Shown piece by piece: positions 1 to 53,965 of a DNA stretch of 53,965 bases. The DNA lies in IMG/VR virus record IMGVR_UViG_3300031689_000007, positions 1 to 53,965 of that record; one strand, written 5' to 3'. A model generated the notes under the pieces. The model was not told where the DNA came from. It ran no database searches and saw only the letters and a program-made list of their open reading frames with translations. Every line of letters begins with the position of its first letter. Position 1 is the first letter of the stretch. Position numbers and translations under genes: made by a program. This DNA comes from a virus (taxonomy: Duplodnaviria > Caudoviricetes).

Positions 1-876
1 GCGTGCGGTTGCTATGATCGTAAGTATGCAGGTATGGATACCGCACAGGTGTACAACTTGTTGCGTAAAGACCAACCGCAAGGTGGCGGCCAAGGTGGTG
101 GCGATGGCGATCCCGAAGATGGTGATGGTACGCCCGAAGATGGTAGTGGCTCACTACCGAACGGACACAAACCATTCGACACACACGATTGGGAAGGCGC
201 ACAAGAAATGTCCGCCGATGAACAGCGCGAACTCGCAAGAGAGATCGACGAGGCAGTACGTCAAGGTGCATTGGTTGCAGGTAAGATGGGCAGTGGTGGT
301 GATCGTAACCTAGAAGAATTGCTAGAACCACAAGTCGATTGGCGTGAAGTGTTGCGTGAGTTTGTGCAGACTACTTGTACAGGCAGTGACTACTCTACAT
401 ACCGCCGACCTAACCGCAGGTATCTGAGTAGTGGTATCTACATGCCGAGTGGTGTCAGTGAAAAGGTCGGGGAACTGGTGGTCGCAATCGACACGTCTGG
501 ATCAATCGGACAGACCGAAGTCACCGCGTTTCTTTCCGAAGTCAAAGCAATATGTGACACAGTACGTCCAGATAAAGTACGTCTGTTGTATTGGGACACA
601 GAGATATGTCGTGACGAAACGTATGACACGCACGAACTCGATACACTTGTACAATCTACTAAGCCGAAAGGCGGTGGTGGTACAGATGTAGAATGTGTGA
701 CTGAGTACATCCGTGAAGAAAGCATCAACGCGCAAGCGTGTATCGTGATTACTGATGGCGACCTATACAGGGGTTGGGGTCAGTGGACTATGCCTGTGTT
801 GTGGTGCGTTATCGACAACAAGCACAAAGTGCCAGACGTAGGCAAATGTGTACATATTAAATCAAGGGAGATGTAA
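1..876 (+). CDS. DUF2201-type VWA domain protein (5'-truncated)
   Basis: Frame is open from base 1. Contains MIDAS motif IDTSGSI, 'RRPNRR' and 'GGGGTD', with a Gly/Asp-rich linker. Confidence 0.85.
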   Translation, partial: ACGCYDRKYAGMDTAQVYNLLRKDQPQGGGQGGGDGDPEDGDGTPEDGSGSLPNGHKPFDTHDWEGAQEMSADEQRELAREIDEAVRQGALVAGKMGSGGDRNLEELLEPQVDWREVLREFVQTTCTGSDYSTYRRPNRRYLSSGIYMPSGVSEKVGELVVAIDTSGSIGQTEVTAFLSEVKAICDTVRPDKVRLLYWDTEICRDETYDTHELDTLVQSTKPKGGGGTDVECVTEYIREESINAQACIVITDGDLYRGWGQWTMPVLWCVIDNKHKVPDVGKCVHIKSREM

Positions 877-1050
877 ATGAGTAAAACTTATATTGGAGTG
901 TGGGATTGTACCTTCTACAAAAGCGATGCCGATGGCAACGAACTCAAGAACGCCGATGGTAGTATCAAACTATTCGATGCACCTAAATTAGATATGTCTC
1001 ACATCGCGGAGTATGTAGACGACGATGATCTAGTGGAGGTGAAGCAATGA
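877..1050 (+). CDS. Hypothetical protein, 57 aa (MSKTYIGVWDCTFYK...), absent from ORF track
   Basis: ATG directly after the upstream TAA, GGGAG upstream, TGA overlaps the next ATG (ATGA); fills the gap exactly. Confidence 0.75.
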   Translation: MSKTYIGVWDCTFYKSDADGNELKNADGSIKLFDAPKLDMSHIAEYVDDDDLVEVKQ

Positions 1051-1280
1051 GTAAAATTGGAAACTATGTAGTCGGGTTGCAGGAGCAACAGCATTTCATC
1101 GAATGTCCTGAGTGTAAGGACACATATCACCAAGGCAAAGTTACAGGCGAGGAGTTCAAGTGGACTGGCGATACGTATGAGCCATTCGAGACATGGGTCG
1201 ATTGCGACAACTGTAGTGGTCTAGGTGAGATAGAACGTGACGACGACGATGAAGACGAGGGAGCTTCGTGTGGGCAATAA
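1047..1280 (+). CDS. Small Zn-finger protein (DnaJ-like Cys motifs)
   Basis: CPEC ... CDNCSGLG; GGAGG SD; acidic tail. Confidence 0.7.
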   Translation: MSKIGNYVVGLQEQQHFIECPECKDTYHQGKVTGEEFKWTGDTYEPFETWVDCDNCSGLGEIERDDDDEDEGASCGQ

Positions 1281-1290
1281 CTGCCCACAC
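1268..1290. repeat. Perfect 9-bp inverted repeat GTGTGGGCA-N5-TGCCCACAC
   Basis: Read directly; spans a stop codon; no U-tract follows. Confidence 0.6.
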
Positions 1291-1337
1291 AGATAATTTA
1301 AACTAACCAACAATATTAAACAACAGGATAAAAACAA

Positions 1338-2411
1338 ATGGCACTAACATATTCATCATTCAATAGCTTCGACGAGGTAGTGTATCACTACGAAAGCATA
1401 GAACCAATGGGCGGTAGCACTAACAAGGGTAAAGACATCAGACCCATGGGTGATCGCAAACGTAAGTACGAACGTATCGTGAAGATCAGCAACAACTGCT
1501 ATGCACTATCAGATGGCTTTCACTTTGGTGACGAACACTTTAACTGGGGTTGGGGCTATTATGCTTCACAGACTGAGTTTGTACCTACACTAAAGGACAT
1601 GGAGAAGTATGCACCTATTATATGGCGCAAGAAACGTGATGGCACAGAACAAGTCACAATACGCAACGGATATGGAGACAATGCACACAACTCACGTTAT
1701 GCTTTCATAGACAGACACACACCGAAAGGTTTGGGGTTTCGTATCGACAATGGTAAACAGTATGTGACTAAGACAATGGTAAGCGGTAATGGACGGCACT
1801 ACCTAGCCAAGACCCATACCACGCCGCGTAGTGTCTATGAAGGTATAAAGCTTAGCGCAAACGATAATCATTATGCGGCGAAAGCTAAAAAATGGGCCAT
1901 GGTACACGACGACAACTCTGCCTTAGTGTTCAACAAAGTCGAGAGTAAAGATAGGTTCTCTGGTACTGACTGGGTACATGTTGAGGGGACAGGACGTCCA
2001 ATACCAAAAGGCCCGCGTGTGAACAAGAAAGCCAAGGCTAAGTTCAAAGATGCAATCAGTTCGTTCTTTGAATGGGGCATGGCTATGTCACCCCTACTAG
2101 CATTGGACGACCACGAGTACACATCTAAGCAGGGAGAGATACTAGCCGAAGTCTATAGAAATGAGCATGGCGTGTACTGGCGACAGGTAGATGCAAAAAT
2201 AGGACGTGAGATTGTGCGGGACGATCAGCACACCGCACGACTAGCGTTTTGGGTATACTTTGCTGGCAACTGCTACACTGCAGGTGAAGGGAGTTGGAGC
2301 TTCAACAACACGCCTCTACTCAAAAAGCTAGAGACTAAAGAAGATGTGTCTACTGTACGGTCACGCTTCAATACATTCATCAACACAGAACTCGGGTTCT
2401 GGAAAAAGTAA
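1338..2411 (+). CDS. Hypothetical early protein
   Basis: 357-aa ORF with AGGA SD; no recognised motif. Confidence 0.8.
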   Translation: MALTYSSFNSFDEVVYHYESIEPMGGSTNKGKDIRPMGDRKRKYERIVKISNNCYALSDGFHFGDEHFNWGWGYYASQTEFVPTLKDMEKYAPIIWRKKRDGTEQVTIRNGYGDNAHNSRYAFIDRHTPKGLGFRIDNGKQYVTKTMVSGNGRHYLAKTHTTPRSVYEGIKLSANDNHYAAKAKKWAMVHDDNSALVFNKVESKDRFSGTDWVHVEGTGRPIPKGPRVNKKAKAKFKDAISSFFEWGMAMSPLLALDDHEYTSKQGEILAEVYRNEHGVYWRQVDAKIGREIVRDDQHTARLAFWVYFAGNCYTAGEGSWSFNNTPLLKKLETKEDVSTVRSRFNTFINTELGFWKK

Positions 2412-2422
2412 GGAGAACAACT

Positions 2423-3349
2423 ATGGAAAATCTAGGATTAAAATTAGTATCAGATATCGTTGGCGATATTGGTAAAGGCTCTATAGATCGGCTCACTAAC
2501 GGTTTAAATGCACAACAACTAGAAGTAAATGTTATGGGTAGTAGCCTCAAAGAGAAGGTACTCGGTTACAAAACTTCGCCGAGGTCCGATACGTCCTTGT
2601 GGGTTTATCGCCCACAGGATACCTACGCTATGGGTTATATTACGTACGATTATATGAACGATACAGGCGAACAAGACAGGCGTTACGCCGTGTTCTCGCC
2701 CAACATACTCAACAGGAAGTACTCGTATGGTATGAAACGCTACATGTCTAGCGCAATGCGTGGAGAAAAGGGTGTCTCCAACGCGGCAAAATACCTACGT
2801 CCGTTGACCCCCAAGCAGGTTCTAAAGCAAGCCCAACGTGAGTTTACTTCTGCACTACATCGCGTGAAGGATACAGCAAGTACTAAGGCGAACAAGGTCA
2901 CAGCTAAAATCGACACCGATGTTTTCAGAGCTAAGAGGCTTGGTTCGCGTATCCCTAACCCACTGCAGGGAGAACTCAAGCGTATACTGCAATCAGATTA
3001 CGTGTTTCTTGACAAGGAACTCGAAGTACTGCTAACCGAAGCGTTTGTCGCGATTGATGAACATAAAGAAAGCAGTGCGCTTCACGAGGCAAAACATATT
3101 TTTATCGAGGTAGTACAATCCCAAGGGGCAAATGTATTCCGTGGGTTTTCTGACGTGGGCGACAACTCTAGGTTGTTTCGTTTCGACGACAGCAATGAGA
3201 ACAAGTTAGTGTACACACAGGAAGAACTACCAGAGAGTTTGATGGGTGCAATATCTGTGCTGTCAATGGTGGAGGCAGGCCAGTACGTTTCGGGCGTTGG
3301 GTATCGTGCCGCTGAGAATATGTTTTACATTAAAGGTGAGAGCGAGTGA
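2423..3349 (+). CDS. Hypothetical early protein
   Basis: 308-aa ORF with AAGGAG SD. Confidence 0.8.
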   Translation: MENLGLKLVSDIVGDIGKGSIDRLTNGLNAQQLEVNVMGSSLKEKVLGYKTSPRSDTSLWVYRPQDTYAMGYITYDYMNDTGEQDRRYAVFSPNILNRKYSYGMKRYMSSAMRGEKGVSNAAKYLRPLTPKQVLKQAQREFTSALHRVKDTASTKANKVTAKIDTDVFRAKRLGSRIPNPLQGELKRILQSDYVFLDKELEVLLTEAFVAIDEHKESSALHEAKHIFIEVVQSQGANVFRGFSDVGDNSRLFRFDDSNENKLVYTQEELPESLMGAISVLSMVEAGQYVSGVGYRAAENMFYIKGESE

Positions 3350-3609
3350 GCGTAGGCGCAAGTGACGCTACTACGTACCGCGTGACAATACATCCCACCA
3401 CAAATAAGGTTATTGTAATGTCCTTTGATCTAGGGCCTATTGACTCGACAGGTTTAGGGGTATATGACAGTATAAACGACACTCCAGAATGGGTTCAAGA
3501 ACGTATTGCTACCCTTATGCTTGTTGACCCTACACCACCGACCAAACCTATAGAGGGTGTAGGTCATAGGATCGACAAGACTACCTATTGGATTTACGCT
3601 GATAGGTAG
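3346..3609 (+). CDS. Hypothetical protein
   Basis: GTGA overlap with upstream stop; 87 aa. Confidence 0.7.
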   Translation: MSVGASDATTYRVTIHPTTNKVIVMSFDLGPIDSTGLGVYDSINDTPEWVQERIATLMLVDPTPPTKPIEGVGHRIDKTTYWIYADR

Positions 3610-3621
3610 TGACACACTACC
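3605..3621. promoter_or_regulatory. 17-bp palindromic operator-like site GGTAGTG-ACA-CACTACC
   Basis: Perfect 7-3-7 palindrome; near-copies at 8691 and 53881. Confidence 0.6.
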
Positions 3622-3631
3622 AATTTAACTT

Positions 3632-3660
3632 TGGGGGGCGTACAACCGCCTCCCATTTAT
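3632..3660 (+). terminator. Hairpin, possible weak intrinsic terminator
   Basis: TGGGGGGCG-tacaac-CGCCTCCCA followed by TTTAT; intergenic. Confidence 0.45.
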
Positions 3661-3687
3661 GCCAGTTACCACACACGGAGATCAACA

Positions 3688-3996
3688 ATGGCAACCACAC
3701 CAGAAGCTAAAGTAAAGAAGGTAGTGACCAACTACCTAAAGAAGATGGGCGCATACTACTTCTACCCCGTTACGGGTGGATTTGGACGGAGCGGCGTGCC
3801 TGACATAGTCGCGTGTTACAAAGGGTTGTTCCTTGGTATTGAATGTAAAGCAGGGAAGGGGAAGACTACTGCACTGCAACAAAAGAACCTAGACGATATT
3901 AAAATGGCAGGGGGTTTTGATTGGGTCGTAAACGAAACAAACATGCACCAAACAGAAACACAAATTAAGTATTGGGCAACAACACAACAGGAATAA
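3688..3996 (+). CDS. VRR-NUC / Holliday-junction-resolvase-like nuclease
   Basis: TPEAKVK, GVPD, GIECKAG and 'LQQKNL' motifs; ATG 3688 follows GGAG. Confidence 0.85.
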   Translation: MATTPEAKVKKVVTNYLKKMGAYYFYPVTGGFGRSGVPDIVACYKGLFLGIECKAGKGKTTALQQKNLDDIKMAGGFDWVVNETNMHQTETQIKYWATTQQE

Positions 3997-4001
3997 ACAA
4001 C

Positions 4002-4280
4002 ATGAGCATTATTAATAGTATGGAAGCACAAGAAGTTTTTATTACCCACCAAATGCCTACAGGCACTGCCTTTGGGGTACGGGTAGATAACGGTGAGAAA
4101 GTTTTTATAAACTCTAAACTATCTAAGAAGCACACTATCGCTGAGGAAGAAGTACGGATGCTTATAATAATCCCAAACACTAAGATCGAAACGCCTTGGC
4201 AAGCTATTGGTGTATCTGGTGACCCTACATCGTTGAATAAATTTGTGAGCAATAGACGTAAAGAAGGATACAAGATATGA
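4002..4280 (+). CDS. Hypothetical protein
   Basis: ATG 4002 after AGGA; overlaps next gene (ATGA). Confidence 0.65.
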   Translation: MSIINSMEAQEVFITHQMPTGTAFGVRVDNGEKVFINSKLSKKHTIAEEEVRMLIIIPNTKIETPWQAIGVSGDPTSLNKFVSNRRKEGYKI

Positions 4281-4744
4281 TTGATATAGATACCCATTCA
4301 GTTGAAGAACGTGTGTGGGCGTATCTACTTACTAACCGTGGGGCAAGTTCTAGCCAAGTAGCTGAGGCAACGAATACGGACGTGGAGTATGTCGATAAGA
4401 TGATAGAAACGATATCGTCACCCAACTGGAGAGAAGAAGCACCCATCAAGTTTGTAAAGGACGACAACGCTAAGACTAGGTACGATTTATTGCCACCAGA
4501 ATTGCTAGAAGAAACAGCGAAAGTACTTACGTTCGGCGCACAGAAATACAGCGCGCACAACTGGGCGCAAGGTGCATCATGGAGCCGTTACTTTAGTGCT
4601 ATGATGCGTCACATGTGGGCTTGGTGGAGAGGTGAAGATAACGACCCCGAAACAGGGTTTTCACATTTAGCTCACGCCGCATGCTGTCTTAGCTTTCTTA
4701 TAGCTTATCAACGGCGCGGCTTAGGTGAGGATGATAGGGTATGA
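4277..4744 (+). CDS. dATP/dGTP diphosphohydrolase (DUF5664-type) with N-terminal HTH-like region
   Basis: KDDxxKxRYDLLP, FGAQKY...NW, MRH, GEDxDPETGxSHLAHA motifs. Confidence 0.85.
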   Translation: MIDIDTHSVEERVWAYLLTNRGASSSQVAEATNTDVEYVDKMIETISSPNWREEAPIKFVKDDNAKTRYDLLPPELLEETAKVLTFGAQKYSAHNWAQGASWSRYFSAMMRHMWAWWRGEDNDPETGFSHLAHAACCLSFLIAYQRRGLGEDDRV

Positions 4745-4962
4745 TTGACACTAAGGTTAAAAATCTAGCCGCTTTACAACGTTCGTACGGTATAAAAGTC
4801 GGAGCGTTTGCCCCCGTACTGGAGAGGACAACTACACACGAAGTATGGAAGTTCGCCATTATACAGGCCGTTGAGGGGGGCTATGATTCTGTCTCCGAGT
4901 ATTTAGTCGATCTCCTGACTGATGCGTACTATGACTCTAAGGCGTCGGAGGGGGAAAGCTGA
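4741..4962 (+). CDS. Hypothetical protein
   Basis: Coupled to both neighbours by overlapping stop/start codons. Confidence 0.65.
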   Translation: MIDTKVKNLAALQRSYGIKVGAFAPVLERTTTHEVWKFAIIQAVEGGYDSVSEYLVDLLTDAYYDSKASEGES

Positions 4963-6788
4963 TGGACGTATACACACTCGACTTTGAGACCTACTACGAC
5001 CAAGAGTATTCGCTATCCAAGATAACGACAGAGAGTTATGTGCGCGATCCACGCTTCGAAGTGATCGGCCTTGCTATCAAAAAGAACGACAAGGTTACGA
5101 AGTACTTTAACGATGCCCAGACCATCGAACGTCTACTAACGCACATAGACTTCTCTGACAGTGCTATCCTAGCGCAGAACACTATGTTCGATGGGTCTAT
5201 TCTAAGTTGGCGGTATGGTGTGAAGCCGAAGGTGTGGTTTGACACTATGTGCATGGGTAGAGGTTTACACGGAATAGAGGCAGGTGCATCACTGCGGGCT
5301 TTATCTGAACGCTATGGTATCGGCGAAAAAGGTTTCGAGGTAAACAATGCCAAGGGTAAACGCCCCGCCGATTTCACTGCAGAAGAAGCTAAGAAGTACG
5401 GCGAGTACTGCATACAGGATGTCGAGCTAACGTATAAACTATTTAAGATTATGGGAGCTAACTTTCCGCGCACTGAGCTAAAGCTGATCGACGTTACACT
5501 ACGTATGTTTATTGATCCGATACTTGACCTAGACCTTGGGTTGTTGGAACAGCACTTGGAAGACACGCAAGATCGTAAGGACAAACTACTGCGCGATGCA
5601 GGGGTGACAGACAAGAAAGACTTGATGTCAAATCTCAAGTTTGCTGACATGCTACGTGGTCTCAACGTTGAGCCACCTATGAAGATCAGTCTGACAACAG
5701 GCAAGGAGACGTACGCCTTTGCTAAGAGTGATGAAGACTTCAAGATATTGCAGGAACATGAGGATGATCGTGTGCAATCCCTAGTAGCGGCGCGCCTTGG
5801 AAATAAATCTACTCTTGAGGAAACACGCACACAGAGGTTTATAGGTATCTCTAAACGTGGACGTTTACCCGTACCGATTAGGTACTACGCGGCGCACACT
5901 GGTAGATGGGGTGGAGCGGATAAGATTAACTTACAAAACCTACCGAGCCGTGGGCCAAATGGTAAGAAGTTAAAGAGGGCTATCATTGCACCAGAAGGAC
6001 ACACAGTTGTCGAAGCCGACTCTTCCCAAATCGAGGCACGGGTACTCGCGTGGTTCGCGGGACAGAATGATTTAGTAGACCAGTTCTCCAAGGGTGAGGA
6101 CGTGTATAAGTACATGGCGTCTAGCATCTACAACGTGGCTGTAGAGAACGTAACTAAAGATCAAAGGTTTGTGGGTAAGACTACAATTCTAGGTGCGGGC
6201 TACGGCATGGGAGCAGAGAAGTTCCAAGCGCAACTAAAACAATACGGGTTCGACATCGAGTTGGACGAGGCGCGGCGCGTTATCAATATATACCGAGAGG
6301 CTAACTTCAAGATTAGTAAGGTGTGGAAAGACGCTAACTATATGGTCAAGCAGTTGGCTAACAACCGCGCTGTGCAGTTCGGAAAGAAGGGTATCATTGG
6401 AGTAGACCCTGAGAACCAAGCCCTTATAATACCTAACGGATTAAAGATATTTTATCCTGATTTACATGGGGAGCAATCTGAGAAAGGGTTCGAGTATACA
6501 TACAAAATACGTCGAGGCCGAACACGGATATATGGTGGTAAGGTTATCGAGAACGTGTGTCAGGCTATAGCACGTTGCATAATAGGCGAGCAGATGCTAC
6601 TAATTAATAAGAAACACAATGTAGTACTAACGGTACACGATTCGATTGCATGTTGTGTACCCGACGAAGAAGTCGCTGAAGCACAAGCGTACGTGGAGAC
6701 ATGTATGAGATGGACACCAGACTGGGCAGAGGGCCTTCCTGTCGATTGCGAAAGTGGTACTGGCAAGTCGTACGGAGATTGTGAATGA
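4962..6788 (+). CDS. DNA polymerase family A with 3'-5' exonuclease domain
   Basis: ExoI LDFET; HTGRW; NLQNLP; motif A DSSQIEAR; motif B RFVGKTTILGAGYG; motif C TVHDS. Confidence 0.95.
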   Translation: MDVYTLDFETYYDQEYSLSKITTESYVRDPRFEVIGLAIKKNDKVTKYFNDAQTIERLLTHIDFSDSAILAQNTMFDGSILSWRYGVKPKVWFDTMCMGRGLHGIEAGASLRALSERYGIGEKGFEVNNAKGKRPADFTAEEAKKYGEYCIQDVELTYKLFKIMGANFPRTELKLIDVTLRMFIDPILDLDLGLLEQHLEDTQDRKDKLLRDAGVTDKKDLMSNLKFADMLRGLNVEPPMKISLTTGKETYAFAKSDEDFKILQEHEDDRVQSLVAARLGNKSTLEETRTQRFIGISKRGRLPVPIRYYAAHTGRWGGADKINLQNLPSRGPNGKKLKRAIIAPEGHTVVEADSSQIEARVLAWFAGQNDLVDQFSKGEDVYKYMASSIYNVAVENVTKDQRFVGKTTILGAGYGMGAEKFQAQLKQYGFDIELDEARRVINIYREANFKISKVWKDANYMVKQLANNRAVQFGKKGIIGVDPENQALIIPNGLKIFYPDLHGEQSEKGFEYTYKIRRGRTRIYGGKVIENVCQAIARCIIGEQMLLINKKHNVVLTVHDSIACCVPDEEVAEAQAYVETCMRWTPDWAEGLPVDCESGTGKSYGDCE

Positions 6789-7252
6789 AAACTAGAAAGT
6801 GCCGCGTATGTTTAGAACATAAACCTCTAAACCAGTTGGTAAGGGATAAGAGTTGCCGTTACGAGGTTGACGCTTTTTGTAAAGCATGCAGGAATGAACG
6901 AGGTTACTTTAGGATTCATGGTGTGGAGCGCCCTAAATCTTTAGACGTGTATAAATTAATCGCAGGGGTTGAACATAAGCGTTGCCCTACGTGTTCTAAA
7001 TATAAAACATATGATAATTTCCACAAAAACAAAAAAGAAAATAAGGGGATTTCTGCAGGTTGTAAGCCTTGCAGGAACATATGGACGAAACAAGCAGACC
7101 AACGTAGCAGTGATGGTCTGGAAGATAAGTATATACGCAGAATCTTGAGTATGCGATCCAAGTTAAAAATGTCAGAGTTCCCCCAAGAAATAGTTGACGT
7201 TCATCGAGAAGTTATAAGAATAAAAAGATTTATAAAGGAGAATAACGTATGA
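6785..7252 (+). CDS. Cys-rich protein with tandem Zn-ribbon motifs
   Basis: CRVC, CKAC, CPTC and CKPC pairs; AT-rich sequence. Confidence 0.7.
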   Translation: MKTRKCRVCLEHKPLNQLVRDKSCRYEVDAFCKACRNERGYFRIHGVERPKSLDVYKLIAGVEHKRCPTCSKYKTYDNFHKNKKENKGISAGCKPCRNIWTKQADQRSSDGLEDKYIRRILSMRSKLKMSEFPQEIVDVHREVIRIKRFIKENNV

Positions 7253-7458
7253 AAAATGTTGTAGAAGTAAGGGACGCTCTTGCTAAAGCCTTTAAAGGGC
7301 TTTCAGATGGGACGATAGATTCCAAAGACGCTTCTGAAATGGCAAATCTAGCAGGTAAGATGATAAATTCAGCAAAGGTACAGCTGGATTATCATGCCCT
7401 ACGTAAAGACGCACCAAGTATAAAGTTCTTACATGTAGTCGAGGAAGTGCAGGAATGA
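7249..7458 (+). CDS. Hypothetical protein (ANLAGKMINSAKVQ)
   Basis: AAGGAG SD; ATGA overlap. Confidence 0.75.
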   Translation: MKNVVEVRDALAKAFKGLSDGTIDSKDASEMANLAGKMINSAKVQLDYHALRKDAPSIKFLHVVEEVQE

Positions 7459-7506
7459 GTAAAGCCGACGAACTAAACAAATGTACATTTAAATAGGAGA
7501 CTGGAA

Positions 7507-7737
7507 ATGACGGAAGAACAATTTGACGCGCTGTGCATGGAGCAATTTATGCTCGCTTTGGACGCGATACAGAAAAATGCGCCGGAGGATTATGCTACGA
7601 TAGGGCGCGACGAGTTCGCAAAGGTTGCGTATTCGGTGTTCTCGCAGGGTATTTATATGGGTTATAATCTAGGCGCGAAGATGGTAGCCGATAAGCTAAA
7701 AGAAAAGGGTGTAGCAGGGGAACATATTGTCCAATGA
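7507..7737 (+). CDS. Hypothetical protein
   Basis: AGGAG SD; ATGA overlap with the exonuclease gene. Confidence 0.7.
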   Translation: MTEEQFDALCMEQFMLALDAIQKNAPEDYATIGRDEFAKVAYSVFSQGIYMGYNLGAKMVADKLKEKGVAGEHIVQ

Positions 7738-8408
7738 GTAAAGCCGCGCCGTGGTCGTTTAGTCGGATCAAAGCATTTGAGCAATGCCCCAAACAGTTCT
7801 ACCATGAGAAAGTACTCAAGCAGTACCCGTTCAGAGAAACTGAGGCTATGCGCTACGGCACTGAGTTCCACAAGGCATGTGAGGATTACATAGGTAAAGG
7901 TACTCCTGTACCCGCCAAGTTCGACTTTATAAAACCTACGTTGGATTCCCTTAACGACAAAAAAGGCAATAAGATAGTAGAGCAGAAGTTAGGCTTGACT
8001 GCTGACCTAGAACCCTGCAGTTTCTTTGCAAAAGATGTATGGTTTCGAGGCATTGTTGATCTTGCGATCATAGACAAACAAACTGGGGTGGGTTGGATCA
8101 TTGACTACAAGACAGGCAAATCGGCGAAGTATGCCGACAAAGGTCAGTTGGAGTTGATGGCGTTAACAATCTTTAAACATTACCCAGAAGTTATCAAGCT
8201 AAAGGCAGGGCTGTTATTCGTTATCGCCAAGAACCTTGTAAAAGCTGAGTACGAAATAGACTTACAGCAACTTCTATGGGGGAAATGGTTAGCAAACTAT
8301 GCTAGGATGGAGAAAGCGTTCGAGGTGGATGTTTGGAATCCAAAGCCATCTGGTCTGTGTAAACGACACTGTCAAGTAGTTGAGTGTCCCCATAATGGAG
8401 CAAACTAA
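7734..8408 (+). CDS. PD-(D/E)XK Cas4-like exonuclease
   Basis: WSFSR..FEQCP, GTEFH, GIVD, IIDYKTGK, QL and a C-terminal Cys cluster. Confidence 0.9.
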   Translation: MSKAAPWSFSRIKAFEQCPKQFYHEKVLKQYPFRETEAMRYGTEFHKACEDYIGKGTPVPAKFDFIKPTLDSLNDKKGNKIVEQKLGLTADLEPCSFFAKDVWFRGIVDLAIIDKQTGVGWIIDYKTGKSAKYADKGQLELMALTIFKHYPEVIKLKAGLLFVIAKNLVKAEYEIDLQQLLWGKWLANYARMEKAFEVDVWNPKPSGLCKRHCQVVECPHNGAN

Positions 8409-8695
8409 TGCCATACGTGAATAAACCCCGCCCATATAAAAAAGAATATCAACAGCAGAAAGCAAGAGGAGAACACGAAGCTCGTATGGAGCGACAACGC
8501 GCCAGACGTACGATGGATAAGAACGGCAAAGATGCCAATAAGAACGGCAAAGCCGACAAGCGAGAAGGTAAAGATATCGCTCACAAGAAGGCACTAAGTA
8601 AAGGCGGCACTAACAAGGACGGGTACAAAGTCCAGAGCCGTAAGAAAAATCGAGCTGCGGGTGGTGCTATGAGCAGCCCCAAGAAAAAAAGGTAG
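8408..8695 (+). CDS. Small basic HNH-like protein
   Basis: RPYKKEY ... GKDIAHKKALSKGG ... NRA pattern. Confidence 0.7.
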   Translation: MPYVNKPRPYKKEYQQQKARGEHEARMERQRARRTMDKNGKDANKNGKADKREGKDIAHKKALSKGGTNKDGYKVQSRKKNRAAGGAMSSPKKKR

Positions 8696-8707
8696 TTACT
8701 CACTACC
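8691..8707. promoter_or_regulatory. Operator-like palindrome copy GGTAGTT-ACT-CACTACC
   Basis: Matches the 3605 site; immediately before the helicase SD. Confidence 0.55.
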
Positions 8708-8719
8708 ACGGAGAACAAC

Positions 8720-10255
8720 ATGGAAATTTTGAGGGACAAAGCAATAATGCTACGGGTACGTAACCCAAAGCAAATAACAACAGTTATCCCCAACAGCAAG
8801 GAGCTACCTATGAACAAGGTTGTCGTAAAGTGGGGGTTAGATGAAGTTCTATCCCTGCGTTCGTTAAACATATTCGCACCATCACCGATTACAAAACGGT
8901 ACAGTTGGCCGGGGCAATACACGCCATTCGACCACCAAAAAGACACTGCGTCTTTTATGACGCTGAACAAGAAATCCTTTTGCTTTAACGAGCAGGGTAC
9001 AGGTAAAACTGCATCAGCCATATGGGCGGCGGACTATCTTATGACCCAAGGCAAAGTTAAACGTGTGCTTGTTGTATGTCCTTTGTCGATTATGGACAGC
9101 GCATGGCGCAACGATTTATTCTCTTTTGCTATGCATCGCACAGTAGATGTAGCGCACGGGGGCAAAGAGAAACGTAAGAAGATCATAAACAGTGGTGCTG
9201 AGTTTGTTATCATTAACTACGATGGCGTTGAAGTTGTTAGGGACGAGATTGCGGCGGGCGGATTTGATCTGTTTATCGTTGATGAAGCTACACACTACAA
9301 GAACGCGCAGACAAAGCGGTGGAAGACGTTAAATAAACTAATCAAGGAAGACGATTGGTTATGGATGATGACAGGTACACCCGCCGCGCAAAGCCCCGTC
9401 GATGCTTACGGCCTAGCCAAATTGGTCAACCCACTTTCCGTACCGAGGTTCTTCGGCGCATGGAGAGATATGGTGATGCACAAAGTCACGCAGTTCACTT
9501 ACAAACCGAAAGAGACTGCTAAAGATTCGGTACACCACGTACTGCAACCTGCAATCAGGTTTACCAAAGACGAGTGCCTTGACCTGCCAGACATAATATA
9601 TACCAAACGCTTTGTAGAAATGACCCCACAGCAGAAGAAGTATTACGAAACACTACGCAAACAAATGCTAATGCAGGTAGCAGGTGAGTCTGTGACTTCG
9701 GCCAACGCCGCGATCAACATGAACAAGCTCTTACAGATCAGCGCGGGTGCAGTTTATACTGACGATGGAGATTCGATAGAGTTTGACATCAAGAGCCGAT
9801 ACCAAGCGTTGAGGGAAACCATCGACGAGAGCAGTCAGAAAGTGTTGGTGTTCGTGCCGTTCCGTCATACGATTGACATGCTCACGAACAAACTACGCAA
9901 AGACGGTATTACGACAGAAGTTATACGAGGAGACGTCCCTGCGGCTAAACGCACAGAGATATTTGCACGGTTCCAGAACGAAGCCGATCCCAGAGTGCTA
10001 GTAATACAGCCTCAGTCTGCCGCGCATGGTGTGACCCTGACCGCGGCGAACACAATCGTGTGGTGGGGACCGACTTCTTCGCTAGAAACTTACCTACAAG
10101 CTAACGCACGTATTCACCGTGCAGGTCAGACGCACAAGTGTACTGTAATTCAGTTGGCGGGGTCTGCCGCAGAAAAACGTATTTACCGCATGCTAGACGA
10201 GCGCATAAACATACACACGGCTATGATAGATTTGTACAAAGAAGTGCTTGACTAA
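8720..10255 (+). CDS. SNF2-like SF2 helicase
   Basis: QGTGKT, VDEATH, MTGTP, HGVTLT and QANARIHRAGQ motifs. Confidence 0.93.
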   Translation: MEILRDKAIMLRVRNPKQITTVIPNSKELPMNKVVVKWGLDEVLSLRSLNIFAPSPITKRYSWPGQYTPFDHQKDTASFMTLNKKSFCFNEQGTGKTASAIWAADYLMTQGKVKRVLVVCPLSIMDSAWRNDLFSFAMHRTVDVAHGGKEKRKKIINSGAEFVIINYDGVEVVRDEIAAGGFDLFIVDEATHYKNAQTKRWKTLNKLIKEDDWLWMMTGTPAAQSPVDAYGLAKLVNPLSVPRFFGAWRDMVMHKVTQFTYKPKETAKDSVHHVLQPAIRFTKDECLDLPDIIYTKRFVEMTPQQKKYYETLRKQMLMQVAGESVTSANAAINMNKLLQISAGAVYTDDGDSIEFDIKSRYQALRETIDESSQKVLVFVPFRHTIDMLTNKLRKDGITTEVIRGDVPAAKRTEIFARFQNEADPRVLVIQPQSAAHGVTLTAANTIVWWGPTSSLETYLQANARIHRAGQTHKCTVIQLAGSAAEKRIYRMLDERINIHTAMIDLYKEVLD

Positions 10256-10275
10256 CTACCATACGATCGTATATG
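10248..10275 (+). promoter_or_regulatory. Possible sigma70-type promoter
   Basis: TTGACT-N16-TATATG upstream of the gene at 10307; overlaps an ACTACC operator half-site. Confidence 0.3.
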
Positions 10276-10306
10276 ACGGTAAGACAAGTATAAAACGGAG
10301 AACAAT

Positions 10307-10696
10307 ATGGCTGTGTCGGTAGACAAGTTAGTTAAGGCGTACACTAAGATACGCGACAAACGTTCGGAGCTATCTTCCAAATACAAAGAGGAAGAGGGTA
10401 AGCTCCGTGAACAACAAGACAAGGTAAAACTTGCTTTGTTGGAATATTGCAAAGAACACGAAGTCGACAGTGTACGCACTGCTTCGGGTTTGTTCTATCG
10501 CACTGTGAAGCAACGATATTGGACGAGCGACTGGGAGTCCATGCACAAGTTTATCATGGATAATGAACTCCCTGAGTTTTTCGAGAAGCGTTTAAACCAA
10601 ACCCATGTACGCCAGTTCATTGAGGAAAACCCTGACCTAGTTCCGGCAGGCCTTAATGTAGATTCTGAGTACGCAATCTCTGTGAGGAAAAAATGA
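10307..10696 (+). CDS. Phage replication-module protein with coiled-coil N-terminus
   Basis: GGAG SD; position between helicase and HTH genes. Confidence 0.8.
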   Translation: MAVSVDKLVKAYTKIRDKRSELSSKYKEEEGKLREQQDKVKLALLEYCKEHEVDSVRTASGLFYRTVKQRYWTSDWESMHKFIMDNELPEFFEKRLNQTHVRQFIEENPDLVPAGLNVDSEYAISVRKK

Positions 10697-10917
10697 GTGA
10701 CATCGAATCACCATACGTAAATATAAACAAGGTAGTGGATTACTTTCAAGTGTCCCTATCTACAGTTCGCAAGTGGATATACACAGGTAAAATCCCTGCT
10801 AGTACCTACATACGAGTCAACGATGTTTATCGGTTTCGGCTCGACGAAGTAGAAGCGGCACTAGCTTCTGAAACCAATAAGGCTCATAAAGAAGCCTCAA
10901 AAACAAAAGGAGAGTAG
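10693..10917 (+). CDS. Excisionase-like helix-turn-helix DNA-binding protein
   Basis: VVDYFQVSLSTVRKWI..GKIP...YRF pattern. Confidence 0.8.
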   Translation: MSDIESPYVNINKVVDYFQVSLSTVRKWIYTGKIPASTYIRVNDVYRFRLDEVEAALASETNKAHKEASKTKGE

Positions 10918-11634
10918 TTGATGGTAGACCTATTAACTTTCGGGAGTGGTGGTAGTCCTAATCGGATTAGCCTCCGTGGTGGACGTTTCCACTACTCCAT
11001 TGGCGGCGAGCACGTCAGCGCAAGTGATGGTCCTTTAAATTTAGTTATAGTGAACGCCGCAAAGCTGGCTCGTACTTACTATGAAGATGCGTACAATCCA
11101 GCAAGCCCCTCTGCCCCGACATGTTGGTCGCCAGATACGCAAAGACCATCTAAGGATGTTCCGATAGGCCGAAAGCAAGCTAACCGCTGTATGGACTGTC
11201 GACAAAACATCAAAGGTTCAAGCATCGGCGGAGGTCGAGCTTGTAGGTACTCGCAACGTCTAGCTGTCGTATTGGAAGGACAGATGAATACAGTTTATCA
11301 GATGCGTATCCCTGCTACGTCTATTTTTGGTAAAGACCAGAAAGGTGATAGGTCTATGCAGGGATACGCTAAGTACTTACACAGACACAAAACTTCATCA
11401 ATATCGGTGGTTACACAGGTACATTTTGATGAAAAGTCTGTGACACCTAAACTGTTTTTTAAGGCTGTTCGTGCGCTTAACGAACAAGAACTCAAGAAGG
11501 CGCTTGAACAGAAAAGTAGCTGTGCGGCAAGCATAGCTACCTTACAGACCGTGTCGGTTCAATTAGAAACCGCAAGGGACAACTCTCCGTTTACAGAAGT
11601 AAACGGTTTTGAATATAACAAAGGAGAATACTAA
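10918..11634 (+). CDS. Phage protein with four conserved-looking Cys (SSB-like/recombination accessory)
   Basis: RISLRGGRF, PTCWS, CMDC, GRACR motifs; start may be ATG 10921. Confidence 0.7.
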   Translation: MMVDLLTFGSGGSPNRISLRGGRFHYSIGGEHVSASDGPLNLVIVNAAKLARTYYEDAYNPASPSAPTCWSPDTQRPSKDVPIGRKQANRCMDCRQNIKGSSIGGGRACRYSQRLAVVLEGQMNTVYQMRIPATSIFGKDQKGDRSMQGYAKYLHRHKTSSISVVTQVHFDEKSVTPKLFFKAVRALNEQELKKALEQKSSCAASIATLQTVSVQLETARDNSPFTEVNGFEYNKGEY

Positions 11635-12341
11635 TGGCATCAGCCAAACAACTACAACTAATCAAGGGTGTCGAAGCCCACTACCCACGTCTTAATCAAA
11701 CATACAGATTTGATAGGAGTGTTCCCCCTAAAGGGAAGACAGTGCCTTGTGGCCCTACCGAAGAAAATGCAAAGTATGAGACAAAGTTTCGTATGAACAC
11801 TGCACAAGCTAAAGAATTGTATGATGCTATGGCATCTGCATACAAAGAAGCGGCGGAACCAAATTGGCCTGATATGCCGAAGCCTGCGGAAGTGTTTGAG
11901 AAAGACACAGACGGTAAGTATATCGGCGCGGCCCAACTAAAGGGTCAGTATTCCGGTGTTATTACCGAAAAACCTCTACAAGTGGACGCAAAGAATAGAA
12001 AATTACCTTCTGACTTTGAACTCACACACGGCAGTATTGTAAACATGGGGTTAACTCTTGTACCGTACAGCATGTCTACTCATGGCGTATCTTTACGGCT
12101 AAAGGCTGTGCAGGTTATAACATTAGCGGATAAGAAACAACATTCTCCGTTTGATACACAAGATGGTTTTTCTCTCGATGAAGATGATCCATCTGTCATA
12201 TTCGGGGATGTGGCTGACTCTGCTCCTGCTGAAGTAGATGAAATGCCCGAACCAGTAAAGGTCGCCAAGAAGAAAGAGGTATCTGCTCCCTCTGCTAGCG
12301 AGGTTGATCTTGCGTCTATCGTAGACAACTGGGACGACTGA
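11634..12341 (+). CDS. Single-stranded DNA-binding protein (T7 gp2.5/DUF2815-like)
   Basis: GS.VN, GVSLRLKAVQV; acidic C-terminal tail ending WDD. Confidence 0.8.
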   Translation: MASAKQLQLIKGVEAHYPRLNQTYRFDRSVPPKGKTVPCGPTEENAKYETKFRMNTAQAKELYDAMASAYKEAAEPNWPDMPKPAEVFEKDTDGKYIGAAQLKGQYSGVITEKPLQVDAKNRKLPSDFELTHGSIVNMGLTLVPYSMSTHGVSLRLKAVQVITLADKKQHSPFDTQDGFSLDEDDPSVIFGDVADSAPAEVDEMPEPVKVAKKKEVSAPSASEVDLASIVDNWDD

Positions 12342-12371
12342 GGGGTCAGTAACCTAGTTTAACGATAGGCA

Positions 12372-12420
12372 GTTGCGGCGGGTTTGTTACCCTTTCGAGA
12401 GCCCGCCGCGACATATTTTT
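12372..12420 (+). terminator. GC-rich hairpin plus T-tract just upstream of the primase RBS
   Basis: GTTGCGGCGGGTTT pairs with GAGCCCGCCGCGAC (G-U allowed), followed by ATATTTTT-GGAG. Confidence 0.55.
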
Positions 12421-12432
12421 GGAGCAGTAACA

Positions 12433-15252
12433 ATGAACAACTTAGATTTTTTAAAAGGATTACTCAGCGAGTCAGGGCACTATTGCGTGTTCGCCGTTAA
12501 AGGTAACGTACGCATACAAAAGTTTTACGATACTATTGAAGACACAGAAAGAGCTACACGTAAGTTTATAGCAGACGGGATGAACACATACTTCGCTTTG
12601 AGTACATTTAAAGAAACGACCAAAGATGCGGGACGCAAAGGCGCGAACGCACACGAGTTGAAGTCTTTCTTCCTCGACTTGGATTGTGGACCAACATACG
12701 AATACCCTACCAAAGAAGCCGCGGTATCTGCAGTACGTGATTTCTGTAAGAAGCTGTCGCTACCTAAACCCCTAATGATTAACAGTGGTCGAGGCGTACA
12801 TGTATATTGGCCTCTTACCGAAGCAGTTTCGGCGGAGCAGTGGCTTGTAGAAGCCGGCAGACTAAAGCGATGTTGTTCTGAGAACGGCTTGCTTGCTGAC
12901 CCTGCGGTTACTGCTGACGTTGTGCGTGTACTACGTATGCCGGGTTCAAAGAACTACAAAGAAGAGCCACCGCTACCAGTAGATTTCCTTGGTGTGTCTA
13001 TGCCAGAACCTATTGCGCTAGAAGACTTTACATCCAAGCTAGGGGTTCTAGCGAAGCCAGTTATTAAGGCCGACTTGGGTACTGATGCTCTTTACGAAGC
13101 CTACGCCGAGAATACTGAAAATGTTTTCAAGACAATCATTAAGAAGACTGTCGAAGGTCGAGGATGCGAGCAGTTAAAGCACATTGCTATGAACCAAGCA
13201 GAAGTGAGCGAGCCTCTATGGAGAGCAGGTCTATCTATTGCAAAGTTCTGCAGTGACGGGGATATGGCCGCGGTAAAGATATCAGAGAAACATCCCGCAT
13301 ACAACGAAGCAGATATGCGCAAGAAGACGGACGAGATCAAAGGCCCATACACCTGTGCAAGTTTTAACGACCTTAACGAAGGCACATGCCAAAACTGTAC
13401 TTTATGGGGCGAGATCAAATCCCCGATTGTACTGGGCAAGCGTATTCGGGAGTCCGAAGGCGAAGTGGTAGTATCAGCACCGATTCTAAAGGCCGGTATA
13501 AGGCAGTCGGAAGAGTTTGAGATACCAGAATACCCTAAGCCCTACTTCCGTGGAGCGGCGGGTGGCGTATTTTTACGAAGTAGCAACTCTGACGGGGACG
13601 TCGAAGAGGAGGTTATATACCACCACGACATTTATATTACTCGGCGTCTACATGACATCGAACTGGGCGAAACGTTAGTGTTCCGCTTACATTTACCAAA
13701 AGACGGTGTACGACAATTTAACGTGCCGCTTACCCATATAACTTCTCGTGAGGAGTTCCGTAAGTGCATGGCTAAAGAAGGCGTCACTTCATGGGGAAAG
13801 GCTCTAGATAAACTAATGGCATACACAACAAAATGGGTAGACGAACTGCAACGGACGACTGTGGCTGACGAGGCGCATCGCCAATTCGGTTGGGTCGGTG
13901 ACGATATGGAATCCTTTGTACTGGGAGGCAAGCTAGTCACTGCAACAGACGTCGACTTAAACCCTCCATCGGCAAAGACAGCAGGTTTGATTGACTCGTT
14001 CGAGCCCAAAGGCACACGTAAAAGGTGTGTTGAGCTAATGAATTTCTATAACAAACCGGGATATGAACTGCACCAGTACGTGTTGGGTATAGGTTTCGGC
14101 TCACCACTCATGGCTGTTACAGGTCTAAACAGTATGGCTGTACATCTTTATGGTGGTTCTGGAGTAGGTAAGACCACTGCTCAAATGGCGGCACTGGGTA
14201 TATGGGGCAGTCCTGACGACCTGATGAACAAACCCGAGGACACCCACAATTCGCGGATGAACCGTGGAGAGGTTATGCATAACATACCTCTAGTGTCTGA
14301 TGAGATGACTAACGTCACAGGTGAGCAGATGTCTGAGTATGTTTATCAGGTGTCTGGAGGGCGTCAGAAAAACCGCCTGTCTTCTAACGGCAACATCGAA
14401 CGCGTGCGGGGGAAACCTTGGCAACTACTGGCACTAAGCTCAGGTAACACAAGTGCATGGGAAGTATTGGGGCGGCACAAGGCTACACCAAAAGCAGAAA
14501 TGTATAGGATGTTCGAAATTCATGTGCAGAAGAAGCACTTTATTAAGGGGCACAACACCGAGACTACCCACCTGTTTAGTGACTTCAAGAATAACTACGG
14601 GCATATAGGGGTGGAGTATATACAGTGGGTTATCAACAACAAAGAAGAAGTGCGTCGCACAGTAGATGCTGTGCGTGAACGTATAGACAAAGCCGCGGGT
14701 CTCGGCCCCGAACATAGGTATTGGTCTAACGGTAACTCTGTTATTATCGCAGGGCTTATTATCGCTAAGAAGTTAGGCTTTGTGGATTACGATGTAGGTG
14801 CCGTATACAAATGGGTTGTAGGGGAGCTTATTTCCCGCAACAGCTATGTCAATGATGTAGGGTCATCTGTCACCCAGACACTCAACAACTACTTGTCAGA
14901 AAACTACAACAACATGCTCAAGATTGAGAGCACCGAAGACCTTCGTGGGAAGCACGAAAATGGTTTAGACCAACTTGTACCTATCGGCGCATCGCCCCGC
15001 GGGCATTTGGTTGCACGGTACGAGCCAGATACCAAGTTATTATTCCTGCGCCTCAAGCCATTCCGAGAGTGGTGTGTCGATCAGCAGATTAATTATCAAG
15101 GCGTAGTGGATGAATTGAAGAGTAAGCTAGGTGCAAAGCGAACAAAGAAACGCCTTACTAAAGGCACTGACTTCAACCTGCCACCGGATTGGGTGTTAGA
15201 GATGGAGTTTGCAGCGATGGAGCAAGATAGTGACGGATCAGAAGGTACTTAA
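12433..15252 (+). CDS. Primase-helicase (RepB/AEP-like N-terminus, DUF927 P-loop C-terminus)
   Basis: FLDLDCG, SGRGVHVYW, RVLRMPG; Cys cluster; Walker A GGSGVGKT, Walker B VSDE; ATG 12433 follows GGAG. Confidence 0.9.
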   Translation: MNNLDFLKGLLSESGHYCVFAVKGNVRIQKFYDTIEDTERATRKFIADGMNTYFALSTFKETTKDAGRKGANAHELKSFFLDLDCGPTYEYPTKEAAVSAVRDFCKKLSLPKPLMINSGRGVHVYWPLTEAVSAEQWLVEAGRLKRCCSENGLLADPAVTADVVRVLRMPGSKNYKEEPPLPVDFLGVSMPEPIALEDFTSKLGVLAKPVIKADLGTDALYEAYAENTENVFKTIIKKTVEGRGCEQLKHIAMNQAEVSEPLWRAGLSIAKFCSDGDMAAVKISEKHPAYNEADMRKKTDEIKGPYTCASFNDLNEGTCQNCTLWGEIKSPIVLGKRIRESEGEVVVSAPILKAGIRQSEEFEIPEYPKPYFRGAAGGVFLRSSNSDGDVEEEVIYHHDIYITRRLHDIELGETLVFRLHLPKDGVRQFNVPLTHITSREEFRKCMAKEGVTSWGKALDKLMAYTTKWVDELQRTTVADEAHRQFGWVGDDMESFVLGGKLVTATDVDLNPPSAKTAGLIDSFEPKGTRKRCVELMNFYNKPGYELHQYVLGIGFGSPLMAVTGLNSMAVHLYGGSGVGKTTAQMAALGIWGSPDDLMNKPEDTHNSRMNRGEVMHNIPLVSDEMTNVTGEQMSEYVYQVSGGRQKNRLSSNGNIERVRGKPWQLLALSSGNTSAWEVLGRHKATPKAEMYRMFEIHVQKKHFIKGHNTETTHLFSDFKNNYGHIGVEYIQWVINNKEEVRRTVDAVRERIDKAAGLGPEHRYWSNGNSVIIAGLIIAKKLGFVDYDVGAVYKWVVGELISRNSYVNDVGSSVTQTLNNYLSENYNNMLKIESTEDLRGKHENGLDQLVPIGASPRGHLVARYEPDTKLLFLRLKPFREWCVDQQINYQGVVDELKSKLGAKRTKKRLTKGTDFNLPPDWVLEMEFAAMEQDSDGSEGT

Positions 15253-15460
15253 AGTTGATGACCTAAACCCTGACGGGCTACGGGTCACTGTTAACTGGGA
15301 GAATATGGGCGAGGGGTCGTCTATATTCATCCCTTGCGTCAACACCGAGAAGGGCAAAGAACAACTAAACAAGGTCGCAAAGCTCAAAGAATGGGAGTTT
15401 GATACTCAAACCTGCATCGAAAACGGCAAATTAGGTTTACGGGCGTGGCGTACTGTGTAA
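15230..15460 (+). CDS. Hypothetical protein (..GLRAWR)
   Basis: GTG start after GGAG, in frame with the track ORF; last gene of the + arm. Confidence 0.65.
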   Translation: MTDQKVLKVDDLNPDGLRVTVNWENMGEGSSIFIPCVNTEKGKEQLNKVAKLKEWEFDTQTCIENGKLGLRAWRTV

Positions 15461-15510
15461 CAATACCCGTACGACATTCTCCTATAAATGTTGTTCTCAA
15501 CCTACTACTT

Positions 15511-15536
15511 GCCCTCACTTCGGTGGGGGCTTTTTT
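15511..15536 (+). terminator. Rho-independent terminator at the convergence of the two arms
   Basis: GCCCTCAC-TTCG-GTGGGGGC-TTTTTT. Confidence 0.85.
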
Positions 15537-15538
15537 CG

Positions 15539-18500
15539 TTAAAAGCCTTGGAAACCTTTGTCGTAATCCTCAACAACCGACTGCATGAATGGAGTATATG
15601 TCATACCGCCTGTCATGTTCGAAGTCGTACGTTCGAAACTACGCTGAGATCGTTCTTTAGCCTTCGTCCCGATGCGGGATTTCTCTGCGCCTCTCGGAAG
15701 ACCTTCGTTGTACTTGCTAATCAGGCGATCTGCCTCCTGCACCCCTTCACGATCCCCATTGCGTAGCGCCATGTTGCGGCGGCGTAGGAGTTTCGTACGT
15801 ACACTACTTACAGCTTCTTCACGACGCCGAGCGTTCTTGTTGAACTCAAGCTGTTGGATGTAAGCCTGTGGTGCAAACCCAAGCGCCTGCATTGCAGCAT
15901 TATACGCGTTTATGTCCTCAGTGATTGGGTCTCCACGACGCGTCGTTGCACCTTCATTGTAGAACCGTATGCCTTTAAGAAAGTTGCGGATAGCCGCAGG
16001 GACTACTGTTTCCACACCGCGCCTAACCGCCTGCATGTCCCCATCAACAAATCCTTGCCGCGCTTCACCACCGCCACGCAGGCCGCTAAGAGTAATACCT
16101 AGAACTGGGCCACCAATTTGCTCTGCGAACGTCCAGAGAGGGCTTTGATCTTTTTCGACAAGTGGTGGGCGGTATAATAAACTGTTAAGCGAGATACGGT
16201 TTGCTACGTCTATACCGAGTAGCTCGTTGGCTAAACCGCCATAGATACCTTCACCAGTGAATTTTCTTAATGCTGATTCGAAATCATCTTCATCATCATC
16301 TCTTAACATATTGTAAATAACGCCGAATGTACCCATCATTGGCATACCACCTGCACCTGCCATAACACCTGTAGAGATTAGGAAGTTACGTAGGCCCACT
16401 CGTGCGAGCTTGCGGTCTTTCCTGATCTGTTGTGCTTCGGCTTCGGTGACGCCCATATCTTGCATAATCTTAGCGACGTTTGTTGGTCCGATGGAGTCAT
16501 GCCCCAACTTATACATCATGTAGTATTTGGCGATAGCGAAGCGTTTGAATAAGAACAATACGTTACCAACGCCGGTTTGCGCCCATACTGGGCGACCCGC
16601 TGCCGCTGTTGAACCAAGAGTAAACTCGGTTGTCTCAATAGCTTTTTGTGCGGCGTCTCTGTAGTCCTGATCGGTAAGCTGTTTACCTTCGGCTTGTAGC
16701 TTCCTAACCTCTAGTGCGTACGATGCAGTGAGCGTTGTTTCTCTGTTAACGCGTTCCGAGTGATGGAACATGCCGCTAGTCCATCTATTTATGCCCTCTA
16801 GGGGCGCGTCACGACCGATCTCAAGACTTTCTTGGACCATAGACTGGTTGGACTGACCTTGGTCAGCGGCCATTCCGAACAGTATGTCGGCCCGAATCTT
16901 CTGCATTGCTGGCGGTAGCTGCTCGAATGTATAGTTGAAGGAAGACTTGCCAATAATACCCATCTTAACTTCTTGTTCTATAGGCTTGTTATCAGGGCCA
17001 GACACCATGATACCCCGTGTTTTAGGGGCGTTCATAATTAGGCGAGTAGCCTCGCCGTACGCGGCAGCAGTCTTACCTACTCCGTACTCTGCGGAGATAA
17101 ACGGCATAGCACTCATCGCAACGTCGAAGAAGGTGATCGCTGCTGACGAGAAGTTCATACCCATAGTCATGTTAAAGCCGACACCGTTAGCTACTTGTGA
17201 CCATCGAGGTACGTTAGGTTTTTGAGCGAACGCAGCGATCTGATCTAGCTTACGTGCTATATCCGCAGTCTCAGGGTTAGTAAGGAAGTTATCTTCTTTG
17301 AGCTTATTGCGGAACTTCTCAATCTCTGCCGCTGCTTGAATCTGCACGATCTGACGGTTTAGGTCACGACCTTTTTCTTTCATCATAGTGACAGCGTCAA
17401 ACTCAGTATCACCTATTTTAGTAGGCGTTTTGTCACCTATATAACCACGTACGTCTTTACGTCTGCGGAATCCCTGCATAAATGAACGCTCTGGCATTGC
17501 ATCTAAAGCTAGGTCTACAACACTCTGTACCGCATCATTGTAGCTTTTAGGGTCTTTAAAATTGTTTCTGGACAGCTCCATAGTCTGTAATATCTCGTAA
17601 ACGAACGAAGAACTTGGGACAGCTTTAAAATCCATATTCTGATCTGCACGAGTATACACAGGTTTAACACTAGCCTCGAGCTTGCCTGCTGCAACATCGA
17701 CCGCTATATTTTGTTCTGCAAGTTTAAACGCCTTGTCTAACTGTCGCCGATTCTGATAATACTCGACCGCCATTTCGCGTTGCCCGTTTTCATCAATGAA
17801 ATCGTACTGTAAGCGATGCTTACCTTTACGCATAAGAGGGAAGTACGGTTTAATAATACCGCTCTCTTTCATAAGAATATCTGATAGCTTCTCAAAGGCA
17901 GTGGCGCGTGTCTTAGGATCAGCAATAGACGCCTCTAGACGAGCGCGTAGGGCTGGAAGAATTTCGTCGTACGTATCTTGAAAGAAGTTACGCATCTGCC
18001 TATAGAACGCTTGGCCTTCTTTACCCATAGCTTTGTACTGCTTGCGCAGTGCATCGTAAGCCACCAAATCTTTTTGGTCAGGGTCTTTCATATTCTTAGC
18101 TTTAGTAGTCTTAGCTTCTTCGTGATTTTTGTTAAAGTTCTCTACCCAAGCAGTGCGGGCTTGCTCCGACTTAAATTCTTTTACAACAGATTTCTTAGCA
18201 ATAATATCGCTATACGCTGCTCTGTAAGAACTGTAGTATGACCGCGGCTTCGATGGGTCTACACGCAGTGCAGTAGACTTAGGGATTAGGTTGTTCATAA
18301 TCTTAGTAGCGGCTTTGTTTTTTCGAGTCCAACTTACATAGTTGTTGGTCATAGCGTCGAGCGCGTCATTTCGTGCTCGCATAGCCCCACTCATCTTACG
18401 GATAAGAATGTTTAACTCAGGTGCGTACGGTATTTTCTTTTTAGCAATATCCGCAAGAATACGAGAGTCTAGCGACCCAAGTATAATATTCTTTATGCCT

Positions 18501-21500
18501 CTGGAAGCTGGTTCAGTTCTGTTATACATCATGTCACTTGCCATATCCACATACTCGGCACGTTTGCTTGGTGATACAGCCTCAACTGAACTCTTAGCAA
18601 CATCCATACTGCCCTCTGGAGTTGACGTAGCCAACAATATCGCTGGAGCGGCCCGTGTGTCTGGGGATGGGGTGAGCATGCCGTTAATGATACGATCTAC
18701 TTCATCAAGTGCAGACTCTGGAGATTTTGGTTTTAAACCTACCAGCTTACGAACGATACGTCTAACCGCACCTGTGAACTTCTCCCAGCCTGACATCTTA
18801 CCGCCGTCTACCCGGGTAAGCGACAAGGCGCTTTGGAACTCAGGGTTACTAAAGGCTTCAGCAACAAACTCATCAAGGTTAGCTGTACCGTACACTTCTC
18901 CAAACTGTTCCCGAACTGCGTTAAACAATGTATTCAACTGCTTAATTTCAGGTAGTTTCGGGTTTGCCAAGGATGCTGAAGTAGCCGCGTGAGTCATCTC
19001 ATGCAGAATAGTATGTACGTTCATACCATTAGTAGCGTCTATAGATATTGTGTTAGTCTCAGGCTCAAACAACCCAGCAGCTTTGCGTCCCATCATTGTA
19101 GATAGATCGTCAACCACCTGCACCTGTGTAGTGCCAGCGACTTCGGCTAACTTACCCGCGATCTGACGGACACGAGGTACTGAGCTTGTAGTGGCTATAG
19201 CATTTAGAACAAATGGTAAGTCGTTCCGTTGTAAAGCGTTACGAATACTTGGGAGCAACGATTGATCTAGCCCATGCACGGGGTCAACAAGTAAGAAACC
19301 CAAACCTCTTGAGTACACGTACCCGTCATACAGACCCATAATTTCTTCGCCTGATATAACTGATTTAGCTTCAGGGTCGTAAACTATAGTTGTAGTTTGT
19401 GGTAGGACGGTTGATACTTTATTGTTCTGCCGTAGTTTAAGACCCGTACCGATAAGATACGATTCAAACGCAGTGCGACCTCTAATCGGTGTAGTTACGC
19501 GGAACAGTTCTGTACCCGACTTTAACTTCGTTGTTTTAACGTCTTTAGCCATAGAACTGTCCGGTGCAAGACGTTCGTTTAGTAGTTCGTTTGCGGCTTT
19601 TAAACGTTCTGCTTCTGCGTATTCTTTTGCAGCTTTGGCTTGTTGTTTTTTCTGGTAGTTATTATCCTTACGGATTATTTCGTTTATGTTTCTAGTCCTA
19701 GCACTCATTATAGCATCAACTGCCATAGCTGGTGCAGTATCACGGCTAGCTATACGACGAGCGTTTATCATCTCTAGTATAGCGCCCCTAGACATGTTTT
19801 TTCGAACCCAACGACGTGCTTTCATAGCTTCAGGCTGTGTAATACCGTTGTAAAAAGCAAACTGAGCAGGGGTAAAGTCCTTTTCAATGTTCTGCGTAAA
19901 CCCGACTGAGCTAACAGCCACGGCACCGATTTCGGCGAGCGCGTCAACAGGTCTGCGGAATCGTTTAAAGAAATTCTTGGCCGCTAGAGCTGATACATCG
20001 TTTTTAAGATCAGCATCCGATATGTTAAGTAACTCGACAATACCTTCTTTGTCTACCGCAGTAGTAACTTCAGGTGCGGACTCCAAATCAATTTGTGTAT
20101 CATGGTACTCTTGAGCTTGAGCTGAACGGCGTCCATCTTCGAATAAAGCGTTAAGTTTTACTTCAGCTTCTTGATTACGGGTATCTTCAGCGGCTTGTAG
20201 TTGTGCTTGTGTCTTTGGATTGCCTTGAAATCTGCGGGGCGGTTTAAGAATTGGATCACCAAGAGGTTCGAGAGTTTGCTTGTTAGTAGGCACTGTGGCA
20301 AATGGCGGTATTCGTTTTTGGGTCAGTGTGCCATCTTGTACCAGCGGTACAGGCGGCTCCGTTACTGTAGCGTCAACTTGTTTAGTAAGGTCTTCAACAG
20401 CTTGTTCTTCGTCAGCTTGCCCCAGCGGTACAGGCGGCTCCGTTACTGTAGCGTCAACTTGTTTAGTAAGGTCTTCAACAGCTTGTTCTGCTTCAACATC
20501 TTGTTCTTCGTTAACATCTTGTTCTTCGTTAACAACAGGAGCTTGCGCCTGTGCAAGTTTTGCTTCCGCTAGAATATCGTTAACCCCTTCTGGGCCCATG
20601 TCTAGAAGTCTAGAAACACTTGCGTTTGCTGTTATAGGGCTTAAAGAATCCCCCTCTGTTATAAGCCCTGCGTCAACAAGGGCTTTTATTCCTGACGGTG
20701 TCACTAACCCCGCCCCGCCAGCGTCACGTAATTTCTGCGCTTTAATTAAAACTTCTTGGACACGAGCAATATCTATTGTAGGCACAACAGGAGCTTGTTC
20801 TGCTCCAACAGCTTGTTCTTCGTTACCAACAGGAGCTTGTTCTGGAGTTTCATCTATTGTAGGCACAACAGTAGCTTGCACCTGTGCAGCGGCTTGTTCT
20901 GCAGCTATATCTTCTAACAACTTCGTTACTTTATCCTTTGTTTCTTTGGGAGCACTGGATTCATCTTTGAACCTCTCTAGTTGTTTTATTACTTTAGGGT
21001 CAGTAATGGGTAGGCCAACTATATCCCTCGGTTTAGCCGTACGTAAAGGCGACTTGTCACTAATACCTAAATCGTCAAGTAGCTTGGTAGTTATAACAGT
21101 AGGTGTAGTGACGGGTGTCACTCCTAAAAGTTTGTCTGCTTCTGCTTCTATTGCGGCTTGAGCTTCTTGTTCTGGAGTTTCATCTATTGTAGGCACAACA
21201 GGGTTTTTAGGTATTCTATCCCCACGTTCGCCTAGTCCTGTAGCACGTATGCCACCACCGAGTAGAGCTCCTGCAATAGCGGCTTCACGGTACTCTGCAA
21301 TAGCCTCGTCGCTGTCTATAGATAAGCCAGCTTGTGATCGCTCCAGCATTTGCTGGCCAACTTCAGTCAAACCCTCGGTGGTACCACCAGCACCTGCACG
21401 AGAAGTTGTACGAGTAAGTAACCCTTTCCAACCTGTTTTACTAGAACCTAGTGGTTTTAATAGTCTAAACCCACCGAATAACACCCTATCCGCAACACCT

Positions 21501-22162
21501 TCAAGTGCAGCTTGGCCGAAAGTAGCAGTCAACGCATCGCCTACATCGACTCTGTCTTTTGCACCGCTAGCGACTTCGTCTTCTTGACGTTGAATGTTGT
21601 TACCAAACAGAATCGGCGCGGTTACAGCGGCGGCGGCACTTGCACCTATGATGAATGGCGCGGCGACACCTGTAGCGCCCGCTATAACAGGGGCAGCGAG
21701 GGCAGCCCCAAGACCAAGACCTAACTGTGGGATTTGCTCACCTACAACTTCACCTGCATATGTTAACGCCGACCCAATACTATTAACGTCGGTAGACTGC
21801 ATACGCTCAGGTTGTACAAGAGATAGTAGCCCTCGTTCTTGACGGCCACGTTCTTCTACACCTGTACCGTACTCTTCGAGAAATCCAAGCCCAGTCTGCT
21901 CTCCGATAGTTCCGATTGTCTCGCCAAAGGCTTCTTTAACTTGTTTTCTACCCCTTGCAAGGCTACGACCTACTGCAGTGCCATCGTCAAAAGGTTCAGG
22001 AGCTTCGCCAAATACACTTGTGTATTCTTTGTCTATCCGTGTTCTGTCTTGACCAAGAATCTGAGTTATTTGCGCAAACTCAGTGTTTGAGGGTGCGTTA
22101 CCCGCTATAGTAAACTCGTATAACTGCCCTGTCTGCGGGTCTTCAAAGTTAAAAATGCCCAT
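15539..22162 (-). CDS. Giant internal virion/ejection protein with zincin (HExxH) domain
   Basis: 2207 aa; Gly/Ala hydrophobic N-terminal region; ILHEMTH...DEFVAE; last gene of the structural arm. Confidence 0.8.
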   Translation of the reverse strand: MGIFNFEDPQTGQLYEFTIAGNAPSNTEFAQITQILGQDRTRIDKEYTSVFGEAPEPFDDGTAVGRSLARGRKQVKEAFGETIGTIGEQTGLGFLEEYGTGVEERGRQERGLLSLVQPERMQSTDVNSIGSALTYAGEVVGEQIPQLGLGLGAALAAPVIAGATGVAAPFIIGASAAAAVTAPILFGNNIQRQEDEVASGAKDRVDVGDALTATFGQAALEGVADRVLFGGFRLLKPLGSSKTGWKGLLTRTTSRAGAGGTTEGLTEVGQQMLERSQAGLSIDSDEAIAEYREAAIAGALLGGGIRATGLGERGDRIPKNPVVPTIDETPEQEAQAAIEAEADKLLGVTPVTTPTVITTKLLDDLGISDKSPLRTAKPRDIVGLPITDPKVIKQLERFKDESSAPKETKDKVTKLLEDIAAEQAAAQVQATVVPTIDETPEQAPVGNEEQAVGAEQAPVVPTIDIARVQEVLIKAQKLRDAGGAGLVTPSGIKALVDAGLITEGDSLSPITANASVSRLLDMGPEGVNDILAEAKLAQAQAPVVNEEQDVNEEQDVEAEQAVEDLTKQVDATVTEPPVPLGQADEEQAVEDLTKQVDATVTEPPVPLVQDGTLTQKRIPPFATVPTNKQTLEPLGDPILKPPRRFQGNPKTQAQLQAAEDTRNQEAEVKLNALFEDGRRSAQAQEYHDTQIDLESAPEVTTAVDKEGIVELLNISDADLKNDVSALAAKNFFKRFRRPVDALAEIGAVAVSSVGFTQNIEKDFTPAQFAFYNGITQPEAMKARRWVRKNMSRGAILEMINARRIASRDTAPAMAVDAIMSARTRNINEIIRKDNNYQKKQQAKAAKEYAEAERLKAANELLNERLAPDSSMAKDVKTTKLKSGTELFRVTTPIRGRTAFESYLIGTGLKLRQNNKVSTVLPQTTTIVYDPEAKSVISGEEIMGLYDGYVYSRGLGFLLVDPVHGLDQSLLPSIRNALQRNDLPFVLNAIATTSSVPRVRQIAGKLAEVAGTTQVQVVDDLSTMMGRKAAGLFEPETNTISIDATNGMNVHTILHEMTHAATSASLANPKLPEIKQLNTLFNAVREQFGEVYGTANLDEFVAEAFSNPEFQSALSLTRVDGGKMSGWEKFTGAVRRIVRKLVGLKPKSPESALDEVDRIINGMLTPSPDTRAAPAILLATSTPEGSMDVAKSSVEAVSPSKRAEYVDMASDMMYNRTEPASRGIKNIILGSLDSRILADIAKKKIPYAPELNILIRKMSGAMRARNDALDAMTNNYVSWTRKNKAATKIMNNLIPKSTALRVDPSKPRSYYSSYRAAYSDIIAKKSVVKEFKSEQARTAWVENFNKNHEEAKTTKAKNMKDPDQKDLVAYDALRKQYKAMGKEGQAFYRQMRNFFQDTYDEILPALRARLEASIADPKTRATAFEKLSDILMKESGIIKPYFPLMRKGKHRLQYDFIDENGQREMAVEYYQNRRQLDKAFKLAEQNIAVDVAAGKLEASVKPVYTRADQNMDFKAVPSSSFVYEILQTMELSRNNFKDPKSYNDAVQSVVDLALDAMPERSFMQGFRRRKDVRGYIGDKTPTKIGDTEFDAVTMMKEKGRDLNRQIVQIQAAAEIEKFRNKLKEDNFLTNPETADIARKLDQIAAFAQKPNVPRWSQVANGVGFNMTMGMNFSSAAITFFDVAMSAMPFISAEYGVGKTAAAYGEATRLIMNAPKTRGIMVSGPDNKPIEQEVKMGIIGKSSFNYTFEQLPPAMQKIRADILFGMAADQGQSNQSMVQESLEIGRDAPLEGINRWTSGMFHHSERVNRETTLTASYALEVRKLQAEGKQLTDQDYRDAAQKAIETTEFTLGSTAAAGRPVWAQTGVGNVLFLFKRFAIAKYYMMYKLGHDSIGPTNVAKIMQDMGVTEAEAQQIRKDRKLARVGLRNFLISTGVMAGAGGMPMMGTFGVIYNMLRDDDEDDFESALRKFTGEGIYGGLANELLGIDVANRISLNSLLYRPPLVEKDQSPLWTFAEQIGGPVLGITLSGLRGGGEARQGFVDGDMQAVRRGVETVVPAAIRNFLKGIRFYNEGATTRRGDPITEDINAYNAAMQALGFAPQAYIQQLEFNKNARRREEAVSSVRTKLLRRRNMALRNGDREGVQEADRLISKYNEGLPRGAEKSRIGTKAKERSQRSFERTTSNMTGGMTYTPFMQSVVEDYDKGFQGF
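20341..20489. repeat. About 68-bp exact direct repeat, period 81 nt (EEQAVEDLTKQVDATVTEPPVPL-type unit x2)
   Basis: Copies start at 20341 and 20422. Confidence 0.9.
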
Positions 22163-24220
22163 TTACCCTACCTTAGTTAAATCATTGCGAATGACCCCAT
22201 CAGAACTGCTACCGGAACCAAACATACCCATACTAAGTTCATATCTATCTACTAACTGTCTTAGTGCGTTTTGGGCCTTAGTTAGTTTGCGTGAAGCGGT
22301 AGTTTTTTCGATCGTAGTTTTTGCATTAGCAAGAGCGTCTTGTGCGCTGTCAATTTGTTTTTGGTAAAAGCTCAACGCGGCAGCAGCAGGTGCTTTTATA
22401 CCCGACGTCTTCTTGTTAGCAGCTGCTATACGGGCATCGGTAAGTTTTTCGTCTGACGCTATCTTACGTTCGGCTAAATCAGTTTTCTTAGAGTTTGCGT
22501 AGGCCGCAAGGCCAGCCGATCCTGCTTTAGCAAAATCACCGGTACCCATCAGCGTGAGGCCAGCTTGCGCTAAAGCCAACCACTTATCTTGGTTCATATT
22601 TTGTGCAGTAGACTTAAAGGTTTGTTTAGCATCACCACCGCCTTCACCACCGCCTTCGCCACCTGCCGGTAAAATCTTTTTCTTAGATGCAACACTTGCA
22701 AGCCCAGATTTGTTAATCATACTAGCTTCACGCAGTCTTGCAGGCTCGGCTTCGGCTTTGGCTTTGGCTTCGGCTTCGGCTTTGGCTTTGGCTTGATTTG
22801 TCTCGTAGAGGAACTTATTAAACGCCACAGCTGGGTCTTCTGCACCAAACGTTGTCTTAACAGCGTTGTCTAACCGTTGTACAAAGCCGGGCCCAGTAAG
22901 GGACTGTCCCATAACTACATCTTCGTCCATAGCGTCGCCCGCTATACGTTTAGCATTTTTAGCTCTAGCAAAAGCTTCTTGTTCTTTAATGTCGTTCGCT
23001 ATACCACGTTCTATCGAAAGCCGATTAGAATACTCCGCGAACATTTCAGCTTCGTTTGTAGTGTCATCGTCATTTTCATACTTTTCACGTAAGGATAACG
23101 GACTGTTAGCTTGTATAAAATTACCCTTGTCATCAAGGATATCAGTATAGATTTGTCCCGGTGGAGTGTACGTATCACTTTGTTGGAACTCTCGACTACG
23201 GTCAAGCATGTTTGTAATAGCAGGTATACCACCTTCATTGTAGTAACCTCCTGCTAAGTACGCCTGCCTAGCTTGTTCAGCTGCTTGTTCAGATAGAGAT
23301 GTGTAAGAGTTAGGCATACTTTGCTCCTGTGCCCTGCGCAGCTCTTCCGCACGTATAGCCTCTTTACTTTTAGTTTTGCGTTGGAAGCCCGCTGATCCTT
23401 GAGCGTTGGGGTCAGCAGTACCATCAGCAAGAGCATCAGCAGATACATTAGGTGCAGTCTCCACAACAGAACCCTCTGCAAAGATAGGATCATTTGCATC
23501 GTATCCTCTTAGGTTACGCTGCGTCTCGGCGCGTTGTGCAAAATCATAGTCTTCGCCGAAATTCATTGCATCCATGTCCGCTTGTTTACCAAGCTCCCGA
23601 TTGGTTGGGTCAGTAAACCATTTCTTTAATATATCATTACTGCGTTCTAATTCTAACTCCTCCAATCCGGTCTTCTCCGGAGTCGTGATTTTTGTTTGAA
23701 AAGCCGCATCACCATTCGGATTTAATCTTGTTTCGTATTGCGACCCCAAAGCCAGCGCCATCTGAGCAAGCATTTCTGGGTCATTTTTGTACTGTTCGTA
23801 TATGTGTGGGTAATTTACACTTAAATTGTACACATCCTCCGACATCTTACCACCGGGAGCTAGGCGCATGATGCCACCACCAGCCATACGTTGAGGTTGG
23901 TTAGGTTGTGCAGGAAGTCCCGCTGCTTGTACGTTTGGCACACCAGTATTCTGTGTCATATCAGTTTTAGGTGCCAAAGATTGTGCAACTTGAGCGATGC
24001 CTTGCTGTGGTACGCCCGCTGCGGATACAGCTTCTTGTGCAACAGTAGGCTGCATAAGCCCCTCTTGTTTCTGTGCATCAGCTCTAATACGCTTCCGACG
24101 TTCGATCTCACCCAGTACCATGAACTGAGGCGCAGAACCCGAAGGCCGCTGCATTTCTTGTATTAACTGGCCTTCAGAGAAATTCTTTAGTTTGTCTTGG
24201 GTGTCGATCATATTAAGCAT
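22163..24220 (-). CDS. Internal virion (ejection) protein
   Basis: 685 aa, Q/A-rich; ALAQAGLTLM segment; located in the ejection module. Confidence 0.7.
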   Translation of the reverse strand: MLNMIDTQDKLKNFSEGQLIQEMQRPSGSAPQFMVLGEIERRKRIRADAQKQEGLMQPTVAQEAVSAAGVPQQGIAQVAQSLAPKTDMTQNTGVPNVQAAGLPAQPNQPQRMAGGGIMRLAPGGKMSEDVYNLSVNYPHIYEQYKNDPEMLAQMALALGSQYETRLNPNGDAAFQTKITTPEKTGLEELELERSNDILKKWFTDPTNRELGKQADMDAMNFGEDYDFAQRAETQRNLRGYDANDPIFAEGSVVETAPNVSADALADGTADPNAQGSAGFQRKTKSKEAIRAEELRRAQEQSMPNSYTSLSEQAAEQARQAYLAGGYYNEGGIPAITNMLDRSREFQQSDTYTPPGQIYTDILDDKGNFIQANSPLSLREKYENDDDTTNEAEMFAEYSNRLSIERGIANDIKEQEAFARAKNAKRIAGDAMDEDVVMGQSLTGPGFVQRLDNAVKTTFGAEDPAVAFNKFLYETNQAKAKAEAEAKAKAEAEPARLREASMINKSGLASVASKKKILPAGGEGGGEGGGDAKQTFKSTAQNMNQDKWLALAQAGLTLMGTGDFAKAGSAGLAAYANSKKTDLAERKIASDEKLTDARIAAANKKTSGIKAPAAAALSFYQKQIDSAQDALANAKTTIEKTTASRKLTKAQNALRQLVDRYELSMGMFGSGSSSDGVIRNDLTKVG

Positions 24221-25263
24221 TAGCCGAAAGCCTTATATAGTGATAATCCAGAAAGACCGGCACCAACCGCTTGTTGGAACGCGCCGGGCTGCTGCGTCTG
24301 AGCAGTTTGAGTACCTGTTTGAGTACCTGTCGCAGCAATAGGCATACCCGATAGAATACCGGTCATGTTGCCGATCTGCTCGCGAGTGTAACCTTGTTGC
24401 TCAAGGTAGTTTGAATAGTCTAAATCGAGCCCTGCTTGACCTTCAGCTTGTCGAGCTTGACCAACACCTTCAAGTAGCTGTGTGTCTTGTATATCTGTCT
24501 GACGTTCTAACTGACCCAGACGAGAAAGCTCTGCACCCATCCCTGTACCGGCTCTAAGTGCTGCAAGTCCTTGACCCGCACCGAATTGATCTGAGGCTTC
24601 GGCACCAGTCTGTACCCGTCCAAGTTCAGCGGCACGGCGTTGCTCTGCAGTCATTTGAGCAGCTCTATCGGCACCGAATTGTTTCGACGCCGCTGCAAAT
24701 GCGCCCTGTGATCCTTTAGCTTGAATGCCTGCTAGTTGGCCCAAGAGCTGTTCTTCTGCGAGCCCTTGCTGCACCGCTTGTCGTGACCCACCGAATGCAC
24801 CAGCATTAACTGCTTTAGTATCGCGAGCGCCTTGAAGCCGGTTAAAGTCTGTAACTGCTGATTCTTTTTGTTGGTCAGTTACTAACTGCTGATACGGGGA
24901 CATGTACTGAGATACTGCATCGCCAGTAAACATAGTTGGATCAGAGTAACCAAACTGTGAATAATTGTCAGCATTATAGTTACCAAGCTCGTTGGCTCGG
25001 TCCATACCTGCAGTGGCATTGTTTTGCGCAGTTTCCAGTCCGGGAATGCCAGAACCTACAATACCTTCAACCATTTCACGTGACTGAGTCACATTTGGAT
25101 CAGTACCCGCTAGGCGTTCGCCTCTATAGGGGTCGTAAGGTTTACCAAACTCAGCTTCGGCCCGTGCAATATTCCGCTCAAAATAAGGCTTTGCCCATGC
25201 TGGCAAGTCGTTCTGTCGCGAACTTGTACTTGTATTTTCTACTGTTTTGCTGCCACCACACAT
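24220..25263 (-). CDS. DNA-transfer/pilot-like virion protein
   Basis: YMSPYQQ.V and AGAFGGSR motifs; glycine-zipper C-terminus; begins MCGG. Confidence 0.75.
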   Translation of the reverse strand: MCGGSKTVENTSTSSRQNDLPAWAKPYFERNIARAEAEFGKPYDPYRGERLAGTDPNVTQSREMVEGIVGSGIPGLETAQNNATAGMDRANELGNYNADNYSQFGYSDPTMFTGDAVSQYMSPYQQLVTDQQKESAVTDFNRLQGARDTKAVNAGAFGGSRQAVQQGLAEEQLLGQLAGIQAKGSQGAFAAASKQFGADRAAQMTAEQRRAAELGRVQTGAEASDQFGAGQGLAALRAGTGMGAELSRLGQLERQTDIQDTQLLEGVGQARQAEGQAGLDLDYSNYLEQQGYTREQIGNMTGILSGMPIAATGTQTGTQTAQTQQPGAFQQAVGAGLSGLSLYKAFG

Positions 25264-25274
25264 AGGTTAGCTCC

Positions 25275-26903
25275 TTATGCTGTCTTTGCCATGTACTCGC
25301 GCACTACACGTGGCGCATCGTTTTCGGCTTCGTTTATAGTGTCGAGGAACCCGCCACCGTATTTTTTCTCAAGTGCGTCTGCAGTCTTCTTGCGAAGCAC
25401 AAACTCTCCGTCTGCAAGTAACACATCCTGCTGGCCTTCAAGAGATGCAGGTACTTTATCATCAACACCCGAACCATCGCCCGGACCGTTGACTTCACCA
25501 GCTTCGCCGTTGGCGAAACGTTCTACTGTGTCGTCTAGCTCACCAGACTTCACTTTCTCGACTAGGTCTCTAAGAGCTTCTTCGCCGTAGTTAGCTAGGA
25601 ACTGACCCAACACGATGGATGCTTGTTCTTCAGACATATCACCTTTTACAGCACTAACTGCATCTGCGATCATATCTTTTTCGTTGCCACCTTCTGATGG
25701 AGCTACTTCAAGCTCACCGCCTTCAGCAAAGTTCGCAGCCCCCTGCATCTTTGCAAGGCCGGGATAGAGCTGGTCACCACCAAAGGGTATAATGTTGAAT
25801 GGGAAAGGGCTTCCATCAATCGACGTTAAATCTACTGGCATCTGCGTCGGCGGCCGCCGACTGTCGCTCGCGAACGGGAGGTCTGAGATTCCGCCACCAT
25901 TAAATGTATACCGTTCTTTCATGTTGACTTCTTCTAGGAAATTATCCTTCTTTTGCTCAAAGCCAGAATCGCCGTATTCACCCTCTAGGTAGTTACCGTA
26001 CTGCTGTAAAGGCTCGCTATAGCTAGGGGCGTCCGGCCCAAAGTTACCTATAGATAAAGGCCTGCCTATACCACCACCACGCTTGGTCATATACCCACCC
26101 ATAGCCATCGGAGCGGGGCGCATCTTGTAAGCAAGTAACTGTTCATAGCTTGGGTTAATTAGGAATCTAGATGACATAGGGTCACTAGGGTCGTAGTCAG
26201 GGTTTGGAACCGACTCAAACGCACCTAACGCAGCTTGCTTAGACATATCAGACGCTCCTGCAATTCCCGGACCACCTGAGTCCTTACCTTCTGGCACCCT
26301 AACTGTCGGCGCAGGGGCCCCGTTAAAGTTAAAGTCAGAATTGCCGCCCCCTACCCTACTTTCATTTTCTTCTGCTGTAGATATTTTCCTATCTGGGTCA
26401 ATACCTAACCTATCTTCATATGCCTGAGCAGCTCTTTCTTCTGGACTGCCAGAGTTTGGACCAGAAAACAGATTTTTAAGACTTGTGCCAAACGAATTTT
26501 TCTCTCCACCGGTGTCGGTGCTTAGACCACTAGAAGCCGCCTCCTGTGCACTGTTCCCTACTACTCCACCGATAAGCCCGGGAAGCCCACCAGTCAACGC
26601 GCCAAAAATACCTGACTGAACTAGACGGTCATTGTATTGTTTAGTCTCGTTAGAGGGTATATTAAACGTACCTCCTTGGCCGTCAGACACTTGTACGTTC
26701 GTAACACCGGAGTTTGACCCCGGAGCGACAGCTTGGCCGTAGGTATCTCGCTTGTTTTGCATTGTCAGGACGCCATCTCTATACTCAAACCCGTCGCCGC
26801 CAGTAAGAAGATTAGCTAAACCTTCTGTAAAACTGTTGCCAGAGCCTTTTTTCTTGTTATTATCTTCGCTATCCGCGCTTCCTAAATCACCACCACCACA
26901 CAT
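25275..26903 (-). CDS. Internal virion protein
   Basis: Begins MCGG; Gly-rich; C-terminal GPGDG..DDKVPA...LADGEFV motif. Confidence 0.7.
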   Translation of the reverse strand: MCGGGDLGSADSEDNNKKKGSGNSFTEGLANLLTGGDGFEYRDGVLTMQNKRDTYGQAVAPGSNSGVTNVQVSDGQGGTFNIPSNETKQYNDRLVQSGIFGALTGGLPGLIGGVVGNSAQEAASSGLSTDTGGEKNSFGTSLKNLFSGPNSGSPEERAAQAYEDRLGIDPDRKISTAEENESRVGGGNSDFNFNGAPAPTVRVPEGKDSGGPGIAGASDMSKQAALGAFESVPNPDYDPSDPMSSRFLINPSYEQLLAYKMRPAPMAMGGYMTKRGGGIGRPLSIGNFGPDAPSYSEPLQQYGNYLEGEYGDSGFEQKKDNFLEEVNMKERYTFNGGGISDLPFASDSRRPPTQMPVDLTSIDGSPFPFNIIPFGGDQLYPGLAKMQGAANFAEGGELEVAPSEGGNEKDMIADAVSAVKGDMSEEQASIVLGQFLANYGEEALRDLVEKVKSGELDDTVERFANGEAGEVNGPGDGSGVDDKVPASLEGQQDVLLADGEFVLRKKTADALEKKYGGGFLDTINEAENDAPRVVREYMAKTA

Positions 26904-26932
26904 ATAAAGACTCCTATTCTAAACTTGTTGCG

Positions 26933-27391
26933 CTATTCTACTACACGTTGCTTATAATTTCCACCCACAACATCATATCCTAGTTTTTGTAACATTGCGC
27001 CGGTTTTGTCAGCGCTTAGACCACTAGAAATCCCCATGTATATCTCTGCAGCGTTACGTTCTTTTGCCCATTTTTCGAAGGCTCGTAGCAACTGCAGTCC
27101 AACACGAGAACCCCTGCTTTGTGCAGATACATACCACACTGTGTCGGACGCTATCAAGTCAGTACCGAAATAATGCTCCCCTATAGACCCGAGAAGGATA
27201 CTATTAAGCTCACCATCAAAAGTGCCCACGTAGGCAAAGCGCGTATCTGGGTTGGTCATAAAGTCATATATTAACCGCCCACACTTGTTTGGGTCATAAT
27301 TAAAATGCTGATAGACACTCTCTTGGTGCATCTGGAAACCAAGGTCGATAGCTCCCGGCAAGTCTTTTGGTTCTATAGGGCGTATAGGCAT
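26933..27391 (-). CDS. GNAT-family acetyltransferase
   Basis: IRP..PKD, WYVSAQSRGSRVG..LL acyl-CoA-binding motif, KLGY. Confidence 0.85.
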   Translation of the reverse strand: MPIRPIEPKDLPGAIDLGFQMHQESVYQHFNYDPNKCGRLIYDFMTNPDTRFAYVGTFDGELNSILLGSIGEHYFGTDLIASDTVWYVSAQSRGSRVGLQLLRAFEKWAKERNAAEIYMGISSGLSADKTGAMLQKLGYDVVGGNYKQRVVE

Positions 27392-27392
27392 C

Positions 27393-27908
27393 TTAGTCTA
27401 GCATCTCCAAAGCTTGTTCTAACGTTTCTTTGTTACGCCTAGTCCAGCCTCGTCCAAAGGTTTCAAAGGTCTTTAAACTCTTGTAGAAGTCCTGACGTAC
27501 ATCGTGAACATACTCAATAATAAATTTAGGGTCTTTTTCCATGACCAGTGCAAGTGTAGCGGGGCCAATGGCTCCGTCTTGCGTAGCGCCCACTGCTCGT
27601 TGCACAGCCTTTGCAGGTCTACCTGAACCGGAATTTACGGCCCAATCAAAGCAGGCCCAGTCTAATCCAGAACTAAGTAAATCTCCTTTAACCCGGTCCC
27701 AGTAGTTTTTCTTGTATATCGGCCCTACATCATCCGGTGTTAGGTCACGCATTTCTTGTTCAGTAGATTCCCGCTCAATCCACTCGTCGTACACCTTTTT
27801 AGTGACTCCCAAATTTGTGATACCTCCGGGATCATCTGGATGATTTACAAATCCCCCTTCGTGTTTCAACAACATTTTTAAACACTTATCAAAGTTTTCT
27901 GCGCTCAT
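27393..27908 (-). CDS. Endolysin, glycoside hydrolase 108 with peptidoglycan-binding region
   Basis: HEGGFVNHPDDPGGITNLGVT, DGAIGPAT, FGRGWTRR. Confidence 0.93.
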   Translation of the reverse strand: MSAENFDKCLKMLLKHEGGFVNHPDDPGGITNLGVTKKVYDEWIERESTEQEMRDLTPDDVGPIYKKNYWDRVKGDLLSSGLDWACFDWAVNSGSGRPAKAVQRAVGATQDGAIGPATLALVMEKDPKFIIEYVHDVRQDFYKSLKTFETFGRGWTRRNKETLEQALEMLD

Positions 27909-28258
27909 TTTTTGCTCCCAAAGAATTTACTTACGCCACGCATACCAATGCTCGCACTAACTATACCGCCAAGACTATACTGGTACCAATCAGGCATAAC
28001 TTCTAGTGCCACAAAACCACGTTGCACGATGTCATTACCCCAATCCCCACAGAACGCCAAAATAAGGGGAATACTGAACAAAAGTGTAATCCATTCATCC
28101 TTCCAACTATTCTGTGTAGCTTTCATAGCTTCGATATCCCAGTCTATTTCACCTGTAGCTATCTTCATCTTAGTTTCGGCTTCTGCTTTCTTTACAACAG
28201 TCTTTCCGTCGATAAATGCTGTAGCTAATCCTGCTACACTATTAATAATACCTAGCAT
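27905..28258 (-). CDS. Putative holin
   Basis: SWKDEW, two hydrophobic segments, P.WYQY; adjacent to endolysin. Confidence 0.7.
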   Translation of the reverse strand: MLGIINSVAGLATAFIDGKTVVKKAEAETKMKIATGEIDWDIEAMKATQNSWKDEWITLLFSIPLILAFCGDWGNDIVQRGFVALEVMPDWYQYSLGGIVSASIGMRGVSKFFGSKK

Positions 28259-28575
28259 TATGAATCACCCTTTTTCTTAATATTAGTAAAGCCAAAGAAC
28301 GCACCTACTATTGCACTAACAGATATGAAATACACACCGGCAATAGATTTTAATCCCTCAGTAGCTTCAGTTAATCCAGCTATGGCTGTAATGATAATTG
28401 CAAAGGGGTATATAAGCATACCAACCAGAGCAAACCACACCATCTTTCGTTGCTGATCGCGCTTCGAGTCTTCATCTTCAATTTGTCTGCGTTTGTCATC
28501 AAGTAACAATGCGTCCCACTCACTCTTCTCGATTGAGCCGCTTTTGTCTTTATCTATATCTTCAAACTTTGTCAT
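28258..28575 (-). CDS. Two-TM membrane protein with N-terminal EF-hand-like loop
   Basis: DKDKSGSIEKSE followed by two hydrophobic helices. Confidence 0.7.
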   Translation of the reverse strand: MTKFEDIDKDKSGSIEKSEWDALLLDDKRRQIEDEDSKRDQQRKMVWFALVGMLIYPFAIIITAIAGLTEATEGLKSIAGVYFISVSAIVGAFFGFTNIKKKGDS

Positions 28576-28584
28576 GTTATTCCC

Positions 28585-29085
28585 CTAATCTGCCAAAGGG
28601 TTATCTAAAGCCCTCTGCAATTTACTCATTAATCTGTCTTCTAACTCTTTCATATCGGAGTTTTGTGAAGTTCTAACACGTTCTCTCTGATTTTCAAAGC
28701 GAACTTCTGCTGCATCTATCATAGCTCGTATCTTGTCTTCGCTTTCACGAACCATATCTTCAATACGATCTGTCTGTTGTTCAATTCGAAGTATGTCGTC
28801 TTTTAAACCATTTTTAATGTCTCGTGTGTATTCAACACTTTCTTCTACTTTGTCAGATATGCCACTTATCTTAGCGTCAGAAACATCCATTTGCTGTTGA
28901 TACTCACCAAGGTCTAACCCTGCAACCGCCTCAATCTTTTGGTATAGGACGAAGCCACCATACAGCCCACCAACCACGCTTGATATAAATGCAAGTATAG
29001 CCATGATTGATCCAAACGACATCTTAACACCGGCAGCTTTAAACTCACGATCTTCAAGTTCACCAACTGTTGTTAAATCCACCAT
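28585..29085 (-). CDS. Membrane-anchored coiled-coil protein
   Basis: One TM near the N-terminus, heptad-rich remainder, ends LDNPLAD. Confidence 0.7.
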   Translation of the reverse strand: MVDLTTVGELEDREFKAAGVKMSFGSIMAILAFISSVVGGLYGGFVLYQKIEAVAGLDLGEYQQQMDVSDAKISGISDKVEESVEYTRDIKNGLKDDILRIEQQTDRIEDMVRESEDKIRAMIDAAEVRFENQRERVRTSQNSDMKELEDRLMSKLQRALDNPLAD

Positions 29086-29483
29086 TAGTTTTCAAAGTCC
29101 ATTTCACCGTCCGCTTGTTGTAGGTTTTTTAGCGCTTCAAGTTCGTCTCGTAGCTTCTGTACTTCTAACCTACGCTTAGTTAATTCTATTTGGTAAAGAT
29201 CATCACAGTTTATACGTGAACGTGGTTTGTCCAACGGAATAACTATACGAGCATACACACCTATGTCTTTACCACGACTGCTTGTATCCAACCCAGAAAG
29301 TACCCCTGTCACACCATACTCAAGGTTTACGCCTCCGCCCACTGCGTTACTGCACCGTAGATTGCCCGACGAGAACGAGTCAGATTGATAGTTCATCGGT
29401 GGGTTTGGCAGGGATAAGGATAGCGAACTACTATCCGCAGTAGCAGAACTAGCCACAACACAAAGAGCGAGAGCTAGTCTCAT
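29085..29483 (-). CDS. Exported protein (signal peptide, beta-rich, coiled-coil tail)
   Basis: MRLALALCVVASSATA signal; ATGA overlap with the upstream gene. Confidence 0.7.
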   Translation of the reverse strand: MRLALALCVVASSATADSSSLSLSLPNPPMNYQSDSFSSGNLRCSNAVGGGVNLEYGVTGVLSGLDTSSRGKDIGVYARIVIPLDKPRSRINCDDLYQIELTKRRLEVQKLRDELEALKNLQQADGEMDFEN

Positions 29484-29866
29484 GCAGGCTTTCCATCTAA
29501 CCGTGAACATATCCTAGAAGAAATAAGTGTGCTTGATACTAACGACTTCTTAACTTTCGAAGTAGTGCAGAGATACACCGCTTCGGGTAAATCGTATTTA
29601 CGGATGTATACATCAAACGCTTTATGTTCTTTGTAACCTACCTTTATAATCCTGTACGTTGTAGAGAAGGGAATGTTTGTCCAGTTTAAATCAAACAACT
29701 CAATTTGATAATACTTGATTTCTTCCCTAGAGTTAAATAGAGACATCTCCACTTTAACCACATCCTTGACGTGTGAAAGCTTTATCACAGGGTACGCAGG
29801 TGTCATCTCATGCCCCGATAGAGCTGTTGCCCAAAGCAGAAACGCTATGATGATGCTACTTCGCAA
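29480..29866 (-). CDS. Exported protein, possibly pilus-chaperone/Ig-like
   Basis: TTG start 29866 gives signal MRSSIIIAFLLWATALSG then HEMTP; LFN motif; C-terminal Cys pair. Confidence 0.6.
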   Translation of the reverse strand: MRSSIIIAFLLWATALSGHEMTPAYPVIKLSHVKDVVKVEMSLFNSREEIKYYQIELFDLNWTNIPFSTTYRIIKVGYKEHKAFDVYIRKYDLPEAVYLCTTSKVKKSLVSSTLISSRICSRLDGKPA

Positions 29867-30344
29867 TGCAACTAGCCAACACAACAGCCGTGTATGTGCC
29901 TCCCGGCAATGGTTTTGCCGAACCGTATATGGCACTTGAAGCAGTGCTGAACCACGTTGACCCGGCAAGTGTCAGGTTGAATATAGTGCTATTACCTACC
30001 ACTGTCTTAGCGGCATTGTAGGCTGACATACCCGCAACAGATGTCTGTGTAACTGCTGTACTACCAGTCCAAGCAACTGTATCAGAAAGTGTAGGAGAAG
30101 AACTGAAGGCTGTGGGGTGTGTTATATTAGCTGTGTAAGCATCAGCAATAGAAACATCGTACCGAACGATAGGCAGTACACCACCATCCGCAGGTGTTGT
30201 ACTTAACTTACTTGCTATTGGGTTGCCGTAAACACCGGATTTATTTGTTTGGATAACACATTTAGCTTCTACACTGCCTGTGATTTCTACATTTGCTAGC
30301 GCAGGAAAAGCACAAAGCGAAAGTACCACAATAAAATATTTCAT
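29856..30344 (-). CDS. Exported pilin/fimbrial-subunit-like protein
   Basis: Signal ending ALA; ITGSVEAKCVI at the N-terminus; PGGTYTAVV near the C-terminus; GAGG SD before ATG 30344. Confidence 0.6.
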   Translation of the reverse strand: MKYFIVVLSLCAFPALANVEITGSVEAKCVIQTNKSGVYGNPIASKLSTTPADGGVLPIVRYDVSIADAYTANITHPTAFSSSPTLSDTVAWTGSTAVTQTSVAGMSAYNAAKTVVGNSTIFNLTLAGSTWFSTASSAIYGSAKPLPGGTYTAVVLASCIAK

Positions 30345-30352
30345 ATTAAACC

Positions 30353-31225
30353 TCATTTGTTGTATTGCATATTAACCATTTTCTCATGCAAAATTTGTTG
30401 CGCCAAATTATTACGCAAGGCTTTCTTATTATCAGGCAATTTAGAATCAACCAATCCAGCAACATCTTCATATGCGCCGCCGTTAATAGACGCATTATAA
30501 TACATATTAATGTTTGTTTGTCGATTGATAGCCATAATAATATCAGATTGTCCCTGCGCTTTAAATAAAGTCAAAGCGTTGGCAGACGCAATTAACCCCA
30601 TCTCTAACCTAGTTTCTTTTTCTTCCACTTCTTCTTCAAGTATAAGATCACCATTTTCATCATACTTAAATTCTGTGTCTTCGTCTATAGCACCCAAAAC
30701 TGCTTCGTCTTCTAGCGCATCATAGATTTCTACTACGGGGATAACAGGAATAGGTTTGACATACCCCGGACATGCAGGGTTAGACTGTTCATCGTAACAC
30801 TCGTCTACTCGGTAACTATATATAACAAAAGCGTCTGACACACTGCCTTTACCTTCAACAGCAATTGAACCGTTGCCCCACTTAGAAGCGGCTACGTTAG
30901 CTAGAGGGAAAGACTTAACGATTGTGTTTCCGGGAACCCCTGACCAATCATCCGTTTCACTGAACGTGTATCCGTCACCTTTTGCATTTAGATTACGGAT
31001 GTGAACTTTCATGTCATCTTCTGGGTTTTTAACCGCGGTGTATCTGTATAGAAGGCCGTTTATATCTAAGCCCGGAATAGACGGCAGAACAGACCCCATA
31101 CTCCAGCTCAGTGCTGTGGACGCCGCGTTCCCTGATACCCCATAACTGTAGGGATCACATTGCGAGTAAGAAGGCCAAAGTGCCAAGAATAACACTAAGC
31201 CCCGTTTTAGTTTCAATGTTTTCAT
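30353..31225 (-). CDS. Exported protein (beta-rich N-terminus, CYDEQSNPACPGY, acidic stalk)
   Basis: Signal-like N-terminus; 290 aa. Confidence 0.65.
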   Translation of the reverse strand: MKTLKLKRGLVLFLALWPSYSQCDPYSYGVSGNAASTALSWSMGSVLPSIPGLDINGLLYRYTAVKNPEDDMKVHIRNLNAKGDGYTFSETDDWSGVPGNTIVKSFPLANVAASKWGNGSIAVEGKGSVSDAFVIYSYRVDECYDEQSNPACPGYVKPIPVIPVVEIYDALEDEAVLGAIDEDTEFKYDENGDLILEEEVEEKETRLEMGLIASANALTLFKAQGQSDIIMAINRQTNINMYYNASINGGAYEDVAGLVDSKLPDNKKALRNNLAQQILHEKMVNMQYNK

Positions 31226-31703
31226 TGAACAGCTTCCTCATCGGGTTGTTTTGTTCGTATTCAATTTCGTCGATTTCGGCTTGCATTTCCCAAGCTATCC
31301 TAGCCTTATCTCCCACCAATCCATCCTTGGGGCAGGGAGTTCCAGCATTCATCATCGCGTCAAACACACGTTCGTCCTGACACATTACGGACACGGCTGC
31401 CACTTTCATGCCCATGTCGTACATAGTCTTAGCGTTCTTTAGTTTTTCACAATTCATATCACGTACAGTACGACCTGCCGATATGCCTAGTATCTGTGTC
31501 TGAACTGCACCAGCCACACCGACAGTACACAGGTCAGAATTACTTGCGCTAATCTGAGGTGATATGGCTGATGGTGGTGGACTATTAATAGTTGTATCCA
31601 TTTTACCATCAGATATTACTGTAGTCTCAGTCTTGATTGTCTCATCGGCAAACGCAAAACTACCACTCAATAGGAGTAATGCTATTACAAATAAACGTGT
31701 CAT
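31155..31703 (-). CDS. Exported Cys-containing protein with C-terminal membrane anchor
   Basis: Signal ending AFA; SAISP, DLC, NCE, MCQD, TPCP; hydrophobic C-terminus. Confidence 0.75.
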   Translation of the reverse strand: MTRLFVIALLLLSGSFAFADETIKTETTVISDGKMDTTINSPPPSAISPQISASNSDLCTVGVAGAVQTQILGISAGRTVRDMNCEKLKNAKTMYDMGMKVAAVSVMCQDERVFDAMMNAGTPCPKDGLVGDKARIAWEMQAEIDEIEYEQNNPMRKLFNENIETKTGLSVILGTLAFLLAM

Positions 31704-31708
31704 TTCTA

Positions 31709-31792
31709 TCAAAACACACTACCCCCAGCAGGTTCTGGTGCAGTGATCGGCACAGATACATCTTTACGTTCAGGTATTGCTTTATCAGTCAT
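31709..31792 (-). CDS. 27-aa peptide MTDKAIPERKDVSVPITAPEPAGGSVF (absent from ORF track)
   Basis: ATGA-coupled to the upstream stop; fills the gap. Confidence 0.4.
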   Translation of the reverse strand: MTDKAIPERKDVSVPITAPEPAGGSVF

Positions 31793-32040
31793 ACTACTAT
31801 CCTTAGTTCACCAGCTGCGGTCTTATATACATCGTTTACGGCCAAACCACCAGACGCGGCGGCTGTGTTATTAGCATAGACGGAAAGCCCTGTTAAGTTG
31901 AGTGTACTAACTCTGCTCGGACCGGGATTCTGCTGCTGTTGAGCGTACAAGGCAAACGCCCGTGTAACCTGTGCTATATACTCTTGGCTATACTCAGTAG
32001 GCGCAGCGGCGAAAAATGGAATAGAAGTAGTTTGGGACAT
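31789..32040 (-). CDS. Small tail-associated hypothetical protein
   Basis: APTEYSQ...; coupled to the nozzle gene. Confidence 0.7.
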   Translation of the reverse strand: MSQTTSIPFFAAAPTEYSQEYIAQVTRAFALYAQQQQNPGPSRVSTLNLTGLSVYANNTAAASGGLAVNDVYKTAAGELRIVV

Positions 32041-33902
32041 TACCGCCTCCCGTCCGTACGCATATCAGCGCGAGGAGTGCCAAGTCGCCATTCCGTCCCT
32101 AACCTAGCAGACGAAACTTTCAGTGCTATAGACCTCCCTCGCAACCTAAAAAATAGTTGCTCAGTAAACTTTTCTACGGGGGCTGTGGAAGATCGCACTG
32201 TCACACCTGAATTAGTTTGGTCAAATGCAGTGCCGGGGTACTCCCTTGCACTTATTGTAAAAGTAGCTTGCGGTGTGGATGTAGAGTTTCGGAATGTAAG
32301 GTCGGGGATAACTCTAGACACAAACATAAACTGATCTCCGTCACCAATGTCGATGGCGCTAGATTCAATGAAGCTACTTATAGGGCTAGGTGGGTTGGTG
32401 CTACCATCGTCGATACCGTTTTCATGGAAGTATAGATACCCGTCAGTAGAAGCCGCTATAGGTAAGTTTGAAAGTGCGTTGTCATGCCATGCAGTGCGGT
32501 TAAGAGTTCCGTAATACCAACTTCCTTCGGCGTAGTTATAAACCACATAGCTGTCGTTTGTTTGGCTACCAGCCGACGGGTAGAACCACCATACTTCGTT
32601 GAACTTACTGTTTAAACCTGCAGTTACTTTAGATCGTTGTGCGTTGTTTGTGTTGTTGAAGATATATTCTTCTACGGGGCATGGGATAATCTGCACGTTA
32701 CCGTCATACTTGTAGAATACTTCATCTCCCATCCAATATACAGCGTCCCCAAAAGCAACGGCGGCGTTTTGAGATGCGATAGAAGTGTTTGTAGACACTT
32801 CAGTTAAACCGAAAGTAAACGGAGCCCCAATAAACTGCATTGATGACACGGACCGATCCGTAAAGACTATTACTTGCTGCTTGGTTTGCACCGCAGCGAT
32901 AATTTCAGAGCCAGTACCAATACGTAGTTCGCCAGCCGTGTTGGTCGCTGTCGCCGCCCAATCAGTAATACTTTCTTGGCTCGAGAAACGTATAGTTAGC
33001 GGGTCGAGGTTGCCGGCGTCGCCTTGTGGATCACAGCCAAATGCAATAATGTGACGATCCCGCTCAGAAACAAGAACGATATTAGCAGCTTGCGGTTGAT
33101 TGCTGCCACTTAAAGTAGTGATGTCGACGGCACGGGCATTGGTCCCCGCAGAGGTATTCCAGTAGTAGATACCGCCCCCCCGTGCATTTGCCAGTAAGTC
33201 CTCACCAAAGTTGTCCATAGACCATAAACGAAGCTGTCCGCTGGGTATTGACACGTTAGCTGCGGAACCCCAAGTTCCACGACTCCAAGCACCTGCGCTC
33301 CACCCACTACCACTAGAAGAAGAGTCCAAACCAGTGTTAATCTGGTACTTGCCCACTACGGAACTACCACCGTTACCGCCGTTGCCCGTACCTGCCTGTA
33401 CGGCACTTTCAACTGTGTACGAGTTAGCATTTATAACAGAAGTTACCTGATACTCTTTATTTAGCACAGCGGCAGTAATATTACCCCCAAGACCAGCAGC
33501 CCCTGAAAACGTAACGAAGTCATTAAGAACTACACCGTTGTTTGTATCCGCCACAGTAATCGTCCTAGAAGTATTTGTAGCCGCAAAGGTAATAGCCCCC
33601 GCAGACGTAGTAGCACGGAGCGGCGTAATATCCACCGGGGCGTTACCATCTAGGATGTATAGCTTTAAATTAGTACCAGCACTGATAAAGTTTGTGCCGT
33701 TAAGAGCAGTCCAACTATGTATGTCTCTACAGGTACCGAGAAAAACATTATCCGTATAACGAGTCCAACCGCCAATAGTTTCGGGATACCCGATACGGAA
33801 ACGTATTTTATCGCCATCACGCCAACCACCTTCGTTAGTGTAATCGGTCGCGTCCCTTACAATTCCGGGGCGAAACTGGAGTTTTTGTAGCGCCATACTC
33901 AA
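32040..33902 (-). CDS. Tail nozzle/stabilisation protein (P22 gp10/T7 gp12-like)
   Basis: FRPGIVR, WSMDNFGEDL, FNEVWWFYPS; beta-propeller-like; ends DGRR. Confidence 0.75.
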   Translation of the reverse strand: MSMALQKLQFRPGIVRDATDYTNEGGWRDGDKIRFRIGYPETIGGWTRYTDNVFLGTCRDIHSWTALNGTNFISAGTNLKLYILDGNAPVDITPLRATTSAGAITFAATNTSRTITVADTNNGVVLNDFVTFSGAAGLGGNITAAVLNKEYQVTSVINANSYTVESAVQAGTGNGGNGGSSVVGKYQINTGLDSSSSGSGWSAGAWSRGTWGSAANVSIPSGQLRLWSMDNFGEDLLANARGGGIYYWNTSAGTNARAVDITTLSGSNQPQAANIVLVSERDRHIIAFGCDPQGDAGNLDPLTIRFSSQESITDWAATATNTAGELRIGTGSEIIAAVQTKQQVIVFTDRSVSSMQFIGAPFTFGLTEVSTNTSIASQNAAVAFGDAVYWMGDEVFYKYDGNVQIIPCPVEEYIFNNTNNAQRSKVTAGLNSKFNEVWWFYPSAGSQTNDSYVVYNYAEGSWYYGTLNRTAWHDNALSNLPIAASTDGYLYFHENGIDDGSTNPPSPISSFIESSAIDIGDGDQFMFVSRVIPDLTFRNSTSTPQATFTISAREYPGTAFDQTNSGVTVRSSTAPVEKFTEQLFFRLRGRSIALKVSSARLGTEWRLGTPRADMRTDGRR

Positions 33903-33905
33903 TCC

Positions 33906-35180
33906 TTACCTAATAAATGTTATGCTCGTATAGTATACGCTACCGACTTTTTGCCCTCCAGCATGGTGAACAACCACCCTACAGCCGGTATTAGCTATAT
34001 TATAGAACTTTACTTGACCATCGTTACTGCTACCGCTGTTATCGTTAGTAGACGCGTAGTTCCCTAGAACTACGTAATTAGCGTCCGCTAGGTTATTTGT
34101 AAACGCGACTTGATATTCCCCGGTGCCTACGTAGTTTATACTAGCTATATTGTCACTAGCTTGTATTGTGGCGTTTGCACTGTTGTTTGTATACGAGAAC
34201 CTTGCCCATGCCTTGATAGGACTAGCTTCTGTTAAGGCCACAATAGCCGCTTTAACCTTAGCCGGAGACACAATGCTATCCGTTGTACCAGTGCCAGCCT
34301 GCCAAACCGAGGTGGCCTGTGTAGTGTTAGACGCCTTGGCGTTTACCTGCGTTTGGACGCTAGAAGTTACGCCATCTATGTAATTTATCTCAGCAGTAGT
34401 AGCTGTCACACCATCCATGATGTTTAGCTCTGCCGTAGTAGCTGTCACGCCGTCCATGATGTTTAGCTCTGCCGTAGTAGCTGTCACGCCGTCAAGGACA
34501 TCAAACTCAGAAGTCGTAACGCCCGTTCCCCGCAAGTCTTTCGCATAGTTTAGGTCGGCAACGACACCTGTAAACCCGTCTAACTTATTGATCTCGGCCG
34601 TGGACGATGTCACGCCGTCCATTATGTTTAACTCTGCAGTGGTGGCTGTCACGCCGTCCACTATGTTTAACTCTGCAGTGGTGGCTGTCACGCCGTCCAT
34701 TATGTTTAACTCTGCAACCGTTGCAGTGACTGTCGTGCCCCCTACTACTAGCGATCCGAGGTCCAAGGAGCCTGTAATATCTACAACAGCCGCGGCAGAG
34801 CCTGCGCCATCGCAATATATAATCTTAGTTGTGCCAGTTTTGACGCTTACATTAGCACCAGAGCCTTGGGTAAACGTGGCTGCCTGCCCACTACCGTTCT
34901 TGACGATGTATATATGTTGTCCATTATTTGGAGCCACAGTTACCGTATTAGTCCCTGAAGGAGAGCCTCCAAGAACCAAAACTTTATAGTGTCCGTCAGA
35001 AGGTGTGCCATCAGAAGTGGTAAGCGTATGTGTCGTTCCAGACAGCGTAATTGCACCTACACCGTTAGTGAGCCGATCTATTATGTTCATGTTATCGTTG
35101 ATGGTGTTGCCCCATGTAGAAGACTGTTCACCATTGGCTGGAAGCTCGATGCCACCATTATCTGTATATGTACTAGGCAT
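33906..35180 (-). CDS. Tail fibre-like protein with 13-aa repeats
   Basis: GEQSSTWG N-terminus; ATTAELNIMDGVT repeats; KAWARF C-terminal domain. Confidence 0.75.
   Translation of the reverse strand: MPSTYTDNGGIELPANGEQSSTWGNTINDNMNIIDRLTNGVGAITLSGTTHTLTTSDGTPSDGHYKVLVLGGSPSGTNTVTVAPNNGQHIYIVKNGSGQAATFTQGSGANVSVKTGTTKIIYCDGAGSAAAVVDITGSLDLGSLVVGGTTVTATVAELNIMDGVTATTAELNIVDGVTATTAELNIMDGVTSSTAEINKLDGFTGVVADLNYAKDLRGTGVTTSEFDVLDGVTATTAELNIMDGVTATTAELNIMDGVTATTAEINYIDGVTSSVQTQVNAKASNTTQATSVWQAGTGTTDSIVSPAKVKAAIVALTEASPIKAWARFSYTNNSANATIQASDNIASINYVGTGEYQVAFTNNLADANYVVLGNYASTNDNSGSSNDGQVKFYNIANTGCRVVVHHAGGQKVGSVYYTSITFIR
34370..34720. repeat. 39-nt tandem coding repeats in two blocks
   Basis: Repeated 'gtcacgccgtccatNatgtttaNctctgc' units. 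Confidence 0.85.
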
Positions 35181-35189
35181 TGTCTATCC

Positions 35190-35825
35190 TTATGCTGCTA
35201 TTCTTGTCCATGTTGTACCGGGGTCGGGTTTAATCCTACTCCATACAAGTACTTGTCCAACAAACCCAATGGCTGAAACTCCAGTCGGAATTACCAACCC
35301 ATTGCCTGTCATTGTGATAGAGCCTACACCACCTACGGCTGAAACTCCAGTTACAACTACAACCGTGTTCTGAGCAAACGTGGCTTGTCCTACGGCTGTA
35401 GTTCCAGCTACGCCTGTGACAGATATCGCAGCGGTTCCGGAAATAGACACACTTGATGTGTTTGCAGTACCCGCAACTCCTGTAGGACTAATAATCGAGA
35501 CGATTGCAACCGTAGTACTACCAGCCGAACCAGTGGCGGCAACTCCTGTAGCTGCAATGTTTAAGTCTGTAGAGCTTATTACCGAGCCAACACTACCAAC
35601 CGCACCCGTTTGCATGCTAACCGTAGCGCCTGCGCCTGCAGCTGCTATGACACCGCTACTTGATGCGGAGCCTTGTACCGAGCCAAGAGTTAGCCCAATC
35701 TGATCGCCCGTAGTCCCCACGTTGCCAATAGCCATAGTACCAGCTACGCCTGTAGCAACAAATAACAGTTCGCCGCCGCCAGTATCTGAAAAAGCTGCTG
35801 CTGAATATGCGGAAAAGCCTAACAT
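35190..35825 (-). CDS. Gly/Thr/Val-rich tail structural protein
   Basis: MLGFSAYS start; repeated TGV.G motifs; ends WTRIAA. Confidence 0.7.
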   Translation of the reverse strand: MLGFSAYSAAAFSDTGGGELLFVATGVAGTMAIGNVGTTGDQIGLTLGSVQGSASSSGVIAAAGAGATVSMQTGAVGSVGSVISSTDLNIAATGVAATGSAGSTTVAIVSIISPTGVAGTANTSSVSISGTAAISVTGVAGTTAVGQATFAQNTVVVVTGVSAVGGVGSITMTGNGLVIPTGVSAIGFVGQVLVWSRIKPDPGTTWTRIAA

Positions 35826-35881
35826 TTATGCGCTGCCATTATTTTTATCCCTGATAATGTATCTTCGTCCCAAGTATACAT
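35819..35881 (-). pseudogene. Probable gene remnant MYTWDEDTLSGIKIMAAHKC
   Basis: GAGG SD and ATG, but only 20 codons. Confidence 0.35.
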
Positions 35882-35891
35882 ATTTTTTCCT

Positions 35892-36863
35892 CTATGACGA
35901 TACTTCGTAACGGACAATAACAACTCCAGAGCCACCGTTGCCGCCATATCTAGTACCACCTTGACCAGTAGAGCCACCGCCACCCCCACCTGTATTTGCT
36001 GCCCCACTAGGCGCTGGGCTACTTCCACTAGGTGCACCATTGCCACCCCCGCCAGTACCGCCAGTACCACCAGCTTGTCTCCAACTACCGCCTCCACCTC
36101 CGCCAGCATAAGTTGAGCCGTTTAACCATGTTAATCCATTGCCGCCATTACTTCCTACAGCAGATGTTCCTGAGCTGGTGGTGTTAGCGCCAACCGCTCC
36201 TGCACCGCCACCGCCACAGCCAGCACCGTAACCAGTCTGGTACTTAGACCCGCCAGCGTAACCTTGCCCAGTCGCCGCTGCACCTCCAAAATACTGGCTA
36301 CTACTACCAGAACCACCCCCGCCAGAACCGCCAGCAGTGCCATTAGCTCCTTCGTTCCCACCACGACCGCCACCTGTTGATGTAAGGCCAAAGCCAGAGC
36401 TATTAACCCCACTCCCGCCAGAATTTTGGCTACTACTACCGCCAGCGCCAATAATAACTTGGTAGTTCTGAGCGACTGCTCCAGCATCGCCTGTTCTGTA
36501 TCCACCAGCACCGCCGCCACCGCCAGCATGGTTATTGCCACCAGCGGCACCGCCAGCAACAACTAAGTATTCTAATGAGTTGGAGTCAGTTGAGCTGCCA
36601 ATAGTATTGACAGTGAAAGTACCTGATGAAGTAAATACATGGTATTTATACCCACTAGATGTAGAGGTTGATCCCCCAGACGCTGCAATAAATGATTCAC
36701 TAGATTTGCCGTATCCATCAGACATATCAATAGCACCAGAAGAAGTGCCAAATAAACCACGTACAGCCGAACTGCCCATGCTAATAGCAGCTGTGGCTGT
36801 TAAATCAAGTTCTACGTTAACTTGCCGTAGGGATATTGGATTGCCTGCGGATGGTAATGTCAT
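35892..36863 (-). CDS. Glycine-rich virion protein
   Basis: YKYHVFTSSGTF, EYLVVAGG, ANTGGGGGG, GGSGVVIVRY. Confidence 0.8.
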   Translation of the reverse strand: MTLPSAGNPISLRQVNVELDLTATAAISMGSSAVRGLFGTSSGAIDMSDGYGKSSESFIAASGGSTSTSSGYKYHVFTSSGTFTVNTIGSSTDSNSLEYLVVAGGAAGGNNHAGGGGGAGGYRTGDAGAVAQNYQVIIGAGGSSSQNSGGSGVNSSGFGLTSTGGGRGGNEGANGTAGGSGGGGSGSSSQYFGGAAATGQGYAGGSKYQTGYGAGCGGGGAGAVGANTTSSGTSAVGSNGGNGLTWLNGSTYAGGGGGGSWRQAGGTGGTGGGGNGAPSGSSPAPSGAANTGGGGGGSTGQGGTRYGGNGGSGVVIVRYEVSS

Positions 36864-36866
36864 GCT

Positions 36867-39800
36867 CTATCTCGCTTTTAAGTCTTCAATCTCAGCTTTT
36901 AATTCTTTAATCGCTTCAATTAAGTAGCCTGTGATATTGCCATAATTTACACTTAGTGTACCCATTTCATCTTCTGCCGTTAGTACAAGTTCTGGTGCAA
37001 CCTTCTGCATCTCTTGTGCAATAACACCTGTAGAATCTTTGCCAGTTGCATCACGCACATAGTGTACGCCTCGCATCTCACTTACTTTGGATAGGGCATC
37101 AGGGATTGTAATTATGTTTGATTTTAGGCGTTCATCAGAGAAGGCAGTAACGTCATTGTTAAACGTAGCCGCACCTGCCCCTGACATATCAAGGGTGAGG
37201 GCTGTAATTGCTGAACCGCCATCGTTACCTATAAATTGAATATCTTTATCAGAAACTAAGCTTCTAATTTGTGCATTGCCACCATCGTTTTGTATTTTTA
37301 CAAAGTTTGTACCACCATCTGCAAAGAATATTTCTGCGCCATCAGCATCAAGGATAATATCGGCAGCAGAATCTAGTGTCAGGTTACCACCTGAAGATAT
37401 AGATAATCCGCTACCAGAATTACCAATTTGACCTATTTCACTTGTATCTGAGTAAAAAATAGCATGTGCGCCATCATTTTGTTTACGAGTTATTACCAGA
37501 GGGTGAGTGCTAGTAGCAGTAGCATATATTTGACCAGAACCGTATAAAACTGTCCCTGCGGTCTGTTGGGCAGTAGAAGTCTTACCCACAGTCACGTTGC
37601 CTGACGTGTCGATGCGCAGACGTTCTGTACCGCCCGTGCTGCCCGATCCACCATAAAGAGGGCCATTTGCCGCTAAATTTGTTGAGAAGGTCATTATTCC
37701 TGCAGAAGCAACGTTAAGGTTTCCGTTGTCGTTGCCTAGTCCTACGTTACCCCCATTACTTCCTCCATTTCCTGCATCAACTAATCGTATTCCTGCCGCA
37801 TCACTATTTTGAAAAATTGCAACATCATAATCATTTCCTGTAGACAGTGCTCCGCCTTGTGAAACGTGTAATTTTCGGTTCGGGCCATTTGTTCCAATAC
37901 CTACTTTTCCGTTGTCTTTAATGCGCATATGTTCTTCAATAGCCGCACCTGTAGCTTCAGTAAAGAAAACTAAATCTGCCGCTGTTGCCGCTGTTGATAC
38001 CCCACGTATCATCGCTAAAGAATTGTCATCGGAATTGCCGAAACTTATTTGGCCTAAGTTTTTACTTGCCGCAGGACTATCTGTACCCTTTAAAAATAAT
38101 TGGCCACCGCCTTCGTTGTTTGTGCCTTGGACTGTTATTGATGCGTCAGTATTGAAAATAGCCGAACCCTTATTAGACATGTCAAGGGTGAGGGCTGCAA
38201 TACCACTGTTATTATCAATGCCCGAAAAAACAATGTCTTTATCATTTACAGAAGAGAATATATTTAAGTTGCTATTTGTGCTTCTAATCTTTCCAATTTC
38301 AACACCATCATCTTTAAATTTAATGTCGCCTGTTGAAGCATCAAGATTAATATCTCCTGCAACGTCAATAGTAAAAGTACCTGTATCTGTTATTGATCCG
38401 TCTAATATAACCGTACCACCTCTGGTAATATTACCACCAGCCGTAATAGCACCTGTAGCAACTGCTCCTGTTGTTGTAATTGTTGAGGAGCCGTTGTTTA
38501 TATTACCAAAGCCTGACGTTATACTACCAGCCGTAATAGCACCTGTAGCAATTGTTGAGGAGCCGTTGTTTATATTACCAAAGCCTGACGTTATACTACC
38601 AGAGTTTAATGCCCCTGTTGCTACGATACCGGAGCCAATAGTAATGTTAGCAGAGCCATTAAATGCTACGCCGTTGATAGTGCGGGCCGTAGCCAGCGTA
38701 GTAGCCGTTGAAGCGTTACCTGTAAGAGCCGCTGTGATTGTACCTGCGGAGAAGTTTCCAGAACCATCTCGTGCCACAACTTTCGAAGCTGTGTTACCCG
38801 AGACTGCGTCTACACCAAGAGTGAGCGCGGTACCCTCAGAAGCCGATCCACCACCTGTCAGGTATGAGCCGTTAGCAACAGACTGGACATAGTTACCTGT
38901 GGTATCCGTGCCTAGAGCAACAGAGTTTGCTTGGATTGTTGCAGTGCCTGTGACATTGCCAGAACCGTTAAACGCAGCAGAAGTCCAAACAACGTCGCCT
39001 GTCATTCCAATTGTTCGACCATTAGCTAGTGTAGTGGCAGACCCAGTCAGGTCAGCAGTAACCGACGCGAATGTAGGAGTAGCAGTAGTTGTGAGGTCAA
39101 TACCTGTAGAAACCTTACCACCCATGCCCGAGTGATTAGTACAATAATAAAATAAGTTAATTGGAGCATCTTGCTCTAGTGTCACCTGAGTATACGCTCC
39201 AGATGAGCCCGGTGTACCAACAGCCGTTACGCCTACAGTGTACGCAGACCCCCCGGCATGAGTGCCGTTAGATGTGACGCTTAAACGCAATGGATGTCCT
39301 GAGTTGGAACTATTCGACTGGTCAAAGCGCACAGTTACGGATCGTTGCAATAACGCTGTTTGTTGTAAGGCTCCATCTAGATAGAATCTATTACCTGCGC
39401 CGGGATTAGATACAGTAACCGCTATTGTTAGATACGGTTGCTTTCCAACTAAGCCCGCTACAGTAGTGTTTATAGAAGTGTTTGCTGTCCCGTTAAAAGA
39501 CCCTGACGAGCCCGTGGCGTCCCCAGTTAAGGAGATGACTCTGCCTGTAGCTAGCGCGGTGGCGGTAGAAACTGGAGTGTTTAAGGAGAACTGTGTACCA
39601 GACAAAGATAGCCCTGCACCTGCACTATATATCGGGGCGTCAGCAACTAACGTGAAAACAATATTTGTTGTGCCAAAAGTAATAACACCTGTTGTGGTCA
39701 TTACGTCAAGCTCGCCACCATGAACCGTACCCTCAGTAATAAAGAAAGCATCACCTTCACCTAGTGCATCTGAGTCACTTGGGGCATAAGAATCAGCGTC

Positions 39801-40550
39801 AGTAGCGCGGGTAAGAACCCAATTTGCAGAACCGCTGCCAACTGTAGTAACCTTGTAGACACCGTTATGCGCTTTGTTAGTTTGGTCTTGTACCATCACG
39901 CGGTTGTTTGTGGCTACTGAAACTCCATCCAATACTAAAGCTGCTTGCGTTGCTGCGTTAGTAAGTGTGGCTCCAACCCCGCTGGAACCGTTGCTATATG
40001 TAGCGTTTAGGTTCGCAGTTGTTTCAACTCGGCAAGGTTCGTGGTAGTGGATACCCGCTGCAGCAATAGTGTCTACATATTGTTTAGTAGCAGATTGTAG
40101 CGCCGCAGTCGGATTAGCGTTAAGAATCAGGTTGCCCGTCATCGTACCGCCGCCTCTAGATAAAAGAGTCTGTATATCGACCCCATCTACCGTACCACCC
40201 ACAATTAAATTGTTGCCAATGGTTACATTGTTACTTGCGTCTTCAATTACGGCCTTGTCAGCAGGGTACGTAAGGAAAATATTTTTTGTTCCAACACCCC
40301 AGTTAACGGCATTATTAGAGTTAGACGATGTGAACACCGACGTGCGGGTAATAGTCCCCCCACTAGAAGCATAGGTTCCAAGGCCAACCTCGAAGTTCAC
40401 ATTATCTGTGATCGAGTAATAGACCGTGTCCGTATTGGATGCAACGGAAGCAAACGTTCTAAAACCTGCAACCACGCCCCCCAGAGTATAAGCCCCGGTC
40501 CCCGTAGAATTAGTAGTTTCCTGTATACGATCAGCGACAATTAGAGCCAT
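36867..40550 (-). CDS. Long tail fibre with C-terminal intramolecular chaperone (peptidase S74)
   Basis: SDERLKSNI...GVIAQE...LIEAIKEL; GKVGIGT-type repeats. Confidence 0.88.
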   Translation of the reverse strand: MALIVADRIQETTNSTGTGAYTLGGVVAGFRTFASVASNTDTVYYSITDNVNFEVGLGTYASSGGTITRTSVFTSSNSNNAVNWGVGTKNIFLTYPADKAVIEDASNNVTIGNNLIVGGTVDGVDIQTLLSRGGGTMTGNLILNANPTAALQSATKQYVDTIAAAGIHYHEPCRVETTANLNATYSNGSSGVGATLTNAATQAALVLDGVSVATNNRVMVQDQTNKAHNGVYKVTTVGSGSANWVLTRATDADSYAPSDSDALGEGDAFFITEGTVHGGELDVMTTTGVITFGTTNIVFTLVADAPIYSAGAGLSLSGTQFSLNTPVSTATALATGRVISLTGDATGSSGSFNGTANTSINTTVAGLVGKQPYLTIAVTVSNPGAGNRFYLDGALQQTALLQRSVTVRFDQSNSSNSGHPLRLSVTSNGTHAGGSAYTVGVTAVGTPGSSGAYTQVTLEQDAPINLFYYCTNHSGMGGKVSTGIDLTTTATPTFASVTADLTGSATTLANGRTIGMTGDVVWTSAAFNGSGNVTGTATIQANSVALGTDTTGNYVQSVANGSYLTGGGSASEGTALTLGVDAVSGNTASKVVARDGSGNFSAGTITAALTGNASTATTLATARTINGVAFNGSANITIGSGIVATGALNSGSITSGFGNINNGSSTIATGAITAGSITSGFGNINNGSSTITTTGAVATGAITAGGNITRGGTVILDGSITDTGTFTIDVAGDINLDASTGDIKFKDDGVEIGKIRSTNSNLNIFSSVNDKDIVFSGIDNNSGIAALTLDMSNKGSAIFNTDASITVQGTNNEGGGQLFLKGTDSPAASKNLGQISFGNSDDNSLAMIRGVSTAATAADLVFFTEATGAAIEEHMRIKDNGKVGIGTNGPNRKLHVSQGGALSTGNDYDVAIFQNSDAAGIRLVDAGNGGSNGGNVGLGNDNGNLNVASAGIMTFSTNLAANGPLYGGSGSTGGTERLRIDTSGNVTVGKTSTAQQTAGTVLYGSGQIYATATSTHPLVITRKQNDGAHAIFYSDTSEIGQIGNSGSGLSISSGGNLTLDSAADIILDADGAEIFFADGGTNFVKIQNDGGNAQIRSLVSDKDIQFIGNDGGSAITALTLDMSGAGAATFNNDVTAFSDERLKSNIITIPDALSKVSEMRGVHYVRDATGKDSTGVIAQEMQKVAPELVLTAEDEMGTLSVNYGNITGYLIEAIKELKAEIEDLKAR
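38436..38602. repeat. Exact internal duplication in the tail fibre (SGFGNINNGSSTI x2)
   Basis: About 53-bp identical copies at 38478 and 38550; about 26-bp copies at 38436 and 38526. Confidence 0.85.
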
Positions 40551-40568
40551 TGGGTAACCCCTTTATTT

Positions 40569-41006
40569 TTAAGCTATACGAATGATAGCGTTTGAAGCAT
40601 CCGCTGCTGGAAACTGAATAGTAAATGTACCAGAAGTTGAAGTTTTATCCGCACCAAAGTCCAGCACCGCAACTGTTGGGTCGCCTGAAGCGCTGTCGTT
40701 ATAAATTAATGCTCCGCGAGCTGTAATTGATGCGCTGGTAAAGTTAAGGTCAGCGAAGTCTGTCAGTGCTGTAGTGCCTGAAGATGTCGGTGTTACCTTT
40801 GAGAGCGTACCGCCGCCAGCACTGTACGAACCGGAGTTCGACACTTCATTGCCAGTAGTATACGCAGTTGTCGCCGCATTAAACGATGCACTGTTTGTAT
40901 ACAGGGCAAGTTTAAATGTATTGCCTGAAGAGGCAGTGAAGTTGTGCGTACCTTGAAGCAGTTCTTTCTTGAACGATGTACACATGAAGTTACCATTAAA
41001 GGCCAT
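40569..41006 (-). CDS. Virion structural protein
   Basis: SFKKELL.G.HNF, FKLALYT, ARGALIYN, VLDFG motifs. Confidence 0.75.
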   Translation of the reverse strand: MAFNGNFMCTSFKKELLQGTHNFTASSGNTFKLALYTNSASFNAATTAYTTGNEVSNSGSYSAGGGTLSKVTPTSSGTTALTDFADLNFTSASITARGALIYNDSASGDPTVAVLDFGADKTSTSGTFTIQFPAADASNAIIRIA

Positions 41007-41297
41007 TTAAAGTCTCCTAAGTTGGGTTGCGAGGTCCGGAAACCCAGCCTCTTGTATTTTTACATACGTTGTTGTGCGGTCTTCTTTAACCGCTACTTTA
41101 ATATAATGCGTGATGATTTGCAACATCTGTGATTTATACGCCTCCGCTTGCATTCGTATCTCGGGCGGGGCAGAAGTAGACACGCTCATTAGCTTGTCTA
41201 CACACATTTCCGCTACAGCATCAGGGCTGTGCCCTCCTTTGTCAGCGGTATGTATTTTTATGGCGTCAAAGCCAAAATTCATTTCAACTTGCATCAA
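41007..41297 (-). CDS. Hypothetical protein
   Basis: Coupled ORF in the structural operon. Confidence 0.7.
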   Translation of the reverse strand: MMQVEMNFGFDAIKIHTADKGGHSPDAVAEMCVDKLMSVSTSAPPEIRMQAEAYKSQMLQIITHYIKVAVKEDRTTTYVKIQEAGFPDLATQLRRL

Positions 41298-41932
41298 AGT
41301 CTCCCATCTCTGTACTCATCTTGCGCACTCCGTATTTGGACCCCGGTAAGCTGCCCAAGAGCTTCGCTATAGCGAGTAGTATATAATTGAATAAGGTCTG
41401 TCTCACCCTTCATGTATGTGTACGCCTCAATCAGAGAACCATAAAGCAAAGCGGATTCGGCATTGCCGCCGTACCAAGATGTGCTTGTGGTAACGATTGA
41501 AGGCGGGTCGTAATAATAATGTAGTTCAACTACGTAGGTGTCGTCAGGTGTTGGGCCAAGAATAAAGTTGCCTTGCTCCCCACCAAAGTCTCCGTCAAAC
41601 TGAGCATAGTACTTGGGTAGGCCCGGTGTCGTGCTCGGTGAAGGGTAGGCCTCTCGTATAAAGTTTACGTCTTTATCAAGAAGGAACGAATAGTTTCCAG
41701 CCGGGTCTACGACAGCCAAAGAAAACACAGAGAGAAAATCCTCTGGTCTAGCTAAGTACAAGTCACCGTTAGTGGTAGCTGCGGTAACATTCCTGCGCAA
41801 CTCAGGCACCATTATAGAGCGGTTGAGCCGCTCTTCCGACTGTTTGACAAAGTTAGGAATGTTGGAGACGAAGCTTGTCTCCTCATTCTGTGTATAGTCT
41901 TTTATTGCTGCAACCAGCTCTGCGTAGTTCAT
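41294..41932 (-). CDS. Tail adaptor / tubular protein
   Basis: MNYAEL..AI.DY, PKYYA, GPTPD, LLYGSLIEA motifs. Confidence 0.7.
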   Translation of the reverse strand: MNYAELVAAIKDYTQNEETSFVSNIPNFVKQSEERLNRSIMVPELRRNVTAATTNGDLYLARPEDFLSVFSLAVVDPAGNYSFLLDKDVNFIREAYPSPSTTPGLPKYYAQFDGDFGGEQGNFILGPTPDDTYVVELHYYYDPPSIVTTSTSWYGGNAESALLYGSLIEAYTYMKGETDLIQLYTTRYSEALGQLTGVQIRSAQDEYRDGRL

Positions 41933-41938
41933 CAGAAC

Positions 41939-42415
41939 TTACCCCATTTTAAATTTGCCACCACTAGTAGCCGCACCCATACCACGGCATTGGCCGCCGC
42001 CGCCCATCTTCTTGACTCCGCCACCGTAACCCATCTTCTTGACCTTAGCTTTGCCACCGTAGTTCATTTTCTTTACTTTAGCTTTGCCGCCGTAGGACAT
42101 TTTACCAACGCCATCAGTAGCATAATCAGGAACCATTTTCCCGTTTGGACCTGTAACCATGTTCAGCTTACCACCGCTTTTCAAGCCAACAGCTTTTTTA
42201 AGCTTCTGCAGTCCTCTTTTTATTCCACGCTCTACTACTGTTGGTGGGTTACGTTCATTTCGCTCTTCTCTAAGTTTTTCTTTGCGTGCTGCCTCAGATT
42301 CACGGAATAAACGTTCTTCTTGCGCCCTAGTCAGGTTAGTGTCGGCACGTTGTCTTTTGCTATCGCCCGGCATTTGGGTCAAAGATTTCTTATTTTTTTG
42401 CATACTAATCTCCAT
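41939..42415 (-). CDS. Basic protein with KKMxYGG repeats
   Basis: KMSYGG, KMNYGG, KMGYGG, KMGGGG; ends RGMGAATSGGKF. Confidence 0.7.
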   Translation of the reverse strand: MEISMQKNKKSLTQMPGDSKRQRADTNLTRAQEERLFRESEAARKEKLREERNERNPPTVVERGIKRGLQKLKKAVGLKSGGKLNMVTGPNGKMVPDYATDGVGKMSYGGKAKVKKMNYGGKAKVKKMGYGGGVKKMGGGGQCRGMGAATSGGKFKMG

Positions 42416-42725
42416 CAGTTGTTGTTACAGTGACTCTTCCTACAGAGCCTACCATATATTGCGCTGGGTTCCAAATAGGGTTCCAGCCAAACAAACCTCT
42501 ACCCGGATTTACATCTGGACGGGGGTTACGTAAAGATTGGGGGTCTGCTGTGTTAACATCCCCAGTAAAGTTTTGTGGTTGGTCGGGATCAAATACGTCT
42601 TTGCCTACACGTAGACCTGTACGTACTCCATGCTGAACCTCGTATATAAGGTCTTCTAGCTTGTAGCGAAACCCAGTCCGGTCACATATACCGTATGCGT
42701 GTTTACCACTAGCGTAACCCGGCAT
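42405..42725 (-). CDS. Hypothetical virion-module protein
   Basis: YASGKHAYGICDRTGFRY, DPQSLRNPRPD. Confidence 0.75.
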   Translation of the reverse strand: MPGYASGKHAYGICDRTGFRYKLEDLIYEVQHGVRTGLRVGKDVFDPDQPQNFTGDVNTADPQSLRNPRPDVNPGRGLFGWNPIWNPAQYMVGSVGRVTVTTTDGD

Positions 42726-43402
42726 TATACATTCCCCCTAAACGGTACAATACGAAGTGTAGACCTATCTTGATCTTGATCTGCAGCCCTACGGAATTGT
42801 TCCTCATATTCTTGTTTTAAAGGACCAACTCTATCGGCTACTTCAGGTTTTTTCATTGCAACGTAGTACGCTAAACCAGACACAAGAGCGGGTATAAAAC
42901 GAGGCGGTATAGAAGTAGTAGCTCCTCCAACACCGCTCGCCAGACCATCTATACCTTTTAGACGGTAATAAGATAGCTTATACGTAGTAGCATCGTTTGG
43001 CACAGGCCAAAGGGTAACTTGTACATTTGTAGCATTGCGCTGTACGTAGATTTGCGATGGACGCCCTTGAGTATTTTTGTTTCCCTGCTGAGAATACGTA
43101 GAAACACTCATGCGTTGTATGTACGAGTCCAGCTGCTGCGGTGTGCCTTCGTCAGTGCGGAGTTGATGTTCTATTAGGTCGATAGTATCAGAAGGTAACG
43201 TATAGGTCGCTGTACCCGCAACTAACGGCAGGGTCCCCGCCTCTATAGTAAATAGGTTCAAGCCGCGATTCTGCCACTCTAGCGTCATAATATTAAGACT
43301 GCGGCGGGCGGTTTTTAAGTCATACCCCGAACGCATTTCAAGGCCTGCACGTTCGTATGCCTCCTCAAATAATTCATTTAGTTCTGGCACAACAACCGCC
43401 AT
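42725..43402 (-). CDS. Head-tail connector/adaptor
   Basis: EEAYERAG, ARRSLN...WQNRG, GRPSQ, LWPVP, GLAYY. Confidence 0.75.
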   Translation of the reverse strand: MAVVVPELNELFEEAYERAGLEMRSGYDLKTARRSLNIMTLEWQNRGLNLFTIEAGTLPLVAGTATYTLPSDTIDLIEHQLRTDEGTPQQLDSYIQRMSVSTYSQQGNKNTQGRPSQIYVQRNATNVQVTLWPVPNDATTYKLSYYRLKGIDGLASGVGGATTSIPPRFIPALVSGLAYYVAMKKPEVADRVGPLKQEYEEQFRRAADQDQDRSTLRIVPFRGNV

Positions 43403-43405
43403 GAT

Positions 43406-43663
43406 CTAGGCCTTCCTATACTTTGCCGTCTTCTTGGCTATCTTTTTAGGTTGTTTGGCAACCTGTTTACCTTTTTTAGTAGCCGCTCGTTTAGCCTTGG
43501 TAGTAGCAGCGTATTCTTTAGATGACAAAGCTTTTATAGCTTTAGCGGGTAGGTACCGCTCACCTGTAGCCTTTTTCCCTTGCGTCGACGGCTTACCAGA
43601 CTTTGTACGCCATTTCTGCTTAGTCCATTTGCTAAGACTTTTTTGACTTTTTGCTTTTGCCAT
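43406..43663 (-). CDS. Small highly basic protein
   Basis: WTKQKWRTKSGK, GERYLP; Lys-rich. Confidence 0.75.
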   Translation of the reverse strand: MAKAKSQKSLSKWTKQKWRTKSGKPSTQGKKATGERYLPAKAIKALSSKEYAATTKAKRAATKKGKQVAKQPKKIAKKTAKYRKA

Positions 43664-43823
43664 CGGCTTTAGCCTTCGCTTTCTTACTCAAATCTTTATA
43701 GTGGGATAACTTAACACTCATTTTACCATGAACTTTCCCCGTATGCATAGTACCATCCTTCATTTTGTGCTTTTCGCCCGCATGAACTGTACCGTCTTTT
43801 TTATAATGTTTTACACCCTTCAC
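43632..43823 (-). CDS. Small Lys/His-rich protein
   Basis: HKMKDGTMHTGKVH. Confidence 0.65.
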   Translation of the reverse strand: MKGVKHYKKDGTVHAGEKHKMKDGTMHTGKVHGKMSVKLSHYKDLSKKAKAKADGKSKKSKKS

Positions 43824-44092
43824 GACTTATATCCTCCACCTTTAGCTTTATATTGTTTAGCCAACATTTGCGCTTTACGAGCAGACCATTGACCCGGTTT
43901 ACCACCTTTACCCCCACTTTTAATCTTGTTGAACAATGCCTTACGCATTGTGGGCTTAGTGTAATTACCAGCTTCATTCACACGACTCTTAGTTTTGCCG
44001 CCCTTGCCCATAGCCGCTACAGGTTTACGAGGCACTGCTTTTTTAACTCGGTTGCCTGTAAGTTGTCTTCCCATAGAACTACGTCCCATCAT
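43820..44092 (-). CDS. Small basic protein
   Basis: NYTKP, GQWSARKAQ, KGGGY. Confidence 0.75.
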   Translation of the reverse strand: MMGRSSMGRQLTGNRVKKAVPRKPVAAMGKGGKTKSRVNEAGNYTKPTMRKALFNKIKSGGKGGKPGQWSARKAQMLAKQYKAKGGGYKS

Positions 44093-44093
44093 G

Positions 44094-44387
44094 TCAGCAT
44101 TTCCACCTTTTTCTAGCTTGCCGTAATCGGCTGTTAGGGTCTTTAGCTGCTTTAGGAAATTGCTTCATTTGTCCCGCAGAACGTGCGCAGTAAGACTTGC
44201 GACGCTTAGCTGCAGCGCTTCCCTTTTTAACCTTACCTGTAACGGCTGTCTTTAGTTTAGAGCCGGGGTTATCCCGACGATACTTGGCCACACCTTTTTT
44301 AGTCATCCCCGCGCCAGACTTAGTTGGGCGTTTTTGACCACCTTTTATGGTGTGACCTTTCATTGTACCTTTTTTCTTAACTGCCAT
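44094..44387 (-). CDS. Small basic protein
   Basis: NPGSKLKTAV, RRKSYCARS, SRLRQARKRWKC. Confidence 0.75.
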   Translation of the reverse strand: MAVKKKGTMKGHTIKGGQKRPTKSGAGMTKKGVAKYRRDNPGSKLKTAVTGKVKKGSAAAKRRKSYCARSAGQMKQFPKAAKDPNSRLRQARKRWKC

Positions 44388-44388
44388 A

Positions 44389-44673
44389 TTACTCTATAAG
44401 TAGTGTCATTACGTTTCCTGTGCCTGTAAAGGCAGAAACAAAGCAACCGTTATCAGCTAAAATACCATCATTTGGAATGTATACGTCGTTCCAACCAACA
44501 GGTAAAGTTAACTGCAATATAATAGGGCCAGTAGCTGACCCACTACGAATAGTGAAAGCGGCGGCTGCAGCGGCGTTTATTAAAACACCCTGCAATCTAC
44601 CTCGTGATGGGCCTACAAGTGCAGCGGTAGCGCTTGCTGCAAAGTTATAAGCTCGTACTTCTTGACCAGCCAT
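44389..44673 (-). CDS. Small virion protein
   Basis: GRLQG...IPNDGI; AAGGAG SD. Confidence 0.7.
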   Translation of the reverse strand: MAGQEVRAYNFAASATAALVGPSRGRLQGVLINAAAAAAFTIRSGSATGPIILQLTLPVGWNDVYIPNDGILADNGCFVSAFTGTGNVMTLLIE

Positions 44674-44696
44674 TTGCTAGCTCCTTACGCTAAATT

Positions 44697-45161
44697 TTAA
44701 AGGTCGATAGCCTGTTGATACAGAACAGTGAAACGAATTGTTCCTGCATTAGTAGCACCAGTAGTGGTTACTGTAAGACGTTTTTCAGTACCAACGTCTG
44801 CCCAAGCCAATGCTCCACCTGCTTCAGTAGTAGGGTATTTACGACCTGCACCGGAAGCGGCAGTAATTGAAAATTGGTTTAGAAAAGTAGCGTTGCCGCC
44901 AACAGTATCGCCAATGCTCAGTACGCAAGTTGCGTTTGCAACAGCAACAGATACCTCAATAACGATGTCAATAATTTGTGATGCAGCTGGGATTACGATA
45001 TCAGTAACAGTGGCTGCTTGTGCGCCACCTGCGGTACTAAAAGCAGCGGTCTGAGCCATAACGACTTGACCAGTGTTTTTAACATTTACACCTAACGTAG
45101 TTCCAGTTGTTTCTTTAATTGTTCCGGCCTTGATAGGTCCAGAGAATGTAGTAATACCCAT
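44697..45161 (-). CDS. Capsid-associated/decoration protein
   Basis: TTFSGPIKAG, IPAASQIIDI; follows the capsid gene. Confidence 0.7.
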   Translation of the reverse strand: MGITTFSGPIKAGTIKETTGTTLGVNVKNTGQVVMAQTAAFSTAGGAQAATVTDIVIPAASQIIDIVIEVSVAVANATCVLSIGDTVGGNATFLNQFSITAASGAGRKYPTTEAGGALAWADVGTEKRLTVTTTGATNAGTIRFTVLYQQAIDL

Positions 45162-45167
45162 GATTAT

Positions 45168-45217
45168 CTCCTGTCAGGGTTAAGTCAGTCGCACCATGCA
45201 ACTGTCAGGGATACAGG
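45168..45217 (-). promoter_or_regulatory. Structured leader RNA overlapping the SD
   Basis: Outer CCTGT/ACAGG stem and inner CAGTTGCA-tgg-TGCGACTG hairpin. Confidence 0.45.
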
Positions 45218-45237
45218 TACCCTACAACACCTTTACG

Positions 45238-45266
45238 CAAAAAGAAAGCCCCACCGAAGCGGAGCC
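45238..45266 (-). terminator. Rho-independent terminator after the capsid gene
   Basis: GGCTCCGC-TTCG-GTGGGGCT-TTCTTTT on the - strand. Confidence 0.85.
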
Positions 45267-45295
45267 TTCCAAATTTAAATTTAAGTCCTAAGAGC

Positions 45296-46201
45296 TTACG
45301 CTCCCGGAGAACCGTAGATGCCCAATGGGTCGGAAACACCGAAGCTGTAACGCTCACGTGCTTTGTAGCGCACGTTGCCAGTATCGAAGTCACCATCCAT
45401 GCCTGTAGCCATCGCAGAACGTACAAAATGTTTCATGCCGTTAGGGATGTCTGTAGTCAAGAACCAAGCGTCAGCGTCTGTAAGGTAGTGGTTTACACCG
45501 TACCCTTCAGGAACTGCACCGTTAGAGCTGAGAGCATTGATGTCGTTATCAGCTGTACCTACACGTAGAGTTGTTTCCAACAAACGAGTTGCTACGAACT
45601 GTAACGCAGACGGGATAATAAGCTTTCTACCGCGAGCTGCGATAAGTAGGCCACGTTCGTCTGTGTATCCCCCAATGTCGATAATCGCCTGTTCGAGCGA
45701 AGTCTCGTTAAGGTCAGCACTAACCGCTGGACGGTTAGCGTTTGTACCGCCACCAACTGTTGGGTGTGCAGTGCTGAACAATGTTACACCATCACCAGAC
45801 TGGAAAGTGTCAAAGCCCGTGTTGAGCAATGAGGCAGCTTTAACCTGCTTGGTGTATGCCATAGCGCGAGCTAAAGCTTTTGTGTAACGCGAGGACAAAG
45901 AATCGTACAAGTTATCTTCCATCGCTTCTTCAGTGATGGCGAAACCCATAGCGATAGTTTCGTGTGTGTAGCGAGCTGTGAACGCCTCTTGCGCATTATC
46001 GTACGCAATAGATGAACCTTCAGCCTTTGTTGGTGCTGCACCAAAACCAGATAATTTAACTTCTTCTTCAAAGCTACGCTCTGAATTTTCTGTCTCATAA
46101 ATGTCCGCGTGCTCGTTTTCGTATTTGCCATACTCAAGACCAAAAAGGGCGTTGAGTCCGGGTAAAAGCTCTTTAAGCGCCTGCGCGCGTGAAATAGCCA
46201 T
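45296..46201 (-). CDS. Major capsid protein
   Basis: MAISRAQALKELLPGLNALFGLEY, DFDTGNVRYKARERYSFG, ends GSPGA; follows scaffold region. Confidence 0.92.
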   Translation of the reverse strand: MAISRAQALKELLPGLNALFGLEYGKYENEHADIYETENSERSFEEEVKLSGFGAAPTKAEGSSIAYDNAQEAFTARYTHETIAMGFAITEEAMEDNLYDSLSSRYTKALARAMAYTKQVKAASLLNTGFDTFQSGDGVTLFSTAHPTVGGGTNANRPAVSADLNETSLEQAIIDIGGYTDERGLLIAARGRKLIIPSALQFVATRLLETTLRVGTADNDINALSSNGAVPEGYGVNHYLTDADAWFLTTDIPNGMKHFVRSAMATGMDGDFDTGNVRYKARERYSFGVSDPLGIYGSPGA

Positions 46202-46214
46202 GTGTTAGCCCTCC

Positions 46215-46829
46215 TTACAAGCCAACAGCGTTAGTCATGCTGCTGTAGCCGGGGTTAAGTTTAACCAAAAGATCAGGGAATGCATCACCAATAGGAGAGG
46301 CAGAAGCCACGATACGGAAGGCAGCGGTAGTAGTCTTAGTTGTCGCGTCGACAGCACTTGTAGAGTTACCTGTAGCAGTTCTGCCAGTATTTGTAGACTG
46401 AGCAGCCGCGAAGAAAGTGTTCGCACCTATATCAGACTGGTCCATAGCGCCATCTGCTTGTACTTGGAATAGTACGTTTGGATCATCTACAACATACGCT
46501 TTGATATCGCCGCCATTGGCGGTACCAGAAGGGTAGTATTGCGAGAACGTAGTTTGGCCTTGAGCGTTGGTAAATTCACAACCCACAAACACACCAAGAG
46601 AACCTGTTAGGTTTGTTCCTGTTGGGAATGCGTTTGTACCACCGTCAGAGCCGGTTGCAGTTGATAGTGCGATGTAACCATCGGCACCGATTTGAACGAC
46701 TTGACCGTTAAAGAGGTTTGTTGCCTCTCCAGCAGGGTCGATCAGGTACTGGGACGTTGCCCCAGCGTAGGCCATACCGTCGGCACGTTTTACCGGCTTT
46801 AGGCCGTAGGGAGCAGCTATAGTAGCCAT
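46215..46829 (-). CDS. Capsid cement/decoration protein
   Basis: APYGLKP, GVFVGC, VVDDPNVLF; AGGAAGAG SD; directly upstream of the capsid gene. Confidence 0.75.
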   Translation of the reverse strand: MATIAAPYGLKPVKRADGMAYAGATSQYLIDPAGEATNLFNGQVVQIGADGYIALSTATGSDGGTNAFPTGTNLTGSLGVFVGCEFTNAQGQTTFSQYYPSGTANGGDIKAYVVDDPNVLFQVQADGAMDQSDIGANTFFAAAQSTNTGRTATGNSTSAVDATTKTTTAAFRIVASASPIGDAFPDLLVKLNPGYSSMTNAVGL

Positions 46830-46893
46830 GATGCTCTTCCTCCAGATTTATTTACTGTTGTAGTAAAGAGCATTATTACTCCTTACCATATAG

Positions 46894-47322
46894 TTACCGC
46901 GAACTACGCTTAGTTTTAGTCATAGGCATCCGCGGGTCAGACTCACGCATATAGTTTCTATCAACAGCCTCGGCCTGATTTTGTGCAGACTCAAGCTGAC
47001 CATAGATGCGGTCATCTCTTAGTTCGGTCGGGATAGCGCAAAGCAATAACCCACCAACTTCGATATTGTCTTTAAAACGAGAATCAATATCTGACATGAT
47101 GTGTAGCTCAGGATAATCCTCTGCCTTTACAGGCACATAGCCATCACGAAACCGTCCAGAGACGTTTGTCATATCTGCATTACCCAATGTAGCTGTGCGA
47201 ATCCAGCGGAACGAAAGTCCGTCACGTGGTTCGGGGGTAGGTAGCATAGACGAGCGTTTCCAAGGTTTACGACGTTCTCCCGCTTCGCGGGTTTCGGTTG
47301 TACGAGGTTTTCTATCAGCCAT
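46894..47322 (-). CDS. Head-module protein
   Basis: FRWIR, GYVPV, VGGLLLC motifs. Confidence 0.75.
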   Translation of the reverse strand: MADRKPRTTETREAGERRKPWKRSSMLPTPEPRDGLSFRWIRTATLGNADMTNVSGRFRDGYVPVKAEDYPELHIMSDIDSRFKDNIEVGGLLLCAIPTELRDDRIYGQLESAQNQAEAVDRNYMRESDPRMPMTKTKRSSR

Positions 47323-48265
47323 TTTGCATATCCTTTAGCTTTTGCGCCGCATATTCTTTATTAGATAATCCGAGGCGCTTGGCGATTGCGGCCTCCGATG
47401 AGGAAATGACAACTTTATTGCGTGATGAGGCAGTATTTCTACCACCCGGGGCCACCACGGAGCCAGCCTTACGTTGTGGTTGTCGAACCTCGGGTTCCAC
47501 GTCCGCAAAGCGATCTGGGTATCGAGACCGCATGGCCTCGTTTATCTTACTATAGTACACATCCGTTGTAGAATCAACGCCTGTCTCTAATAGTTCTTCA
47601 TGTACGAGCATAGCGTATCGTGTCATGCTTGTATCTTTCTGGAACCAATCGTTCTCGGCTACCCAATCCTGCGCTTTGCGGTCTGGTTTAGGAACCCGAG
47701 GTGCTGCTTTTGGAGCTTCAGACTGGTCTTGCACAGCCCGTTGCGCCGGTTTCCAGTTCTCTACACGATCAGCTTCCATCTGTAGCTTAGATAGCGACAT
47801 CTGTGCTTCGAGCACGGCATCTGTATCTCCAGCCTCATACGCCTCTTTGTAAGCTCGTTTCGCGCTGTTAAGTTCCGATGCTACACGTGCCTTGGCTTCG
47901 TTAACCAGCACGCCTTCACCTTCAGAAAGGTTTTTGCGGAGACGCGTAGCTTCGTTCTTCTGCGATTCAGCGTAATGAACTGCGACTTCACGTTCTCGTT
48001 CAGCTTCTTCTTTACGGCGACGTTCTTCATGGAACTCGAATTTTAGCTTCTTGATACGCTTCTGTACCGATTCACTGTGCTTTTCAAGTTCTTCGTCTTC
48101 TGGAATATCCGCCTCTGCGTCAGCTGCCCGGCGTGGACGGCCTTTATCTGCGTCTGGAGTATCATCTTCGATCTCCACTTCAAAGTCACCGTCGTCGGAC
48201 ATATCTACTTCAACGGTGTCTGTTTCGAGTTCTTCGTTCTCGACTATTGTATTCTTGTCAATCAT
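47315..48265 (-). CDS. Scaffolding protein
   Basis: Acidic N-terminus, long coiled coil, W...N.WF, AIAKRLGL..EYA C-terminus. Confidence 0.75.
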   Translation of the reverse strand: MIDKNTIVENEELETDTVEVDMSDDGDFEVEIEDDTPDADKGRPRRAADAEADIPEDEELEKHSESVQKRIKKLKFEFHEERRRKEEAEREREVAVHYAESQKNEATRLRKNLSEGEGVLVNEAKARVASELNSAKRAYKEAYEAGDTDAVLEAQMSLSKLQMEADRVENWKPAQRAVQDQSEAPKAAPRVPKPDRKAQDWVAENDWFQKDTSMTRYAMLVHEELLETGVDSTTDVYYSKINEAMRSRYPDRFADVEPEVRQPQRKAGSVVAPGGRNTASSRNKVVISSSEAAIAKRLGLSNKEYAAQKLKDMQNG

Positions 48266-48630
48266 GCTCTGCTATACCCCCGTGGGTCTTCAACCACCGC
48301 TTCAACAGTATCATCGTTGATAATGCGGAACTCTCTGTTGTGTAATTTAAAACGTGTACCTGAATACGAACGGAAGATAATAAAATCACCTTTTTCGCAC
48401 CATGGACCGTCAGGGAAACGTTTTTTGTCTGTATAGGCTCCAGTACCTATACTTATAACATACCCAATAATGGTAGCAGTTTCTTCCATCTTGGTTAAAG
48501 CATCGGGCATATAAACGCCCCCATCTGTTTTACCCTCAAGTTCTGGGATTGCGATAAGCAGCTTATAACCTTTCGGTTCGGGTAATTTTGCCAGTAGCTG
48601 CTCGTCATCTATTTTGTCGGTAGCGTACAT
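48262..48630 (-). CDS. groES: GroES-like co-chaperonin
   Basis: P.GYKLLI, KTDGGVY, GD...YSGT, IINDD.V.AVV. Confidence 0.85.
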   Translation of the reverse strand: MYATDKIDDEQLLAKLPEPKGYKLLIAIPELEGKTDGGVYMPDALTKMEETATIIGYVISIGTGAYTDKKRFPDGPWCEKGDFIIFRSYSGTRFKLHNREFRIINDDTVEAVVEDPRGYSRA

Positions 48631-48715
48631 CTTAGTCTCCTGCAGTGATTAAAGGCTCACAGCGCCTTTTGCATGGATTATTCCACGTTATGTCGTATAA
48701 CTACACGTATGATGC

Positions 48716-48904
48716 CTAATCTTCAATATACTTCTTCTCAATATCTTTAACATCGTTACGTATAGTAGTTAAGGCTTCGTATTTACCTACTAGCCTCCAG
48801 TAAGTCTCTTGATTTTGTGCGCCGCCTTCCGCTAGGTGTTCGGCGATAGAGGTGCGGCTTTCTTCGAGCCGTGTAAGCATGGTATGAAATATACTATCAG
48901 CCAT
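48716..48904 (-). CDS. Hypothetical protein
   Basis: 62 aa; overlaps the end of the portal gene. Confidence 0.7.
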   Translation of the reverse strand: MADSIFHTMLTRLEESRTSIAEHLAEGGAQNQETYWRLVGKYEALTTIRNDVKDIEKKYIED

Positions 48905-51326
48905 CGAGGTTCACTTTCTCTGCAATGTCCATAGCTAGACGCGCCGCGGACTCCTTCTGATCTGTTTCAAGCTCTGCAACCTTAACGCCAATACGTGCCG
49001 CTTCTTTCTCCTCTTCGGAGTCGATACGTGCCTGTTGTAGTCGGGCGTTCTCTTGCTTGGACATAGCGTCGATATTAATCTTCAGCTTATCCATCTCGAT
49101 CTTGTGCTTCAACTCAGTCTCTTTAATCATCAACTCGCGTTGCTGAATCTGAGTAAGTGGATCAGCCTGCTGTGCAGCGGCTTGTTCTGCAGCTGCTTCG
49201 GCTTGGCCTTTTTGGAACAGCTTCTCTGCAGCTTTCGCGGACAGTCGTGAGACCTGAAGCTCTATATCTTCTGGTAACGGTGCCTCTGGGTCTGGAAGTT
49301 CTACGCCTAGCTGTTTCTGTATCTCTACACGATATTGTAGCGCTACGTGCTCCGTAATGTGAGACATCATAGCGGACTGAATTGCGCTCGCGAACGGTGA
49401 TTGCCCCACAATCTGCATGATCTTAGGGTCTTGCATCGCCATCATATGAGTCTGGATATGCGCCTCATGGTCTTGATAAGCAAAGGCTTTGACCGGCTCT
49501 TGTTTTAAGATAGCCATATTCTCAGTTACTGGGTCAGCGGGTTTAATATCTTCGGCTAACGTAATGATATCGTCAGCGTCTTTAATACCCAGAACTTCGA
49601 GCATCTGACGGTGCAGCTTGCCCATATTGTACATTTGTGGTGCTTGCTGGGCCAGTTGAAGTGCAGCTTGATACTGCATTATGCGTTGCGCCATTGTAGC
49701 CGCGTTAGGATCAGACACTGGGATGACATCTACCCGGCCATCAAAGTCTGCTATACGATCTGCGGGTTCGTCCATCTCATACGCGTACTCAGAAGGCATG
49801 TAATCATGTACGATCCTAGCTAAGATACGAAGCTCTTGTTTCATCGCTGCGTGCAAGCGAGCCTGAATACCCGACATTACCTGCATAGAACGCTCCATAA
49901 GCGCCAAAGTCGTTCCTACAGGAGCCTGAGCGTTGATATCACCCATTTGGATGTCACCTACCGCCGCAATACGTCTTCCTTCATCTACGACGTTCCCAAG
50001 TAGTGAGTAGAGTACGCTTGATGGTTCTTTGTAAGGAAGGGGTACAATGGACTCTTTAATCGTACCAGCTGGCACGTCCACGTCACGAAACTCACCCGGC
50101 ATGATTGGGGTGTTGTCCCCGGTGATACGCATGCCTCGGGCTTTAAAGCCTGCTGGGAGGTTAGATAACGTACCTGCATCAATAAGCTGACGCATTATAG
50201 AGGTAGCAGATTTGGTCAAGCCCCCTAGCGTGTGTATAAGCCCTGTACCGTAGAAACCCATACCGGGCAAATACGGATAATGTACGACGTGCATACGCTT
50301 CTCGCGCTTGCTGTCTTCTTCATACCAATTTCGACGGATAGCTAGAATTACGCTAGACGATTTATCAATTGTTACTACATACGGCAGTGAAACACCGTCT
50401 ACATCATCGAAAGGCTCAGGTAGGTCTAAATCTACATGCATTTCTAGAACAGTATGTCGTGGGTCGTCAGAGTAAGTAGCTTCAGAACCTTCTAGTTCGT
50501 TGTACTTCTCTTCAATGTCAGTGACATCTTTAGTTGCTTCAGGCAGTTCGACGTCACGGTAGAAGCCGTTTACCTGTAGTTTAAGTACTTCTTCAGGTGT
50601 TTGCTTCATAACATGCGTAAATCGTGGCGCGGTTCGTAAATTAGACGCACCGTAGGATACTACAAGGTCTTCTGCAGGAACAAACTGGGACACAGGACGT
50701 TCTGTTATAGGATCGAAGTAGATTTTCTTAAATGCGGAGCCAGCCATCGGGAGTTTGAACAACATCTGTTCCATCTCGTCACGGTAATCCGGCATCTTTT
50801 CAGTAATAAGGTAGTTAAGTTCGGTCTCGACACGTTGTGCCTGCTCAAACTTCTCAGATGTCATCTTGCCTACAATCTTGCTGCGTACGGGTCCTGCTGC
50901 TGGGAGAAGTTCTCCCATCGCCTGCGCTTGGAATTTAATCACCGCTTCGGTCATCATAGGGTGGTACACCCCAGAAGCTCCGTTCCACGGTTCGGTACGC
51001 TCCTCTACCTTCATACCGAGAAGGTCCATACCCTTAATATAGGCACTGGCCCATTCACTGCGAGATTCACGATCAGAGGAAAAGTGTTCTATTAGCTCGC
51101 TTGCTATTTCCTCGAGTTCGTCGTCGTCAATAAATTCAGCTAGGTTGGAATCGTGAGAAATATCTTCGTCCATCTCAGGTGTATCACCAAACTCAACCAC
51201 AATAGACCCGTCATCCATAACAACTTCTATAGCTTCTGGGTCTTCCACTTCGATAGTTAAATCAGGGGTTAGCTCGTTCTCCTCAAAGAGAATATCACTA
51301 GGTTCCATAGGTTTTTCGACTGCCAT
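48897..51326 (-). CDS. Portal protein
   Basis: PW.GASGVYHP, GSAFKK.Y, RQLIDAGTLSNLPAG, PVSDPN; follows TerL. Confidence 0.88.
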   Translation of the reverse strand: MAVEKPMEPSDILFEENELTPDLTIEVEDPEAIEVVMDDGSIVVEFGDTPEMDEDISHDSNLAEFIDDDELEEIASELIEHFSSDRESRSEWASAYIKGMDLLGMKVEERTEPWNGASGVYHPMMTEAVIKFQAQAMGELLPAAGPVRSKIVGKMTSEKFEQAQRVETELNYLITEKMPDYRDEMEQMLFKLPMAGSAFKKIYFDPITERPVSQFVPAEDLVVSYGASNLRTAPRFTHVMKQTPEEVLKLQVNGFYRDVELPEATKDVTDIEEKYNELEGSEATYSDDPRHTVLEMHVDLDLPEPFDDVDGVSLPYVVTIDKSSSVILAIRRNWYEEDSKREKRMHVVHYPYLPGMGFYGTGLIHTLGGLTKSATSIMRQLIDAGTLSNLPAGFKARGMRITGDNTPIMPGEFRDVDVPAGTIKESIVPLPYKEPSSVLYSLLGNVVDEGRRIAAVGDIQMGDINAQAPVGTTLALMERSMQVMSGIQARLHAAMKQELRILARIVHDYMPSEYAYEMDEPADRIADFDGRVDVIPVSDPNAATMAQRIMQYQAALQLAQQAPQMYNMGKLHRQMLEVLGIKDADDIITLAEDIKPADPVTENMAILKQEPVKAFAYQDHEAHIQTHMMAMQDPKIMQIVGQSPFASAIQSAMMSHITEHVALQYRVEIQKQLGVELPDPEAPLPEDIELQVSRLSAKAAEKLFQKGQAEAAAEQAAAQQADPLTQIQQRELMIKETELKHKIEMDKLKINIDAMSKQENARLQQARIDSEEEKEAARIGVKVAELETDQKESAARLAMDIAEKVNLDG

Positions 51327-51333
51327 GTTCTTG

Positions 51334-51473
51334 CCTCACTCGGTTCGTTTGAGGGCACTATAGCAGATATAGTGCCTAAATAGAAAGCTATCTTCGTAGG
51401 GTGAGGACACAACTAACGAGGGAGGTTCGGTACGAAGTGTCCTCACGGACGCTACCAACGTCCTGTGGATAGC
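51334..51473. ncRNA. Candidate structured RNA between terL and portal
   Basis: Five stems in about 140 nt, including a 10-bp perfect stem. Confidence 0.35.
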
Positions 51474-51505
51474 CATACTACACATATACACGTATGTCAT
51501 CCCCA

Positions 51506-53071
51506 TCAGTAATACGCCGCCTTACGATGTAAATATGAGTCATCGTCCTCCATGTCCGTAGGTAAACGGATAAATCCACCCTGACGGAATCTTAGGAGAG
51601 CCATAACCGTACTGTCGACTAAGTCATCGTTTGACATGAATGGAAACCCAGCCACTTCTTCTACGAGCTCGTCTGCCCAACGAGTGGCGGGTACCCAGAC
51701 CATGCCTGAAGAAATAATATCTGACACAGAGTTAAGCCGTGCTAACTTATCACCAGTCCCTCGGTGGGGTGTGTACTCGGTGACAGGCAGGCCCATGCGT
51801 CGCATCTCTTGGTAGAGTGCTACACCAGAACTTTTCTTCTCCACAATGAACGCGTCAGGGTCCCAGTGGTTGTACTGTTCCATCGCCAGCTCCTTGAGCT
51901 CAGGAAACTCCAGCCGTTCTTTTATACTGTCAAGTAGAATAATGTTGTGTGAACTTGTTTCCTCGTGAAAGAACACGCCCCAAGTGGTAAGTGCGGTGTA
52001 ATCGGCCCGGTTATGCTTCTCTGCCGCGGCATCTAGGGACATAATTACGTACTCAACCGACGGGAGCTTGTCGTTCTCCCAAATGTTCCACCATTCACGC
52101 TTCACAATAGAAGCTTCTTCGGATGTGGGCTGCTGCTGGTACTGCGAGTTCCACTGGAACGCAGGCATTGAGGCCTTGGTTCGCTTTAACGCCGCAAGAT
52201 CAAAGAACTCCGGCCATAGGGGCTTCTCTATTGGTTTACCCTCTTTGTCTTCAGAGTCTAAAATTGCAGGGAACTCAACGATTTCGTACTGGTCAGCCTC
52301 CTCATTCTTAACCATATCGTTGGTCACACGACCTGTTAGGTCGTCCATATGCCACCTAGTCTGCACGATAGCTACACGCCCCCCGGGCATTAGTCGTGTC
52401 CGGGCACCGAAGGTAAACCATTCGTAAGCTTTTTTAAAGACGGAAAAGTTGCCGTTGATAACATCTTGTTCAGAATGAGGGTCGTCGACCAACAATAGGT
52501 CAGCGCCACGCCCAGCCAAAGCAGAACCAATACCACACGCAAAATACTCTCCTCCAAAATTTGTGTTCCATCTACCAGCTGATTTACTGTCTACCGCAAG
52601 AGAAACCTCTGGAAATATAGATTTATACTCTTCTACGGCAATAAGGTTACGAACCTTACGCCCAAAATCCACCGCTAAGTCTGTGGTGTGTGACACCATC
52701 ATCACTTTTTTGTTTGGGTTCCTACCTAAGAACCATGCAGGGAAGAAAATAGACACAAGCTGTGACTTACCATGTCGTGGTGGAATGTTGACACATATAC
52801 GGTCTTCATCTCCAGATTCAATCGACATAAGCATGTCTGCGAGGATTCTATGGTGCTTCCCTACTATGAACCCCGGCATCATCGCCTTGCAAAACTCTAT
52901 GAGATCGTCATGCGCCGCCTTATTTGCCTTCCGCATGGAGAGTTCTCCCACGATTGTGTCGATCTCGACAAGCTCTTCGGGGCTAAACGAGTCTAGATTG
53001 TCCAGTATGCGCTGGATATCCTCTGGTGAGAAGTCCATATCTTTAGCTAAGTTAGCTAAATTGCTAGACAT
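51506..53071 (-). CDS. terL: Terminase large subunit
   Basis: PPRHGKS Walker A, LLVDDP Walker B, QTRWH, YQQQP, nuclease SLD...DYTA, DDLVDS. Confidence 0.95.
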   Translation of the reverse strand: MSSNLANLAKDMDFSPEDIQRILDNLDSFSPEELVEIDTIVGELSMRKANKAAHDDLIEFCKAMMPGFIVGKHHRILADMLMSIESGDEDRICVNIPPRHGKSQLVSIFFPAWFLGRNPNKKVMMVSHTTDLAVDFGRKVRNLIAVEEYKSIFPEVSLAVDSKSAGRWNTNFGGEYFACGIGSALAGRGADLLLVDDPHSEQDVINGNFSVFKKAYEWFTFGARTRLMPGGRVAIVQTRWHMDDLTGRVTNDMVKNEEADQYEIVEFPAILDSEDKEGKPIEKPLWPEFFDLAALKRTKASMPAFQWNSQYQQQPTSEEASIVKREWWNIWENDKLPSVEYVIMSLDAAAEKHNRADYTALTTWGVFFHEETSSHNIILLDSIKERLEFPELKELAMEQYNHWDPDAFIVEKKSSGVALYQEMRRMGLPVTEYTPHRGTGDKLARLNSVSDIISSGMVWVPATRWADELVEEVAGFPFMSNDDLVDSTVMALLRFRQGGFIRLPTDMEDDDSYLHRKAAYY

Positions 53072-53651
53072 TGAGGCCCAACTCCTTATCTACGTCGATA
53101 ATAGCGCCGTCAATCGTGATCGCATCCTCAATTTCACTGGGGTTTACCAACCTAGACAGCTTTTCGCGTAGTTTATCCTTCAGATCGTCCGATGTTTGGT
53201 GCGTTACGGTCACTTCAGACTTCTCAGCAAACAACCCAACGTCTGATATCTTACCTAGCAGCTCCAACGCACGTATCCGTATGCGTGGGTCAGGGTTTTC
53301 GGTCTCCTCGATCAGCTTATTTGTCACTAAGTGGCGTACTTGCGTTGCACTTTTCACTACAGAGTGTCCGAAATCCTTCAGGATTCTGTCTGTCAACAGT
53401 AAAGTCGCGGGTGTCAACTGGGCCACTCGCTTAGGCGTTGCAACTTTGGATGTTTTGTGAGGGTTCTCAGCGTAAGATACGGCTAACGCCGCTGCTGTAT
53501 CCTTGTCTGCACTGGTTGCTTCAACCTTTAGTCCGTTGGCATGCAGGTATTCTACCGTCTTCGCAGCTGCGGACGTTTTGATTGCAAGGTCCTGCATGTC
53601 CGGAGCTCTGCGGGTCGGTACTCCGCGCTCAGGTTCAATATGTATAGTCAT
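53064..53651 (-). CDS. terS: Terminase small subunit (putative)
   Basis: Directly upstream of and overlapping terL; RIRALELLGK..DVGLF. Confidence 0.7.
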   Translation of the reverse strand: MTIHIEPERGVPTRRAPDMQDLAIKTSAAAKTVEYLHANGLKVEATSADKDTAAALAVSYAENPHKTSKVATPKRVAQLTPATLLLTDRILKDFGHSVVKSATQVRHLVTNKLIEETENPDPRIRIRALELLGKISDVGLFAEKSEVTVTHQTSDDLKDKLREKLSRLVNPSEIEDAITIDGAIIDVDKELGLNV

Positions 53652-53880
53652 TTTTAGCCCTCGTTTGTGGGACTATACAAAATTTTTTACAGCATTTCAA
53701 TCCAGTTTGATAATAGGCGTTTCTATATACGAGGGGGTGGGGTAGTCACGGGCATCAAAAAGTTAGGTAGGGGGGCCCCAATTTCGTGGAAACGTAAAAT
53801 ATTTGCGCAGAATAGTATTATAGAGTTGAGGGTATAGTGCGGGTGTGCAGGGGGGATAGGGGTAGGTGGGGTGTCATATG

Positions 53881-53897
53881 TGTAGTGATCTACTACC
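53881..53897. promoter_or_regulatory. Operator-like palindrome copy TGTAGTG-ATC-TACTACC
   Basis: Matches the 3605/8691 consensus; in the non-coding region upstream of terS. Confidence 0.45.
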
Positions 53898-53965
53898 ATT
53901 TACCCTCTAATACTGTGACACAACACACACAAACACGTATACTGATGTTATCAAAAGCGAAACAT

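Follow-up and report, generated by a model that had tools for sequence, protein, structure and literature searches.

In other phages, canonical i-spanin/o-spanin pairs breach the outer membrane, and T7 keeps its spanins between the holin and TerL. A different task falls to T5 Llp, one of the phage exclusion lipoproteins, which, for FhuA, keeps progeny from sticking to debris. Besides two-component spanins (lambda Rz/Rz1 and T7 gp18.5/18.7, as catalogued by Kongari et al. 2018, PMC6139136), there are unimolecular spanins, such as T1 gp11 and those of the cobaviruses; in these roseophages, genes for internal virion proteins and a GNAT come after those for spanin and endolysin, going by the gene order in Bischoff et al. 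2019 (PMC6775973). Pelagimyophages and the methylophage Melnitz encode the curli proteins CsgG/CsgF, for which Buchholz et al. 2022 (PMC9004378) propose a part in lysis control. Chaperone-usher pili (Fim, Pap, Caf1/Saf, and the archaic Csu with its SCPU-domain subunits) offer a further comparison for small secreted beta-rich proteins encoded by adjacent, overlapping genes.

Here we describe a block of seven overlapping minus-strand genes (g1-g7, 28258-31703) in an abundant, uncultured ocean phage; no publications on these genes were found in the literature. In the window (the whole stretch of 53,965 nucleotides that was analysed, IMG/VR record IMGVR_UViG_3300031689_000007), the block has a virion gene on one side and a putative holin and a GH108 endolysin on the other. 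It is best explained as an exported envelope module, predicted to belong to the lysis region of the phage and not to its virion; we tentatively read this cassette, at somewhat less than even confidence, as a non-canonical, spanin-like trans-envelope lysis module.

31155-31703, minus strand: g1, exported Cys-rich protein of 182 aa
31329..31535, minus strand: conserved core of g1, with C59, C85, C108 and C124
31155..31225, minus strand: out-of-frame overlap of g1 and g2, coding for the g1 hydrophobic tail and the g2 signal peptide
30353-31225, minus strand: g2, exported protein of 290 aa
29856-30344, minus strand: g3, exported, beta-prone protein of 162 aa, called pilin-like in an earlier note on this DNA
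29480-29866, minus strand: g4, exported, beta-prone protein of 128 aa with a TTG start, called chaperone-like in the earlier note
29085-29510, minus strand: g5, exported protein of 141 aa, with a beta-prone part and a C-terminal helix
28585-29085, minus strand: g6, helical/coiled-coil membrane protein of 166 aa
28594..28602, minus strand: N-P-L at the C-terminus of g6; N and P are invariant, and one of 13 diverse members has M in place of L
28258-28575, minus strand: g7, protein of 105 aa with an EF-hand-like loop and two TM segments
27905-28258, minus strand: putative holin, matching phrog_2524 (function unknown) and labelled holin from its position only
27393-27908, minus strand: endolysin with GH108 and PG_binding_3 domains (E 1.1e-29), phrog_315

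The genes are as tightly packed as had been claimed: g1 and g2 overlap by 71 nt, g3 and g4 by 11 nt, g5 and g6 by 1 nt, and g7 and the next gene by 1 nt, and the gaps at g2/g3 and g6/g7 measure merely 8-9 nt. The g4/g5 overlap is 31 nt, or 4 nt with an ATG start at 29483, which is probably the true start of g5 and overlaps the g4 stop as ATGA. The 620-aa neighbour of the cassette, called a tail nozzle in the earlier note, has phrog_3287 ('virion structural protein') as its sole match.

Because the cassette has tail genes to one side and genes for internal/ejection proteins to the other, its products might themselves be virion or ejection proteins, in which case their hydrophobic N-termini would be membrane-insertion segments and not signal peptides. 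Several lines of evidence make this highly improbable. In our own rule-based scan, signal-peptide scores for g1-g5 are 3.4-5.8, and only two of the other 51 genes examined give any score at all (2.41 and 1.96); the chance that five chosen genes of 56 stand consecutively is p = 1.4e-5. The N-termini show n-h-c organisation, and those of relatives are still hydrophobic with an AxA-like site at the end, while their sequence drifts. All five exported proteins carry invariant cysteines in even number (four in g1, two each in g2, g3, g4 and g5), and g6 and g7 have none. Moreover, the module travels among podo-, myo- and T5-like backbones. The earlier claim of five consecutive products with signal peptides is therefore borne out, as is the claim that the last two are membrane proteins: in g6, helix-prone sequence comes after a single hydrophobic segment at the N-terminus, and g7 has two TM segments. 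Action in the host envelope, and not in the virion, is well supported by the conserved signal peptides, the paired invariant cysteines and the co-conservation of the genes.

This co-conservation, which had been proposed as a check on the cassette, is evident in IMG/VR, where all six genes g1-g6 occur in the same order in 55 of 79 loci; the other 24 comprise 23 that are cut by contig ends and one without detectable g6. The inter-gene overlaps are conserved across loci (for g1 and g2, 39 of 62 loci have -71 nt, and the others listed range from -50 to -80 nt), and the module, found in differing backbones, is better conserved than its flanks. Judged from these comparisons of sequence, g1-g6 is a mobile module and a join of two units, each of which also occurs alone. 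Phages of SAR11 and roseobacters, among others, carry unit A (g1, g2 and g6, often with g7), and T5-like vibriophages carry unit B (g3, g4 and g5). The hosts of carriers span different classes (Vibrio, SAR11, Rhodobacteraceae), and one bacterial bin carries the cassette. Within unit B, g3 matches phrog_25895, the family of Vibrio phage Brizo gp138, and g5, which has a beta-prone part with two invariant Cys and an amphipathic helix of about 30 aa at its C-terminus, matches phrog_37374, the family of Brizo gp140, with relatives in 180 Vibrio phage records. In g4, an invariant H-E-x-T-P-x-Y-P motif directly behind the predicted cleavage site, present in at least 593 IMG/VR stretches, accompanies the two invariant Cys.

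Superinfection exclusion, adhesion and a spanin-replacing lysis step had each been suggested as the function of the cassette; the lysis step is favoured because, in several phage lineages, the module or one of its sub-units adjoins holin and endolysin genes that belong to several unrelated families. Among 34 de-replicated contexts downstream of g6 (33 were scanned, and one, L048, has opposite-strand ORFs only), an endolysin of phrog_315, 181 or 7 lies within five ORFs in 20, a holin only in one more, and no recognised endolysin or holin family was found downstream in 13. The gene between g6 and the endolysin belongs to the membrane family phrog_2524 or, in relatives, instead to phrog_3427 (GTA_holin_3TM, E 1.2e-23) or phrog_6637, and the families of this holin slot and of the endolysin are exchanged in mosaic fashion. 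Where unit A occurs alone, an M15 peptidase lies directly behind the g6-like gene (HTVC023P), an amidase and a holin-like gene precede the unit, which begins three genes on (HTVC033P), a phrog_6637-type protein is encoded directly upstream (Mosig; 47% identity, E 1e-50), or the unit is followed downstream by a holin-like gene (E 1e-24) and a lysozyme (MW202481) or by a GH19 'chitinase' (MW202675). No lysis gene was seen close to unit A in CRP-810 (its GH108 gene is about 25 kb distant), HTVC115P or RSP15. In T5-like vibriophages, g3, g4 and g5 are followed by an overlapping gene for a 67-aa lipoprotein, one further gene, a holin (phrog_860) and an M15 endolysin.

The likeness to two-component spanins of the kind listed by Kongari et al. 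centres on g6, which is situated in the lysis region; its N-terminal TM segment leads into a helical/coiled-coil domain, whose length varies by indels, and N-P-L stands at the C-terminus. This predicted architecture, an anchor with a helical periplasmic arm, is i-spanin-like. In a T7-like pelagiphage (AP013540), unit A stands between a holin-like gene and TerL, as do the spanins of T7 (holin-like, g1, g2-like, g6-like, two small genes, TerL). Two roseophages, CRP-207 and CRP-810, add a small lipoprotein to unit A: unannotated ORFs immediately preceding the g1-like genes encode lipoproteins with homology to the g1 core (88% and 93% probability in hhalign, E 3.5e-6 and 4.2e-7). Unlike two-component spanins, however, the window has no o-spanin lipoprotein (a lipobox is absent from every coding-strand ORF in a scan that recovers all four control lipoproteins), there would be three to six exported partners in place of one, and the cassette has its own invariant C-terminal NPL and four-Cys partner domain. 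No sequence relation was found between the cassette proteins and any spanin family.

That partner, g1, begins with a signal peptide (aa 1-19), from which a linker rich in Thr, Ser and Pro leads to the four-Cys core (aa ~57-125); the C-terminus is a hydrophobic tail of 15 aa. An N-terminal export signal with a C-terminal membrane segment recalls the unimolecular spanins as described for T1 gp11 and the cobaviruses, and the window shares with the published cobavirus order the internal virion proteins and GNAT after the lysis genes. The signal of g1, by contrast, is of the signal-peptidase-I type without a lipobox, its C-terminal segment has only about 15 aa and is absent from 9 of 14 aligned family members, and there is no sequence similarity. 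The protein matches phrog_20531 (E 5.7e-14) and at least 8000 metagenomic clusters, none of them named; its core is common to pelagiphages, roseophages, Ralstonia phage RSP15 and the small roseophage lipoproteins. In the product of g2, a beta-prone N-domain with two invariant Cys is joined to a helical C-terminal part by a linker that is first Pro-rich and then acidic, and the last residues are MQY; family searches with this protein gave no match.

The vibriophage pVp-1 counts against the spanin-like reading: it has a g5 relative at 54.7 kb and, as entered in the supplementary material of Kongari et al. (PMC6139136), also a canonical separated i-/o-spanin pair at 46911-47573; therefore, unit B is not simply a spanin substitute there. 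A phage so equipped would accord with superinfection exclusion or receptor masking, in which envelope-located products keep other phages from adsorbing or delivering their DNA, or stop progeny from sticking to debris. Such a role is consistent with exported products and a mobile module, and with a place directly after tail-fibre/virion genes in the window and in vibriophages, a position that fits receptor-related roles as well. As with T5 Llp, a small exported protein coded near receptor-binding genes, the vibriophage unit B closes with a small lipoprotein (47 aa when mature). We nevertheless regard exclusion as unlikely, in that the proteins are conserved across differing tail fibres and host classes, which would ill suit a receptor-specific blocker, no terminator-like site was found between the cassette and the late structural/lysis genes, and the window lacks a lipoprotein gene. 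The Brizo lipoprotein, for its part, has no similarity to the g1 family. To our knowledge, exclusion systems use one or two proteins.

The lysis-gene context would also suit a control of lysis timing, in which g7, with its EF-hand, and the periplasmic proteins would sense the state of the envelope or of ions (e.g., Ca2+ influx) and modulate the holin as antiholins do. The g7 gene is immediately upstream of the putative holin, its stop codon overlapping the next start, the EF-hand-like loop N-terminal to its two TM segments is kept in relatives, and CRP-207 has a g7-like gene behind its g6-like gene. The phage CsgG/CsgF genes come from a bacterial surface-assembly system and occur in marine phages with streamlined hosts, and their role in lysis control is, as published, a proposal only; these are different genes, and no CsgG, CsgF or CsgE match was found in the window. 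Many carriers of the module lack g7 (it occurs at 42 of 79 loci), however, and in two loci (L050 and L052) it stands apart from the rest. Its EF-hand_5 match falls below the Pfam cut-off (E 1.7e-4, 21.3 vs 25.9 bits), and no antiholin family match was found. We know of no antiholin mechanism that needs five secreted proteins, and consider timing control distinctly unlikely.

The earlier note had likened the cassette to a miniature fimbrial system, and the motifs that it quoted for g3 (ITGSVxxxC and GxYT) are indeed conserved. Across 23 aligned sequences, I21, G23, V25, C29, G149, Y151 and C159 are invariant, giving a first strand I-x-G-x-V-x-x-x-C, which alternates as V-x-I-x-G-x-V, and a last strand G-x-Y-...-C, both as in chaperone-usher pili. 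A crude propensity profile marks mature g3 (145 aa) and mature g4 as beta-prone. In hhalign, SCPU pilins align with the first strand of g3, and among the ESM Atlas results a bacterial cluster with an SCPU label ranks 23rd (score 0.95), SCPU being assigned to 15% of its members. One might envisage an usher-less pair in which g4, as a half-chaperone, caps or chaperones g3 by donor-strand complementation, and g3, as a periplasmic or surface fibre or in a stable heterodimer, does the actual work, whether that serves lysis or not. Taken as a whole, this proposal is unlikely: the fimbrial resemblance failed every sequence test. Searches of Pfam, NCBIfam and PDB sequences gave no match for g3, g4 or eight distant g3 relatives, nor was there a Fimbrial, SCPU or PapD_N profile match; hhalign probability is 12% for g3 against SCPU pilins, over the first strand only, and 0.1% for g4 against PapD_N. 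Mature g4 is one domain of about 110 aa and not two, half the size of a PapD-like chaperone, and, as the note itself stated, no usher gene is present in the window. The invariant N-to-C Cys pair of g3 may bind the first strand to its own last strand, leaving it self-complemented, and 17 of 48 g3 relatives have lipobox-like signals. SCPU genes occur in only 5 of 81 sampled genomes from the family of the cassette-carrying bacterial bin, and the cassette genes, unlike those of pili, belong to lytic phages and adjoin lysis genes.

Further points count against the spanin-like lysis reading: six or seven proteins far exceed the one or two of known spanins, and g1 and g6 would both be anchored in the inner membrane, with the link to the outer membrane only proposed. 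If the reading is correct, the products would assemble, late in infection, a periplasmic complex reaching from the inner membrane (g6 and g1) towards the wall and the outer membrane (the g1 core, g2 and g3-g5). Its inner-membrane protein g6 would extend a helical arm of variable length from an N-terminal anchor to the terminal NPL; g1, secreted, disulfide-bonded and Cys-rich, would in this phage be held in the inner membrane by its C-terminal hydrophobic tail. The secreted partners would be g2, with a variable N-domain, acidic linker and helical C-terminus, the two small beta-rich proteins g3 and g4, and the beta-rich g5 with its C-terminal helix; the EF-hand protein g7, with two TM segments, is encoded just ahead of the putative holin. 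Because this phage has no lipoprotein gene, protein contacts would hold the outer-membrane side in place of a lipid anchor. After the holin and endolysin open the membrane and wall, the complex would perform or assist the last step, the breach of the outer membrane. The likeliest role of the cassette would be to help this phage to breach the host envelope at the end of infection.

The cassette lies in a podovirus-like genome (record completeness estimate 88%) whose gene set includes DNA polymerase, helicase, primase, terminase, portal, capsid, tail fibres and ejection proteins, and for which short stretches of Roseobacter phages CRP-6, CRP-13 and CRP-810 are the nearest DNA matches. Its seven genes overlap or are separated by at most 9 nt:

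31155-31703, minus strand: g1, exported product
30353-31225, minus strand: g2, exported product
29856-30344, minus strand: g3, exported product, read earlier as a pilin
29480-29866, minus strand: g4, exported product, read earlier as a chaperone
29085-29510, minus strand: g5, exported product
28585-29085, minus strand: g6, membrane protein
28258-28575, minus strand: g7, membrane protein

The cassette is flanked on one side by genes for a 620-aa virion protein (phrog_3287) and a short 83-aa product, and on the other by phrog_2524, a GH108 endolysin and a GNAT. The 71 nt shared by g1 and g2 (window positions 31155-31225) are read in different frames, one giving the hydrophobic tail of g1 (its last 23 codons) and the other the signal peptide of g2 (its first 23 codons). 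Within the scanned stretch of the window there is no terminator-like site inside the cassette, and the sole such site on its strand lies downstream, in the GNAT gene. Four marine metatranscriptome runs, from a kind of library in which DNA can be present, contain short contigs (151-595 nt, 90-99% alike) that touch parts of the endolysin, the putative holin, g7, g6, g3, g2 and g1; the pieces from X1 and X2 are identical, and the contigs speak neither for transcription nor, over stretches they do not reach, against it.

Elsewhere in the window, the lysis genes are followed (24220-27391) by the GNAT acetyltransferase and by 'DNA ejection protein' products of 542 and 347 aa, both starting MCGG. In relatives (L017:7820-8236; HTVC115P gp46-47), the GNAT position is taken by an HlyC-type acyltransferase (Pfam E 5.6e-21) beside proteins of 650-690 aa, an association that hints at acylation of the ejection proteins. 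A 2207-aa protein (15539-22162) weakly matches families of DarB-like antirestriction proteins and of virion structural proteins, and two transmembrane segments are predicted near its residues 149-187.

An earlier note had recognized export signals on five consecutive cassette products, and these are borne out. Using our own rule-based heuristics, which supply all signal-peptide, transmembrane and lipobox calls reported here, strong signal-peptide scores among 56 genes fell only on g1-g5, with two weak scores elsewhere; the chance of five genes among 56 being consecutive is p = 1.4e-5. The N-termini of relatives keep the n-h-c layout and AxA-type sites while their letters change. Invariant cysteines are even in number in all five exported proteins (4, 2, 2, 2 and 2 in g1 to g5) and absent from g6 and g7, as expected of periplasmic, disulfide-bonded proteins. 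We regard it as extremely improbable that the cassette encodes virion parts.

The g1 signal ends in AFA, followed by DE, and has no lipobox; a lipobox-like pattern occurs in 2 of 51 distinct g1 sequences. Its C-terminal hydrophobic tail, present in the window, is missing from 9 of 14 family members, and four cysteines are invariant across the 14 g1-like proteins. The mature N-terminus has a TonB-box-like look, a resemblance on which nothing here rests. Proteins of the g2 type open with a signal peptide and end in a helical C-terminus; in between come a variable N-domain, which two records annotate as 'carbohydrate binding', and a long acidic linker. In g4, the motif H-E-x-T-P-x-Y-P is invariant right behind the predicted cleavage site; an N-terminal histidine brace was considered and ruled out on its single invariant His. 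The last two products are indeed membrane proteins, as had been proposed: g6 has an N-terminal hydrophobic segment (residues ~17-47) and a helix-prone remainder with length indels, and g7 has two predicted transmembrane segments and an EF-hand_5 match (E 1.7e-4; 21.3 bits, below the Pfam cut-off of 25.9) whose D-x-D/N-x-x-G loop is retained among the relatives listed. The C-terminus of g6, Q..LDNPL, is invariant in relatives, and a C-terminal N-P-(L/M) is the sole invariant feature across 13 g6-like proteins.

The same note had likened the cassette to a fimbrial system in which g3 would resemble a pilin and g4 a small Ig-fold chaperone. The motifs singled out in g3 are real and invariant: V19, I21, G23, V25, A27 and C29 alternate, with I21, G23, V25 and C29 invariant, and this strand runs straight into a cysteine that probably pairs with C159 of the last strand. 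The donor strand of a pilin is N-terminal and combines alternating hydrophobic residues with glycine. Profile comparison gives the pilin assignment no support: g3 matches neither Fimbrial PF00419 nor SCPU PF05229, nor any other Pfam family at E <= 0.1; no pilin family appears among 23 g3 members scanned at E <= 10; a PDB profile search was empty; and hhalign with four SCPU proteins, drawn from genomes that share a family with a Rhodobacteraceae-labelled bin carrying the module, aligned the first strand only (23 columns, probability 12%). A language-model search (ESM Atlas) with g3 placed an SCPU-labelled cluster at rank 23, and SCPU genes occur in 5 of the 81 genomes sampled from that bin's family, PapD_N being present in two of the five carriers. 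Both g3 and g4 are beta-rich by a crude propensity profile. A PapD-like chaperone has two Ig domains and about 220 aa, whereas g4 has 128 aa, signal peptide included; it does not match the PapD_N profile and aligned with eight alphaproteobacterial PapD_N domains at an hhalign probability of 0.1%, which leaves the chaperone assignment likewise unsupported. Chaperone-usher systems carry an outer-membrane usher in the operon, but the cassette, as the note had already remarked, has none: none of the 40 window proteins scanned matched an usher-like family, and the largest cassette product has 290 aa. That an usher-less pilin-chaperone assembly is the main point of the cassette is in our judgement distinctly unlikely. 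A pilin/half-chaperone-type pair could nevertheless form part of a lysis machine, and the pilin and lysis readings are compatible.

No significant match to g1-g6 was obtained in Pfam, NCBIfam or PADLOC, PDB-sequence profile searches with alignments of g1, g2 and g4 were as empty as that with g3, and the PHROG families matched (20531, 25895, 37374 and 3999) carry no function. A profile search with g3 of 1.84 billion representatives returned 118 proteins, and eight distant full-length relatives share its layout (signal peptide, early G-x-V-x-x-x-C, terminal G-x-Y-...-C) and match no Pfam family. A DUF7584 lead for g4 (E 0.008) was dropped: it was found in 1 of 28 members, and the family was absent from the 81 genomes searched and from controls. 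The ESM Atlas gave no usable match to g2. Searches of deposited phages by tblastn gave no match to g6 or g4; local comparisons reveal g6-like genes in such phages (E 2.8e-16).

Scanning IMG/VR with g3 yielded 79 loci (45-100% identity), and 55 of them contain g1-g6 complete, in identical order and on one strand; in 23 others, whichever genes are missing lie past the contig end, and a single locus (L046) has no detectable g6. An unpublished genome (G121) underlies none of the claims made here. The genes are thus co-conserved. The g1/g2 overlap is -71 nt in 39 of 62 loci and otherwise -50 to -80, and the g5/g6 overlap is -1 in 42 of 50. The flanks vary: the phrog_3287 gene, upstream in the window, lies downstream of the endolysin in L001, and other loci have a different terminase type or replication genes as neighbours. 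The module also occurs on phage-like contigs of two metagenome bins, one labelled Rhodobacteraceae and one archaeal.

The cassette is composed of two units, each of which also occurs alone in other phages. Unit A (g1, g2 and g6 types, often with g7) is found without unit B (g3, g4 and g5) in the pelagiphages HTVC115P, HTVC033P, HTVC023P, HTVC202P, Baldr and Mosig, the roseophages CRP-207 and CRP-810, uvMED AP013540 and two freshwater viromes, and Ralstonia phage RSP15 has a g1-like domain. Unit B stands alone in T5-like vibriophages, and g5 matches 180 records, all of them cultured Vibrio phages. In VPT02 and Brizo, unit B (phrog_25895, 25455 and 37374) is followed by an overlapping 67-aa lipoprotein gene (lipobox IISGC), a small gene, a T5-type holin and an M15 endolysin. 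In relatives, unit A is regularly accompanied by the very basic phrog_7595 protein (86-108 aa, 23-34 Lys+Arg; for example L071:7821-8081, L050:9521-9829 and L093:4228-4506), which is absent from the window and could be a DNA-binding protein or a membrane-active peptide.

The reading we rate highest, though at somewhat less than an even chance, is that the cassette is a spanin-like trans-envelope lysis module. The sequences show export signals, co-conserved genes, a build from two units, a setting among lysis genes and homology of g1 to lipoproteins; the topology, the complex formation and a role in breaching the outer membrane are inferred. The window order is g6, g7, putative holin and GH108 endolysin, where 'holin', for phrog_2524 and phrog_6637, is a label from position and distant likeness. 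Among 34 contexts downstream of g6, which were de-replicated by DNA and still share ancestry, an endolysin from one of three families lies within five ORFs in 20 and one more has a holin only, making 21 arrangements of the same kind as the window's lysis cluster. The slot from g7 to the endolysin is filled by a membrane protein of one of three families, including GTA_holin_3TM (Pfam E 1.2e-23), and family combinations are shuffled among contexts; in five loci (L016, L021, L024, L025 and L045), an HNH-type endonuclease (phrog_452, E about 1e-48) stands between g7 and the holin. Nine divergent loci have instead phrog_7595, followed by a protein of 68 aa that matches XhlA below threshold and by a 145-170-aa membrane protein; the latter distantly resembles the AP013540 membrane protein upstream of unit A. 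Four loci have neither arrangement. In L082, from the Rhodobacteraceae-labelled bin, a class-3 lipase (10316-11023; Pfam E 3.5e-23) directly follows the g6 homologue.

Where unit A occurs alone, its neighbours include an M15 peptidase in HTVC023P, an amidase together with a holin-like gene whose product matches the window's phrog_2524 protein (E 2e-11) in HTVC033P, a phrog_6637-type protein (E 1e-50) in Mosig, a holin-like gene and lysozyme in MW202481, and a GH19 enzyme in MW202675. The T7-like AP013540 has a holin-like gene behind its tail fibre genes, then g1, g2-like and g6-like genes, and two small genes before TerL; in T7, the holin and spanins occupy the corresponding stretch. CRP-207, HTVC202P and Baldr have unit A ahead of terminase genes. 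In CRP-810, HTVC115P and RSP15, no lysis gene was seen close to unit A or the g1-like domain. Superinfection exclusion or receptor masking by the exported proteins is, in our view, a rather improbable account.

Like the inner-membrane partner of a two-component spanin, g6 has a predicted N-terminal anchor and helix-prone domain and sits within the lysis cluster. However, a two-component spanin has an adjacent, overlapping or embedded o-spanin lipoprotein gene, and none was found embedded in or beside g6 or g7; a relaxed scan of the window, which recovered 4 of 4 control lipoproteins and on which our conclusions rest because a strict version missed known controls, gave no coding-strand lipobox ORF and only three weak antisense ones. 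A unimolecular spanin combines an N-terminal lipoprotein signal with a C-terminal transmembrane segment; g1, by contrast, lacks the former, and most of its relatives lack a hydrophobic tail. Roseobacter cobaviruses, according to Bischoff et al. 2019 (PMC6775973), have a unimolecular spanin and endolysin, then internal virion proteins and GNAT, the same order as in the window. Unannotated small lipoprotein ORFs lie just upstream of the g1-like genes in CRP-207 (L093:1725-1940, lipobox LLAGC) and CRP-810 (L081:3558-3818, lipobox LLSAC), and both are homologous to the g1 cysteine core (hhalign probability 88% and 93%, respectively); the g1 domain is therefore outer-membrane-side in at least some phages. 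The Brizo lipoprotein has no similarity to the g1 family. According to a supplement of Kongari et al. 2018 (PMC6139136), pVp-1 encodes a canonical spanin pair 7 kb from unit B, and possession of both counts against simple substitution; Table 1 of that paper gives 91 of 677 phages in which spanins were not found.

Two side observations concern annotation and variation in these families. The g6-like transmembrane/coiled-coil proteins CRP-810 gp51 and CRP-207 gp73 are annotated 'lysozyme' or 'putative lysozyme', labels that are probably wrong because no enzyme domain is visible by eye. A lipobox-like pattern (e.g., LTGC, LAGC) occurs in the signal region of 17 of 48 distinct g3 sequences, with the downstream AxA kept (e.g., L071, L073 and L055), and some g3 variants may therefore be lipoproteins.

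Our literature searches found no published work on the g1-g7 gene families and no publication explaining how SAR11 phages, and those of many other marine bacteria, pass the outer membrane; the main text of Qin et al. 2022 (PMC9038755) does not contain the terms spanin, holin, endolysin, signal peptide or transmembrane. The nearest printed idea, put forward by Buchholz et al. 2022 (PMC9004378), gives the curli CsgGF genes of pelagimyophages and Melnitz a possible part in regulating lysis; these are different genes from the window cassette. Control of lysis timing by the cassette, which would also fit a place beside holin and endolysin genes, is in our estimate quite unlikely, and the remaining weight goes to some explanation outside those considered here.

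The known kinds of outer-membrane breaching are spanins and a cationic 'disruptin' peptide. A bolder reading, which we offer tentatively and consider unlikely, is that marine phages of SAR11, roseobacters, vibrios and others possess a third kind of machine: a lipoprotein-free multi-protein trans-envelope complex in which coiled-coil inner-membrane g6 would dock via its NPL end on disulfide-locked g1, and a borrowed pilin/half-chaperone-type g3-g4 pair would, with g5, give contact with the outer membrane or wall.

A g1 profile search gave at least 8000 matches at E <= 0.001, none of them named among the 120 matches listed, and at least 593 IMG/VR stretches carry the g4 motif; these families rank with the most common unnamed phage genes of the ocean. 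Should the lysis reading fail, a seven-protein envelope assembly would still call for explanation. If it is true, the cultured phages CRP-207, CRP-810, HTVC023P and the Brizo/pVp-1 group offer handles on the module, and its genes would be candidates for the missing outer-membrane step in some of Earth's most abundant viruses.
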